Shown: positions 1 through 64,000 of the stretch, piece by piece | Layout of the letters: each line of letters begins with the position of its first letter | Numbering within the stretch: position 1 is the stretch's first letter | Assembly (NCBI GenBank): GCA_038087875.1 | Contig: CM075985.1 | Span: 11,780,001 to 11,844,000 of the forward strand | Direction of reading: 5' to 3' | DNA length: 64,000 bases | Source of the DNA: Malacoraja senta | Lineage: Eukaryota | Made by a program: the position numbers and the translations under genes | The notes under the pieces: generated by a model | Databases searched by the model: none | Told to the model about the DNA's origin: nothing | What the model saw: the letters and a program-made list of their open reading frames with translations, nothing else

Positions 1-1519
1 CTATTGACGCACCCTGTATCAGGCATAAGTCATCCATGCCATGACAAAATTAACCTACTGGGTTGCAGATTATCAAAAGACCACTGCTGGGACTGGGGTG
101 TCTGACAGGACCATCAACATGATGACACCGTATGTCCACCAGGAAACAATACCTATCGAGCATCAGGAAGTGGGAAAGATACTGCTCGACTACTGGGACA
201 ACATACTCATCTGCAACCATAACCAATGTACTGGAGTTCCTGGGGGCCTTCACCATAATGAAGGATTGAGCTACAGTGCCATCAATACTGCCAGAAGGGC
301 GCTGTCAGCCTACTTAAAACAGGTGCCAGGACAACAGGCCATAGGGTCTCAACCGCTGGTGATCAAACTCATGAGGAGTATTGTCAACTCCAACCCTCTT
401 AGACCTAGGTATACCCAAATCTGGGATGTCAGTGTGGTCCTGACATACCTAAGGGGATGGTCCCCAGCCAGGTCTCACCCTGGAAAAGCTAACCCTGAAA
501 ACGGTCATGCTGATGCCACTAGTCTCAGCACAAAGAGTCCAGTCCCTCCACTTACTGCGACTGGACAACATGGTTATAACACCAGACCGGGTCATTCACC
601 ATTCAGGAGCTGCTAAAGCAGAGCAAGCCAGGAACTTGAGTCCTAGTTATGGATTTCCGGGCATACCCACCTGACCTACGGTTGTGTGTCATGACTCACT
701 TATTCACTTACATCAACACAACAAGAGATTCTCGAGGGAGAAGGGAAAAAAAAAAAAAAAAAAAAAAGCCTTATGGGTCAGCCACAAGAAACCTCATGGT
801 TGGGTGTCGAGCCAAACCATCTCGAGATGGCTCAAGCAGGTACTGGGAGCTGCTGGAGTAGATACTGATGTATATACATCTCACTCCACCAGGGCAGCAT
901 CCACATCGGCGGCTAAAAGAATGAACATGGAGAAAACGTTCCAGACGTTCTACCACAAGCCGCTAGCAGAACCTGTGTTATTTGCAGAAAGAGTTTTAAA
1001 ATCTGCAAAAATATATAATTTAAGCCTGGGGGAGCATTTTGTCTTTTGTTATTGTTTAATAGATACCATTATTGTTTACAAACAGATTATGGTTGATTAC
1101 GATAACATACTTCCTCCCTTGAATGACTTCGGCAGCGAGTGAAGTATGAACTGTTACACGGTTTGAAATCACAGAGCTTTAAAATCTTCACGTAGTCACT
1201 CACGTGACTCCGAAGTAAAATAATAAGATTAAACGAGAACTTACCAGTTTGAAGTTTGATCTGTATTTTATGAGGAGTTACGATGAGGGATTACGTGTCC
1301 TCCGCTCCCACCCTCAATTATAGATCAACAGGTATCTTAGTTCTCCTTTTCTTTACTATGTTTATTTCAATTATTGTGTTTCCTGTGATTCCACACCGCT
1401 GCTTTGATGAATGTCGCGCATGCGTGCTGGACGGGTTCTTCACGTAATCCCTCATCGTAACTCCTCATAAAATACAGATCAAACTTCAAACTGGTAAGTT
1501 CTCGTTTAATCTTACTATT
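1..1519 (+). mobile_element. DIRS1-type tyrosine-recombinase retrotransposon, 3' portion (copy A), degenerate
   Basis: Frameshifted YR ORFs 41-616 and 684-1142 (GLSYSAINTARRALS, RPRYTQIWDV, HSTRAASTS). The internal complementary region at ~1188-1297 pairs with the terminal inverted repeat 1441-1519, which ends CTTACTATT. Confidence 0.93.
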
Positions 1520-1571
1520 AAATAGCATCCACTATGGATCTGCCAAAGGTATCAGCCCCATTCTATGGGGT

Positions 1572-1633
1572 TAATAATAATAATAATAATAATAGATTTT
1601 ATTTATATAGCGCTTTTCAGGACTCAAAGTCGC
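1572..1633 (-). repeat. Short L2/SINE-type 3' tail with (TTA)n
   Basis: Reverse complement reads AAAAGCGCTATATAAATAAAATCT(ATT)n, typical of L2-dependent 3' ends. Confidence 0.5.
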
Positions 1634-1826
1634 TAATGGCATCTGATTGTCCACCTGCCAAGGAGTTCTCACCTGGGCAGTGTCAGTCTCATTCCTGGAG
1701 GACACTGATACACTCTTCATCCAGAAAATGGTGGGAATGGTTCATCAGGAACCACAATCAACTAGATTGGCAATCAATGACTGGTGTGTTGCCACAGGGA
1801 ACAATGCTGCAACTCAATTATTTGTA

Positions 1827-4800
1827 ATAGTAAGATTAAGCGAGAACTTACCAGTTTGAAGTTTGATCATTATTTTATGAGGAGTTACGATGAGCAATTA
1901 CGTGAAGAACCCCGCCAGTCGGCATGCGCGTCAATCTTCAAAGCAGTGGTGCGAAATCACAGTTAATAGTAACTGAAGTAACATAGTAAGAATATAAAAC
2001 AGACCTTCCAGTTGACCTTTATGATATTGAGGGCCGGGAGCGGTGGGCACGTAATCGCTCATCGTAACTCCTCATAAAATAAAGATCAAACTTCAAACTG
2101 GTAAGTTCTCGCTTAATCTTACTATTTTACTTCGAAGTCATGTGAGTGATTCCGTGAAGATTTCAAAGCTCTGAGATTTCATGCCGTAGATACGAATCCA
2201 GGTGTCTCACACTGCATCAGTTGACTCAGGAGGAGTGAATAATGAGCAATACAGTGAAACATGGTACAGTTGAACATGTTGATGCTTTAATTCACAAACA
2301 AAATAAAGAAAATACAATAGCGACCCCTCTCTCGCAGGGGGAAGCTATGAAACAGAACTTAAAATGGAATGGGCGAACACCCCGGTTTCGATAAGTGGTT
2401 TATTATAAAACCGGTGAAATGTCAGTTCATTTGACCATCCTGCGGCTGCAAGGATATGATGTAGAGGGACGTCCATTGCCTTCGCTGCTGACGTTGATGC
2501 CGCCCTGGTGGAGTGAGATTTAAAATTGTCACGTGTATACACGTGTATACTGATAATGCAAAGGCAAAATAGCACAGCTGAAAGCCAATATATTGCCAAT
2601 TATAATTGATGAATAGAAGGCTGCTTGATAACAACAACAAGGTTGTTACAGGCTTCAATTAATTCCAATCTCTTGCCTCAAGGCGGAGTCCCAGACAAAT
2701 TAATAGAGTTAAAGGTAAATCCCAATAATCAATAATTTCAGTTGGTATCAATTTACATGTAACTGGATGGGTGAGAAACCCAATTTCTCAAATATAGTTA
2801 GGTGGCTGATACAGCTAATTTAGCAAAATACAGCGTTTAGAATGTCATCCCGCTGGCCATGACAATTGTTTTTTAGCTCTGAGCAGTTGAAGCACTGGTT
2901 TTAGTAATTTGGTAAATAACCTGGGAGCTGAAGTTAGCCCATTTTGCAACACTTCTAACTGTATCCAATGTTCAATAGATTCAGAATCAGTTCCTGTGGA
3001 TTGGAGGATAGCTAATGCTATCCCACTTTTCAAGTAAGGAGCGAGAGAGAAAACGGGGAATTACAGACCATAGCCTGACTTCGGTGGTGGGAAACATGCT
3101 GGAGTCAATTATTAAAGAGGTAATAATGGGGCATTTGGATAGCGGTAAAAGGATTAGTCCAAGTCAACATGGATTTATGAAAGGGAAATCATGCTTGCCT
3201 AATCTTCTTGAATTTTTTGAGGATGTGACAAGTAAAATGGATGAAGGGGTGCCAGTGGATGTAGTGTATCTAGACTTTCAGAAAGCCTTTGATAAGGTCC
3301 CGCACGGGTGACTGGTGACTAATATTAGAGCACATGGTATTGGGGGTAGGGTGTTGACAGGGATAGAAAATTGGTTGGCAGACCAGAAGCAAAGAGTAGG
3401 AGTGAATGGGTCCTTTTCAGAATGGCAGGCAGTGGCGAGTGGACTGCCGCAAGGCTCGGTGTTGGGGCCGCAACTGTTTACCATATATATTAATGATTTG
3501 GAAGAGGGAATTAGGAGCAACACTAGCAACTTTGCGGATGACACAAAGCTGGGTGGCAGTGTGAAGTGTGAAGAGGATGTTAGGAGGTTGCATGGTGACC
3601 TGGACAGGTTGAGTGAGTGGGCAGATGCGTGGCAGATGCAGTATAATATAGATAAATGTGAGGTTATCCACTTTGGTGGCAAAAACAAGGGGGCAGATTA
3701 TTATCTCAATGGGGTTAGGTTAGGTAAGGGGGAGGTACAGCGAGACCTGGGTGTCCTTGTACACCGGTCACTGAAAGTTGGCGTGCAGGTACAGCAGGCA
3801 GTGAAGAAAGCTAATGGAATCTTGGCCTTCATAACAAGAGGATTTCAGTATAGGAGTAAAGAGGTTCTTCTGCAGTTGTATAGGGCTCTGGTGAGACCAC
3901 ATCTGGAGTATTGTGTACAGGTTTGGTCTCCTAATTTGAGGAAGGACATCCTTGTGATTGAGGCAGTGCAGCGTAGGTTCACGAGATTGATCCCTGGGAT
4001 GGCGGGACTGTCATATGAGGAAAGATTGAAAAGACTAGGCTTGTATTCACTGGAGTTTAGAAGGATGAGGGGGTATCTTATAGAAACATATAAAATTATA
4101 AAAGGACTGGACAAGCTAGATGCAGGAAATATGTTCCCAATGTTGGGTGAGTCCAGAACCAGGGGCCACAGTCTTAAAATAAAATAAATTTCACCCAGAG
4201 AGTTGTGAATTTATGGAATTCCCTGCCACAGAGGGCAGTGGAGGCCAAATCACTGGATGGATTTAAGAGAGAGTTAGATAGAGCTCTAGGGGCTAGTGGA
4301 ATCAAGGGATATGGGGAGAAGGCAGGCACGGTTTATTGATAGGGGACGATCAGCCATGATCACAATGAATGGCGGTGCTGGCTCGAAGGGCCGAATGGCC
4401 TCCTCCTGCACCTATTTTCTATGTTTCTATGTTTCTATGTCTATGTTTCTATCATTGCCCCATCCAGCTAAATTTCAAATATCTCCAGTGCCCTGTGAAT
4501 GGAAACTGATCCCATGGAATTTAAACAGTCACGAAGTTTCCTATTCAGAAATGTCTATACTGCACATGCGAGTTGACAATGAACAGGCCACATCTGCCAT
4601 AATTGCGAGCCTGCCTTGAAAGCCAACTCCCTTGGTTGTATGCTGTGCAGTATAAACTAATCTCATGTTATCATTGTCATCTGTACAAAAACCAAGTGTA
4701 AATATTACCAACTTGTATCCGTGACAGGAGGCATCATATGGCTCCATCTTCATCCTTCATACCTCTGAAAGGGAGGACTTATGCAACTTGAACCAGGAGC

Positions 4801-6473
4801 TGCCTCAACCAGCTTCATCCTTCCTACATCCGAATGGGAGGACTTATGCAACCTGACCCAGGAGCTGCCTCAGGCATGTGTGCAAGTATTTTAGCACCAT
4901 CTCCATCACTACGTTCGATCGAGTGGGAGGAATTGCAACCCTGAAACAGGTGTCGCTTCAGGCACATGTGCACTTCTGTAGCACCCTCAAGCAATCCGTT
5001 CCTTTGAGTGGGAGAAAAGTTGCAACCCTGAACCAGGAGCTGCTGCCTGACATGCCTTAGGATGGAGCGTTCTTGACTGCGACGAGTCACAATCTTGTCT
5101 GACATAGATGCCCAAGACTTGGCACTGACTCTGAGTTGGGGTTTGTCAGGTTGCTTCCTTCAGCAGCCGCCAGGACTAGATGCTCCTTTCCGATGCCAAT
5201 GCAGTCTACAGGGACGGACTGGAGCGCCTCTAGCCCCCGTATGCCAGACATAGTGGGAGAAATGCTGGACAAAACCTGCCAGTTATTTGTCATGGGCAAA
5301 GACGTTTACATAAACTAAGACGCCCACCCAGTTAAATCAAAGATTTGATTACTTTATTGATATGAATAAACTCGGTGTCTCGGGGAAGAATCTTCCACAG
5401 TCCCTTTAATGAGCGGAATTACCATGACACCACTATGTGTAAAACTAAAACAATTAATCAGAGGGTATCAGCATAATGGTGCCTACCCTGTATAGCCATA
5501 TACTTGAAAGAATACACTATAACTGCTAATGCCATGGAGGCGTAGGGGTGTTTATGCCGTTAGTAACGCTCATGAATGGCAGCATGTGCCATGGACATTC
5601 CTCCGGGGTTGGGGTCAGTCACACACTGACTCATGCACGCCTCTCTACCGAGAGGGAGATCTGTGAGCAACCCTGTACACAGGTGCTGCTGTAAACCTCC
5701 GTGGACCTTGTGCTGATATGGCCCTGTTTTAGTGGACTATATCAGGCTGGGTAAGACGTCCGAGGACGTACCCTAGAATGTTGGAGGGGAACCCTCCTGG
5801 CCAGGCTCGTCCAGCCCGGGCCTCTCCGACTTAGTTTGGTTGCCTACCTTTGGGCTGCACAAGTCGAAGTCGCTGACCGTGAGTCCTGCTCCACCATGCG
5901 AACCAGACGGCCACCGGCTATCCGCTCTCCCGTGGTCCGTAGCTGGCATCTCTGTAGATAATGTAGTGGCTTACCCTCCAAGCGGGGTTGCCTGGGTGCT
6001 ACCGGCACCAGTCTGAAGCCGCTGGCTCCACCGCCAGTGACCCGAAAAGGCGAATTCGACCGCCGCCCGCTATCCGCATTCCGTGGTCTCCATAGCAGGT
6101 TCCCCTGTGGTCCCTGTAGAAGGGATTCCCCGCGAAGTCCAGGTCGGGTTTTCCCCACAGTTTTCGAAGCCGGGATTCCCTCTGCGGTCCCTGTAACAGG
6201 GCTTCCCCGCAATGTCTGTGGTCGGGCTTCCCCCGAGCCGGATCACCGCAGTTTTCGCACCCAGGATCCCCCCCCCCCCCCATGATCCCTGTAGAAGGGA
6301 GCCGGGTGAAGCCAGGATTTTGACCCCGGAACGGTTTGACCGCTAGGTTCAGGTTTGACCGCTAGTGGAGCAGTCCTCCCACCAGCCGTCGTTGCACAAT
6401 GTGTTAGACGATATGATGCGCATGCGGGCTGGCGGGGTCTTCACGTAGTCACTCACGTGACTCCGAAGTAAAA
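1827..6473 (-). mobile_element. DIRS1-type retrotransposon (copy B), internally deleted and interrupted by a CR1
   Basis: Same terminal hairpin at 1827-2125. YR C-terminus at 2345-2530 (HSTRAASTSAAKAMDVPL...AGWS), RT fragment at 2845-2970 (NGLTSAPRLFTKLLKPV). 5' terminus CACGTAGTCACTCACGTGACTCCGAAGTAAAAT at 6442-6473. Confidence 0.92.
2971..4451 (+). mobile_element. CR1 LINE, 5'-truncated, RT domain and 3' end
   Basis: ORFs 3015-3311 and 3315-4187 (QHGFMKGKSC, YLDFQKAFDKV, PQGSVLGP, FADDTK), followed by a (TTTCTATG)n tail. Confidence 0.97.
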
Positions 6474-6945
6474 TGGTATACTTGGAGCGTACTGTAGGTT
6501 AATGGGATGTTGTGCTGTTTGATGGGAGAAATAGCAAAACTGAACATTTCACATGGTGAGAAGCCAGTAAATGTGGGTGTGTGGAAGGGTCCAGGCATGC
6601 TGGTTCACCTGATGCAGAAAATTAATCTGGAGCTGGAACAAGCAATTATGTAGTCAAATAGCACCATGTCTGTTCTTGTGTGGGGTTTGGAGATAAAAAC
6701 AAAGATGTTTTGCTGATATTCCACAATGTTTCAGTGAGAGGACATTTGGACTTTTCGGCGTGTTTTGATCTCCGTACCTAAGGCAGGAAATATTTTCCTT
6801 GGAGTCTGTGCAGTATTGATTTACCGGATGGATGTTTAGAATTAGGGAAGTGTCCAGTGAAGAGAGATGGTGGAATATTAGAATAAACTCTCTGGAAATT
6901 AGAAAAGATTACAGGTGATCTCAGGGAGAGTTACAGGACAATGAA
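6474..6945 (+). mobile_element. Old, highly decayed CR1 fragment, probably continuing at ~17656
   Basis: Residual similarity to the CR1 RT C-terminal region, and a similar copy at 36410-36588. Confidence 0.55.
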
Positions 6946-8163
6946 TACTTCTCCTCTCCTCAGGAAATTGTGGGAGACCTGGTTGAAATTTACGAGTCGT
7001 CATTGAATACAGGAAAGGTGCCGGAAGAATGGAGGGTGGTAAATGATGTGCCACCATTCAAGAAGGGCGGCAGGAATAAAGGAGCTATCCCACTATGGTG
7101 ACCTAATCTGCAGTTCAGGAGAGTTTGCCCTCGACTCATACTTGCAGCATGGTCGACATGAGGTCCTAGGTGGTCCTAGGAGGTGTTTATAAATGGGCTG
7201 TCCCACTTGGGCGATCTAATCCACGAGTTCTGGCAGGTTTGCCCTCGACTCATACTCGCAGCATGGTCGACACGGTGTCCTAGGAGGTCTTTTTAACTCT
7301 CCTTCATGCTGGAGAGTAGTCCCCATGTACTCGAGGCCTCAGCTAGGTCGCAACATATTTTCCAACGATGAAAAATGCCCGCGAGTAAAAAAAGGTCGCC
7401 ATGGAAAAAAACAATACTTTTTTTACTCGTAGGTTTAATCGTAGTAGGTCATAGTAGGTCATAGTAGGTCGGCATGTTATTCATAGGTAATTGAAGGTAA
7501 TCAAGGGTAGTCGAAGGTAATCAAAGGTAGTCGTAGATAATCTTCAACATAGTCGAAGGGAGGTCGAAGGAGATCGAAGGAGGTCGTCTTCACTCTCCAC
7601 TATTCGGTGAAGGCTATGTACTTAACTTTCTCTGTTTCTTTTCCGAGTACAGGCCTTGTGGATGTGATTCGGGAATCAAAGGGTTAAAAGGCTCCTGTAC
7701 CCGATTGGCCAAGCTGCGTCAGGTGACTCATCTGAAGCATAAATACCAGAACTTCCCAGAATTCTCTCTCTTCGACGTCGAGCCTGCCTGTGAGCTGACT
7801 GATGGAGTGAGCTGCAGAAGGCCTGGCCACATGGCATAGAACTTTGTGTACTTTCACAATTACTGATTATCAAATGTTGCATTGGGACGGATAAGGGCTG
7901 ACCTTAGAGTTTTCGGTATTTTGTTTCAGGGTTATATATCTTTAGGCAGGTTAGAGACTCCGGTTCGACGGTCCATCACGTGGCTGGCCGGAGCACGGTT
8001 CAATTGTTTGTTAGTCCATCCATATCCCAGACTGGGTTGTTTGAATCAGGTTTGGGGTTTTTGTGTCCCATTGAAATAATTAAAACTATTTTTGAACTTA
8101 AACCTGGTTTTTGAATTATGTTACGCGGCTCTGAAGTACCTGCTTTCGGGAGTCGTAACAAAA

Positions 8164-8176
8164 TGGGGGCTCGTCC
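8164..8176 (+). promoter_or_regulatory. Primer-binding site (tRNA-Pro) of the Gmr1-like element
   Basis: TGGGGGCTCGTCC directly after the 5' LTR, complementary to the tRNA-Pro 3' end. Confidence 0.88.
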
Positions 8177-11100
8177 TAAGTTTTCAGGACCCCAGACGTT
8201 TTTGGGGGGGGGGTTTGGTAGGCTTCTGGTGACTGAGGAAGTTTGTGTGCTGTGAGGGAAATTTTTCTTCCCTGTTTGTGGTAGCATTGGTGCCCAGGGT
8301 TTAGCTGGTGGTTTGGTGCTACATTTGATATGGAGTCTAAAGGGAAGGAATTTATTGAGGCTCCTAGTCAGGAGTTGTTTGATAAATGTACGAAGGAGCA
8401 TTTGATTTTTCTGGCAGAGAAGTATGAAGTGCCTATTAACCCACAGTCAAAGAAAGTCCATTAAATCGGTGTTGTGGGCTGCATTGGTGGAGGGTGGGGT
8501 TGTGCCTGGCTGTGCAGACAGTCCCACACCTTCTGTTCAGCCTGTTCAGAACATGGAGGCTGTCATTAAACTGAAGGAGATGGAGCTCGTGTCACAGAGA
8601 ATGGACTTATAAAAAGGATGAGCTCATGCATGCTCATGTTCTTGAAATGAGACGGCTTGAGGAGGAAACCAAAAGGGCAGAGTTTCAGCTGCGGGAGAAA
8701 GAATTAGATATGATTATGGAAGACTTTAAAAACTGTCTCCCTGAGAGGGTTACTACTTACCTTAATGAGCAGAAGGTGAATGAGGTGTCTAAGGCCGCGG
8801 TGTTGGCAGATGAGTATGTACTGACTCATAAATCTGATTTTGTTGGGCGCTCCTATAGTTTTGGTGCACGGCCGGTTGATCGTGGTGGTGTCACCGGTGG
8901 CGGTGTCAAAGGTGTTTCTGTGCCTGCAAGTGGCAGCACGTTGATACAGGGGGAGGTCCGAGCTGATAAGGTTGACGGAAATTTGAGGACTAACGAAGGT
9001 CCTGTGTGCTACTATTGTAAAGGGAGAGGGCACATGCTAAAGGCGTGACCCATTCTGAAGCAGAAAAAAGCAAAGCCTGTGGCTTTGGTGGGTACACGGA
9101 AGGCACCTGTGGTACCTGAGGTGCCTGAGTCTGATGAGTGTAGGGATTATTCTGCGTTCATCATGAATGATTTTGTTTCTCTGGAGGATGGGGGCGATAG
9201 AGTTCCAGTATCCATCTTGCGTGATACTGGTGCTACTCAGTCCTTTATATTGGAGAGTGTACTGCCGTTTTCTGGTGAATCATCGGTTGGGTCAAGTGTC
9301 CCTGTGGTAGGATTCGGGATGGATGACATGGTAGTGCCTTTGCATACCGTGAGTCTCGAGTCCGAGTTGGTTTCAGGCCGGGTAACTGTTGGGTTACGGC
9401 CGTGTTTTCCCGTTGGGGGAGTTTCTGTAATTTTGGGGAATGACTTGGCAGGAGGTAAAGTTTTAGTTACTCCTGAGGTGACAGCTGTTCCGATGGTGCA
9501 GAGTCCTGATAGATTGGCTATGCAGCATCCGAGGGTCTTCGCAGCTTGTGCTGTCATGAGGGCTATGGCTAAGAGCCAGGCGAAGTTTGAGGATGTAGTG
9601 GACCTGAGTGAGAGCATTTTGGGGGATCAGGATGATGGATCCTGTGTTGTGAAGGGTGTTTCTACATCTAAAGATGGGATAGTGTCTGAAAATGGGCCGG
9701 TGTCGCTGTCACATGACCGACTGGTAGAAGAGCAAAACAGTGATCCGGGTTTATCTGAGCTGTTCGACTGCGCGGTGCCTGAGGGGGATATGGATTCCAC
9801 AGCAAAGGGGTATTTTCTATGGGAGGGCTTACTGATGCGAAAGTGGTCTCCCTTGGATATATCTGGGCATGATGATTGGAGTGTGGTTGATCAGATTGTG
9901 ATACCTCGTCGGTATAGGGACGAGATACTCGGTTTGGCTCATGATGGTCCTCTGGGTGGACATTTGGGGGTCAATAAGACGTATGACCGTATCTTACGGA
10001 ATTTTTTTGGCCATGGTTGAAAAGGGACGTGAAACAGCAGTGCAGGTGTTGTCACATTTGCCAGGTAGCAGGAAAGCCGAACCAATCGATTGTTCCTGCG
10101 CCTTTATATCCAATCTCTGTGGTCGGTGAGCAGTGTGAGCGGATTCTAGTTGATTGTGTGGGCCCTCTTCCTCGGACAAAGGTGGGCAACAAGTTTTTAT
10201 TGACAATAATGTGTGCGTCTACCCGCTTTCCAGAGGTGGTCCCTTTGCGTAGAATTACTGCCCCTACCATTGTGAAGTCTCTCACTAAGTTTTTTTCGTT
10301 GTTACGGTTTGCCCAAGGTGGTGCAGAGTGACCAAGGTTCCAACTTCATGTCGAAGGTTTTTGGTCAGGTAATGCAGTTATTAAATATTAAACATTGTTA
10401 CTCCAGTGCGTATCACCCTGAGAGCCAGGGAGCTCTCGAGAGGTTTCACCAGACTTTGAAATCGATGTTGAGAACTTACTGCCTGAAGTTTGAAAGGGAC
10501 TGGGATGAGGGGGTTCATCTGGTTATGTTTGCGGTGCATGAGGTCGTGCAGGAGACTTTTAGGGTTCAGTCCTGCTGACCTGGTGTTTGCGCATACGGTA
10601 CGTGGTCCGTTGAGGGTCCTAAAGGAGAAATGGTTGCAGGAGGAAAAAAAATGTAGTATTTTAGACCACATCTGTACCTTTCGGTCTAGACTGAAGACGG
10701 CATGCGAACTGGCAATGGGTAATCTTGCTTCTGCTCAGTCTAGGATGAAGGGGTGGTTCGACAGGAAGGCTTCTAGTAGGAATTTTTCTCCAGGTGACAA
10801 GGTCCTGGTGTTGTTGCCTATTCCTGGTTCCAGTCTACAGGCTCGGTATAACCTATCAGGTGGTTAAGAAGGTTGGTGAAAGGGATTATGTTATTGGTAC
10901 CCCTGATCGAAGGCGAAAGACTCAGCTCTGATAAGTCAACATGATGAAGCAGTACCATCAGCAGGAGCCTGTGGAGGTGGATGGGGAGGTGCTGCGTCCT
11001 TCGGTTTCGTCTAAGCCTGTTTTGGCTGCAATGGTGCTGCCCCCTGACACGGGTGGTAATGTGGGTGAGGCACGGTTGTCAGTGGCACTGACGCAGGGAA

Positions 11101-12192
11101 GGCTGTGTAACTCTGAGGCTTTGGAGTCGCTTCCCTTGCGGCTGTCGCATTTGACTGAAAGTCAGCGGGGTGATCTGCTTGATTTGGTGAAGTCAAATGG
11201 GTCACTGTTCTTGGATGTGCCTTCTCAGACGTCTGTGCTGCAGCATGACATTGACGTGGCCGGTGCTGCGCCAATTAAACAGCATCCGTATCGGGTCAAC
11301 CCTGGCAGGCGTCATCGTTTAGGGAGTCAGGTTGACTATATGCTGCGGCATGGCATAGCTGAACCTAGTTGTAGTCCGTGGAGTTCTCCGTGTCTACTGG
11401 CTATGAAGGCTAATGGGGAGGACAGGTTTTGCACGGACTTTCGGAAAGTGAATGGTGTAACTAAGCCAGATTGCTATCCTCTCCCACGAATGGAGGATTG
11501 CGTGGATCGTGTGGGAAGTGCATCTTTTGTGTCTAAATTGGACTTGTTAAAAGGGTATTGGCAAGTTCCCTTGACTGGGCGGGCGAGGGAGATCTCTGCG
11601 TTCGTTACGCCTGATAACTTTCTGCAGTACACAGTAATGGCATTTGGGATGCGCAATGCGCCGGCAACCTTCCAACGGTTGGTGAACATTGTATTGTCTG
11701 GTTTGTCCTTCTGTGAGGCATACCTTGATGATTTGGTTGTGTGCTCCAGGTCGTGGATCGAACACATCAGTCATCTGAAGGAGGTATTTCATCGTCTAGC
11801 GGAGGCAAAGCTAACTATCAATCTGGGGAAGTGTGAGTTTCGCCAGGCCACGGTAACGTATCTGGGTAAGGTGGTGGGCCGGGGTCAGGTTCGCACTCTC
11901 AAGGAAAAGGTGGAGCATATTGTCGCATTTCCTGCTCCAACCTCGAGGACTGAACTCCGTAGGTATCTGGCTATGGTTGGGTACTATAGGGGATTCTGTC
12001 CAAACTTCTCTGCGGTGGCTGCCCCTTTAACGGATTTGCTGAGTCCGAAGTCAACAAGCCTTTGAACATACTAAAAGTCTTCTGGTGCTCGCACCTGTGC
12101 TTGCGGCACCTGATTTTGAGCGTCCATTTAAGCTGGCAGTGGATGCTAGTGATCGTGGGGTTGGGGGAGTTCTTCTACAGGATGATTCAGAT

Positions 12193-13169
12193 AATAATAA
12201 TAATAATAATAAATTTTATTTGTGGGCGCCTATACCAAAGTCTCAAGGACACCTTACAGAATATAACAGAGAAACATAAATCGGAGTAAAATAAGTTATA
12301 AAAACATGACCAATACACAAATTAAAGACAGAATTCGATTCAAAGACATAAAAAAAATCAGAAACACAATGTGAAGAGAGAGCTGCGGCAGCTAAACCGC
12401 GCAAGCGTCCACGCTCCCTTCCGACCGCCATCTTGGACACAGACTAACATAGACACTACACACAAAAATCATCCCCCCACAATGGTTACCACTGTGGGGG
12501 AAGGCACAATATCCAGTCCGCAACCCCAGTTCTCCCCAAAGTCAGGCCAATTGAGGCCTCCGCTATTACCTCTACGGAGGCCCGATGTTCCTGGCCGTTC
12601 TCGCCGGGTGCAGTTGCCCCGGCGTCGGGAGAGTCCTCGCAGCGGCTGGGCCACCTGGAACGGCCGATTCCCTACCGGAGTCCGTGGCCTCCGAAGCCGA
12701 CAAGGCCGCGCCGGTTTGGAGCTCCCAGGCTCCTGATGTTAAAGTCGGCGCCGCCCGCTCCTCTCCGCAGACCCGCAGCCCGGAGGTGTCGAAGTCGGCG
12801 GTCACAGCTCACCGGAGCTCCAACGCGTCGATCCAGCGCGGCGACCCAGGCAAGGCATCACCCGCTCCGCTCCGCGATAGTGCCCCAGCGCTGTGCCGCC
12901 ACCGAAGCCGAGGTGCTGGGCGGTCCCCGTCAGGAAACGGCGCTCCATGCCCGCTGGTAGGCCACGAGGACGGGTCGACGGGGCAGCCAGGAGAAAAAGC
13001 TGCCGCCCCGACCAGGTAGGGACCTAGAAATAAGGTTACCCCCTTCACCCTACATTAAAAGACGATATCTCCCACAGACAGTACATAGGACGCACTAAAA
13101 CTGCAAAAAAAAAGTGAAATAAACGGACGGCTGCTGATTAGCAGCCGTTCCCCAAGATGGCTCCTCCTC
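12193..13169 (-). mobile_element. GC-rich non-autonomous non-LTR element with an L2-like 3' end, inserted in the Gypsy RNase H
   Basis: It interrupts ...LLQDDSD|GVEHPVSYFSKK, has a (TTA)n tail at 12193-12211 and is flanked by GAT on both sides. Confidence 0.75.
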
Positions 13170-15750
13170 GATGGGGTGGAGCATCCAGTTTCATACTTCT
13201 CTAAGAAGTTTAATCAACATCAGAAGTGGTACTCCACCATTGAGAAAGAGGCCCTTGCTATGTTGATGTCTCTGAGTCATTTCGAGGTTTAAGTTGGCTC
13301 CTCGAATGTCCCTGTCATCGTACTCACGGATCATAATCCGTTGGTATTTTTGCATAATATGAAGAATAAGAACCGGCGGTTAATGAGCTGGAGTTTGCAG
13401 CTGCAAGACTACAACCTGGAGGTCAGGCATATCCGCGGCAAGGATAATGTCTTGGCTGACGCCTTGTGGAGTTTAGCTCATGAATAGTTTCTGGGATTTG
13501 GTGGTGTTTTTTTTTCTCTCTTCTTCCAAAACGTATTCAGTATCTTTGGGTGGGGGTGGTAGGCATTTCCGAGTACAGGCCTTGTGGATGTGAGTCAGGA
13601 ATCAAAGGGTTAAAAGGCTCCTGTACCTGATTGGCTAAGCTGCGTCAGGTGACGGGTGACTCATCTGAAGCATAAATACCAGAACTTCCCAGACTTCTCT
13701 CTCTTCGACGCCGACCCTGCCTGTGAGCTGACTGCTGGAGTGAGCTGCAGAAGGCCTGGCCACATGGCATAGAACTTTGTGTCCTTTCACAATTACTGAT
13801 TAACAAATGTTGCATTGGAACGGATAAGGGCTGACCTTAGAGTTTTCGGTATTTTGTTTCAGAGTTATATATCTTTAGGCAGGTTAGAGACTCCGATTCG
13901 ACGGTCCATCATGTGGCTGGCCGGAGCACGGTTAAATTGTTTGTTAGTCCATCCATATCCCAGACTGGGTTGTTTCAATCAGGTTTGGGGTTTTTGTGTC
14001 CCATTGAAATAATTAACACTATTTTTTAACTTAAACCTGGTTTTTGAATTATGTTACGCGGCTCTGAAGTACCTGCTTTCGGGAGTCGTAACAGTAGGTC
14101 GGCATGTTATTCATAGGTAATTGAAGGTAATCAAGGGTAGTCGAAGGTAATCAAAGGTAGTCGTAGATAGTCTTCAACATAGTCGAAGGGAGGTCGAAGG
14201 AGATCGAAGGAGGTCGTCTTCACTCTCCACTATTCGGTGTCCAATTTTCCCGAAGCTAGTCGAAGCTAGTCTTCAACATAGTCGAAGGAGGTCGAAGGAG
14301 GTCTTCTACATAGTCGATGGAGGTCTTCAACATGATACTTTTTCAAACATTCCTAAACTCTTCTGAACTCGCGGATTAGGTCGCCACAGTGGGGCAAGCC
14401 CTTAATGCTGGCAACTATAGGCCAGTGAGCTTAACATCTCTAGTTGGAAAGTTACTACAGAGAATTCTGAGGGATATGAAAAACTTTCATTTAGAAGGAC
14501 AAGGGCTGATTAGGAATAGACAAGATGGTTTCGCATGTGGGAGGTCGTGTCTCATGAATCTGATTGAGTTTTTTGAAGATGTGACCGAAAAGGTTGATGA
14601 GGACAGAACTATAGATGTTGTTTCAATGGACTTTGGCAAGGCATTTAACTAAGTTCCATATGGTAGATAGTTGAATGGATAGAAAATTGGCTTCATGGAA
14701 GGAAGCAGAGGGTGATGGTGGAAGGTTGCTTCTCAGGCTGGAAACCTGTGACCAGTGATGTGCCTCAGGGCTCAGTGCTGGGCCCTTTTTTGTTTGTCAT
14801 CTATATCAATGATTTGGATGAGAACATACATGACAAGATTAGCAAGATTGCAGATGATACAAAAGTGGGTGGTATTGCAGATCGTGAAGATAGTTGTGAA
14901 AAATTGCAGCAGGATGTTGATCAGTGGCCCAGGTGGGTTGAGGAATGGTTGATGGAATTTAATACAGGGAAATGTGAAGTGTTAAATTTTGGGAGTTCCA
15001 ACAGGGCAGGACCTACACAGTGAATGGTAGGACTATGGGGAGTGTTATAGAGCGGAGGGATCTATGAGTGCAGGTACATGGTTCCTTGAATGTGGAGTCA
15101 GAGCTAGGGCTGTTAAAAAGGCTTTTGGCACACTGGCCTTCATCAGTCAGAGTGTTGAGTATAGATGTTGGGAGGTCATGTTACTGTTATATATGTTGGT
15201 GAGGCTGCATATTGTGTTCAGTTCTGTGCACCATGTTATAGGAAATATGTTGTCAAACTGAAAAGGGTACAGAGAAGATTTATGAGGATGTTGCCAGGAC
15301 TCGAGGGTCTGAGCTAGTGTGAGAGGTTGAGTAGGCTGGGATTCTATTCCTTAGAGCACAGTATGATGAGTGGTGATCTTATAGAGGTGTATAAAATCAT
15401 ATGAGGAATAGATCAGGTATGTGCACCAAACCTCTTGCCCAAAGTAGGGGAATTGAGGACCAGACGACATAGGTTTAAGGTGAATGGGAAAATATTTAAT
15501 AGGAATCTGATGGGTAACTTTTTTTCACACAAATGGTGGTGGGTGTATGGAAGGAGTTGCCAGACGAGGTAGTTGAGGCAGTTACTATCGCAACGTTTCC
15601 GAAAAAGTAGGCCAAGTACATGGATAGGGCAGGTTTGGGGGGGCATCTGTGCCAAGCTACGGGTGGGGCTAGTGTAGCTGGGACATGTTGGTCGGTGTGT
15701 GAAAGTTGGGCTGTAGGGCCTGTTTCCACACTGTATGACTCTATGACTAT

Positions 15751-15925
15751 CGATGAACCAGAGAGGGACTGAGGGGTGGATAATGTGAGGCTGTTTTGTC
15801 TGTCTGGAGAGCCAAGTACTGGGGTAGTGTCAACATCTTTGCATACCCAGCAGGCAGAGGTATTCCTGCGTTCAGTGAACTTATAAGCCAAAGCTAAAAA
15901 CTGGTTAAAACCATCTACTGCATTT
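15751..15925 (-). pseudogene. Retroviral env SU N-terminal fragment
   Basis: GFNQFLALAYKFTERRNTSACWVCKD matches the N-x-F-L-x-L-A...N-x-S/T-x-C-W-V-C pattern of gamma-type env proteins. It is cut off by the CR1 tail. Confidence 0.72.
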
Positions 15926-16418
15926 GAAGTACAGAAAAAGTAAAATTCATGCAAGAGTGACCATCAACCTCTGGGTGCAATAGTTGTTGAAAATTCACGC
16001 ATTAAAAAACCCATAATATAATGGTTCAGACAGATCTTCCTCTGAACGGAGGACATAAGCATTTTACATTTTGTAACATTTCAGAAAAATTACTTTTACA
16101 ATAAACTGACAGAAAGCAACTTCACATACATCACATTCCCAAAGTTAAACCCATTTCATGAAAAAGTATGGAGAATAAAACACCTCTACCTGCCTACAGT
16201 TCTTGGTTCAGATTACACCATGTGACAAAATGTGGCCAGGGAAAAGATGTATAAAACACAAGTTAAAGTTATCTAACTCTGTGCAAAAGCAGATGCTAAA
16301 AACGTAAAAAGGGGAAAAGGAGGTTTATCCTAACTTCAAAATAAGTCACTTTCATAGTTTGAAATATACAACCGTACTAGAATCTGTACAGACTAAAAAG
16401 TTTGTTATTATACAGATT

Positions 16419-16742
16419 TCAGTCATTTTCTGACAGTGTTTTCTTCCGTTTATACTGTTTGTTTTCTTGCTGGAGTTCCAGATTTTGGGCTCTCAGTTTC
16501 TCAATCTCTGCATCCAGTTCTTGAAGCTTGCTTTCTATCAACTCACCACCCCGGGCCACCTTTTTCCCTTCTAGACGTCATCTCAGCCGGTTGTTCTCAT
16601 CTTCCAGCCTGGACAGGCACTTCTCCAGCTCCAGGTACTTGTGGATCAGCTCCTGCTTGCTCATGTTCTGCAGGCTCTCAGCGTGATACTTCTCGTATGT
16701 CTCAGAGAAGTCCTTCTGCAGGAACTCACTGCCGTTGTCTCC
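16419..16742 (-). pseudogene. HEXIM1: HEXIM (HEXIM1-like) C-terminal coding fragment (cyclin T-binding coiled coil) with one premature stop, followed by probable 3' UTR to ~15930
   Basis: GDNGSEFLQKDFSETYEKYHAESLQNMSKQELIHKYLELEKCLSRLEDENNRLR*RLEGKKVARGGELIESKLQELDAEIEKLRAQNLELQQENKQYKRKKTLSEND*. This closely matches HEXIM1 GSEFLQRDFSETYERYHTESLQNMSKQELIKEYLELEKCLSRMEDENNRLR. In-frame TGA at 16578-16580 and natural stop at 16419-16421. Confidence 0.95.
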
Positions 16743-16932
16743 TGTTTCCAGAAATACCTTGTCTGCCGGAGATCCAGACGGGACTAGGGGGTCACCCAAT
16801 CGACCTCTCTGATCTCTTGTTCTTCATTCTCCTCTATTATTTTATTATTATTTTATTATCCTGCTGCAACTTTCTGCCTGGTCATTTTAGAAAATCTTTC
16901 TTACCTTTTCCCGACGAGCTGGAGGTTTCCAT
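16743..16932 (-). pseudogene. Putative gag N-terminal stub abutting HEXIM
   Basis: ATG at 16932 gives METSSSSGKGKKDFLK*, one substitution from a myristoylation-type MGTSSS. After a frameshift, RGRLGDPLVPSGSPADKVFLET runs in frame into HEXIM. The call rests mostly on its position after the PBS and leader. Confidence 0.5.
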
Positions 16933-17261
16933 TTTGGTATTTTAAACCACAAATCTTAAACAACTAAAATATAATGGCTATAATTTCTTACTCTATCTTA
17001 CTATTTTCAGTCATACTCTAACTCTTAAATTAACCTTCTAAGAGCTCAGTTCATAAAGTCCCCACTCCAAATTCCAATCCTTTTATCTTTTACTTAATTT
17101 CACTTAAATTTAGTTGGGGTCTATTCCTCAGTCCCTGTTTTCCTTTACCCTTCCTCTCATGGGATATTTTTCTTCCCGTACCGTTCTGCCACAGGTCTGG
17201 GTCACGGCTGGTATTTCTCCACCGTGCAGGCATTTCCATGTCCGGATCTCATTTGTTAGGG

Positions 17262-17279
17262 ATCCTGCCGACTACGCCA
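17262..17279 (-). promoter_or_regulatory. Retroviral primer-binding site, tRNA-Ser
   Basis: Minus strand reads TGGCGTAGTCGGCAGGAT, an 18 nt complement of the tRNA-Ser(AGA) 3' end including CCA, 2 nt downstream of the LTR terminal CA. Confidence 0.93.
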
Positions 17280-17281
17280 GG

Positions 17282-17655
17282 TGGTCAGAGAAATCAATCG
17301 AGGACTCCGACTTCTGAAGAGCGAGACTTTATTACATGAAATCTCAAAGGAACTACTCCGGGAGACAGTTCCTTCACAGTACAGATGGCATGGGTTTATA
17401 TACTGCTGAACAAACAAGTATATGTGCAGACTAGCCCAGACCTCACTCAGTTCCTTAAACAGCTTAGTCAGGGCATTACGATTTTATCGAAAATGCCTAA
17501 ATTACAGATAATAACAACACGCACAAAGAAACAGAAATCTGTGCTCAATGCTCCAATGATTCTGCCAAGGCTTTCTTAAGAACAAGGCAGCATCTGTAGC
17601 TTCGCAACACGTATCATCAAGCAGAACAGGTAAAATTTTGCAAAATTCTGTCACA
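17282..17655 (-). mobile_element. 5' LTR of the HEXIM-carrying ERV
   Basis: Minus strand TGTGACAGAA...CTCTGACCA, with TATATAAA (17395-17402) upstream of AATAAA (17328-17333), directly followed by the PBS. The outer boundary is inferred from the TG start. Confidence 0.82.
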
Positions 17656-18539
17656 ATTGGTGAAGAGTACATGGCACAGATTCCCCTGCAAGGGTGGTGA
17701 TGAATGAACAGAAATGCTCCTTTCTATCTGAATGTCACCAGAATATCTGGCTATCGGTCATGTGAGCAAAGTTTGGGGAATAGAATGATTCTGTGTCATG
17801 TGGAGCAACACCTGGAGAAGTGGAAATCACCTGGTGATTTTGGAAACATGATTGATAAAGCAAACCTTTGATTGATTTAAATCACTTAAATAGAGTGAGA
17901 GAACTGAATGTTGTGTTACAAAGGGTTCACGGAGTGGAGGACATGAAACGCAGAGTTAGCATGCAGGTACCGCAAGGAATTGGGAAGCTGATGGGATGTT
18001 GGCTTTTATTGTGAGAGGAATGGAGTCTAAGTAGGGAAGTCCTGCACTTTTACAGGTTGCTGGTGAAAGTGTCCCTGGAGTACATGGACAGTTACGGGCT
18101 CAGGTTATCAGTAACGATCTGCTTGAACTGGAGGCAGGACAGAGAAGGTTCACAAGGTTGTTTCCTTGGATGAAGGAGTTGATATCTAGGCCACAGGTAT
18201 TCTTGCAGGAGTTTGAAACAGTGTTTGTTCAGTGTGCATTCTTCAGCTGTGCATCTCTGTCCTTCCTGGTCCCCAGCAGTCTCCCAATCCATGAGGTACA
18301 GTTCCACAATGCTGGATTTCCTTGAAAAGCAGTCGAGATTTGGGCCAGTTACAGTGGTTTAAAGTGGTGGTTTGTGTTGGGTAGTCCAAGGGTGAACATG
18401 ACTGGGCCAATTCAGACCTTGTTGTGGGTTACTTATGGTTATTTATTAACATGTCTTTGGCAAGACCAGCATTTGTTGTCCATACCTTGTTTCCCTGATT
18501 CTGACTGTGCCTCACATCATTTTGTTGTTATCTATTAGG

Positions 18540-19590
18540 TCCACCTAAACTTGTAATGCCCCAGAGAAACAATCCAAGTTTGTACATCCTCTCTTTACAG
18601 CTAAAAGCCTTTTGTCCAGGCAGCATTCTGGTAAACCTCTTCTGCATTCATTCCAAAGTCTCTTCATCCTTCCTGCTATGGCAAATGCACGCATTACTCC
18701 AAATGCAGCCAAATCAGTGGCTGAAAAAGCTGCAACATGGCTACCTGATTCAGAAACTCAAAGACCAGACTTGTGAAAGTAAACGTACCATATGTCTGAT
18801 GTGACTACCACTCTAAACTACTAGACTACAAAGTTACATGCATCTTAATCTTCTGGATCAGCTGACCTTGAGGATCCTTATCAAATACCTTCCTAAAGTC
18901 CAAGTACACAACCTCCACTGCTCTACCCTCATTAATTACCCTCTTGTCAACTGCACAGATCACTAAATCAATCGTTAGTAAGATATGCTCCCCTTTTGCA
19001 GGTATGGAGGGAAGCTTAGCCACTGGGACAAATCCGAGCCCACCGACACAAGTTGTGGTCAACACTGAACTGCCAGGAAAAGCCCTAGTCAGCCAGCGTC
19101 GTTTCTCAGGCCGAGACTAAGTAAATGTGACAAGCCCAACAATTGATGCAAAAGGTCCGACCTGAGGTAGGGCAGAAATGGAGGGAAAAGCACAAGATTG
19201 CAGTGCCTCCTCCTTCAAGACCAGGACTGAGTTCCCGCAACAAGCCTGAGATTACCGGGGACACCCCGCATGCAGATATGAACTTCCTTGTCCTTATAAA
19301 TAAACTATAGTGCAAGTGTCGGTGAGGTCAGTGTTGACCCGGCTACATTCCCAAATCCCAAACCTCATTAATCTTCTGTAAACAACACAGTGCCCCCTCC
19401 TTCTTGATATTAAAATACTCTTGTGTATCAGTATATCCCACACTGATCTCCAGGACATTTCCTTGGTGAATACTGGTGCAAATACCTCATTTAGTAATTC
19501 ACTTACATCTTCTAATTCCAAGCATTAAGTTCCTCCTTTGTCCAAGTTTAGTCCTGCTTTCTCCTTAGTTACCCTCTTGTTTTTTTAATG
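18540..19590 (-). mobile_element. Old CR1 fragments interrupted by an LTR-like insert
   Basis: EGRAVEVVYLDFRKVFDK in ORF 18826-19065 and LNEVFAPVFTKE in ORF 19294-19521. Confidence 0.75.
18950..19348 (+). mobile_element. Solo LTR-like sequence
   Basis: Non-CR1 insert with AATAAA ~45 nt before a ...GGCTACA end. No internal sequence. Confidence 0.45.
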
Positions 19591-20161
19591 TATGTCTAAA
19601 ATGTAATGAAATGGGAAGTAAGAGTGAGTGGAGTGAATATACCAAGTGGGTGAGAGTGGTGTAATGTTGAGTTACTCCCACCATCTCTCTCACTCTCCCT
19701 CAGGGCATTGACTGGAGAGTTGGGGAAGGCTTGACTTCCTTCACATCATGTCCCGACACCTGTCAAGACAGCCAGAATTGTGGGGAAATTGCCCACCACC
19801 CGGTTGAGCTGATTTATAAACATACATCAGTTGTTTTCTTACAGATGTGCTGAGGAATGTAAGGTCCCAGTTCATCTTCTGCAGCCCATCCATAGGACTG
19901 TGAAAGCTCTCTCCCTGCAACTATTCCACTAACTCCCCATGTATCCTCTCCACAGCCTTTATTTCTCTCCCAGGTGCGGTGTCCGGGACCCGACACACCA
20001 GGTGCGGCTGAAGGACAAGAGTTCATTTTATAAAGTCTGTGCCGCCTTCTCCTCAGCGCAGCACTGAGTGCAGAGGTGGGGAGGAAGCAACAGTGGGACA
20101 GGAAGGCTGCGAGAAACTGGACTCACACAGCACCAAACACACAGCTTATGATGCAGTTCTC

Positions 20162-20167
20162 TTTATT
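20162..20167 (-). terminator. Polyadenylation signal of the lectin gene
   Basis: AATAAA ~115 nt downstream of the TAG stop. Confidence 0.7.
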
Positions 20168-20280
20168 ATTGGCTGAGAAGCTCAGTGAGCACAGTCACCA
20201 CAGACAATGAGAGCAGCTACAAAGAAATCAAAGCACTGGATCCACTGCTGGAAAGGATGAGTGGATGATTCTGGAGTCTT

Positions 20281-20357
20281 CTACTGATTGCGCAGGTTGT
20301 AGGAACAAACAAAACCATATCCGCTGCCACATTCCGCATCATACCATTTTCCCACGT
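20281..20357 (-). CDS. C-type lectin exon 6 (last coding exon)
   Basis: Acceptor ttttcctgcttctag, phase 1, (D)VGKWYDAECGSGYGFVCSYNLRNQ-TAG. Confidence 0.93.
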
Positions 20358-23300
20358 CTAGAAGCAGGAAAAGAGAAAAGCATTTACCTGTTAGTCCACA
20401 AGCAAAATGCTGCAGATGCTAATTATCTGAAAGAAAATGCTGGAAATACTCAATAGGTCAGGTGGCATGTGTGGAGAGGAAACAAGGAAGTCGTTGTTGG
20501 AATTTTTTTCTCAGTTCCTCTCTCCACAGATGCTGCCTGATCTGCTGAGTGTTTCCAGCATTTTCTGTTTTCCGTTTGGTCTAAATGTTTCATCTACTTG
20601 AGTCAGAGTCTGTGAGCCATTAATGTTCCCGGACTCTTGATCGGTGAGTTTGCATTGTAAATAAAGGGAGTCACTTCCTGTACACTATATACACTTCCTT
20701 ATGCATGCTGATAAGGAAGGAAGGAAGGGAATGTGGAATGTAGCTTACACTTTGAAGCTTTAATGAAATGACCTGTGTCTGAGGAGCAGTAGCAGCAGCA
20801 ACAGAGAGAGAGAGAATATTAAAAACCTTTCTTACTATAAAATAAGTATTGATCATTAAGATCAACAAAGAGGCACCTGTATTATAATAAGACAAGTGTT
20901 GTGACTAGATCCCTGATGAATCCTCGAATAACCACATTTCCCATGAAATTGAGAAAATCCATAAGGTTGGCAGTGACATTCATGGGACAATGAAGAAAAT
21001 GTGAGCTGCTGGCCATTAAATTGGTTTGGTGGACATGGGTACTGTGTTACATTATGGCTCTATCTTTTTATTAATCATCGCTCTGATTTTTATTGTTAAC
21101 TGCTTGCAACCATTAGGCACCTACCGAGGAAGTAATGTTATCATAAATGATAAAGAGGAAGGAATGAGAAAGTTTAAAGATTTAAAAGTTACAAAATGGA
21201 TTCAGCTGTAGATTTAGAAGCAATAAAATGGATGCTTTCAGCTTTCTCCTATTACATTAGCAAGGCTGCAGCATCATAACAAACATGTTTTCGCCCTTCT
21301 TCCATAACACTAGTGAGATAACAGCACAAATACATGGATGTTTTTCTCTATGATATAAACAATCAAGAGAATGTTCAGACATTTGGCTCGTACCCTTTAC
21401 AGTACAAGATTGTAATGTGCGTCAACAAGGTAAAAAAACGAATGCTTGAATCTGCATCTTTTTAATGAAATGCTTGGGCTGAGATTAATGCTCCACGTAC
21501 AAATGCTTTAAATGTTTCCCAGAGAAGGGAAGCAGAAATTCCGGGGTGGTCATTAGCCTCAAAAAACATATTAATCTGTTTTATAAGGTATTCATGACAT
21601 ACCTTTTCCTTTAAAATTTGGGGGTTAAGTCTCCATTGTGTATGTTTCTCGGCCATTCCGTTTAGTTTAATCATAAATCATAATCATAAATGTTAATGGT
21701 GCATGGTCCGAGATTATAATATTATGATATTTCGAGTTGTAGGAAAATGGTAAGACTTTGGAGTCTATTAAGAAATAGTCTATCCTTGAATAGGTTTTAT
21801 GCACTGGTGAGTAAAATAGTAAGATTAAACGAGAACTTACCAGTTTGAAGTGATCTTTATTTTATGAGGAGTTACGATGAGCGATTACGTGAAGAAGGCC
21901 GTCAGCCCGCATGCGCGTCAATCTTCAAAGCAGCGGTGTGAAATGACAGATAACAGTTGTTGAACTAAACATAGTAAGATTAGAGAGGACTAGCAGATGA
22001 TCTTTATGATATGAGGGTTGGGAGCGGAGGGCACATAATCGCTCATCGTAACTCCTCATAAAATAAAGATCAAACTTCAAACTGGTAAGTTCTCGTTTAA
22101 TCTTACTATTTTACTTCGGAGTCACGTGAGTGACTACATGAAGATGTTAAAGCTCTGTGATTTAATGCCGTGGATACATGCGTCACACACTGCATCAGTT
22201 GACCAGGATGAGTGAAAATAATTAATGCATTCAGACATGACATAGACAAAAAAGGCTGATGCTTTAATAATCAAAGAAAATAATAGTGACCCCTCTCATC
22301 CAGGGGGGAACTATAAAACAGAACCTAAAATGGAATTAGCAAAAGCCCCGGTCTGACAATAGGTTTGTTATAAAACCTTTGGAAGGTCAGTTCATTAGAC
22401 CATCCTGCAGCCGCTAGGATGTGGTCGAGAGGGACGTCCATATCCCTCGCTGCTGACGTAGATGCAGCCCTGGTGGAGTGAGATTTTAAAATGTCTGTGT
22501 CCATCATGAAATGGTCTGCGCTGTAACCTTCCTATGAGGTTTTGTGTAGCTGATGAATAAAGATAATTCGGAGCCTCTGAGGCTCTTAGTGACCTTGATG
22601 TATTGTAGTATGTGTGTAACTACACACAACCGTAGGTCTAAGGGGTATGCCATAAAAATTAATTTGAGCCCCGACACCCCTGGTCTGCTCTGCTTAATTA
22701 AATCATAAACAAAAAAGGTTATATTATCAATAGATGAAACCATGCAGTCCAATCGTAGATTATGTAACGTCTGGACCCATTGCGCTGAAACCAGCGCCAT
22801 GCGCAAGACCACCTTGAGAGTGAGATTGGGCAGAGACAGTGATGAAACTGGAGCCCACTGGCGAAGCAGCGTGAGTACCATGCTCACATCCCATATCCGT
22901 GAATATCGGGGCCTTGGGGAAGTAGAGTTAAAAATGCCCTTCATGAATCTGGTTATTAAGGGGTGAGACCCGACAGTGTGGTGTCCTGACCCCAGCCATA
23001 AGTAAGATGATAATGCACTCCTAGCACTATTTATGGCACTATAACTCAGTTTCTGTTCGTAGAATAGTGTAGATAGGAACTCCAACACATCCGTAATGCA
23101 AGCCGTGTCATACAAAATTTTCGAGAGAGAGAGCAGTACATCTCCCATTTCCTTATATGAGAGATGTACTGTTTCTGGGTACTCTTCCTCCAGGCCGCAG
23201 TGATCACATCTACCGTACGATCTGAAAGTCCGAGCCCCAGGAACGGTCTCCTCAGAATCTGCAAACCAATAAATTGATTCGGTTATGTAGTGGATGGTTT

Positions 23301-26300
23301 TCCCCGTCACAGGGTGAACCAGCAGATTTCTGCTTTTGGGGACAGCCATAAAAGGCTGTGTAATCATACCCAGGACGAGTGGGAACTAATGCTGTGTAGG
23401 CCAGTCTGGTACTACTAAAATGCCAGAGGCGGAGTCTTGCTTGATCTTAGCCAAGCATCGACTGATGAGGCAAAATGGGGGAAAGGCATACAAGAACTTT
23501 CCACCCCAGTGTAGCGAGAATGCATCTACTGCCACTGCCCCTGGGTCTGGTTCCCATGAAACATATTTTGGTAACTGGTGATTTAGTCTGGATGCAAACA
23601 AATCGATTTCCGGTACGCCATACCGAGCGACAATGTCATTAAACACTTCATGATTCAACATCCATTCTGTGTTGTCATTGAATTTCCGTGACCTGGTGTC
23701 CGTCACCATGTTATATCTACCTGGTAAGTAGATAGCTGAAACCCAGATGTTTCTCCTAATCCACCAGTGCCAAATAAGGTTAGACAATTTATCACAGGAT
23801 ACAGACTTAATTCCACCCATGTGATTAATGTATGCCACAATGTAGTGTTGTCAATCTGAAGTTGAACATGCACATGATGCAAATTGCCACAATAAGCCTT
23901 CAGCCCACAGAGTGCTCCCAACAACTCTAAGTAGTTAATACCATGTGACTGAAGAATTAATGATTTCTGCATATTCCATCTGCCACCGCAGCTTGAGACG
24001 GTGTTGGTAGCACCCCATCCTAGAGCACTTGCATCAGTATGTAGGATAACTGGTGGTGTATCGACTAAAATTGTACTGGAGCAATGTCGAATATTGGTCA
24101 CCCACCATTGTAACTCAGCAAAGGCTTCAGCTGGCAACCGCATAGGTCTACCGAAGTGACCTTTATGAAGTTCGAGTGCCTGCTGCTTATCACATTGTAA
24201 GTTTTGATAGTGCAAAGGCCCGAACTGTGCAGCTGGGAAAGCAGCCACTAATTTGCCAATTATACTAGCCACTTGTCTAATAGAAGGTTGGTCCTTAACA
24301 ATGAGATGGTTACAGGCTTCAATTAATTCTAATTGCTTGCCCCAAGGCAGAGTCACTGACATGTGAATTTAGTTAATGGTGAATCCCAAATAATCAATTA
24401 CTCTAGATGGTATCAATTTGGATTTAACTGGATGGATGAGGAACCCCAATCTCTCAAACATGAGTTTAGTAGCTGACACAGATAATTCAGCTAATTCCAT
24501 AGTTTTCCCTATTAGGATGTCATCCAAGTATGCCATCACAATATGATTCTGAGCCCGGAGTAGCCCCAGAACTGGTTTTAGAAATTTAGTGAATAATCTG
24601 GGGCCTGAGGTTAACCCATTAGGCAATGATTTAAACTGCCACAGTTGCCCCATCCAGCTAAACTTCAAATATCTCCAGTGATCCCCATGAATGGGCACCA
24701 AATTGTATGCATCTTTGAGGTCGATGCATGCCATATAACATCCCTTGGAAACCAGTTGTTTGGCCAGTAACAAAGTTTTCCATTTTGAAGTGTTTATACT
24801 GCACAAAGGTGTTAAACTCAGTCAAGTCAAGGATGATTCGGCATCCTCCATCCTTCTTTTGGTTAGTAAATATATTGGACACAAATTAGTGAGACTCATG
24901 ACACAACATCTCAATTACCCCTTTTTTGTGTAATGATTCTATTTCAGCTTGCGCATCCGCACACTCCTGTTGGGAAAGAACAAATGTGCGGTTCGGTGTA
25001 TGCTGTGTGGGTGGAAGCGAATTGAGAAGGAACTCAATTTGGAAACCTTGTATACTGTGCAGTATAAATGGATCTGATGTTATCCAATGCCATTCATTCA
25101 AGAAACATTGTAATCTCCCCCCAACTTGTAACTGATCCATAAACAAAGTGTTCCGCAAATAACCAGACTCACCTACCTCAATAGTTACTGGTGGTATGGT
25201 GTTTGTTTCCGCCCCCGAGGTTTGGGGGGTAGGACTGTTGGAGGGCGCCATCCGCGCATCTTGAACGTGGGCCGGCTAGGGCCTTGCCCTAAAAAAGGCC
25301 TCTGAGCCTGTTGTTCGGGCTTCCCACCATATTTGGCGAACCATCTGGTGTTGGGAGGAGCGTAGGGGTGCTGCCTCCGGAAAGATGAAGTCTTGGAAGA
25401 TGTTGGAACCTTCATAAGCCCGACCGTTTTAGCTTAATCATCCAGCTCCCTGACCTGCTTCGGCAGATCTTCGCCGAACAGGAGGGTCGGTGGTTGCCTT
25501 TGGAGCATATCATTTTGGAGCAACCTCTCCATCAGGTGCTCCATGTGGGTTAGTTGCCCATAGATGCTACCCATTGAAGGAGGGGAACCCTCCTGGCCCG
25601 ACTCGTCCGAGTCCACGGGCCTAACAGACTTCTTGGTGGCTTTCCGCCCCAGCGGGGTAGCCAAGGTGCTTTCAATCGGCACCAAGTCTGGAGCCGCTGG
25701 CTCCACTGCCAGCGACCCGGAAGGCGAAATCGGCGGCCGCCCGCTACCCGCAGTCCCACGGTCTTCTGTAGCCGGTTTCCCCGCGGCCCGCCTCTTCACT
25801 GTAGACATAGTCTCCACACGGTTCAAAACTTTCTGTAAGTAGAGTTAACGAACCGGGAGCAATGACCTCAGAGAGAGTTTAAGCACTTACCTGAGAATTT
25901 TAAACTTACTGCTGGAAGGAGCGACGCGCCCGCCAGTCAGTCATTGCGCAATGCGCTAGACGTAATGACGCGCATGCGGGCTGACGGCCTTCTTCACGTA
26001 GTCACTCACGTGTCTCCGAAGTAAAACAAGGTGTACAGAGTTGCTTATTGGTTACAATCTGAGGAGTATGATGATGCTACTGATTATGATATGCCAATGT
26101 ACAAGCTAGCAACTGATCTTCTCCATAAAGACTTGGTCTATTGCTAGAAATTTTAATTTATTTACCTATCTGTTATGGACTTACAGCATATTATACAATA
26201 ATATTAAAGTTCTGATCTTGAGAATATCACATTCAACCCTACAAATCCTTCACAGTGAGATCGGCCCCAGGTTGGTCACCCCTCAATCTTCCCTCTTGTG

Positions 26301-29300
26301 GAGAACAAGCCTCAGCCTGTTGGATCTTCACTGCCGCTCTGTTTTGTGATCTGTTCACTGCTCCACTGCCTCGCAGTCTTTTATCAAACAGTGACATAGA
26401 ACGGTTCACAGTGCAGCATGTCCACTCCAACCAGGATATACAGAGGTTGAGCTTAATGTTTACACGTTTAATTTTAATTCAATTGAAATGAATCTCAGGA
26501 CATTACTTTCACTTTCCTGTCTGTGTTCAGTTCTTTCTTTATGTACCATGTCACACTGTACCTTCCTCTAACTCCAGTGTTACCCCCTTGTACATTTCTC
26601 CTGCACAGTTACACTTGGTGTCTGTTCCCCTGATGCCTGCATTATATCCCATATATCCTCCTCTCACTGCAGGAGTGCAGTTCTGCAAAGCACAGGACCC
26701 ATGGGGTTGGTTCACTCCCTCTTTGCAACAGCAGGTCTGTTGATACCGTGTCTGAAATTAACTTCCAGTAAAATATCATCTCACAAACTGTTTCTGATCT
26801 CATTGCCTCTTGTGATCCTCCCTCCACAGCCTGCAATCTTCTCATTCCCCAGCCTCGTACTGCCTGTAGTAGCCATTAAGCTCAACTCGGTATGTTATAA
26901 CTATAACCAGTTACCTTTAAATTTTGTCTGCCTGTAATTACATGGATGGGATTTATTACATAGCCGTAATAAATTATTATATACGGATTTATTACATTTT
27001 AGTTTGTAGGACGCATGGGGGTGCAGGCACAGCTTTCAACCATGCACGAGTTCCACATTGCACGAGTTTGACTACAAGTAAGATCAAAATGTACTTAAAC
27101 AAGAAGTTTGGATGAATATTTTACTGTTTTTACTACGACAATAAAGACTATATTAATCAAGAGGCTGTGTTTTGAAGATTTATCTTTGGACGGCTTTGAA
27201 TGTCTCATGGAGAGCTCTCATGCATATCAAAATTATCTCCTTACCCCTGTCTACAATCATAGTGGCTAGAGGAAAGATTCCTTGAACGATGTAATAATCT
27301 GCCAATACACTGCCTGCTTCTATCTCCCCCCCAATATCCACAAACAGGTTTACCCCCGCAGACCTATCATCTCTGCCAGCTTCACCCAACTGAACTCCTC
27401 TCCACACTACTTTGATTCCATCCTATCCTCCCTTGTCCATTCTCTGCCCACCTACGTCCAACACACCTCACACGCCCCTCAATTCTTTAATGACTTTCAA
27501 TTTCCAGGCCTCCATTGCCTCATCTTCATGATGGACATCCAGTCCCTCTACACTCCACTGCCCCCACCAGGAAGGTATCAAGGCCTTCCGTTTCTTCCAC
27601 CAACAGAGACCCGATCAAGCATAACTTGGGTTAAACAAAAACATTACATTTTTTTAATGATTATCCCAGCTGAAAGTGGATTTATTACAATAAATATACA
27701 TTAAATTACATTGCAAAGAGAGTTGGGGGGGGGGGTGCGGAGGCAGGACAAACTCTGCAAGTGATAGGTGGGTACAATTGAGAGGGGGGGATTTGATGTA
27801 CAAATAATTGGGAAAAGGTCAGAGGCGAAAAGGCAATATCAGGAAATATCACTTACAACTTGTCGAGGACCAGCCATATCGAAGCAATGGCCAAGAAAGC
27901 ACACCAACATCTTTACTTCCTTAGAAAGCTAAGGAAGTTAGGCATGTCCCCAACAACTCTCATCAACCTCTACAGATGTGCCATAGAAAGCATTTCATAG
28001 GGATGCATCATAGGATGGTTTGGGAACTACTCCATCCAGGACCGCGAGAAATTGCAAAGAATTGTTGACGCAGCCCAGACCATCACACAAACCAACCTTC
28101 CTTCCATTGACTCCATCTACACTGCCTCAGCAAGGCAACCAACATAACCAAGGATGAGTCTCCCCCCGGACACTCCCTCTTCTCCCCTCTCCCATCAGGC
28201 AAACAGTACAGAAGTGCGAAAACGCACACCTCCAGTTTCAGGGACAGCTTTTTCCCAGCTGGTATTGGGCAACTGAATCATTCTATCACCAACTAGAGAG
28301 TGTTCATTATATACCATCTACCTCATTAGAGACATTTGGTTTATCTTTAGTCGAACTTTTCTGGACTTTCTTCTACTAAATGTTATTCCCTTTATCCTGT
28401 ATCTGTATACTGTGGTTGTCTTGATTGTAATCATGCGTAGTCTTTCCACTGACTAGATAGCACGCACCAAAAGTGCTTTTCGCTGAAGATAGACACAAAA
28501 AGCTGGAGTACCTCAGCGGATCAAGCAGCATTTCTGGAGAAAAGCAATACCTGGTTTCGGGTTGAGACCCTGCTGCCTGATCAACTGAGTTACTCCATGT
28601 TTTTGAGTTCTTCGGTTTCAACCAGCATCTGCAGTTTCTTCCTACATATTTTGAATGCTTTTCACTGTACCTCGGTACACATGGTAATAAACTAAACTAT
28701 TTACACTCTTCTCCACCTGATGGAACTTGTCCTCACCCTCAACAACTTCTCTTTTGACTACTCTCACTTTATCCAAGTGAAAGGTGTAGCCATGGACACT
28801 CCCATGGTTCACTCACATCTTCTCACTCAACACCTGTCCCTATAACTCCCCCCTCATCTCCATCCGGGGACCCCAGCAGTCCTTCCAGGTGAGACAAAGG
28901 TTTCATGTGCACTTCTTCCGATCTCATCTACTGCATCCGGTATTCCCAATGTGGACTCTGTACATCAGTGAGACCAAGTGAAAACTTGGCAACTGTTTCA
29001 CTGAACACTTATGCTCGGTCCGCCAATTCCGTCTGTCTCTCTTGGTTGTTATCCATTTCATTTCAACTCCCTTTCCTATTCTTTCATTGACATTTGTGTC
29101 GTATGTCTGCTCCATTGCCAGAATCAGGTCACATGCAATTGGAGGAACAGCAACTCAAATTTACTTTAGGGAGCTTACAACACAAAGATATGAACACTGA
29201 ATTCCCCAATTGTAGGTTTGCTCTTTCAAACCACTCTCTCGCCCCTCCAAAACACTCCCCTCCCCATCCCCAGATTCCTCCCCAGCTCACACTTTCTGCT

Positions 29301-32300
29301 ACTTCCTTCTGGCTTTACGATCCACACTCTTCAAACCTGTTCACATTTTCTTTTCATATTTCTGGTCTTTGTTCCAATCATTTGCCTATCAAACCCCACC
29401 CCCCTCCACCAAAAGCAATGGCCAGGTCTATGTCAACCTATTACCTGCCATGATTTGTTCTGCCTTTCCACTTTTCCAGCTTTCATCACCCCCCTTCAAT
29501 CAATCTGAAAATCAGTTTTGACCCCAAACTTCACCAATCTATGTTCTCTCAAAGTGCTGACGCGTTGAGTTATTCAGCACTATGTGTCCTTTCGCGTATG
29601 CAGTTCACTCTTTCTACATTTCTGTCATAGTTACACTTACCGGTATTTAAAAATAGCACACAGTCTTCATGGCCATCTTGATTGTCGGGTTGTGTGCTAT
29701 TCCACTGTCGGTATCCGGATGAAGTTCCATCGACCCATCTGTAAGTCCCTTCCTGTGGTTATAAATCATTGCTCATTGCTGTTGGAATGCTGAGTAAGCT
29801 GCCACTTAACAGTACAGGGAGGAGCTGTACTTGAACCGGAGTGAGAGCAGAATACGAGCAGCCGGGACAAGTAGGGCAGTGGATGGGAGTTTAAACTATG
29901 GACTGGCAGGGTGCGGAAATCTCACGAAAGTAACAGAATCCTTGGGATACAAGTGACAGGTTCTGAAAGTAAAGGTCACAGATGATGACTAATGGTAAAG
30001 TGAGGGAAAAGATTGTCATTGAACACAAATACAAAGTAGGATCTCCCAGAGAAGGACAGAAGTTGAGCATAATGTTTCCGTGTTTAATTTTAATTCGTAT
30101 TGAAATGAATCTCAGGACATTCCCTTCACTTTCCTGGCTGTGTGCAATTCTTTCTTTATGTGCTGTGTCACACTGTACCTTCCACTAACTCCATTGTTAC
30201 CCCCTTGTACATTCCTCCTGCACAGTTACACTCAGTGTCTGTTCCCCTGACTCCAGCATTACATCCCATATATCCTCCTCTCACTGCTGGGCAGTCAGTC
30301 CAGTTCTGCAGAGCACAGGACCCATGGGGTTGGTTCACTCCCTCTGTGTAACAGTAGGTAACCTCCCGTTCAATAGTGTGTCTGAAATTAACTGGCAGCA
30401 TAGTAACATTTCTGTCAAAGATACATTTATGATGAGTGTACTGACCTCCAGTGTTATCCGTGTGAGTTTGCACCTTCTCCCTGTGACGTGCGGTGTTCCA
30501 GCGAGTGCTCCGGTTTATGTGAGAGGAAGTAACCTACAATTAAATGACTGAATGGATGGGGTTGATGGGATTGTACTAGGAGTTCGCATGGACTCGATGG
30601 GCTGAACGGACTTCTCTGTTGTATCAAATTATGAAACATTGAACAAAGTCTGCCATTGCTATCATGGTTTGGTCAAAATATTCTCAATGTATTGATTGGA
30701 TAGATTCTATTAATTTTTGATTGAAAAAAAACGTGATAATTTAATTGTAAGGATCGGCCTTAACTGTCTTCTGTTCAGCTTTAGAGAACTCATGCGATTG
30801 ATTTCAATTTCATTTCCCCAAATCTCTAAATTCACATTGTCACATTTCTTCACAGCTGTTCTGTGACATCGCTCTGCACACCAGCCTTGCTCCATGTCCT
30901 TTCCACATTTTGGGAATAAAAATAAATCAGTTTCAGGAGAAGGGTTAATGCGAATGCAGTAAATCGGTAATTTTTTCGTCGAAGCCGGTTGCGATGCTAG
31001 TTGAAGCTGGTTGCCGGAGGTTGCAGGTGGTTGCCAGAGGTTGCAGGTAGTGGAAGGTAAAACCACCTTCAACTAGCATCGCAACTGGCTTTGACTAAAA
31101 AATTACCGATTTTTTAAACGGCAACCTATTTTTAGTCGCGGCCAGTTTTTAATTTTTTGAAATAATCGCCGGCACATAGAAGAAGTGGAAACCCCTTTCG
31201 ACCATTAGGGAGACCAACAAAAACCTCCGGGAACCGCACAGAAACCTTGGGTGGGGCGCAAAGTCTCCAGAGGTTTCCGTTCAGGTTTCCTAAGTGGGAC
31301 AGGGGCATAACTCTATCTCTGAACTACGATGTGACACCAGAGATCCATCAATGTGTTGACTGTAACCTGCCCTCTGAAAAGGCAGCGGATGATCAGGGAA
31401 GGACAACAATGCAGGTCTGGCCAGTGTGGTGATGACCTGTAAGCTAAAGTGTCATCGTTAACTGTACCTTGCATAAGTCGTTTAGTCCAATCCAAGCGAG
31501 TGTGTCAATGTTGCTCAATGCACGAATCACACTGACAATGAATGAGCCGTGTTTCCTCGAGTTCACAGTAACCAAATTTGCATAATGTGGTTGGGCATTG
31601 CACATCACCTTTAAACAAACAAAATAGCTTATCTGTTGCAGTGAGTTTTATCCTCTCACAAGCCTCCAAATAAATCATCCAACTAGACGTTTGAAATTGG
31701 ACAACTTTGTCCACTTGAATCAGAGTTCTTGTTCTTTAATATCTCTGATGTCAACCCCAGCTCTGTGTTAACTTCTGGGTGTGGAGTTTCACCCAAATCC
31801 CCAATATTTCACCCACTGGACCGAGCGATAGAAACCCGAGCCCAGGGCTGCAGTGAAGCGCACTCTGGAACACAGGGACTCATCGCAGGCAATTCAATGA
31901 GAGGCTGTGTTGTGAGCTCATGGGAATGAACCAGCAGAGAGCAATGTTCCCCAGGCGTCCCAGAGCAACCACTGGTTTCAGGGACTTACCTCAGCATCTG
32001 ACCATGTCTTTTTGACAAGGAAAAAACGATGACAAGTTTCTAAGAAAGCAAAATAAAACCAGTTTTCAGCACACGGTCCTTTCTTTATGAAGCGTTTTTC
32101 AAGGCGATGATGTGTCTCCTCCGGTCCCAAGGAATTGGTTATCCCTGTCAGTTAAAGAGAATTTGGATTTAAACCAACTCACCGACCAAAGGGCCTTCCG
32201 CAGCGAGTCCCGTTTGTCTGCATTTAGCCCATATCCTCTCATCTTTTTTCTATCCATGTACCCGTCCAAGTGTCCTTGATACATTGTAAATGTACCTGCC

Positions 32301-34421
32301 TGTACCACTTCCTCTGGCAACCTCATTGTGAATAACATGCCCTCCCCTACACTGTGACATCTATATTCTATCAATGCACCACATGAATTTATAAACCCCT
32401 CCCTTATAACTCAAGCCCACCAGACCTGGCAACACAAATTCCTTGTGGGATCTCACCCAACACCTTATCCAGCTGTAACATGGATCCCAACACCTTTAAT
32501 CTTGGATGAGGGAAAGCGTGGCAAACACCTTCTTCTACCTTCACCTGTACCACTACTTTCACTGAGCTGTGTCATCTTATCCGAGGACTCTTTGATCTGT
32601 ATTGACCCAAGGACTCTGTTTCTTGAATAAAATTAATTTTCTACCCTCAAGACCCCACCACTGGTCACAGGCCACACACACGCCACACAGAAATAACATT
32701 ACTTTGACCACCCACTGACACACTCGCTGTGATCACAGACATAATTTATTGTGCAATCTTCTTTCCTCATCTCCCCTCCCCCATCTCTCCTCCCCCTGAT
32801 CCCCTCCCTCAGTCCAACTTCCTCAGACAAATGTGTGTCACAAACACCAGTCAATGGGTGTCATTCTCTTGTGCTTGCAACGTGATCAAGTTTGGGAATT
32901 AAATATTGGGTTAAGCTCGGAATAGGGAGAGGTGGCCCTGACAATAAATGATGGGATAAAGTCAGTGGAGAGAAAGGATCTTAGTTCAGAAAATGGAGAC
33001 ACAGCATCAGTTTGGGTTGAACTGAGAAACGGCAAAAGGCAGAAGACATTGGTTGGATTTGCCCGTGGTGAACCACCAGTGGTCTGGTAGTCTAGGGTAC
33101 ATATCAGGAATTTAGAGGCACATTTAGGAACAGTAATAACAATTATATAATGGTTTGTGATCTTCAGAAAGATCAGGCAACACAAATTAACAGTAAATAT
33201 GGAGAGACGTATGCACTGAGTAGCTTTCTAGATCATTCGTGTGAATGTGTGTGTGTGTGAATGTGTGTGAGTGATTGGTGGTGGTCTGAGGGGCCGTAGG
33301 CGCAGATTAGCAGCCACGCTTCCGTCAGTCTGCCCCAGGGCAGCTGTGGCTACAGAAGTAGCTCACCACCACCGAGTGTGACTGAGGAATGAATGAATAA
33401 TGCGATGTAAAGCGCCTTGGGTATTAGAAAGGCGCTATATAAATCCAATCCATTATTATTATTATTATTCCGTTAAGGGATTAAAAAATCTCCAGTATTG
33501 TGCAATGAGAAAAGGTTAATTAATAATGTTTTGGTTGAAGGGCCTTTGAGGTACATTGATCTTTGTCATGAGGTTTTATGTTAAAATTCCCACTGGTCTT
33601 GGACAAATCAAGACCAATGCCTTACAACTAGGGTGAGCAAGCTACAAAGCAGTGTGGCACGGGTCCACTTTGGTAGGTCAGGTGATTGGGGGAATATATT
33701 CACAGGTAAGACAGGAGAAAAGCAATGGTTGGCATAACCGAGATAGAGCCATTTAAGACACACTTAGTATTATTTAAATTATACTCAATATTTCATCAGA
33801 GTAAGATTATCTCACCGAAACAAACAAGATTGTATCCTTCTAGATTTCCAGCAACTGCAATGTTTTTTGCATTTCAAAGCATGTCAGTCTGATTATCAAA
33901 TCACTCATAACTACAACCTTTCTCTGTCTCTTTCACTCCCCACCCCCAGGACTTACTCCCCCTGTACCATTGCCAGCTCTCTGGCCATCCTCCCTCATGC
34001 CTCCATCCTCACCCTCACAGTGGGCAAGTAAACTGCATCCGTTGCAATGGACCAGTGACTGCAGAACATTTTCCTCTGCATCCCCTGGGTTCCTGACAGA
34101 GAGTCACATATCCCTCTTCCAGCAACTCTGTTTTCCTGTGAAGTGTCACTGTGGAGAAATCTCTGTCTCCTGTTGTGGAGGAGAGTCTCCAACTCACCTT
34201 CCAACTCAGCAGCTCTGAGATGTGTATCCCAGACAAGAGACATTTCCTACCACATCCCGACCAGTCCCAATGTCCACAAATTCCCATGTTCCACAGTCCC
34301 AACATAGTGCCTGTGCATTCCTCACATCAATATATTTCTAAAGCACCTGAAATCATTGAACCTTACCTGCCACATCACTGGCAAGCAGTGCGGTCAGCTC
34401 CAAAACCCATACCAGCATCAT
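20281..34421 (-). CDS. Secreted single-domain C-type lectin (group VII, REG/lithostathine/snake-venom lectin-like), 179 aa, five coding exons
   Basis: The spliced 540 nt ORF has GT-AG introns with matching phases: MMLVWVLELTALLASDVAG-ITNSLGPEETHHRLEKRFIKKGPCAENWFYFAFLETCHRFFLVKKTWSDAE-VMCNAQPHYANLVTVNSRKHGSFIVSVIRALSNIDTLAWIGLNDLCK-EGTYRWVDGTSSGYRQWNSTQPDNQDGHEDCVLFLNT-DVGKWYDAECGSGYGFVCSYNLRNQ*. It contains WIGL, QPD and all six canonical Cys. Confidence 0.95.
21462..21815 (-). mobile_element. L1 ORF2 fragment (end of endonuclease region)
   Basis: YSRIDYFL, ISDHAPL, WRLNPQIL, LLWETFKAFVRG. Confidence 0.85.
21815..26024 (-). mobile_element. DIRS1-type retrotransposon (copy C), near complete, inside lectin intron 5
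   Basis: ORF1 at 25185-25826, RT at 24369-25251 (IDLKDAY, YLDD), RNase H at 23703-24362 (TDASALGWG, INYLEL, IDNTT), methyltransferase-like domain at 23386-23838 (DLFAS, YAFPPF), YR at 22325-23367 (HSTRAAS). Both termini and the ICR are present. Confidence 0.97.
27280..29520 (+). mobile_element. Penelope-like element fragments (RT ~27280-27610; RT/GIY-YIG ~28700-29215), interrupted
   Basis: RPIISA...LPTYV...MDIQSLYT, LTLNNFSFD...KGVAM and CTSSDLIYCIR. Confidence 0.8.
27865..28330 (+). mobile_element. Rex1-like LINE 3' fragment
   Basis: AMAKKAHQHLYFLRKLRKLGMSPTTL..LYRCAIES. Similar to 44810-45085. Confidence 0.8.
29641..29752 (-). CDS. C-type lectin exon 5
   Basis: ccacag|EGTYRWVDG...QPDNQDGHEDCVLFLNT+G|gtaagt. 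Confidence 0.95.
30958..31310. mobile_element. Partial Harbinger-like MITE
   Basis: Ends AAGTGGGACAGGGGCA-TAA, the same TIR family as 7080 and 51704. Internal GGTTGC repeats. Confidence 0.6.
31468..31608 (-). CDS. C-type lectin exon 4
   Basis: tttgtttaaag|VMCNAQ...AWIGLNDLCK|gtacag. Confidence 0.95.
31990..32144 (-). CDS. C-type lectin exon 3
   Basis: ctgacag|(G)ITNSLG...GPCAENWFYF...TWSDAE|gtaagt. Confidence 0.95.
33235..33469 (+). mobile_element. L2-tailed SINE, 3' half (AFC-SINE-like)
   Basis: GTCAGTCTGCCCCAGGGCAGCTGTGGCTAC core and a TGTAAAGCGCCTTGGG...AAAGGCGCTATATAAAT(TTA)n tail. Confidence 0.65.
34367..34421 (-). CDS. C-type lectin exon 2, coding part (signal peptide); the exon starts at 34437
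   Basis: tgtttcag|gttcgaggaaggaaac-ATG, MMLVWVLELTALLASDVA+G|gtaagg. Confidence 0.9.
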
Positions 34422-34514
34422 GTTTCCTTCCTCGAACCTGAAACACAAGAAAACAATTCATCATTAGTGTCAAGTTTCACAGTGAAGGTGGGCATATCCT
34501 GCTGCCATTCCCAC

Positions 34515-34574
34515 CTCTCTCTCTCCAAGCTCTCTGTGTCGAAGAGGTTTCCAATGCTGTTGCATCCTTATATA
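34515..34574 (-). promoter_or_regulatory. Putative TATA box (34567-34574) and short non-coding exon 1 (~34545-34515) of the lectin gene
   Basis: TATATAAG lies ~30 nt upstream of a short segment ending GAG|gtggga. This matches the six-exon REG-type layout with an untranslated first exon. Confidence 0.6.
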
Positions 34575-36114
34575 CGTGTAGTTCTGGCATCTTGGAGGCT
34601 TTTGGAACCATTGGAATCAAACTCAATTGGCTGCAGCAATCTACATAAAACTCCCGCTGACTGACAGATTAGAACAAGATGAACAGGAAGCCACAGAAAT
34701 GTCTTGCGAGCTCCAGGTGTGACTGTAGAATGTTGCACTGTATCTGAACACTGAGGAATTGAAACTGTAGAAAGTATTTATGGTCCCTTTATGTGTTTAT
34801 GGTATTAGGGTTTAATGAATATTATCAACATGAACAATTAAAATGTAACATCAGGCAAATACTTCAAAAACAACATTATTGACCCAGAACACCTCACTCA
34901 CTCCTCTACTCACTCTGGTCTGTTTCTTCTCCATTTTCCATCACAGTGGAAGATTCCCCTCCATCACTGACTCGGGAAAGTTTGTAATCCATTTGCAAGG
35001 AACTGGTTCAATTTAGCATCTTGGCCACTCTTCCACAAGGAGTTGGAGTGAAGTCTGCTCAGAAGGAGCATGGAAGGATGGGGTGATAATGGACTGCTTG
35101 ATGCTTGTTGCATTTCCAGGCACAGCTGAGGGAGATCTCTGCAGGAACATGATGTGGGAAGGAATCCACAGGATCTCCAGTGGGGTGGGAATTTCTTTCT
35201 CTGGATTTTCTCTTGTTCCCCAAACACTTCACACTCTAAAGGCTTAGCAAGTGGTCTCTTGGACCCATTGTACTTTCAGCTCCATCGTCAACCTCTGGTA
35301 GAATCATAGAATAATACAATGATACTGCACAGAAGGAGGCCATTTGCCCTGCAACCACACGAGATGTAACACCTGTCCCTAAACTTCCTAACTCAGTTCC
35401 ATCCCGGAACTTCAGCAACCCTTCCAGGTAAAACAGAGATTAATATTCTTGTCCTACAATCTTGTCAATTGCATTTGGTGCTCATGATGTGGCCTCCTGT
35501 ACATCAGCAAGATAAGGATAGACCAGCTGACTGTCTCAGCCAATCACACACTCCGTCTGCCATGGACTGGTGGCCAACCATTTGAATACCACTTCTCATT
35601 CATATACCAACATTTCTGTCCTTCGCCTCTTACAAACCCAATTACATGAACATTTAATTATCCAATCTTCAAGTAATACCCACCTCCCCATCCTCACCCC
35701 CTCTTTCCTATGTCCCTCTCACACTAATGTTTCTACAGTTCTCCCTCCATCTCGCACCATTTTGCTCCTTTCCCCTCCCATCCCTCCTGTGTGCTGCTCT
35801 CCCATCCCCAAGTCCCATATTTCTTTTATCATCTCTTTCCTCTCCCCCTTGTCCTCTTCCACCATATCCCTCCCTCTGTCTTTACATTTCACTCTTCTGT
35901 TCTTTCTTTATCTGAGACCATCGGCCAATCACACCCTATCACCTGCCAGACATTTCCCCATGTCCATCTCGATTTTCCAGCTTTCTCCCCCGATTACAAT
36001 CAGTCTGCACACGGGTCCCATCCCAAACGTTGTCTGTCTATTTCCTCCACAGGTGTTGCCCGAGATTCTCCTTGTTCAAGTTCAAAAGGTAAATGTGTAT
36101 AAAATGTGGGGCTG

Positions 36115-36152
<38 letters not shown>

Positions 36153-37675
36153 ATACCAGGAGGAACAGGACACAGTCATGAACAGGACACAGTGGGAGGA
36201 AAAGTGTCCTGAACCACGGCACTCAGAGGGCGAGTCTCTGAGGTTTCAAGGAACAGACTGTGACTGTCATCTTTGCTACGTGTTGTTTCTTTGTATTGGA
36301 TGCAACTTATGTCATAAATCTTCTCCATGTAACCAATAGACCTGCACCCACAGTGATTGTTGTGGTCACAGACAAGTCTCCTGAATTAGGTTGTATAAAT
36401 GGTTTTGTAAATGTTATACTTGGAGCATACTGTAGGATAATGGGAGGTTGTGCTTTTTGATGGGAGAAATACCAAAACAGAACATTTCACGTGGTGAGAA
36501 GCCAGTAAATGTTGGTGTGTGGAGGGGTGCAGGCGTGTTGGTTCACCAGATGCTGAAAGTTAATCTCTAGCTGGAACAAGCAATTATGAAGCCTGGTACT
36601 GGGATGGTGTCGACATTTGGCTATTATGAGAAGATAAACTTTCCTTTGCAGAAGGAGAATCTTCTAGATGTTCTCACTCAGAGGGCTGTTGATTGTCAGA
36701 ATACACATGATGTTACTGTTTGTTTAAGATTTAGTTTTAGACATTAACACTGCAAACAAAACCATTGGCTCACTGCCACTACGCTGACCATCAATACCCA
36801 TTCACATTTGTTCTATGTTATCCCACTTTCTTATCCACTGCCTGCAAATGAGAAGCAATTTTACAATTAACCTGCATATCCGCACAACTTTGGGATGTGA
36901 GATGAAACAGGAGCACGCGGAGGAAACGCATGTGATTAACATCTGCAACATCTCCAAGTTTGCGGATGACACAAAGCTGGGGGGCAGTGTTAGCTGTGAG
37001 GAGGATGCTAGGAGGCTGCAAGGTGACTTGGATAGGTTGGGTGAGTGGGCAAATGCATGGCAGGTGCAGTATAATGTGGATAAATGTGAGGTTATCCACT
37101 TTGGTGGCAAAAACAGGAAAGTAGACTATTATCTGAATGGTGGCCGATTAGGAAAAGGGGAGATGCAACGAGACCTGGGTGTCATGGTACACCAGTCATT
37201 GAAAGTAGGCATGCAGGTGCAGCAGGCAGTGAAGAAAGCGAATGGTATGTTAGCATTCATAGCAAAAGGATTTGAGTATAAGAGCAGGGAGGTTCTACTG
37301 CAGTTGTACAGGGTCTTGGTGAGACCACACCTGGAGTATTGCGTACAGTTTTGATCTCCTAATCTGAGGAAAGACATCTTGCCATAGAAGGAGTACAGAG
37401 AAGGTTCACCAGACTGATTCCCGGGATGGCAGGACTTTCATATGAAGAAAGACTGGATAGACTCGGCTTGTACTCGCTAGAATTTAGAAGATTGAGGGGG
37501 GATCTTATAGAAACTTACAAAATTCTTAAGGGGTTGGACAGGCTAGATGCAGGAAGATTATTCCCGATGTTGGGGAAGTCCAGAACAAGGGGTCACAGTT
37601 TAAGAATAAGGGGGAAGTCTTTTAGGACCGAGATGAGAAAATCATTTTTTACACAGGGAGTGGTGAATCTGTGGA

Positions 37676-40600
37676 ATTTTACTTCGGAGTCACGTGAGTG
37701 ACTACGTGAAGAAGACCCGTCAGGGCGCATGTGCGTCATTACGTCGGTCGCATTGGCGCAGACAGGCTGGCAGGAACAAAGTTCTCCAGCGGTAAGTTTA
37801 AAAAATCCTGCAGGTAAGTTTAAACTTACTTTTTCAGGTTGTCCATTGCAGGAATCATTTTCCCAGGTTCCTGCTGGACATGGAAAAATTCAGCGAAATC
37901 CTGTGGACCACGGAGAAATTGTGGACCGCGGGGATGTCGGCTTTGGACCGCGGGAGTGCGGTAGCAGGCTGCCGGTGGGTTTTGCTGGTGCAGTCGCAGA
38001 CAGAATGGTCCGCGACTCCAGAGGTTAATTCGGGCCGCGGGTTCTTCTTGGTTCTTGGTTTCTTGGTCCTCCAAAATATTCCAAATGGAATTCAAACTGG
38101 AGGTGGTGGAGGGAGGACTTAAGCCAGAAAGGGTTTTTGGGAAGAAAGAGTTACCTTAAATTTAGTTGCATCTGGTTGGGTAACTATGGTAGGGTGAAGA
38201 TTATTCCATGCTTTAATTGTGCGGGGGAAGAATGAATTGCTGTACACATCTGTCTTGGCAGCTGGAATCTCAAATTGGATCGAATGTCCTCGTCTGCTCC
38301 TAATTGGTTTGGGTTTGGTGTAGGTCTTGTAATCTATGTTGAGCTGACCATTTAACATTTTGTAAAAACAGGTCAAACGGTGAGCTTCACGTCTGTCTTG
38401 GACAGGGTTCCACCCCAGAGAATTCAGAAGTTTGGTTATTTATAGACCGTGGGTTGAAGCAAGCTGCGTTCACCATAGAGGTGGCTGTTAGGCTTGCTGT
38501 TTCGAGTTGCTGACAGGCAGGTCAGCGACTCCAGCGAAATGTTTTAAATAGGGGCTGCGGGGTTCTCTACACCGCGGGGATACCGGCTACGGTCCGCAAT
38601 AAATTGAGGAGCCGGTGGCCGTCGGACTTCTTGAGAGAGTCGCTGACAGTAAGGTCAGCGACTCCCAGGGGGGGTGCAGACTGAGTGGTTGTCGGGTTAC
38701 TACCCGGCTCATTGAGGAAGGACCCGACTTTGCCAGCCATATATGTTGAAATATGTGGAGCCTGGCCAGGAGGGTCCTCTCTGTTATATGTGTACGTCCT
38801 CAGTGGAGAGGAGTAAGGCTCAGGGCTGCTTATTAATTCCTCAGTGGAGAGGAGTACAAAGGGTCAGTGTGTGGCTGACTCCAACCCCAACTCAGGAAGA
38901 GAGGTTAGTGGTTTATCACCTTTATGTGTCTAGGTGGAAAAGTAGCAATTTCTGCTAATTCTGAGGAGGTTTCAGGTTGCCCTCCAAATTAAAGACGAAC
39001 GCAATTTTGAGAAGCGTTCAAAAGGGCATTATAGTTACCACTTCGTCACATTGTGACTATTATACTGAGATAGATGATTATCATTTATTCAATTAAGGAG
39101 ATGGGAAGACGTGTAAAGCTGTATTATCAGTCACCTGTGGGAGTTACACCAGGTGGCGTCATAGTAATTGCTGCTCATTAAAAGGGACTGAGCACGGTTT
39201 CTTCCCCAAGACGCCGGTTTACTCATAGTAAAAGTAAATAAAGCCCAGGTTTACAGGGATGGGCGTCTTCATTCACGTAAATGTCTTTGGCTATGACAAA
39301 TAATTGTTAAGTTTGTTCCAGCATTTCCCACTATGTCTGATGTACGGGGGCCAGAGGCGCTCCAATTCTTCCCTATAGACGGAGTTGGCATTGGGAAGGA
39401 GCACGATTTCGAGTCGCTAGCACTGCAGCCTGTTTGGGGAAGGAGGACACCAACAGAGTATCGAATTGCATGGCTAGTCCTGGCGGCTGCTGTAGGCAGC
39501 GACCTGATAACCCCAACAGAGTGAGTGCCAAGCCAGGGGTATCAATGTCAGACAACATTGCGTCTTGTTGCAATTCAAGAACGCTCCATCGTAAGGCATG
39601 TCAGGCAGCAACACCTAGTAAAGGGTTGCAAAGTCCCCCCACTCAAGGGTCGGAGTGGTCGAGAGAGTGCTACAGGAGGATGCACATGTGCCTGAAGCAA
39701 CACCTGTTTGTAGGGTTGCCATTCCTCCCACTTGGTGCACCACAGTGGTCGAGATAGTGCTAAAATACATGCACACATGCCTAAGGTGACGCCTAGTAAA
39801 GGGTTGCCAAAATTTCTCCCACTCAAATGGCGGAGTGGTCGAGAGAGTGCTACAGGAGTATGCACATGGGCCTGAAGCAACACCTGTTTGCAGGGCTGCC
39901 ATTACTCCCACTCGGTTTCTCCGTAGTGGTCGAGATGGTGCTAAAATACATGCACACAGGCCTGGGGTAGCTCCTGTTGAAGGTTGCATAAGTCCTCCCA
40001 TGTGGATGTATAGTGGATGAAGATGGAGCCACACACACATATGTGATAAGATTGTGGGGAATGGAGTCGAACAACATGCTTGGTACAGAGGCATGTACAA
40101 GCAAATGGAGGAGATGGATGGTGATACCTGCTTCAGCTTCGATAAGTCCCACTCTAAAAGAGTGTCTAAGGTTAGTATTGATTAACTCCAAACAGGAATC
40201 CAAACATGGCTATGTGCCGGGATCCCATGCTGAATGCATGAGGGTAAGCAGTGGGCGTTTGCCTAAAAAATTGCTGCTCAGTCGCTGATTGCTGATCCAT
40301 CCAGAGAAATCCAAATTAACACCTGACTATTTGGGTCATAATTGATTCAATTAAGTGCTCTACCCAGGAAAAAAGGGTAGAGCTAATTGACAGCTGTATC
40401 AAGCTAATTGGGGCATTAAGGATACATTCGGGTCATTATAATAGACCTATGCAGTTATCAGTAAAGACAATGCTAATTTGCAATGGTTTCACCATGTGTC
40501 CAGGAGTTATAGCAAGATAATACTTGACGAACCTTCCATGATTTTGCAGATGAATGTCACGAATACGAGTTTCAACTGTGGAGGCAGATGGGCTGAGCAA

Positions 40601-42783
40601 GAGGCATCACTTCTGCAGACATGGGCAATTAACTATGAAGAGGTTTTAAGGACAACGCTTATTGCTCTAACAAATGTATCTGCATGTTCAGTTTCAGATT
40701 GACAATACAATGCAAGTGGCATATATATTAATCACATCGGTGGAAACAAGTCGGAATTTTGTGATAGATTGGCTAATCAAATTTGAGCCTGGTGCATTGG
40801 AAAAGATATTTCAGCTATTTATCTACCAGGTAGATTCTACATAGTAGCAGACGCCAAGTCACGAACATTCCATGACAACATAGATTGAATGTTCAACAAG
40901 GAGGTGTTCAATAATATAGTACTTGTATATGAATGCCATATATCGATTTGTTTTGCATCAAGGTCAACCATCAGATGCCTAAATAGGTTTCATGAGAACC
41001 AGACCAGGTGGCAGTTGCAATTAATACTTTGATGTTGAGGTGGTATATAATTTTTTTTCTATTTTTTTTTTCTTCCTACCATTTTGCCTAATATGTCAGA
41101 GTCTGCAAGAAATCAAGCAGGATGCCACTTTGGGGATGCTTGTAATACCTAATTGGCCGAATCAAGCATAATTTCCTTTTGATGTTACAGTTAGGGATCC
41201 AACCTCTTTTTGGTGGTTCCCAAGCGTAGGAATTGACTGGAGCATCCGCTAACACGGCAAAGTCATCTATTATGTGATTGTATTGACTTGTTAATTTGCA
41301 GGTTTTAAGAAGGCCATACCTGGAGCAAGGACTGTCTGGGTTTACGGTGGACATGCTCACTGTAGCCTGGAGAAAGAGTACTCAAAAGGGGTATATTACT
41401 TATGTAAAAAAATGGGACCAATATTGTGTACAAAATAATATTGACTATAATACTACAGGTATTGTGGATATTTTAGAGTTCCTGTTGACCCTCTATGATG
41501 ATGAGGGGCTCAGTTATAGCACCATTAATACAGCTTTAAGTGCTTTGTCATCCTGTGGGTTGCATGGGGTCAGGAAAGATCCTATTGAGTTTTATCATAT
41601 CATAGCTGGATTGATGAAAGGAATTTCAACTCTAAATCTCCTAAACCCAGGTATATGGCGATCTGGGATGTGTGCAAGATGTTTCGACAGTAGGTTCCTG
41701 GCATGTCTCTGAATTTGCCAAACTAATCATGAAAGGGGTTATGCTCTTGGCATTGGTTCAGCATAGCAAGTGCAGATTTTGGGGAAAAAAATTCTGCTAG
41801 ACAGGATGGAAGTTGCTGAAGAGAATGTTATGTTATATAATTGCGTACTGCTTAAGCAGAGCAGGCCAGGTGTCACAGGTTTGTTAAAATTGTGTTTCAG
41901 CATAACCTACTGATCCATGTTTATGTATAATGGCACATTTATTTTCATTATATTAAAGCTATAAAGATCTTAAGGAATGTGGAAACAGCATTGTTTATCA
42001 GTTACATGAAGCCACACACGAGAGTGTCAGTGCAGACTATCTCAAGTTGGTTTAAAGCAAATGTTGATTAAGGCAGGTATTAACACTGAAGTGTATATAT
42101 CCGTTTTCCACTAATGCAGCAGCAATGTCGTCGGCTAGGACGATGGATGTTCACAGCGGCCATAGTTTATAGGTGCCGGGTGGTCAAATGAATTATTTTT
42201 TTAAAAAATTTACCATCGGCCGATTGCCTATTGGGGAGAGGCTGTTTGCAAATTCAGTATTAAGTCCTGTTTAGTTCCTCTGGGATAGACGGGTTACTGT
42301 TTGTTTTCATTATTCAAATCAATTGTTATTGCATGATATTACCATTTCATGTTTAACGCATTATTGATTGTTTCTCATCGAAAGTCAATCAATGCAGTGA
42401 GGCCGGGATTTACATCTGCGGCATAAAATCACAGAGCTTTGAAATCTTCACGTAGTCACTCACGTGACTCCGAAGTAAAATAGTAAGATTAAATGAGAAC
42501 TTACCAGTTTGAAGTTTGATCTTTATTTTATGAGGAGTTACGTTGGTGATTACGTGCCCGCCACGCCCAACCCTCTCTCATAAAAAAGGTCATATGGTAG
42601 TTCTCATGTTGCTCATCTTAATATGTTACTTCAATTATTGTGTTGTCTGTGATTTCATTCCGCTGCTTTGAAGATTGACGCTCATGCGCCCTGACGGGTC
42701 TTCTTCACGTAATCACCAACGTAACTCCTCATAAAATAAAGATCAAACTTCAAACTGGTAAGTTCTCATTTAATCTTACTATT
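37676..42783 (+). mobile_element. DIRS1-type retrotransposon (copy D), both ends present, heavily decayed
   Basis: 5' TTTTACTTCGGAGTCACGTGAG, YR N-terminus at 41296-41712 (GLSYSTINTALSALS), ICR and terminal inverted repeat at 42445-42783. Region 39170-39600 is similar to copy B 5040-5430. Confidence 0.93.
38042..38435 (-). mobile_element. CR1/L2-clade LINE 3' fragment nested in DIRS copy D
   Basis: FYKMLNG...RSRRGHS...YSNSFFPRTIKAWNNL, followed by a (CCAAGAA)n tail. Confidence 0.8.
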
Positions 42784-43561
42784 CTCTGCCACAGAAGGTA
42801 GTTGAGGCCAGTTCATTGGCTATATTTAAGAGGGAGTTAGATGTGGCCCTTGTGGCTAAAGGGATCAGGGGGTATGGAGAGAAGGCTGGTACAGGATACT
42901 GAGTTGGATGATCAGCCATGATCATATCGAATGGCGGTGCAGGCTCGAAGGGCCGAATGGCCTACTCCTGCACCTATTTTCTATGTTTCTATGTTTCTAA
43001 CACAGGAAGATTGTCCAAACTCCTCACAGACTGCAGCTGAGGTCAGGATCGAATGCAGGTCTGTGGCAGTGTGAGGACTGTGCTGCCAATATCGTATTCT
43101 GTGGGGAGTCTCCATAAATGAACTTGTCGGAATGTTGTATAAACCCAACTCTTCAGTGAAGCTCGTTTGGACGGGTGTCACAGGTCATCACTGGAAACTT
43201 ACAACGGTATAATCACTCGTACAAATGCCAAATGTGACAATGTTTGAATACGATAACTGGCAAAGCGAAGTCAGGTAACATCACTGGAAATAATACGGAG
43301 CTACATGAAGAACTTTCTAAGCTCACTTTGAGCAGAAGGCCAAAGGGCAATGAAACCCATCCATTCATCCGCAAGTATGCCTCTTTCCAGGGGCACTGTT
43401 ACAGAGGTTAGATCGGCCTTCTTGAAGGGAAAGCAACTGGTCCAGATGGAGTTCCTGGACAGGTAGTTTGGATGGATAGGTAGGACAGGCCAGACTAATT
43501 GGCCTGGATAGAGCAGATGTGGCGAGGCTGTTTCGACTAGTGGGAGAGTCTGTCCAGAGTT

Positions 43562-43850
43562 CATAGCCTCAGAATTAAAGGATGTTCCTTTAGGAAGGAG
43601 ATGAGGAAGAATTTCTTTAGTGAGAGTGTAGTGAATCTGTGAAATTCATTGCCACAGAAAGCTGTGGAGGTCGTCCATGGATATTTTTGAGGGAAATATA
43701 GATAGATTCTTGATTAGTATGGGTGCCAGGTGTTATGGGGAGAAAGCAGAAGAATGGGGTTGAGAAGGAAAGATAGATCAGCCATGATGGAATGACAGAG
43801 TTGACTTGATGGGCAAAATGGCCTAATTCTGCTCCTATCACTTATGAACT
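43562..43850 (+). mobile_element. CR1 3' end fragment
   Basis: Similar to the 3' ends of the other CR1 copies. Confidence 0.75.
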
Positions 43851-43994
43851 TAGTGGCCACGTGGACCAGCTAGTGGGTGTAATCAGTTAGTCTGAAGAAG
43901 GATCTCGACCTGAAACATCCCCCATTCCTTCGATCCAGAGATGCTGCCTGACCCACTGAGTTACTCCAACATTTTGTGTCTATCTTCAGTGTAT

Positions 43995-45086
43995 TCATGA
44001 ACATCTTTAATCTCTCCCTTCTCAGTACTGAAGTACTCAGAGTACTCAGTACTCTTTTTCAAAAAGACCACCATCATCCCGGTGCCAAAGAAAAGCATGA
44101 TCTCATGCCTTAATGACTACATCCAGTGGCCTTGACATCCACCATCATGAAGTGCTTTGAGAGGTTAGCTATGGAGCCCATTAAACCCAGTCTTCCAAGC
44201 AGCCTTGACCCACTACAGTTCACCCACCGCCACAACAGGTCCACGGGTGATGCCATCTCCTTGGCCCTATACTCAATCCGTGGAACACCTGGACAAGAGA
44301 AACACCTACATCAGACTTCTATTCATAGACTACAGCTCTGCCTTTAACACCATTGCGGGACGGAGCCAGCACTCATCTCTGCAAACTCTCTTGACTTGAT
44401 TCTTGACTTCCTGTCCAACAGATCCCAATCAGTGAGGTTTGGGGACAAATCATCATCCACAACAATCCTCAACACGGGGGCTCTGCGTTCTCAGCCCCCT
44501 TCTTTATTCCTTGTACACCCACAACTGTGCGGCCATATACAAATCCAATTCAATTTACAAATTTGCTGACAACACCATCATTGTGGGCCGGATATCAAAT
44601 AATGATGAGCGGAGTACAGGAAGGAGATTGAGAACCTCATGACCTGGTGTTGAGAAAACAACATTTCAATGTCAGCAAGTCAAAGGAGATAGTGATCGAC
44701 CTCAGGAAGCGGAGCGGTACTAGTACCCTGGTGTGCATTGACGATGCTGAAGTAGAGATGGTTGAAAGCTTCAAATTCCTCAGAGTCAATATCATCGATA
44801 ACTTCTCCTGGACCACCCATATTGAAGCAATGGCCAAGAAAGCACACCCAGAGCCTCTACTTCCTTATAAAGCTTAGGACGTTTGGCATGTCCCCTCCAT
44901 CTCTCAACAATTTCTACAGATGCATTGTAGACAGATTTTTGGGGGGATGCATCACAGCATGGTTTGGGAACAACTCCATCCAAGATGGCAAGAAATTGCA
45001 GAGAATTGTGGAGGCAGCCCAGACCATGACACAAGCCAACCTCCCTTTCATTCACTCCATTTATACCTCACGCTACATCAGCAAGG
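43995..45086 (+). mobile_element. Rex1-like LINE RT region, degenerate
   Basis: [55 protein letters not shown]. Confidence 0.9.
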
Positions 45087-45307
45087 TGTAGTGTGTAGTG
45101 TAAGGGTTAAATAGACAATTTCAGCAAAAATCTAAAGTGAAGTGATCAGCTAAATTAGCAGCACAGCGTTCCAAACCCTCCGAAAATAAGATGTTTCCCA
45201 GATAATTGGGAGATGTTTTCTGCACCTGTTCATGCCTGGGAACTTGCATTGCTTGGGAGCGTAGCTTTTCTCAGGACATTCTATGGGAAAATGTATAGTT
45301 CTGAGAC

Positions 45308-45527
45308 CACTGCCTCAGAGGGCAGTGGAGGCCGGTTCTCTGGATACTTTCATGAGAGAGCTAGATAGGGCTCTTAAAGATAGCGGAGTCAGGGTATATG
45401 GGGAGAAGGCAAGGAACGGGGTTACTGATTGGGGATGATCAGCCATGATCACATTGATTGGTGGTGCTGACTCGAAGGGCCGAATAGCCTGCTCCTACAC
45501 CTATTGTCTATTGTCTATTGTCTATTG
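45308..45527 (+). mobile_element. CR1 3' end with (CTATTGT)n tail
   Basis: CR1 3' UTR motif CTCGAAGGGCCGAAT..CCT and a tandem tail. Confidence 0.8.
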
Positions 45528-45935
45528 TTATTGAGAAAAACACTACAGCAACAGTTGGGTAGACCACCTGCGCCCCCTGTCGCTAGTAATGCAGAAACGT
45601 TGCAGACAAGGGAGGCTTATGATTGGCTCGGGGAAGGTGCAGTGACATGGTGGGCTCACATAAGAAATCCCATAAAGGATGGTGTTGGGCGCCCTTTCTG
45701 TGAGAGGGCCCCAGCCTTGGACCGTGTCATGAACGGTGCCAGGTGATCAATATCAGGAACATCCTGTGGCGTGTTCTGCTGTGTTTGTGAGTGTGTATGG
45801 GGATATGTGAGCGTGTGAGTGCCGTGCCCTGCTGCGTACTCGGGGTTCGCGAGTGCGTACGGGGAGATACGGGGATACGTGAGTGTATGTGTCTAACTTG
45901 GTAGTACAATAAAACACCAAGTGTAATAAAACCGT
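45525..45935 (+). mobile_element. Solo LTR-like sequence
   Basis: TG start, GATTGG box, TATA-like CATAAA and two AATAAA near the end. No internal region. Confidence 0.4.
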
Positions 45936-46322
45936 CGTGGGTGTATGAGGAGCGGAGATGGGGGCTGAGAATGCATCCTTGCAGAGCACCAGTGTTGAGG
46001 ATTATCGTAAAGGATATGTCCCCTATCCTCACTGATTGTGGTCTGTTGGTTAGGAAATCAAAGATCCAGTTGCAGAGATAAATGCTGACTCCAAGTTCCA
46101 CAAGTTTGGTGACGAGCTTGGAATGGATAATGGTGTTAATAGCAGAGCTGTAGTCTATAAATAAAAGTCTGACAGAGGTGCCTCTCCTATCCAGGTGTTC
46201 CAGGAATGAGTAGGGCCAGGGAGATTGCAGCAGCCATGGACCTGTTTTGGCGGTGAACTACAGTGGGTCAAGCTGCTTGGTCAACCAGATTTAATGCGTT
46301 CCATCACTAGTTTCTCAAAGCA
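45935..46322 (-). mobile_element. Rex1-like LINE RT fragment
   Basis: [19 protein letters not shown]...[13 protein letters not shown]. Confidence 0.85.
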
Positions 46323-46527
46323 CTTGAACCCGATCGAACATCTCTGGAGGGACCTGAAAATAGCTGTGCATCGACGCTCCCTATCCAACCTGACAGAGCT
46401 TGTGAGGATCTGCAGAGAAGAGTGGGAGAAATTACCCAAATACAGGTGTGCCAAGCTTGTAGCGTCATACCCAAGAAAACTTAAGGCTGTAATTGCTGCA
46501 AAATGTGCCTCAACAAAGCACTGAGTA
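46323..46527 (+). mobile_element. Tc1-family transposase C-terminal fragment
   Basis: LNPIEHLWRDLKIAVHRRS..NLTEL..ICREEWEKLPKYRCAKLVASYPRKLKAVIAAK. Confidence 0.93.
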
Positions 46528-46820
46528 AAGCCCCTGTCCCACAGGCGATTTTTTCAGCGACTGCAGGTGACTAGGCTGCCGCCACATGGTCGCGGGGTGA
46601 CCCCTGTATGGTTGTGAGCAGTCTCCTCAAGTCGCCTAAAGAGTCATAACGTTTCTCTGGTCGCTGCTGGATTTGAAATATTGGTGACTGTGGGCTTGAC
46701 ATAGCTTGTCTTCTCCTGTCAAAGATGCTGTCGTAGGTTGTCGCCAGGTGTCGTTGGTTGTCGCCGCATGCTGACATCGGTGAATTCCACTGGGGACTAC
46801 CTACGTCAAGCGGCGACTAG
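46528..46820. mobile_element. Partial Harbinger-like MITE
   Basis: TAA-AGCCCCTGTCCCAC TIR start. Confidence 0.55.
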
Positions 46821-47399
46821 TTTGATCCATGATGTAAACCAAGGTCCTACTGAAGCTGATACAACTGCTGCCCATAAATTGAGCAAGGGAAGTTTGCCCA
46901 ATAACTTCGCCGGAAAGATAATCAACCATCATGTTTCAAGTCAATGAGTTGCAATGTCTAAGTTCTCTCTCCACCGTTGCCACGTGACCCGTTTCCATTT
47001 TCATTCCTGCTGCTGATCAGGGTTCAGAGACCAAGACCAATTTTTGACCTCAATAAATAAAGCTTGCATTGCCTCTCTCTTGGGACAAATCTCTGCACCA
47101 CTGATGCTGCTAACACTGAGCGGGTCGGTGGAGAACACAGTCAGGCTACCCGTTGGGATTTGTTTCTGTTGTGTGCTGCAGGTAACAGCGACTCTCACCT
47201 TCCCACGGTTTGTACTGTCAGTGGCTGCTGATCCACGACCAGTGCAGAAAACAACCCCCGGGCTGGACAGTGTGTAGGATACATCCCGCCTGTACTGTAG
47301 CCAGCTCCTGGAGTAATTGTGTAGACCACAGCCTCATGTGGTTACTGACTGACTGTGGAGGATTGAATCCCAGCTCAATACATAGCAGGAACAAGTCCA

Positions 47400-48035
47400 T
47401 TTGCCCACATGATGCAAAGTTAAACTAATTTTCTTTGCCAGCATGTGATCCATATCCCTCCATTTCCTGCATCTCAATGGCCGATCTAAAAACCTCTTAA
47501 ACACCACTGTCATATCTGCCTCCACCACCACCCATGACACTGCATTCCAGACATTCACCGCTCTCTGAACAAAACTTGCCAAACATATCTATCTTAAAAT
47601 CTCCATATCTGACTTTAAAGACATGCCCTCTGAACTTTGATATATCCATCTTGGTAAAAAGGTTCTGAGTGTCTATGCCTTTATATACCTTTATCAAAAC
47701 TCCCCTCAACCTCCAACACTCCAGAGAAAACAATCCAAGTTTGTCCAACCTCTCCTTATTGCTAATACCCTCTAATACAGGACACATTCTGGTCAATCTC
47801 TTCTGCACCCACTCCAACGTTTCCACCTCCTTCCTGCAATGGAATAATTGAACTGTAAACATTACTCCACTTACGGCCTAACCAAAGGTTTATAAAAATG
47901 TAATTTGACTTCCTGATTTTTATGATTTTCAAAGCCTCAGACCAATGAACGCAAGCATGCCATATTTGTTTTTTACCACTCTATCTACATGTCTTACCAC
48001 TTACAGGAAGTTATGGTCTTGGAACCCAAGATCTC
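47400..48035 (-). mobile_element. CR1 3' fragment, decayed
   Basis: LEWVQKRLTRM...ERLDKLGLFSLE. Confidence 0.85.
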
Positions 48036-48039
48036 TCTT

Positions 48040-48855
48040 ATTTTTTTAAATAATGTTTTTATTAAAAGCATATGTACAAATGATAATAAGCGACAAACTG
48101 GTTACAGAGTTCTTACATAGCTTCAATTTTTAAAGTTTTTTTTAAAAGAAAAGAAATAAAGAAAGAAAGAGATGAGAAACTAAACTAATAGAAAGAAAGA
48201 AAGCAAGAGAGGAGATTACAAATGTAAAGATTGTGGAGGTAGAATGGGAGATATTGAATATAGTTGTTCATCCAACATGTTTACTTTTTTAAAAATTCAA
48301 TAAATGGAGACCATATTTTAAAAAATAGTTCTGGTTTGTCAATTAAGACAAATCTTATTTTTTCCAAAAACAAGGTCTCGGTCATTTCCGTAATCCACAT
48401 TTTAATTGTGGAGGTTGCTGTTTTTTTCCAAAATTTAAGTTAATTTTTTCACAGTTATTAAACTGTCATCATGAAAGTGTCTCTGGCTTATTGTAAAGTT
48501 TGTGGTATGTTCTGATAATCCTAATATTATTAATTTTGGATCTGGGTCGAGTTGAATATCGATGACTTTAGAGATAATTTTAAAAATGTCCGTCGAAAAT
48601 GTTGCATTTTTATACAGGTTACAAAAGTATGAGTTAAATTGGCTTCTTGAAATTAACATTTATCACAGAGTGGGGAAGTACTTGGGAAGATCCTATTTAA
48701 TTTTGTCTTTGAATAGTGTAATCTATGTAATATTTTAAACTGTATTAAGAAATGCCTAGTGTTTAACGAGCAGTGATGTATATATTGTAAACTTTCATCC
48801 CATATGTCTTTCAATATGGGTTGAGCCAATTCATCCACCCATGCTCGTCTATATG
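48040..48855 (-). mobile_element. L1 3' end (ORF2 C-terminus and A-rich tail)
   Basis: LIQFKILHRLHYSKTKL...PLCDKC, then AATAAA and an A-rich end at ~48040-48065. Confidence 0.85.
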
Positions 48856-49600
48856 ACTCTGACCCAAGATCTCTCTGTATATCAATGCTGTTTAGGGTTT
48901 TGTCATTTACTGTGTCCTTTCCCCTTACGTTTAACCTCCCAAAGTGCAACATCTCAATGCTGCTCCATCTACCATTTCTCTGCACAGGTGCCTCCGAGGG
49001 TGCAGGAGGTGAGACCCCAACCCACTCACCAGCATCTTTGTTTTCCTCTGTCCACCACTGCCATCAACTTGAAGGTTTCTTCAAGACATCCACTGTCATA
49101 CCCTCATCAATCATTGTTGTCACCTTTTCCAAAAACTTCAAGTTAGTAAGTGAAGTCTGCATGGACAAAGCCATGCTGACTGTCCTAATTATCCCATTCT
49201 CTTCCAAATGGGAGTAAATCCTATCCCAAAGAATCCCCTCCAATAGCTTTTCTACCACTGGTGTGAGGCTCACCGGATATATTAACAACTTAGATGAAGG
49301 AATTAAATGTAACATCTCCAAGTTTGCAGATGACACAAAGCTTGGTGGCAGTGTGAGCTGTGAGGAGGATGCTTTGAGGCTGCAGGGTGACTTGGATAGG
49401 TTGGGTGAGTGGGCAGATGCATGGCAGACAGTGTAATGTGGATAAATGTGAGATTATCCACTTTGGTGGCAAGAACAAAAGGCAGATTATTATCTGCATG
49501 GTGTCAGATTAGGAAAAGGGTAGGTGCAATGAGACCTGGATGTCCTTGTGCATCAGTCACTGAAAGTAAGCATAGAGGTGCAGCAGGCAGTGAATAAAGC
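48856..49600. mobile_element. Mixed CR1 fragments (minus strand 48856-49275, plus strand 49276-49600)
   Basis: PVSLTPVVEKLLEGI on the minus strand and SKFADDTKLGG on the plus strand. Confidence 0.8.
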
Positions 49601-49604
49601 ATAT

Positions 49605-50852
49605 CACATTTGTCGTCGAACAGGTCTTTGTACTGGGATAGCAGCTGCTGTGTTGGCTATTCTGTCAGACAGAGTTTGTGGACAGCACATCCAAAATAGA
49701 CCAGTCCTAAGTCATGGCATGCACTGATGCCAAGCAGGGTTTCAGAGTTAGGTTGAACGATGTAAAACATCAGGTTTTATGTTTGTTCATTGACAGTGCA
49801 TTTCAAATCAGCTTTCCCTAGTGGGTGTAAAACTTCTCCACCGTAGGCATGTAGGGTGGAGGAGTCCTTTATCATCTGCTCCATGCTCCTGGTCTTGTTG
49901 AACTCTCTAAGCGACATTACGTTGACCTTGGCTGCAGTGTCCACCTTATGGTCAGTAGTTCGCAAGATTGACGTTGTGTTACTGTTGTGGGCTGGCAGGA
50001 TCAAAGTCTGCGAGTGGGGCCACGACCTCTACTAAGCGACTTGAACGAATGGCTTGCTCTAAAGTCAGTTCAGCGTTCCGAAGCAGTTCAGCTCTTAGCT
50101 TGCAGTCGCTCATTCCCCCCAAAATCTGGTCGCATACTAACTCATTAGTCAACTCACCGAAGCGGCACCGTGTAGCCATATGTCATAAGTCACTGACGAA
50201 GCATTCGACAGGTTCATCAACCTGCTGATGTCGGGCGAAAATCCTTGTTCTCTCAAGGATGTGATTCGTGGGCAGTTCACATAACACTCTAAATTTTCTG
50301 AGTAGGACGGTTGGATTGTCGATAGATTCTGCTGGCACAAGGACCTGGCCATTAGCTTCGTTGATTGCTGGGGCAAACTCAAAGTTGTCTGCACGAATCA
50401 TTGCTTCTGGACCCGCTAGATTGAGCAGTAATGATGCCTTCAGATCATCGGGGTCATTCCGGTGAACGATGCGAATGTAGTGAGCATAATCACGTTCAAA
50501 CATGCGCCATCACTCGGCTATGTCAAACACAAGGGGACTCGGTTTTCGACAGGAGTTGGCCATAACGTTGAAAAATTACAAAATAAAACTGATAAAGAAA
50601 ATAAATCGCGGAAAACGAACGTAGTGGGTTAGACCCAGTTATCTGACACCATGTAATTACCTGACTCGCACTCAGGTAAAGGTGTAAACATCTTTAATAT
50701 TCATTCCAGTATCAGATATGCAGTGCATTATACATTCAGTCTGCTGCAACTACGGAATACGGTAAGCGAGTTCTTACACTATAAAGCATGCACTAGGTGG
50801 AGTTATTATTACTAAGCATTCAGGTTGGCCAACATGCAATAGTCAATCTACA
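49605..50852 (-). mobile_element. Truncated Gypsy LTR retrotransposon (LTR 50652-50852, tRNA-Leu PBS 50642-50651, gag, protease fragment)
   Basis: TG...CA LTR, TGGTGTCAGA PBS, gag (ASLLLNLAGPEA...ERTRIFARHQQVDEPVECFVSDL) and protease KVDTAAKVNVM. Confidence 0.9.
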
Positions 50853-51491
50853 CCTATCCCCACCACAGGTTCGATCCTGTGTCTGTCTGTTCAAGCCCTC
50901 TAGGCCTCGCGCAGACAGAGACACACACTCGAGAAGTTCTCCAGAATGTCAACCCTGAACCTCGTGATCACAGCCTTTTATATGCCCTGCGAACCTGAGG
51001 GCCGAACCACACAGGGGGTTGTCTTACAATCGCCCAATAACAGATATTGATTAACGCCATCCATAACAGCTGTTTCCCTAACCCAATAATACAACAGCTC
51101 AATACATTGTATTCACAACGGACTTCGAGATGAAGTTAACTATTGAAACATGTGCCCTGATTTACAGGACTTTCAGACAAGGTTTAGCACCCCATCCAAC
51201 AAACATCCAGCAGTCAGATTCTGCAACATTATATACAACCTATTTACAAAATGTATATCTAGTTTGCAACCATCCAATCCATTCTATGCATTTGGTATCG
51301 GATTGACAAGGCTTGCAGGTTCCCTGCCCTTTCGCATATGAATCATATCTAAGCTCCAGTGTTTCTCGCATCTCTTGCAGCTTGTTCAAGCTCTGCAGAG
51401 AGCATTCCCAATTTGACCAAATCTCCCAGCAAGCCCTGAAACTTAACCCCATTTTGAAGTCCTGACTGGTCCAATTTAGCCAGGATTAACA
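50853..51491 (-). mobile_element. ERV-type solo LTR, 3' end truncated
   Basis: Minus strand starts TGTTAATCC, with CCAAT-like boxes and TATAAAAG at ~50975-50982. Confidence 0.5.
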
Positions 51492-51647
51492 GAGTGTGGG
51501 AGGAAACCGAAGTTCTTGAAGAAAACCCACATGCTCATGGGGAGAACATACAAACTCCGTACAGGCAGCACCCATAGTCGGGATCGAACACGGGTCTCTG
51601 GCGCCACAGCCACTGTAAGGCAGGAACTCTACTGCTGTGCCACCGAG
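51492..51647 (-). mobile_element. HE1-like tRNA-derived SINE, 5' part
   Basis: CGGTGGCACAGCAGTAGAG A-box, GTTCGATCCC B-box, then TGTACGGAGTTTGTATGTTCTCCCC. Confidence 0.85.
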
Positions 51648-51703
51648 CCACCCAAATAAGCCAATTTTCTATCTTCTTCTTGCGTATGGCATGCACAGCC
51701 TAA

Positions 51704-52308
51704 AGGGCCTGTCCCACGAGCGTGCGACTGCATGCGGCAAGCGCGACCAAACCGGAAGCGGGGGCCGCACGGAGGTTGAGTGTTCCCCGTACAGGGCCGG
51801 TCCCACCAGCATGCGACTGCATGCGGCGAGCACGACCAAACCGGAAGCGGGGGCCGCACGGAGGTCGAGTGATCCCCGTACAGGGCCGGTCCCACCAGCA
51901 TGCGACTGCATGCGGCGAGCACGACCAAACCGGACGCAGGGGCCGCGCGGAGGTCGAGTGAGTGACATGAAGTTCGAGCGAATTCCGCGGGACGTTCGCG
52001 CGTAACGTATGGCGTCAAGACGCTGCATATGGTGTCAAGACGCTGCGTACAGCGTCGAGACGCTGCGCACGCCCGTTGAGGCGGTGCGTACGGCGTCGTG
52101 GCGGCTGCGGGCCGGCAGGCGGTTGCCGCGCAGAAATTTTGAACAGTGTCAGTTTTTCGGAGCCCCGCGCGATGTCGGGACCAGCTCCGCACAACTCCAT
52201 ACGGCTCCGGCGATCGAAGTGGGACCGGCCACGCGAGGCCGTATGGCTCAAGCAACCATGGTAGGTCGCGCTTGCCGCATGCAGTCGCATGCTCGTGGGA
52301 CAGGCCCT
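51704..52308. mobile_element. Complete Harbinger-like MITE
   Basis: TIRs AGGGCCTGTCCCACGAGC...GCTCGTGGGACAGGCCCT, TAA duplication at 51701-51703 and 52309-52311, internal ~90 bp tandem repeats. Confidence 0.88.
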
Positions 52309-52626
52309 TAAAGTTGTAGGTCAACTTGTTCTATTTGATCTATTTGTTTGTGCACATCAGGTTAATTGCATTAGTTGAAACATGATGGACCACGTGAAGG
52401 TTGCAATCTCCCACCCCAATTTTCTATCCAATTTGCTATCTCTGCTTGGATCCCATGCAATCTAACATTCCAAAGCAGTCTACCATAAGCAGAACCTTGT
52501 CCATTGCTTTGCTGAAATCCATATATGCAATATATACAGTTCTGGCCTCATCAAACTTTATGGTCACCAGATATATCCTTTCTTATCTCTGGCCTTTGTT
52601 CAAACCATCTGCCTATCAAAACCTCC

Positions 52627-52826
52627 NNNNNNNNNNNNNNNNNNNNNNNNNNNNNNNNNNNNNNNNNNNNNNNNNNNNNNNNNNNNNNNNNNNNNNNNNN
52701 NNNNNNNNNNNNNNNNNNNNNNNNNNNNNNNNNNNNNNNNNNNNNNNNNNNNNNNNNNNNNNNNNNNNNNNNNNNNNNNNNNNNNNNNNNNNNNNNNNNN
52801 NNNNNNNNNNNNNNNNNNNNNNNNNN
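52627..52826. other. Assembly gap (200 N)
   Basis: Run of N. Confidence 1.
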
Positions 52827-53064
52827 ATAGCAAAGAACTCTCTTTTATTGTGCAATGAAGTAAACAAACAGTGAGAATCAAACGGATCAGCAAAAAGCTT
52901 TTCAACACAACACAACACAAAACAAATTTATATATAAACTTCAAGCATTTTTTTCTTTTCAACCCACTCTGTCACCTTATCAATAACTTGCTTAACTTTG
53001 TTAAGCAGAATTTGTCTTTAAAAAGTCTAAGTAACTGATATTTCTGTCCCTGATTATTGTTTCT

Positions 53065-53495
53065 AAAAAGAGTTCCCACGGTAGAATCACGAGTCACAAA
53101 GTTAAACGCACGGGCCACTACGTTCTTACAACGAGTTTAAAATGTTTCAAATTTTAACCACAAGAGTATATTTTACTCGTGGAAAGTACAAACATGTTTG
53201 AACTTTTGCAAGAGTTAACAAGTTTCACGTGTACCTCCCGTTAGCACCAAGAGTTGCCAAGTTGCGTCCACGAGTTCAGACGTTCCCGCTACGTTAATTG
53301 TACGTGATTACCACGAGTTAAATTTGTTTTAAACTCGGGGTCACTCGTGGGTCAACTCGCACAGTGAGACAGCCCTTTTAGTCATACCCGTGGGAACTCG
53401 GTTAAACTCTTGATCATACACTTGGAATCTCGTACACAACCACGAGTCTTTCGCTCGGGGTACCTCGTGGGTCAGCTCGCACAGTGTGACAGGGA
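53065..53495. mobile_element. Partial Harbinger-like MITE with duplicated end
   Basis: Two ends, CTCGCACAGTGAGACAGCCC and CTCGCACAGTGTGACAGGG, related to the same TIR family. CACGAG/CTCGTG repeats. Confidence 0.55.
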
Positions 53496-54968
53496 TTTTA
53501 CACTTACGATGAATGTACTGCCCTCCAGTGTTATCCGTGTGAGTTTGCACGTTCTCCCTGTGATCGTGCGGTTTTCCACGCTTTTTTTAGTCGAGTGGGG
53601 GCTTTTTTTACACGTACGTGTTCTGACTAGAGGGTGGGTTTTTAACTCGAGGTTTTTTTACTCTAGCTAGGAATTTTACTGGTGTTTTCTAACCCGAGTT
53701 TGTTGTCTTTAAGCTGGTTGTTGGTTGTTGAGGAGGGGTGTTTAGTTGGGGTGGTTGTTTACTGGAGCAGGTTGTTTCTAGGAGAGGTGTGCGCTAGTGC
53801 TGTAAATTTAGCGGGCGCGGGCTTCACCAACAGCGGAAAACTTTCTGCCTCGTTTTCCCGCTCAGAAATCTGTTCGATGCCTTCAGCAATGGACGCGCCT
53901 CTCTTCTGGGAGACCCCGGTTGTAAGGTCACTTCGCTCTCGACCAGGTACCGTTCCTTCGAGGGACATCCAGTAATCCGGCGAGTTCCTCCTTCCACCGA
54001 GATCGCTTTGTTGAAAGATAGACCAGGCCTCGGTTGGCGTTGAGCTGAGCCGAGCTGAGGACGTGCCTCTGCGCACCATCCAAGTCGAGAGGCCACCGAC
54101 CTTGCCCCAAAGACATCCAGCGTGTCTACAAGCCTACCTCGCCTCGACAGCCGAAGCTCGCGCAAGAGCCACCGAAAATCTGACACGTGAAAAAGTAAAG
54201 AGCAAGAATAAGCCTTTGAGCCCCCTGGCAGGAAATAGCGCACACCAGAGGCCCACTACCACGGTATGATAACACTTAGAGAAATAATCGTGCATTTGTG
54301 ATGAATTCCTGTGCGAACAGGTGATGGATCAAATAACCCTTCAGTTGCTAAAACCTACTTCTTTGCATTGGCTATGGTGGTAATTGTGATAGGATGACAA
54401 GGAGCGCCACATAAACCAAAGTGAGGTTGTTAAAGAGAGTGAGGTGGGGCGTCGAGGAGCGAGGAAGGCCGGCAGAGCCGTCCCCAACGGAGGACTCGGG
54501 AGCCGGGATGGGCCCGCAGTTGGTGGTGGAGGTCGAGAATGAAGAGGGACCCGGCATGGGGGTCTGCAGAGAATAATGAGGATCCATTGAGACTACATGG
54601 AACACTCTGTCACTTTTTCGGCACACGATATGTAGCAACTCTTTGCATACCTTTTGTATGGCATGCAAGACATAATTTCACTGTGATTTGTGATAATTTC
54701 ACATGTGATAAAACATTCATTCATCATTCAGGGCCTGCTGACATAACAGAAGTAGCTGGAGATAACGTCAATGGAGAACCAGACTGGTCTCCCTTGTGGG
54801 CTATCATTGAATTCGCCACAAGGACATTGCCAGAAGCAAGATGTTAAGTATCTGACATGCTTTGGAAGATCTCTGTAAGCAAGACAGACAAATGCTGATG
54901 ATGACCGAAATCAAGAAGCCCAATGAAGAACAGTTGTCATTTCCTCATTCAAGTTTCTGTGTCTAGGA

Positions 54969-55050
54969 CAGGGGTCTCCAAAACTATGGCCCATGGGCCA
55001 CATCCGGCCCGCCACAAGATTTTATCCGGCCCGCAGTAAGCTCTTAACGC
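54969..55050 (+). mobile_element. hAT-Charlie-like MITE end
   Basis: CAGGGGTCTCCAAA..TATGGCCCATGGGCCACATCCGGCCCGCC. Confidence 0.6.
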
Positions 55051-55084
55051 GTTCCGTTCGGCGGGCTATTTCGTGGGTTCTGTG

Positions 55085-55347
55085 GTAGCGCGGCTTTAGA
55101 GGTACAGCGCGGAAACAGCCCCTTCGGTTTAGCGAAATGATGCCCGTATGCACTGCACTAGCACCATCTTACATACACTCGGGATAAATTCAATTAACCT
55201 GCAAACGTGGAGTGTGGGAGTAAACCAGAACACCCGGAGAAAACCCACGCAGATATAAACTCCGTACAGACAGCACCCGTAGTCAGGATGGAACCCGGGT
55301 CTCTGGCGCTATGAATTAGCAACTCTACTGCTGCACCACCATGCCAC
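55085..55347 (-). mobile_element. HE1-like SINE
   Basis: Same A/B-box and body sequence as 51492-51647. Confidence 0.8.
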
Positions 55348-55560
55348 TGCTCCTGTGTTGCAAAGGCAAGTTGTGCGGGGTGGGTAGCGTGGGATGGGGT
55401 GTGGAGTGAGGGGGGAGGGGGGGAGCTAGTTGGCGCAGAATTGGCCTGGGTCCAGTGTGTCGCGGTCTCCCACCGTGAGGGTGACCTGTGAACAGCTCCT
55501 GCCCCAGGGCGCCACACTGTCCTGGACCCTTTGACCAGGTCTCCGCCGACACCTGCTGGC

Positions 55561-55688
55561 NNNNNNNNNNNNNNNNNNNNNNNNNNNNNNNNNNNNNNNN
55601 NNNNNNNNNNNNNNNNNNNNNNNNNNNNNNNNNNNNNNNNNNNNNNNNNNNNNNNNNNNNNNNNNNNNNNNNNNNNNNNNNNNNNNNN
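55561..55688. other. Assembly gap (128 N)
   Basis: Run of N. Confidence 1.
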
Positions 55689-57459
55689 NCCCTGCGAAGA
55701 TCGGCAAGATCGGTAGCCGGCTGTGTGTGAGCATTATGCCGGCCCGATGGGCGATAATTATGCGTATGTTGGTCTTTGTTAATATGCCTGAGGAGTGATC
55801 ACAGTGTGTGAGTGTGTTTTTGTTTGTGTGTGTCGGTTTGCGGATCTATGTGTCTGTTTTGGTATGTGGGAGTCCATGTATGCGTTTTTATGTGTCTGTG
55901 TGTATATCACTGTGACTGTGTGTGTGTGTGTGTGTGTCAGTATGTGTGACATTTCTTTATTTTGAAGATTTTTAATAAGTAAGCTAAAAGAATAATAGCA
56001 GTAAAAAATGAACTGTTTAGTTTGTGATATAGATAGTTATGACCTTCCTCTAACTTATCATTCATTGTAAATACATACATTGTAAAATTTGCATATCTAT
56101 TAGATATGAGTAAAATGGAAGTTGGCTGTCTATCCTTTTTATGAAAAGGACAAATTCAATTTCAGTAAATACTATATCATGGTTTCATTCTAGTCATTAT
56201 CAACGGATCAAGTGATTTTGTTTGCACCAGATATGATTGAGAACAATGACATTTGTATTTGCTGTAGATTTACATCCTAAGCAATAACAATAAATAAACA
56301 AATAAATTATTATATTGACATATATTAGAGTTGATATCCATCATAGGAATCTGATATACATATATATATCCTATCAAATATATTATATGTTGACGGGAAA
56401 ATTCTGTTCTTGAGTCTGGAAAGAACAGTTCTCGGCTGCCGAGAGTCATTTAAGGCACCAAAAAGAGTTGTAATATGCATTTCATTTTGTCTGGATGGCA
56501 TATTTCTCAATATGCCTACTAATGAAAAGCTGGAAGTAAGATGTCAAATAGTCTGACAAGCTTTGGGAGAACTCTGCTAGCAAGACAGAATCTCCAGGAA
56601 TGAAGCATCTTTTTGCCAGAGGATGGAGCCCTCACCAATTCAAAAGTGGCCAAAGGAAAGCACCAGGGATGACAAGGAGGATGAAAAGACCCAGCCAAGA
56701 GCAGATAGAGCATGAGCAGCATAACCCTGATGCAGCATGTTAGTGGGAAACCAAAGTGAGGCTGTTAAAGAGAGCGAGGTGGGCCAGCGAGGAAGGCCAG
56801 CGGAGACATCCAAGAGAGGACTCGGCTGCTGAGGATAGACCAGTGGTAGGTGCTGGAAGTCAGACGGCCGCCATGAACGAAGCGGGACCCGTCGTGTTCG
56901 CAGAGAACAATGAGGGTCCATTGAGACAACATTGCACACTGTAAATTTCTTCGCGCCCTATACGTGGCAACTCTGCATACTTTTTGTGTGGTAAGCAAAA
57001 CAAATAATTTAATTGTGACATTTCACATGTATAATAATGTAATCATTCATTCAAGGCATCCTGACAACAAAAGTAGCTGGAGATAACATCAACGGAGAAC
57101 CAGACGGATGTTGCTGTGGACCACCAAGTGCATGGCCAGAAGGAAGATGTCAGGTATCCTGACATGCTTTGGAATATCTCTAAGCAAGATAGAGAAATGG
57201 TGAGGATCACAGAAATCAAGAACCCCAGTGAAGAACAGTTGTCATTTCCTCAAAGATCTTGTGTCTAGGACACTTGCCTGTATCAATGGCCATCACAATG
57301 ACATTCATCTGTCTGGCTGCTGGAAAGAGGATGTGGAAAATGAATGCCAAGCTAATGACCCCAGAAAACATGGGAATCTAAAGATGAATGTTGCAGGAAG
57401 GAAAACTGTGTTGCCCTCTTTGCCTCATAGTGTATCATTTCCTGTTTCCTATTATGTAT

Positions 57460-57751
57460 TCTTAGAATAAAGGGGAGGCCACTTAAGACTGAGGTGAGAT
57501 AAAACGTTTTCACCCAGAGAGTTGTGAATTTGTGGAATTCCCTGCCACAGAGGGCAGTGGAGGCCAAATCACTGGATGGGTTTAAGAGAGAGTTAGATAG
57601 AGCTCTAGTGGCTAGTGGAATCAAGGGATATGGGGAGCAGGCAGGCACGGGTTATTGATTGGGGATGATCAGCCATGATCGCAATGAATGGCGGTGCTGG
57701 CTCGAAGGGCCGAATGGCCTCCTCCTGCACCTATTTTCTATGTTTCTATGT
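57460..57751 (+). mobile_element. Young CR1 3' end
   Basis: Nearly identical to 4188-4440, with a (TTTCTATG)n tail. Confidence 0.93.
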
Positions 57752-59003
57752 TAAGTAGAATAGTCTGGGTCTGCCAACAGTACTCTATATTCCCTGGAGA
57801 AGTATAAAACCTCCAGAGGTGACAGCTGACTGGTGGAGCTGTGCTCATGTGTGTTTGGCATCTTGATGGAATCCATGAGGAAGAGGAGTCCAGGGACAGA
57901 AGAAACAGAAGGGTTTGGAATCCTGGGTGAAATAAATTGCTGGAGAATTTAGCGCTTTAGACAGCATCTACAGTGGAATGTTAATTTTATATCTCTTCAC
58001 TGTTGATTTTTCTTATAAAGTTTTGTCTTTATTAACGAGTAAGATAAAAGAATAATGGTCGTCGTTGGGATCCGCAGACAACAAAGAGGGTCCATTGAGA
58101 TGACATTGAAACACTAACTTTGTCGCCGCCCTAAACATACCATGGATATAACAGACCATAAAGTAGCTGGAGATAATGTCAGTGGCGATCCAGCCCTGTA
58201 TCTCTCCTGTATAACACCATAGGATACACCACAAAGAAACGGCCAGAAGCAAGATGCCACGTGCCCTGATATACACCGACTGTACTCTGCAAGTAAGACA
58301 GAGAAACGCTGAGGATTACAGAAGTAAAAAGTGTGATGAAGAACAGCTATCATTTTCTGATAAACAATCTGCATTTTCGACACTCGTATGACCTGACAAC
58401 ACAATGGGATTCTCCTGACTGGCTGTTGTAAGGATGCACTGAGAGAATTCTGCAAGAAACGCAAAGAATCGCTGGTAATGAAGCCTCGCCTTGCCAGAAG
58501 ATGGAGCCACAATCATCTACACTGTCTAATAGAAAGCAAAAGGCTTACGACTAGGATTCCTTACAACCAGAAACATATAGCAGATGAGGAGCGGCATAAC
58601 CCTGAAACAGCCTGTTGCTGGGAATGCCAAGGTATCAACACAGACCAGAAGGAGCTGAAGATGTTGTCAAAGGAGAACCAGGCTTGTTTACCCTGTGCAA
58701 TAACACTGCACTAACCACAAGAACATAGCCAGATGGTAAATGTCATTAACCTGCCAGGCTCTGGAGAACTCTGCTAGCAAGACAAAAACGTTCTGGTAAT
58801 GAAATCCAAGAAATCACCACAGTTGGAAATAACATAAATAGAGAACCAGGCTGATCTCCCCTGTGCAATATCAATGGATTAAGCACAAAAGGTATGGTCG
58901 GAAGCAAGAAGTCATAAGGCCTGATATGCTCTGGGAGGACTCTGCTAACAAGAAAGTGAAATGCTGAGGATCACAGTAACCAAGGAAACATAATGAATAG
59001 AGC

Positions 59004-60190
59004 CAGGATTTTGCCATAAATGCCATGTGCCTTTTTTTGATGATTTCACCAGGATAATGCCTTTTTCATGATATAGTGCCAAAATCAGCCTTTTTTGCCA
59101 TTTTGCAGAAAGGGCGTGCTATTTTCTCTTGTTATACCGTGATTACAATGACGTTTTCTATGTTAAAATGTTAATAGTAATGTTATTATTAACGTGATAA
59201 CATTTATAACTTAAAACAAAACTTCCACCACCGGGGTGCCACCGTCGGTTGTTCATTCGTTCGTTCCGATGCCCGCTGGTTCAGTTTTCTCCAAGATCTA
59301 TTTAAGAAAGAACTGCAGATGCTGGAAAAATCGAAGGTAGACAAAAAATGCTGGAGAAACTCAACGGGTAAGGCAGCATATATGGAGAGAAGGAATAGGC
59401 GACATTTCGGGTCGAGATCCTTCTTCAGACTGATGTGGGGGGGCGGGAAAAAGAAAGGAAGAGGCAGAGACAGTAGGACTAGAAGAAGAGCTGGGAAGGG
59501 GAGGAGGGAGAAGACAAGGGCTATCTAAAATTAAAGGTCAATGTTGATACCGCCGGGGTGTAGACTACCCAAGCGAAATACCCAAGCTTGTCTCCTCAAT
59601 ACATTTACTGCTGGCTCCAATCGCAAATCTGAGTTTTCGAGTGATTTGTGCAAGGCATTCATTGATGCTGGAATTCCACTGTGGAAATTTGAAAACAAAT
59701 CTCTCAGGGTTTTTAGAGAAATACACAGAGGAACATATACCAAGCGAATCATCATTATGGAAACATTATGTTGACAACAACTTCAACATTGTTGTGCAGA
59801 AAATTAGAGATGAAGTTGCATGTAACAAAATATGGATCTCAATAGGCGAGGCAACTGATGCTGTGGGGAGATATGTTGCCAATGTGGTCATTGGTACACT
59901 GGAGGCCACCGCAGGTCAACCATCAAAGGAGTATTTGTTGACATTGGATGTATTGGGGAAGTCAAACAGCTCAACTATTGCTCTGTTGTTTACATCTTCA
60001 CTTGCTGTACTTTGGCCAGAAGGTATAAAACACAAGAATGTGCTTATGTTTGTGACTTAAAGTTTTATTCCCCAAAATGTTGCATTTGACATGCTTAGCT
60101 CAAGGACTTCATAGCACAAACATAGCTTGTTTCCAAATGTCGATCACCTAGTTTCCAATGTCAAGAAAATCTTCCTGAAAGTACCTTCAC
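59004..60190 (+). mobile_element. hAT-superfamily transposon remnant (DUF659/CGGBP-like transposase fragment), interrupted by a Penelope-type piece at ~59303-59580
   Basis: EFSSDLCKAFIDAGIPLWKFEN..FLEKYT..IPSESSL..KIWISIGEATDAVGRYVANVVIG, and a CAGGATTT start. Confidence 0.75.
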
Positions 60191-60194
60191 ATGC

Positions 60195-60980
60195 AATACA
60201 ATACAATACAATATTTATTCAATGTCATTTGAACCTCAGTGAGGCTCAAAGGAAACTCTGTTTCTATAGCCATACAAACAAAACTATTCATACAAGACAC
60301 ACAAACAATTAAATTCACACAAACATCCATCACAGTGACTCTCCTCATCACTGTGATGGAAGGCAAAGTCTTTACTCTCCCGTGCACCATTTTTCTCCCG
60401 ATGTTGAAGCCCCAGGCGGGCAATGGTAAGTCCCACGGCCATTAAGGCCGTGCCGGGTGATGTACGGCCCTGCTCCAGGCCTAAATGTCTCAAAGTTGGA
60501 GCCCCCGGCGGGCGTTGGAATGTCCCGCGACCATTAAAGCCACGCCGGGTGATGTACGGCCCCGCTCCGGGTCGTTCCAACCCCGCGACACGGGCGGGAG
60601 AAGTTGCGTTGCGGAGCTCCGAAAAGCGGTCTCCCACCAGGCACCCGCGAGCTCCCAATGTCCCGTCCACCTGGAGCCTCCGGAGTCGGGCCGCAGCAGC
60701 GAGCCACCATCGCTCCCCACGCTCCAGGGCCGGCCAGCCCCACGATGGTAAGTCCGCAGGCTCCGCGACTGGAGCCCCCAGGTCGTTCCGGTTGGAGGCC
60801 GCTCCACGGTGCTAGGCCCCAACGACAACGGAGACCCGACAGGGAAAAGGTCGGGTCTCCCGTGCAGGGAAGAGATTTTAAAAGTCCCCCCCGCCCCCCA
60901 CATATACACAGTTAAAAACAGTATAAAAAAACACAACTACAGGCTGCAGGGACCGCTGCGACGTGAGTCGCGCCGCCAAC
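60195..60980 (-). mobile_element. GC-rich non-autonomous non-LTR element with (TATTG)n tail
   Basis: (CAATA)n on the plus strand at the left end. The GC-rich body resembles 12193-13169. Confidence 0.6.
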
Positions 60981-60989
60981 CGGAAACAT

Positions 60990-63240
60990 GTGCAGTTGGT
61001 CAAGAAAATGGCACCCGAGATTCCGCTACTTCCTCAGCCCGTTGAGTGTAGGTATATGGTGGGTTATATAGCTCTCTGCTGTACTGTATGCTGCAAATTT
61101 TGAAAAGATAAAATAAATCGTCAACTGTTTGGAAGAAGAAGAATCTGCTGCAGTCAGGATCATCAGTGAAATCATGCAGAAAACGTCCCTCCACTGCGAT
61201 CTTGTGTTTATTGGTATGTATGAGGGGGGGTTATGTGTGGGCGGGTGGGGATGTGGGGGAGAGGTGTGGGCGGGGGGGTTGTGGGGGATGTGATATTGCA
61301 AGGACTACTTTGTTATATCACAAGGACTACTTTGTATGCCAGTGTAGCAAAATGTATATATGGGAAATAAGCAGAGCCTTGATTTATGCTCAGCTTCCAA
61401 CTCCTAAATACGTGTACTTGTGGTTTTCCAGAGTCATAACAATGGTATAACAGTTAATGGACCACGAAGTGCAACATGGTGGCAGCGGTTTGTGTGATTT
61501 AGCCCTAGAAAGAAACAAAAAAAAGCCCTAGAAAAATGGACGCTTACCAGTTCAGTAAAGAATGCCAGGAATGCATCTCGACAGGGCCACAACACATGTA
61601 AGTAACCGAGCTACCGACGGAACACTTCAAGCAGCTGAGGGTTGTGAGTGAAGGCCCACATCGCGCCCCAGCCCTGTGCAGGCCCGAGTTCGGAAGGCTG
61701 AGCATCCAGACACACACGGGGGCGCGGCAACCGGTGAGACCGAACGCCCGTGGAGACGAAGCAAGCCGAAAGGCTGTATTTTCTTTAAAACCTAAGAGCT
61801 TTAAAGTTAAATGCTGCAAAAGCAGAAGGCTGTTAGAGATGAGCAGAAGGCTGTTCGAGATAAGCCGTACTGAAAACGACTGTTACCAAGGAAGACATAA
61901 ACAAGGGACCTTGGAAATCTCAGATTTTATGATGCTTTGAATGCTAACCTGATAAAATGTACTGAAGTATGATTGTCTACCATAGAAACTTAAAGGACCC
62001 CCCTAAGATTGCGCAAGCTGTATGTGGAACAGAAAAAAATAATTATATGTGAGCCCGGACCAGCGGTGTAACAGAGCCCGGAGCAGCGGTGTAAAAGAGC
62101 CAAAGGCCAAAGGCCAAAGAGCCAGAGCCAGAATGGTATGAACGATGAAATTCGTCATCAAGAAGTCCTTGACAACGGAACAGAGTATAGCAGCAGCTTT
62201 ACTCAACTTGCGTACTACACCGATTGATTCCAAGTCACCGTCACTAGCAGAGATGATGTTTGGAAGACAGATTCGGACACCTCTATCCACTAACCTTGAC
62301 ATGGATGACATACCAAGGACAGGAACTTTTTATTTTATGTAAGACCAGGGGGATGTTGTGATATTGCAAGGACTACTTTGTTATATCACAAGGACTACTT
62401 GTATGCCCGCGTAGCAACATGTATATATGGGAATGACGTATATTGGCAGGGCACTCTGGTTCCAGATGGCCGTGAAATAAACAGAGCCTTGATTTATGCT
62501 CCGCTTCAAACTCCTAAATACGTGTACTTGTGGTTTTCCAGAGTCATAAGAATGGTATAACAGATACCAGACCACGAAGTACAACACGGGAGAGGGGTGC
62601 GTGGGCAGGGGGAGGGGAGGGGGAGGGGTGAGGGGGCATTGTGGGGGGAGTGGTGGTGGGTGACAGGGGGGGAGAGAGCTCAGAGAAAGGACGGGGAAGA
62701 GCCATGGGGGAGAGTGTGGTATCACAGGGGAGGGGGGCAGGAGCCAGCAAGGGGGACCAGAGGGGAAGAGGTTGGTGGTAGAATGGGAACTCGCAGCAGT
62801 CGCTGGTCTCTTCGCTGGTCACTGGTTTCTGTTTGGTCTCTGTGTCAGACCGTTTCCGGTCCCTCCCTCTGAAAATTGTGTCCGGTTGGAGACCTCCGCC
62901 GGCCATCCAGAGCCTCCCGCAGCTCCAGTAAAGACGTGATGGCGCAGGAAGGGGCGGACTGTCCCGCGGAGTGACAGTAGAAGGGACCAATCCGCATGGC
63001 ACTGAATAGCAGGAGAAGCAATCGATCTGAGCACACGCGGTTTTTAAGATTTTTAAACCTCGATAACTCATACCAGCTTCCACCGATCGGAACGAAACTT
63101 GGTACAATCGCAGCACAGGCGAACAGTGAGCTGGTGAAAAATCGTAGCGCTATCGCATACCTTTTTTGCGCAAATAGAATGACCGCCCAAACCGGAAGAT
63201 AACAAGATCAGAGCTTTAGTTATGTTATAGATAGATAGAT
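60990..63240 (-). mobile_element. Non-autonomous Helitron-like or other DNA element hosting a mini LTR element
   Basis: G-rich segments flank the LTR insert, and the right end AAGATCAGAGCTTTAGTTATGTTATAGATAGAT resembles non-autonomous Helitron termini. No 3' CTAG or hairpin was found. Confidence 0.4.
61289..62586 (+). mobile_element. Miniature, internally deleted Gypsy-type LTR retrotransposon
   Basis: LTRs at 61289-61476 and 62354-62586, tRNA-Leu PBS TGGTGGCAGCGGT at 61477-61489, integrase remnant ALLNLRTTPI..SLAEMMFGRQIRT, PPT AGGGGGA. Confidence 0.92.
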
Positions 63241-64000
63241 AGAAGATTTGGACAAAACATTGATAGGAAAAGTGTGGATAGCTATGGGCGAAACATGGGT
63301 AATTAGGATTAGCATAGTTGGTATCTTGGATGGCATGGACAATTTGGGCTGAAGGATTGACTTTCATGCTGTATAATGTCCCTATAACTCTATGTAGAAA
63401 TAATCCCAGCATGATTCTTCATTGTTTCTCGATAATGCTCTTCATAGACCAGACCCTGCTGGGAACAGAGGTGAATATTCACACCTTGTTCTATAGTGAA
63501 ATACTGGAGTCTTGCTGCAGAAATCAATTTATTTCTGTTATTGATGCCTCTTTTTTTTTTTTAAAGGTGTTTGAACTCACTTAATACTAGTCCAGGACAA
63601 TTTCCTACCCAAGCAGTGGGCTGCACTTTGAAACCATCCAGGAACAGACTGGTACACAAATCAAAATTAATCTCATGCTGGACATGTTGATCATTGGCGT
63701 CCTGGGGAGCCAGTTGAGGAAGGCAACTTCCAGCACCAGTCCTGTGAATCTCTTGGCCACAAGTGCTCTTGCAGGAGCGTGCAGCAGTGTTTTTCCATGT
63801 GTGATCTCATGCTGTGTATCTCTGTCCTTCCTGGTTCTCTGCAGTCTCCCAGCCCATGAGGTATAGTTCCACAAGGCTGGTTTCTCTTGAAAAGCAGTCG
63901 AGAGTTGGTCAAGTTACTGTGATTAAAAGTGCTGGTTTGTGTTGGGTAGTCCAAGGATGAGCATGACTGGGCTAATTCAAACTTTGTTGCGGCTCGCCTT

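What the first reader, a model, noticed from the sequence alone, without database searches (positions are those of the whole stretch)
15751..17655. Endogenous retrovirus that appears to have transduced the host gene HEXIM in place of gag-pol
Seen, in order on the minus strand: LTR (TG..CA, TATA, AATAAA), a 2 nt spacer, a perfect 18 nt tRNA-Ser PBS, ~330 nt leader, a gag-like stub, 324 nt of clear HEXIM C-terminal coding sequence, ~490 nt of AT-rich sequence (probable 3' UTR), then an env-like CWVC segment. HEXIM is in the same sense as the provirus, pol is absent, and no poly(A) tract or target-site duplication is visible around the HEXIM part. Established: delta-gag / cellular gene / delta-env is the layout of acutely transforming retroviruses formed by template switching. 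HEXIM inhibits P-TEFb (CDK9-cyclin T), the elongation factor HIV Tat recruits, and the fish retrovirus WDSV carries a cyclin homologue. Inference: this is a fossil 'v-HEXIM' capture by a cartilaginous-fish retrovirus. I know of no description of it but cannot search.
Basis: partly seen in the sequence, partly recalled or inferred. Interest (0 to 1): 0.93.

Follow-up and report, generated by a model that had tools for sequence, protein, structure and literature searches.

The report
HEXIM gene fragment fused to retroelement LTR
A piece of the host gene HEXIM (its cyclin T-binding tail) lies directly after the front end of a retrovirus-like element in the same direction, which fits gene capture by a retroelement, but only this one decayed copy could be examined, so a replicating "HEXIM virus" is not shown.

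Summary
Two parts of the observation are confirmed. On the minus strand, an LTR-like block is followed, after 2 nt, by an 18-nt primer-binding site. That site is an exact complement of the 3' end of tRNA-Ser. About 480 nt further on lies the C-terminal coiled-coil (cyclin T-binding) domain of HEXIM, about 119 codons up to its natural stop. It has one in-frame stop and no frameshift. About 450-520 nt of AT-rich non-coding sequence follows. The HEXIM piece has no poly(A) signal, no A-run and no target-site duplication. The rest of HEXIM is nowhere in the 64 kb.

Not confirmed:
- The "gag-like stub" is a 16-codon ORF with no match.
- The "env-like" piece is one CWVC motif after an N-x-S site, with no family or structure match.
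- There is no second LTR, no pol, and no second copy of any part in the window.

The env-like piece is not the tail of the neighbouring LINE.

The best reading (about 0.45) is a chimeric cDNA made by template switching of a retroelement's reverse transcriptase onto HEXIM mRNA. This process is known as LTR-mediated retroposition or transduction. A LINE later cut the chimera. The main rival is chance juxtaposition by deletion or nesting. The tests for other copies and for the parental gene could not be run with these tools.

The parts
17282..17655 (-). LTR-like block (U3-R-U5) of a retroelement. TATA-like motif at 17402, AATAAA at 17333, ends in CA.
   Evidence: Motif positions; sequence. No second copy in the window, so only the 3' edge, next to the PBS, is anchored.
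17262..17279 (-). Primer-binding site, 18 nt, complementary to the 3' end of tRNA-Ser. It sits 2 nt after the LTR's terminal CA.
   Evidence: One exact match in the window, 0.01 expected. Identical to the first 18 letters of the antisense human tRNA-Ser templates in PMC3299991, diverging from base 19.
16779..17261 (-). Non-coding internal ('leader') stretch, partly very AT-rich. Its last ~70 nt (to about 16852) might be the frameshifted HEXIM acidic region; that test was inconclusive.
   Evidence: No long ORF. No Pfam hit for its 49-aa ORF. No Rfam element. RNA fold z = -1.8, not notable. In the acidic-region test, scores exceeded shuffles but the best hits were scattered over frames and strands.
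16419..16778 (-). HEXIM fragment: C-terminal coiled-coil (cyclin T-binding and dimerisation) domain through the natural stop codon, about 119 codons. One in-frame stop and no frameshift. The basic region, PYNT motif and N-terminus are absent.
   Evidence: Pfam PF15313 E=4.9e-20, profile positions 95-142 of 142. PDB HEXIM1 2gd7/3s9g. Single-frame tblastn alignments 16425-16778. Alignment A1 shows every near-invariant column kept and no basic-region or PYNT columns. 84% nucleotide identity to gar and bowfin HEXIM over ~155 nt.
15964..16418 (-). AT-rich non-coding stretch contiguous with the HEXIM stop codon; probably the proximal part of the HEXIM 3' UTR. It has no polyadenylation signal and no A-run. 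Its 3' limit is uncertain (about 15900-15964).
   Evidence: GC 28-41% against 50-56% in the coding part. No AATAAA/ATTAAA and no A6 run. No similarity to gar or bowfin UTRs, which hardly align with each other.
15767..15963 (-). Unassigned segment ('env-like'): an open frame with an N-x-S site directly before CWVC (15841-15852). Its origin is unknown: retroelement, more UTR, or other DNA.
   Evidence: No Pfam or PDB match. Motif statistics. GC rises to 47-50%. It is not LINE tail. No similar sequence elsewhere in the window.
14402..15766 (+). Neighbour, not part of the element: a 5'-truncated CR1/L2-type LINE on the opposite strand. Its 3' end, about two octamer repeats right after ORF2, cuts off whatever followed the env-like segment.
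   Evidence: RVT_1 hits. ORF2 C-terminus and related copies. The 3' end is placed by alignment with four related LINE 3' ends in the window that stop in 2-4 octamer repeats.

Best explanation
This is a chimeric, defective retroelement copy made through RNA.

Proposed origin (inferred): during reverse transcription of an LTR retroelement (an endogenous retrovirus or another LTR element that primes with tRNA-Ser), the enzyme switched template from the element's RNA to a co-packaged HEXIM mRNA, and probably back again. The integrated cDNA then read: LTR, PBS, leader, the last third of the HEXIM coding sequence, the start of its 3' UTR, then further element sequence. A LINE later inserted on the opposite strand and removed the 3' part from view. 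The HEXIM reading frame has since taken one stop.

Shown: the LTR/PBS, the HEXIM domain, their shared orientation, the truncation of HEXIM at both ends, and the absence of LINE-type retrocopy marks.

Inferred: the template switches, the identity of the 3' flank, and any past expression.

If the copy was ever expressed from the LTR, the encoded piece would carry the part of HEXIM that dimerises and binds cyclin T. It would lack the PYNT motif that inhibits Cdk9 and the basic region that binds 7SK RNA. It could therefore only have acted as a competitor or dominant-negative on P-TEFb control. Today it is a fossil.
For: - LTR plus an exact 18-nt tRNA-Ser PBS 2 nt after a CA.
- HEXIM coiled-coil domain in the same sense about 480 nt downstream.
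- The HEXIM piece is cut at both ends. No N-terminal two thirds exist anywhere in the 64 kb, and the UTR-like part ends with no polyadenylation signal, A-run or target-site duplication. This argues against a LINE-made retrocopy and fits template switching.
- The 3' flank is not LINE sequence, differs in composition from the UTR-like stretch, and carries a CWVC motif after a glycosylation sequon.
- The process is documented. [quoted passage not shown] Crocodilian ERVs captured KIT-ligand and nectin3 mRNAs (PMC4299795).
- The HEXIM piece is little decayed: all near-invariant residues are kept, with one stop.
Against: - No retroelement protein homology (gag, pol, env) on either side of HEXIM.
- No 3' LTR and no polypurine tract with an LTR start in the 15.7 kb downstream.
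- Only one copy was seen.
- That the 3' flank is retroelement-derived rests on a 4-residue motif, expected 0.42 times per window by chance.
- HEXIM is intronless, so an RNA intermediate cannot be proved by intron loss.
- The region is a dense nest of transposons, where unrelated pieces often end up adjacent.
- Microsimilarity at the junctions could not be examined without the parental gene.
Confidence: 0.45

Rival explanations
1. Chance juxtaposition at the DNA level. A stray 3' fragment of HEXIM (an older pseudogene or a DNA-level duplicate) and the 5' remnant of an unrelated LTR element became neighbours through insertion followed by deletion, or through rearrangement in a transposon-rich region. 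The shared orientation is a 1-in-2 accident.
For: - The window is a mosaic of nested and truncated transposons.
- There is no retroelement coding sequence and no 3' LTR.
- A shark (Mustelus asterias) has an annotated, decayed 120-aa HEXIM1-like copy inside another gene. It keeps more N-terminal HEXIM sequence and shares an unusual His with the window's copy, so HEXIM pseudocopies exist in this group independently of the junction seen here.
- Frogs also hold many extra HEXIM copies.
Against: - It needs at least two independent events, with one breakpoint inside the element's leader.
- It does not explain why the HEXIM piece lacks its 3' end as well.
- HEXIM fragments are rare, so adjacency to an LTR-PBS in the same sense within 500 nt is an unlikely coincidence, although the finding was selected for exactly that.
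Confidence: 0.3
2. One reading: a replication-defective but helper-spread 'v-HEXIM' retrovirus, built like acutely transforming viruses (delta-gag, cell gene, delta-env), which multiplied and entered the germ line.
For: Same anatomy as the best explanation. A CWVC motif after a sequon lies downstream in the same sense. The HEXIM piece is exactly the cyclin T-binding module (domain map in PMC12901311), a plausible tool for a virus that depends on P-TEFb.
Against: - No gag or env homology by any tool.
- No second copy in the window.
- Short-protein (40-128 aa) and viral-contig searches with the junction-spanning ORF found no copy of the chimera; their protein hits covered only the HEXIM part.
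- No open fusion frame remains.
- Nothing shows the element was a retrovirus rather than another LTR retroelement; PMC4422223 uses pol followed by env as the criterion.
Confidence: 0.1
3. A LINE-made processed copy of HEXIM mRNA that happened to land inside an older provirus.
For: The copy is 5'-truncated, as LINE-made copies usually are. LINEs are abundant in the window.
Against: No poly(A) tail, no polyadenylation signal, no A-run of 6 or more, and no flanking duplication beyond one 7-mer expected by chance. The UTR-like part appears to stop short of an mRNA 3' end, which LINE-made copies retain.
Confidence: 0.07
4. Assembly artefact: the contig joins reads from a HEXIM locus and from a retroelement.
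For: The region is repeat-rich, and the junctions could not be checked against reads.
Against: The nearest N runs are more than 35 kb away. The segments 15700-17700 are unique within the window, so there is no repeat at the junctions on which an assembler would collapse.
Confidence: 0.05
5. Last exon of a living host gene, a HEXIM paralogue with an intron, with the LTR remnant lying in that intron.
For: An acceptor-like ...cag|G lies right where strong HEXIM similarity begins. The Mustelus HEXIM1-like model is annotated with an intron.
Against: There is an in-frame stop in the domain. No upstream HEXIM exons occur in the 46 kb upstream. Vertebrate HEXIM coding sequences retrieved here are single uninterrupted ORFs (L064, L065).
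Confidence: 0.03

Closest known systems
LTR-mediated retroposition (Tan et al. 2016, Genome Res, PMC5131818)
   Same: A host mRNA fragment sits inside discontinuous LTR-retroelement sequence in the same sense, without a poly(A) tail or L1-type duplication. A truncated mRNA is expected from template switches.
   Different: Here only the 5' side is certainly retroelement. Microsimilarity at the fusion points could not be examined. The parent gene is intronless, so the usual proof (intron loss) is unavailable.
Host-gene capture by endogenous retroviruses in crocodilians (KIT-ligand in CrocERV29, nectin3 in CrocERV31; Chong et al. 2014, PMC4299795)
   Same: A germ-line retroelement copy carries host mRNA-derived sequence in place of viral genes.
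   Different: The crocodilian cases have several copies, recognisable viral genes, full-length host ORFs and signs of purifying selection. Here there is one copy, a one-third fragment, a stop codon and no viral genes.
Acutely transforming (oncogene-transducing) retroviruses, from established knowledge (reviewed in references cited within PMC4299795)
   Same: The proposed layout: 5' viral end, truncated cell gene in the same sense, 3' viral remnant, loss of pol.
   Different: No gag or env homology was shown. HEXIM is not a growth-promoting gene. There is no evidence of spread.
HEXIM1 C-terminal coiled-coil / cyclin T-binding domain (PDB 2gd7, 3s9g; domain map in PMC12901311)
   Same: The fragment aligns over the first coiled-coil segment at E=5e-26 and keeps every near-invariant residue. 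It continues through the second segment to the natural stop.
   Different: It lacks the basic region, PYNT motif and N-terminus, carries one in-frame stop, and is 60-68% identical over about 100 residues to every HEXIM retrieved.

Membership tests
LTR retroelement / provirus | LTR ending in CA, followed within a few bases by an 18-nt tRNA primer-binding site | tested here: met
   exact 18-nt tRNA-Ser complement 2 nt after CA; 0.01 expected by chance.
LTR retroelement / provirus | Two LTRs in direct orientation, a polypurine tract and a target-site duplication | tested here: not met
   No second LTR copy anywhere in the 64 kb. The 3' part may lie beyond the nested LINE and other elements, or may be deleted.
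Retrovirus (as opposed to other LTR retroelements) | pol followed by an env gene (criterion used in PMC4422223); gag | tested here: not met
   No gag, pol or env family match in the element. PDB finds nothing for the env-like piece. Only a CWVC motif is present.
Transducing retrovirus / LTR-mediated retroposition chimera | Host mRNA-derived insert in the same sense, flanked on BOTH sides by sequence of one retroelement | tested here: inconclusive
   5' side met. The 3' side (15767-15963) is unassigned: it is not LINE, and it has no match to anything.
Transducing retrovirus / LTR-mediated retroposition chimera | Microsimilarity at fusion points against the parental mRNA and an intact element | not testable with these tools
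   No chondrichthyan HEXIM locus and no family member could be fetched.
Transducing retrovirus (replicated) | Several loci with identical junctions and different flanks | not testable with these tools
   No eukaryotic genome DNA search was on hand. Within the window there is one copy. Protein-level and exact look-ups found none.
LINE-mediated processed pseudogene | Complete mRNA 3' end with poly(A) tail, and a flanking target-site duplication | tested here: not met
   no polyadenylation signal, no A-run of 6 or more, only a chance-level 7-mer.
HEXIM family (Pfam PF15313) | Sequence match above the curated cut-off | tested here: met
   72.6 bits against a cut-off of 29. PDB HEXIM1 E=5e-26.
HEXIM family (functional gene) | Basic 7SK-binding region, PYNT motif, and an intact reading frame | tested here: not met
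   These columns are absent from the window's rows in A1 and from the whole window. There is one in-frame stop.

The most novel reading that the evidence does not exclude
A cartilaginous-fish retrovirus picked up the cyclin T-binding module of HEXIM, spread with a helper as a defective 'v-HEXIM' genome, and left germ-line copies. This would be the first case of a retrovirus carrying a piece of the host's own P-TEFb brake, the same control point that lentiviral Tat attacks by other means.
Probability: 0.1. Interest if true: 0.8.

Novelty: new member of a known kind. Interest (0 to 1): 0.4.

Why it matters
If the capture is real, it adds a cartilaginous fish and a transcription-elongation regulator to the short list of host genes found inside germ-line retroelement copies.

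The captured piece is the module that binds cyclin T and competes with lentiviral Tat. That makes the question 'did an ancient retroelement tamper with P-TEFb control?' testable by plain sequence comparison across shark and ray genomes.

If it is a one-off chimera or an accident of nesting, it is an ordinary pseudogene fragment.

Tried and rejected
- LINE 3' UTR idea: I suspected the env-like piece was the antisense tail of the neighbouring LINE. This was rejected. Four related LINE 3' ends in the window stop in 2-4 octamer repeats right after ORF2, and this LINE has about two such repeats ending near 15766.
- HEXIM N-terminal half elsewhere in the window: none. Weak hits in the leader are basic low-complexity noise at inconsistent query positions.
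- Extension of HEXIM into an acidic stretch upstream in another frame: scores exceed shuffles, but the best hits scatter over frames and strands. Inconclusive.
- Parental shark HEXIM: two full-length searches, one with a mixed profile that included the window's pieces as separate rows, listed only bony vertebrates among the best 120. The one shark hit, P0027, has no DNA served.
- 3' UTR check against gar and bowfin loci: nothing alignable, and those two UTRs barely align with each other.
- Other copies: exact look-ups of 10 window ORFs, a short-protein search with the junction-spanning ORF, viral-contig scans for the PBS and for HEXIM, and a metagenome scan for the LINE end that gave 63 chance hits with no real similarity. 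All were empty.
- Rfam on 12000-21000: no retroviral RNA element. The leader fold is unremarkable. The bacterial promoter/terminator scan is irrelevant here.
- Not attempted: a scan for exons of the gene that hosts the Mustelus copy, because it would have needed a very long typed list of references.

The first, at the start, was a tRNA-Ser sequence. The second, later, was a stretch around the CXXC motif of a gammaretroviral Env.
Full report
**What is there**

Reading the minus strand from 17655 down, the first feature is an LTR-like block. It has a TATA-like motif at 17402 and AATAAA at 17333, and it ends in CA at 17282. After two bases comes an 18-nt string at 17262-17279. This string occurs once in the window, against 0.01 expected even with three mismatches allowed. 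A full-text search found the same 18 letters at the start of the antisense DNA templates for human tRNA-Ser in PMC3299991. The window matches for exactly 18 bases and then diverges, which is how a retroelement primer-binding site behaves. The 5' edge of the LTR cannot be verified, because no second LTR exists in the window.

**The HEXIM part**

About 480 nt downstream, in the same sense, lies the C-terminal part of HEXIM.
- Pfam PF15313 matches at E=4.9e-20, covering profile positions 95-142 of 142.
- The solved HEXIM1 cyclin T-binding domains 2gd7 and 3s9g match at E=5e-26 and 1e-24.
- A HMMER scan of 1.84 billion representatives returned 121 hits, the strongest of them HEXIMs wherever a source name was available, and the best start at the same point in the query.
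- tblastn with about 360 HEXIMs gives single-frame alignments with outer bounds 16425-16778, reaching the natural C-terminus and stop codon.

The fragment has one in-frame stop and no frameshift. In an alignment with seven full-length HEXIMs it keeps every near-invariant residue of the domain. Its core is 84% identical at the nucleotide level to gar and bowfin HEXIM.

The basic region, the PYNT motif and the N-terminus are missing from the locus and from all 64 kb on both strands. By the domain map in PMC12901311, what is present is the coiled coil that dimerises and binds cyclin T. What is absent is what binds 7SK RNA and what inactivates Cdk9.

**The flanks**

Between the PBS and HEXIM there is no long ORF. 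The 'gag-like stub' is a 16-codon ORF, and neither it nor the 49-aa ORF in the leader matches any family. An acidic stretch in another frame just upstream of HEXIM might be the HEXIM acidic region, but the test was inconclusive.

After the HEXIM stop codon come about 450-520 nt at 28-41% GC. This stretch has no polyadenylation signal, no A-run of six or more, and only a chance-level 7-mer shared between the two sides. That this stretch is the HEXIM 3' UTR follows from contiguity only. Gar and bowfin UTRs do not align to it and barely align to each other.

Then GC rises to 47-50%, and an open frame carries N-x-S directly before CWVC (15841-15852). Pfam and the PDB give nothing for this piece. 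CW[LIVM]C is expected 0.42 times per window by chance, or 0.017 times with the sequon. This is suggestive given its position but post hoc, and far from showing an env gene.

I tested whether this piece is simply the tail of the neighbouring LINE, which lies on the plus strand with RVT_1 hits. It is not. Four related LINE 3' ends in the window terminate in 2-4 octamer repeats right after ORF2, and this LINE has about two such repeats ending near 15766. The segment 15767-15963 is therefore real flank of unknown origin, cut off by the LINE.

**Search for other copies and for the parent**

Nothing in 15700-17700 recurs in the window at the DNA or translated level. All external searches were empty:
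- exact look-ups of ten ORFs from the locus;
- a protein search with the ORF that spans the 5' junction, whose hits covered only the HEXIM part;
- scans of viral contigs;
- a metagenome scan, which gave chance hits only.

Full-length cartilaginous-fish HEXIMs did not appear among the best 120 of two searches. The only shark hit is a 120-aa 'HEXIM1-like' model from Mustelus asterias. It lies antisense inside a MAGI-type gene, is itself decayed, retains more N-terminal HEXIM sequence, and shares an unusual His with the window's copy. The window's fragment is 60-68% identical over about 100 residues to every bony-vertebrate HEXIM retrieved. That fits an outgroup origin but does not identify the parent.

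**Interpretation**

The anatomy is an LTR-PBS-leader followed in the same sense by an mRNA-like HEXIM piece that lacks both its 5' two thirds and a proper 3' end, with no LINE hallmarks. Template switching by a retroelement's reverse transcriptase onto a co-packaged host mRNA predicts exactly this. The process is documented as LTR-mediated retroposition in flies, mosquito, zebrafish, chicken and mammals (PMC5131818), and as host-gene capture by ERVs in crocodilians (PMC4299795). I put this at about 0.45.

The main rival, at about 0.3, is accidental adjacency in a region that is a mosaic of nested and truncated transposons. Supporting it, stray HEXIM copies exist in a shark and in frogs.

It has no support beyond the shared anatomy: no gag, pol or env homology, no 3' LTR, and one copy. 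I put it at about 0.1.

The remaining readings are minor:
- A LINE-made retrocopy, about 0.07. Against it: no poly(A) signal, A-run or duplication.
- An assembly artefact, about 0.05. No gaps lie nearby and the junction sequence is unique.
- A live exon, about 0.03. Against it: the stop codon and the absence of upstream exons.

Because HEXIM coding sequences are single ORFs (L064, L065), intron loss cannot be used as evidence of an RNA intermediate.

**Novelty and importance**

Even if the capture is confirmed, the kind is known, so this would be a new member: a new host group and a notable cargo. The cargo is the interesting part, since it is the cyclin T-binding module, the surface for which HEXIM1 and lentiviral Tat compete (references within PMC12901311). 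If copies with identical junctions turned up in several loci or species, the finding would become much more interesting. As it stands it is a single, decayed, truncated locus.

The decisive comparisons need eukaryotic genome DNA that these tools do not reach: the parental HEXIM locus, intact family members, other copies, and long reads.

In my private reasoning I twice wrote short sequence strings from memory: a tRNA-Ser sequence at the start, and later a stretch of a gammaretroviral Env around its CXXC motif. The PBS identification rests. The assessment of the env-like piece rests.

Noticed in passing
window 7076/7463-14401 (+): An LTR-type retroelement with split direct repeats: 7463-7609 equals 14093-14239 at 99%, and 7640-8160 equals 13566-14093 at 95%. 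It has a gag-like ORF (SCAN-like domain plus zinc knuckle). Its integrase ORFs lie before the reverse-transcriptase ORF, which is either an unusual gene order or a nested or rearranged pair.
   Followed up: partly
window 4189-4440, 42781-43000, 45310-45530, 57508-57760 (+) and 15570-15766 (+): 3' ends of CR1/L2-type LINEs that terminate in 2-4 copies of an octamer right after ORF2. This was useful for fixing the LINE boundary next to the finding.
   Followed up: yes
window 20439-20559: A long hairpin with sub-threshold matches to several microRNA-precursor families (best 44 bits against a gathering score of 100). Probably an inverted-repeat transposon.
   Followed up: no
proteins P0014, P0258-P0260, P0006, P0124-P0128 (frogs): Rana temporaria has four near-identical short HEXIM1-like proteins (147-173 aa, lacking the acidic region) on different chromosomes. 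Ranitomeya has six of about 300 aa. HEXIM appears prone to duplication in some lineages; the mechanism is unknown.
   Followed up: partly
protein P0027, Mustelus asterias GCA_964213995.1: An annotated 120-aa 'HEXIM1-like' gene lying antisense within a MAGI-type gene. It is decayed, and it shares the unusual His in '...QELIH' with the window's HEXIM fragment. It may be an orthologous or related pseudocopy.
   Followed up: partly
window 18182-18427 and 63748-63992: An unknown repeat (83% identity) about 530 nt upstream of the LTR.
   Followed up: no
window 22507-25275 (-): A run of long ORFs that look like a DIRS-type retroelement by eye only; not tested against any family library.
   Followed up: no

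Follow-up and report, generated by a model that had tools for sequence, protein, structure and literature searches.

The window, the whole stretch of 64,000 nucleotides that was analysed, carries on its minus strand what is, judged by its sequence, a defective, non-autonomous endogenous retrovirus (ERV), class I-like by label, in which a captured HEXIM insert replaces most of gag, all of pol and the start of env. The element opens with a 5' LTR of ~375 nt (17282..17655; TATA-like sequence at 17402, AATAAA at 17333), which matches both LTRs of a copy on C4 and the 3' LTR of a copy on C7. Behind it lie a primer-binding site (17262..17279), which we take to be of the tRNA-Ser type and which recurs downstream of the LTR in related ERVs at four of eight loci, and a retroviral leader (16933..17261) common to the duplicate of the element on C9 and to C7, C6 and C8 copies. 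There follow a broken N-terminal gag remnant (16738..16932), whose last 26 codons are in the HEXIM frame, the captured C-terminal coiled coil of HEXIM (16419..16737) and ~570 host nt of HEXIM 3'UTR (15888..16418). Past a 3' capture junction marked by host-virus microhomology (15886..15905), the stretch 15840..15887, which has a CWVC-like motif, is presumably the start of the env surface region. A plus-strand, CR1-like LINE remnant (14380..15750), also present in the C9 duplicate, cuts off the element near 15750, and no 3' LTR of this copy was found in the window.

The missing part of the element can be read from its relatives. In the C7 and C4 copies the HEXIM UTR is followed by an internally deleted env that extends to its end, a polypurine tract and the 3' LTR. 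Pfam recognised none of the six frames of the env remnant, and the env label comes from position, motifs and homology, including a match to a HEXIM-less relative on C1 (C1:112750600-112755400). Many other repeats break up that locus, which keeps remnants of RNase H, the integrase end and env as well as a related 3' LTR; the 30 kb upstream of it yielded neither a 5' LTR nor gag. In related ERVs, Pfam identified protease, RT and RNase H. A search with a pol piece returned a common repeat. The LTR itself gave 49 matches and belongs to a family of old solo LTRs with 5-bp target duplications: internal sequence was present at none of 20 further loci that were fetched, and at least eight of the 20 have a 5-bp duplication with at most one mismatch, a count made by eye, the scripted census having recovered both LTR ends at just two loci.

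Other repeats in the window include a plus-strand Gypsy-like LTR retrotransposon (7458-14239) with SCAN-like, zinc knuckle, RT and integrase matches, terminal repeats that are 95-99% identical, and broken frames. There are also DIRS-like elements (22400-25850 and ~40680-41710) with RT and tyrosine-recombinase N-terminal matches, a MITE-like family with 78-79-bp terminal inverted repeats (1157-1519, 1826-2187, 21810-22172 and 42400-42783), and an 89-nt GC-rich repeat present three times in tandem (51701-51967).

The HEXIM segment and the peptide upstream of it

The minus-strand frame 16823-16419 (RTRDQ...ETGDNGSEFLQ...LSEND*) opens with 26 codons foreign to HEXIM and then runs into the C-terminal domain of this protein; the frame matches Pfam HEXIM (positions 95-142), and its HEXIM part matches the human HEXIM1 C-terminal structures 2GD7 and 3S9G (E 9e-26). 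The host parent at C10:20367106 is an intact, intronless gene of 286 aa, with KHRR at residue 78 and PYNT at residue 128. Host homology in the window runs from 16737 to 15888 and covers residues 182-286 and the 3'UTR to a point ~340 nt short of the first AATAAA in the host. Neither PYNT nor the 7SK-binding basic region, both present in the host gene, is found in any captured copy, and the acidic region is likewise missing from the captured part. An earlier note on this DNA had held that only the cyclin T-binding coiled coil of HEXIM was taken, and this is borne out. It had placed the start of homology at G-D-N; in fact the G-D pair lies on the viral side, and the host match opens with the N codon (16737). 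The first residue to contact cyclin T follows four codons after this break. Its description of the HEXIM part as carrying one lesion, a TGA derived from CGA, stands in its first half: the 105 C-terminal codons contain one internal TGA (16580-16578) and no indel relative to the host gene, but CGA occurs neither in the host nor in the two other copies that cover this position.

Two intact, intronless HEXIM genes lie 35 kb apart on C10, and the captured tail matches C10:20367106 only. The tandem genes (C10:20331291-20331850 and C10:20366831-20367420) are near-identical from the basic region to the first helix and differ in their C-terminal tails, a pattern that suggests gene conversion between them.

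The peptide preceding HEXIM is likely the N-terminus of Gag, a label that comes from position, motifs and homology. When the 47-aa upstream peptide of a C7 copy was used as a query, the genome returned 14 matches, five of them copies of the family and nine weaker loci. At the eight weaker loci that were fetched, the GDPIVPPGSPAD motif, to which the gag remnant is homologous, lies ~50 codons into the first ORF, with protease and RT downstream. The upstream peptide of the window itself matches the first ORFs of related ERVs (E 1e-5 within the local set). The sole protein match, among 135 candidates, is an uncharacterised horn-shark protein, P0001, which begins with MG, contains PPPY and is identical to the window peptide at 16 of 24 positions; a starting MG and PPPY are motifs of Gag. 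Pfam recognised no Gag in any of three frames of one related ERV (L078) or in the horn-shark protein, and neither of two candidates matched when the 47-aa peptide was compared with longer proteins. Because the 26 upstream codons match both the Gag-like horn-shark protein and the N-terminal end of the first ORF in related ERVs, we regard the in-frame Gag-HEXIM junction as real. The fusion architecture proposed earlier is upheld both by this homology and by a junction shared among every copy that retains it. Another old ERV family (e.g. C8:23247185 and C12:1037369; loci L075-L085) shares the element's primer site, and the Gag-like product of its first ORF again has the horn-shark protein as its only protein match; several of its copies have internal gag deletions.

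Copies of the element and the state of the fusion frame

Six loci carry HEXIM within the element: the window, a C9 copy 115 kb away, two on C7 and one each on C3 and C4. The C9 copies have kilobases of flank in common and represent one insertion that was later duplicated, the two C7 copies have no colinear common flank, and the C4 copy retains two LTRs, at a K2P distance of 0.205 from each other, with a 5-bp target duplication. Flanks of the C9, C7 and C4 copies differ from one another, and we count at least three independent insertions of a pol-less element by comparison of these loci. The 5' gag-HEXIM junction is identical in all five copies retaining that region and the 3' junction in four of four; the HEXIM capture likely happened once. 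In each of the three other organisms examined (runs X3, X8 and X13), a single contig spans the 3' junction into C9-specific sequence at ~91-92% identity, which makes both the capture and the C9 insertion older than the split of these organisms. A further contig (run X2, same organism label) over window positions 15722-16489 differs at 40 letters and 22 gaps in 752 and may represent the C9 duplicate or another copy.

None of the six present copies has an open start-to-stop Gag-HEXIM frame. In the window, non-HEXIM sequence does run in frame into HEXIM, as the earlier note had stated, but for 26 codons only: a TGA at 16823-16821 closes this stretch and further stops lie beyond. The ATG at 16932 is out of the HEXIM frame and meets a stop after 16 codons, the only in-frame ATG (16664) is internal and lies behind the cyclin T contact residues, and both C9 copies have a frameshift between the gag start and the junction. 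The window copy can no longer be called a near-intact fusion, given these upstream stops and the frameshift, and the ATG-to-stop fusion ORF that had been envisaged was open in none of the individual copies. The C7 copies keep the start region in the HEXIM frame despite a deletion and are broken at other points. A search for an annotated Gag-HEXIM fusion protein gave 81 matches in the set of 50% representatives and, in the 90% collection, matches to 29 of 44 candidates; not one extends over the gag part. Eleven candidate fusion proteins were inspected and set aside as ordinary HEXIM fragments or unrelated repeats, among them a Mustelus HEXIM1-like protein without gag.

Selection on the cargo and the origin of the capture

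Pairwise NG86 dN/dS values over the HEXIM part are 0.26 for the window and C7 copies (p 0.0003) and 0.40 for the C9 duplicate and C7. NG86 takes no account of transition bias and so exaggerates selection in these pairs, and changes were therefore tallied branch by branch. Comparisons with the C4 copy gave 0.51-0.60, which is not significant, and the window and its C9 duplicate gave 1.02; values of 0.09-0.30 for copies against the host were set aside, the host branch itself being constrained. The branch counts cover 273 coding and 383 UTR positions, after removal of sites within 4 nt of indels and of five unassignable sites. On the C9-C7 lineages before the C9 duplication there were 13 synonymous and 14 replacement changes, as against 2 and 16 after it (Fisher p 0.012). 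The synonymous share before duplication differs from a neutral share of 0.29 with p 0.027, and from 0.32 with p 0.059. A replacement deficit is concentrated on the C9 stem, with one replacement where 8.1 are expected from the UTR (p 0.016), or three against 8.6 when three-state sites are included (p 0.09). On the C7 branch there is no replacement deficit (11 vs 10.1 expected), and all pre-duplication branches together have 14 replacements against 18.7 expected (p 0.36). The dN/dS check on the cargo thus yields a divided answer: the shift around the duplication and the C9 stem deficit speak for constraint, but the C7 branch and the C4 comparisons do not. We take the branch counts to suggest a phase of constraint on the HEXIM cargo, a hint rather than proof, and consider the chances of a translated and selected phase of the fusion to be about even.

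A neutral history of the same capture is a serious possibility, if one we hold to be somewhat less than an even bet. HEXIM would then have been a passenger, its frame and breakpoint matters of luck, and the element would have needed no more than its LTRs and packaging signal to spread. An in-frame junction has a 1-in-3 prior, no copy retains an intact fusion, replacements show no deficit against the UTR either on the C7 branch or overall, and LTR-mediated retrocopies with microsimilar junctions are described as common in animals (PMC5131818). Against luck stand the synonymous excess before as compared with after the duplication (p 0.012) and the position of the junction: the joint chance that it should fall between PYNT and the first cyclin T contact and also keep the frame is ~6% (54/286 codons x 1/3), a figure for an outcome chosen after the fact. 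The low copy number of the HEXIM-bearing element was also counted against a selected fusion.

The concentration of the replacement deficit on the C9 stem (1-3 vs ~8) could instead mean that the host used the C9 copy after integration, as an LTR-driven short HEXIM that was later lost. The HEXIM part of the window copy is free of indels and the insertion was retained in three other organisms, as such use would allow. Yet the upstream frameshift is present in both C9 copies, no usable in-frame ATG precedes the cyclin T contacts, changes private to the window number one synonymous and four replacement, and dN/dS between window and duplicate is 1.02, and we judge this course of events improbable. 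Given the same shared frameshift, the branch with the replacement deficit must in part postdate the loss of the fusion.

With respect to origin, the host sequence in place of viral genes, the microhomology at its 3' edge and its later amplification identify the event, on comparative grounds, as retroviral transduction of a host gene. The window shifts from host-like to virus-like over 15905-15886, where 13 of 19 letters agree between the host UTR and the HEXIM-less C1 relative. Random pairs did as well in 20 of 200000 cases, and the alignment is the best of ~20 offsets. There is no poly(A) at the end of the captured UTR. Together with a UTR that ends before the first host AATAAA, these features fit template switching at a site of microsimilarity, which very probably took place during reverse transcription. 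LTR-mediated retroposition by microsimilarity-dependent template switching has been described (PMC5131818). A processed HEXIM pseudogene made by a LINE and landed inside an ERV is highly improbable: the host coding region is already intronless, so that intron loss could not reveal an mRNA origin, but poly(A) is lacking, the UTR ends ~340 nt before the first host AATAAA, and the insert replaces viral genes from gag to the start of env with microhomology at its 3' junction.

The sequence of events that we favour would begin with template switching that joined the last third of host HEXIM, once and in frame, behind a Gag N-terminus. The pol-less element would in all likelihood have spread with a helper virus, and the fusion may have been translated and weakly selected during that spread. 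Possibly it acted as a decoy that paired with host HEXIM, which would free P-TEFb. To the reading as a whole, a dead, defective ERV with a third of HEXIM behind a likely Gag N-terminus, captured once, with a fusion likely translated and weakly selected and possibly acting as a decoy, we give roughly equal odds of being right or wrong.

Possible function and comparison with known systems

A membrane-directed Gag N-terminus would disfavour a nuclear role, which is a point against decoy action. The captured piece corresponds to the domain of human HEXIM1 (254-359) that dimerises and binds cyclin T1 (PMC12901311), as seen in 2GD7 and 3S9G, although in the window copy the domain is interrupted by a stop and comes without the basic region, PYNT and the acidic region. 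Of the residues in that domain, F262, F267 and H275 are required for cyclin T binding (PMC4227133); these contact residues are kept in the captured segment, as are all of the F262/F267/Y271/Y274/H275 positions. A longer fragment, HEXIM1 181-359, gave no repression in human cells, and binding of P-TEFb by the human HEXIM1 PYND mutant is impaired in vivo (PMC1183248). These human data suggest that fragments like the captured piece bind P-TEFb poorly in cells. From the 181-359 and PYND mutant results, the fragment would not be expected to inhibit, and pairing with host HEXIM would be likelier than holding P-TEFb; decoy action through such heterodimers rather than through direct P-TEFb binding is itself rather doubtful. 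The fullest form of the proposal, in which a simple retrovirus of ancient skates took exactly the HEXIM dimerising coiled coil and a predicted Gag-HEXIM decoy broke the 7SK-HEXIM brake on P-TEFb, as HIV achieves with Tat, we consider unlikely.

To our knowledge, few gene captures by germline retroviruses have been documented. The crocodilian elements CrocERV29 and CrocERV31, which captured KIT-ligand and nectin3, respectively, and for which purifying selection was reported, resemble the HEXIM element as an ancient ERV lineage with host coding sequence in several copies that predates speciation (PMC4299795). Their cargoes, as described there, are near-complete ORFs that lie between pol and env or replace env, whereas here a C-terminal domain sits on the gag start and pol is gone; the HEXIM element also has few copies, all of them broken, and a weaker selection signal. 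LTR-mediated retroposition offers a second parallel, with host sequence in sense orientation flanked by discontinuous LTR-element sequence and short similarity at the fusion point, but the process is described mostly for young copies (PMC5131818), and the HEXIM capture is ancient, re-amplified and found in a cartilaginous fish. Old ERVs are known from this group (PMC4422223).

The organisation of the captured reading frame has a counterpart in the gag-onc viruses. Defective, helper-dependent, acutely transforming retroviruses carry the gag N-terminus in frame with a truncated host gene that lacks its regulatory part, and the HEXIM element likewise joins a gag start, without a shift of frame, to a shortened host gene. 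It differs from them in carrying part of a transcription inhibitor rather than a proto-oncogene, and it is a germline fossil known from sequence alone. The v-kit of HZ4-FeSV is mentioned as a case of the gag-onc kind (PMC4299795). Gene capture by ERVs is a known phenomenon; in the literature that was searched, HEXIM was not found as retroviral cargo.

P-TEFb is the kinase on which lentiviral transcription depends, and HEXIM is its regulator. If the fusion was not selected, the element remains a clear fossil, present in several species, of transduction in the gag-onc manner, with both junctions and the parent gene known. If it was, the HEXIM/P-TEFb switch would have been targeted by retroviruses of cartilaginous fish long before Tat, and by another route.
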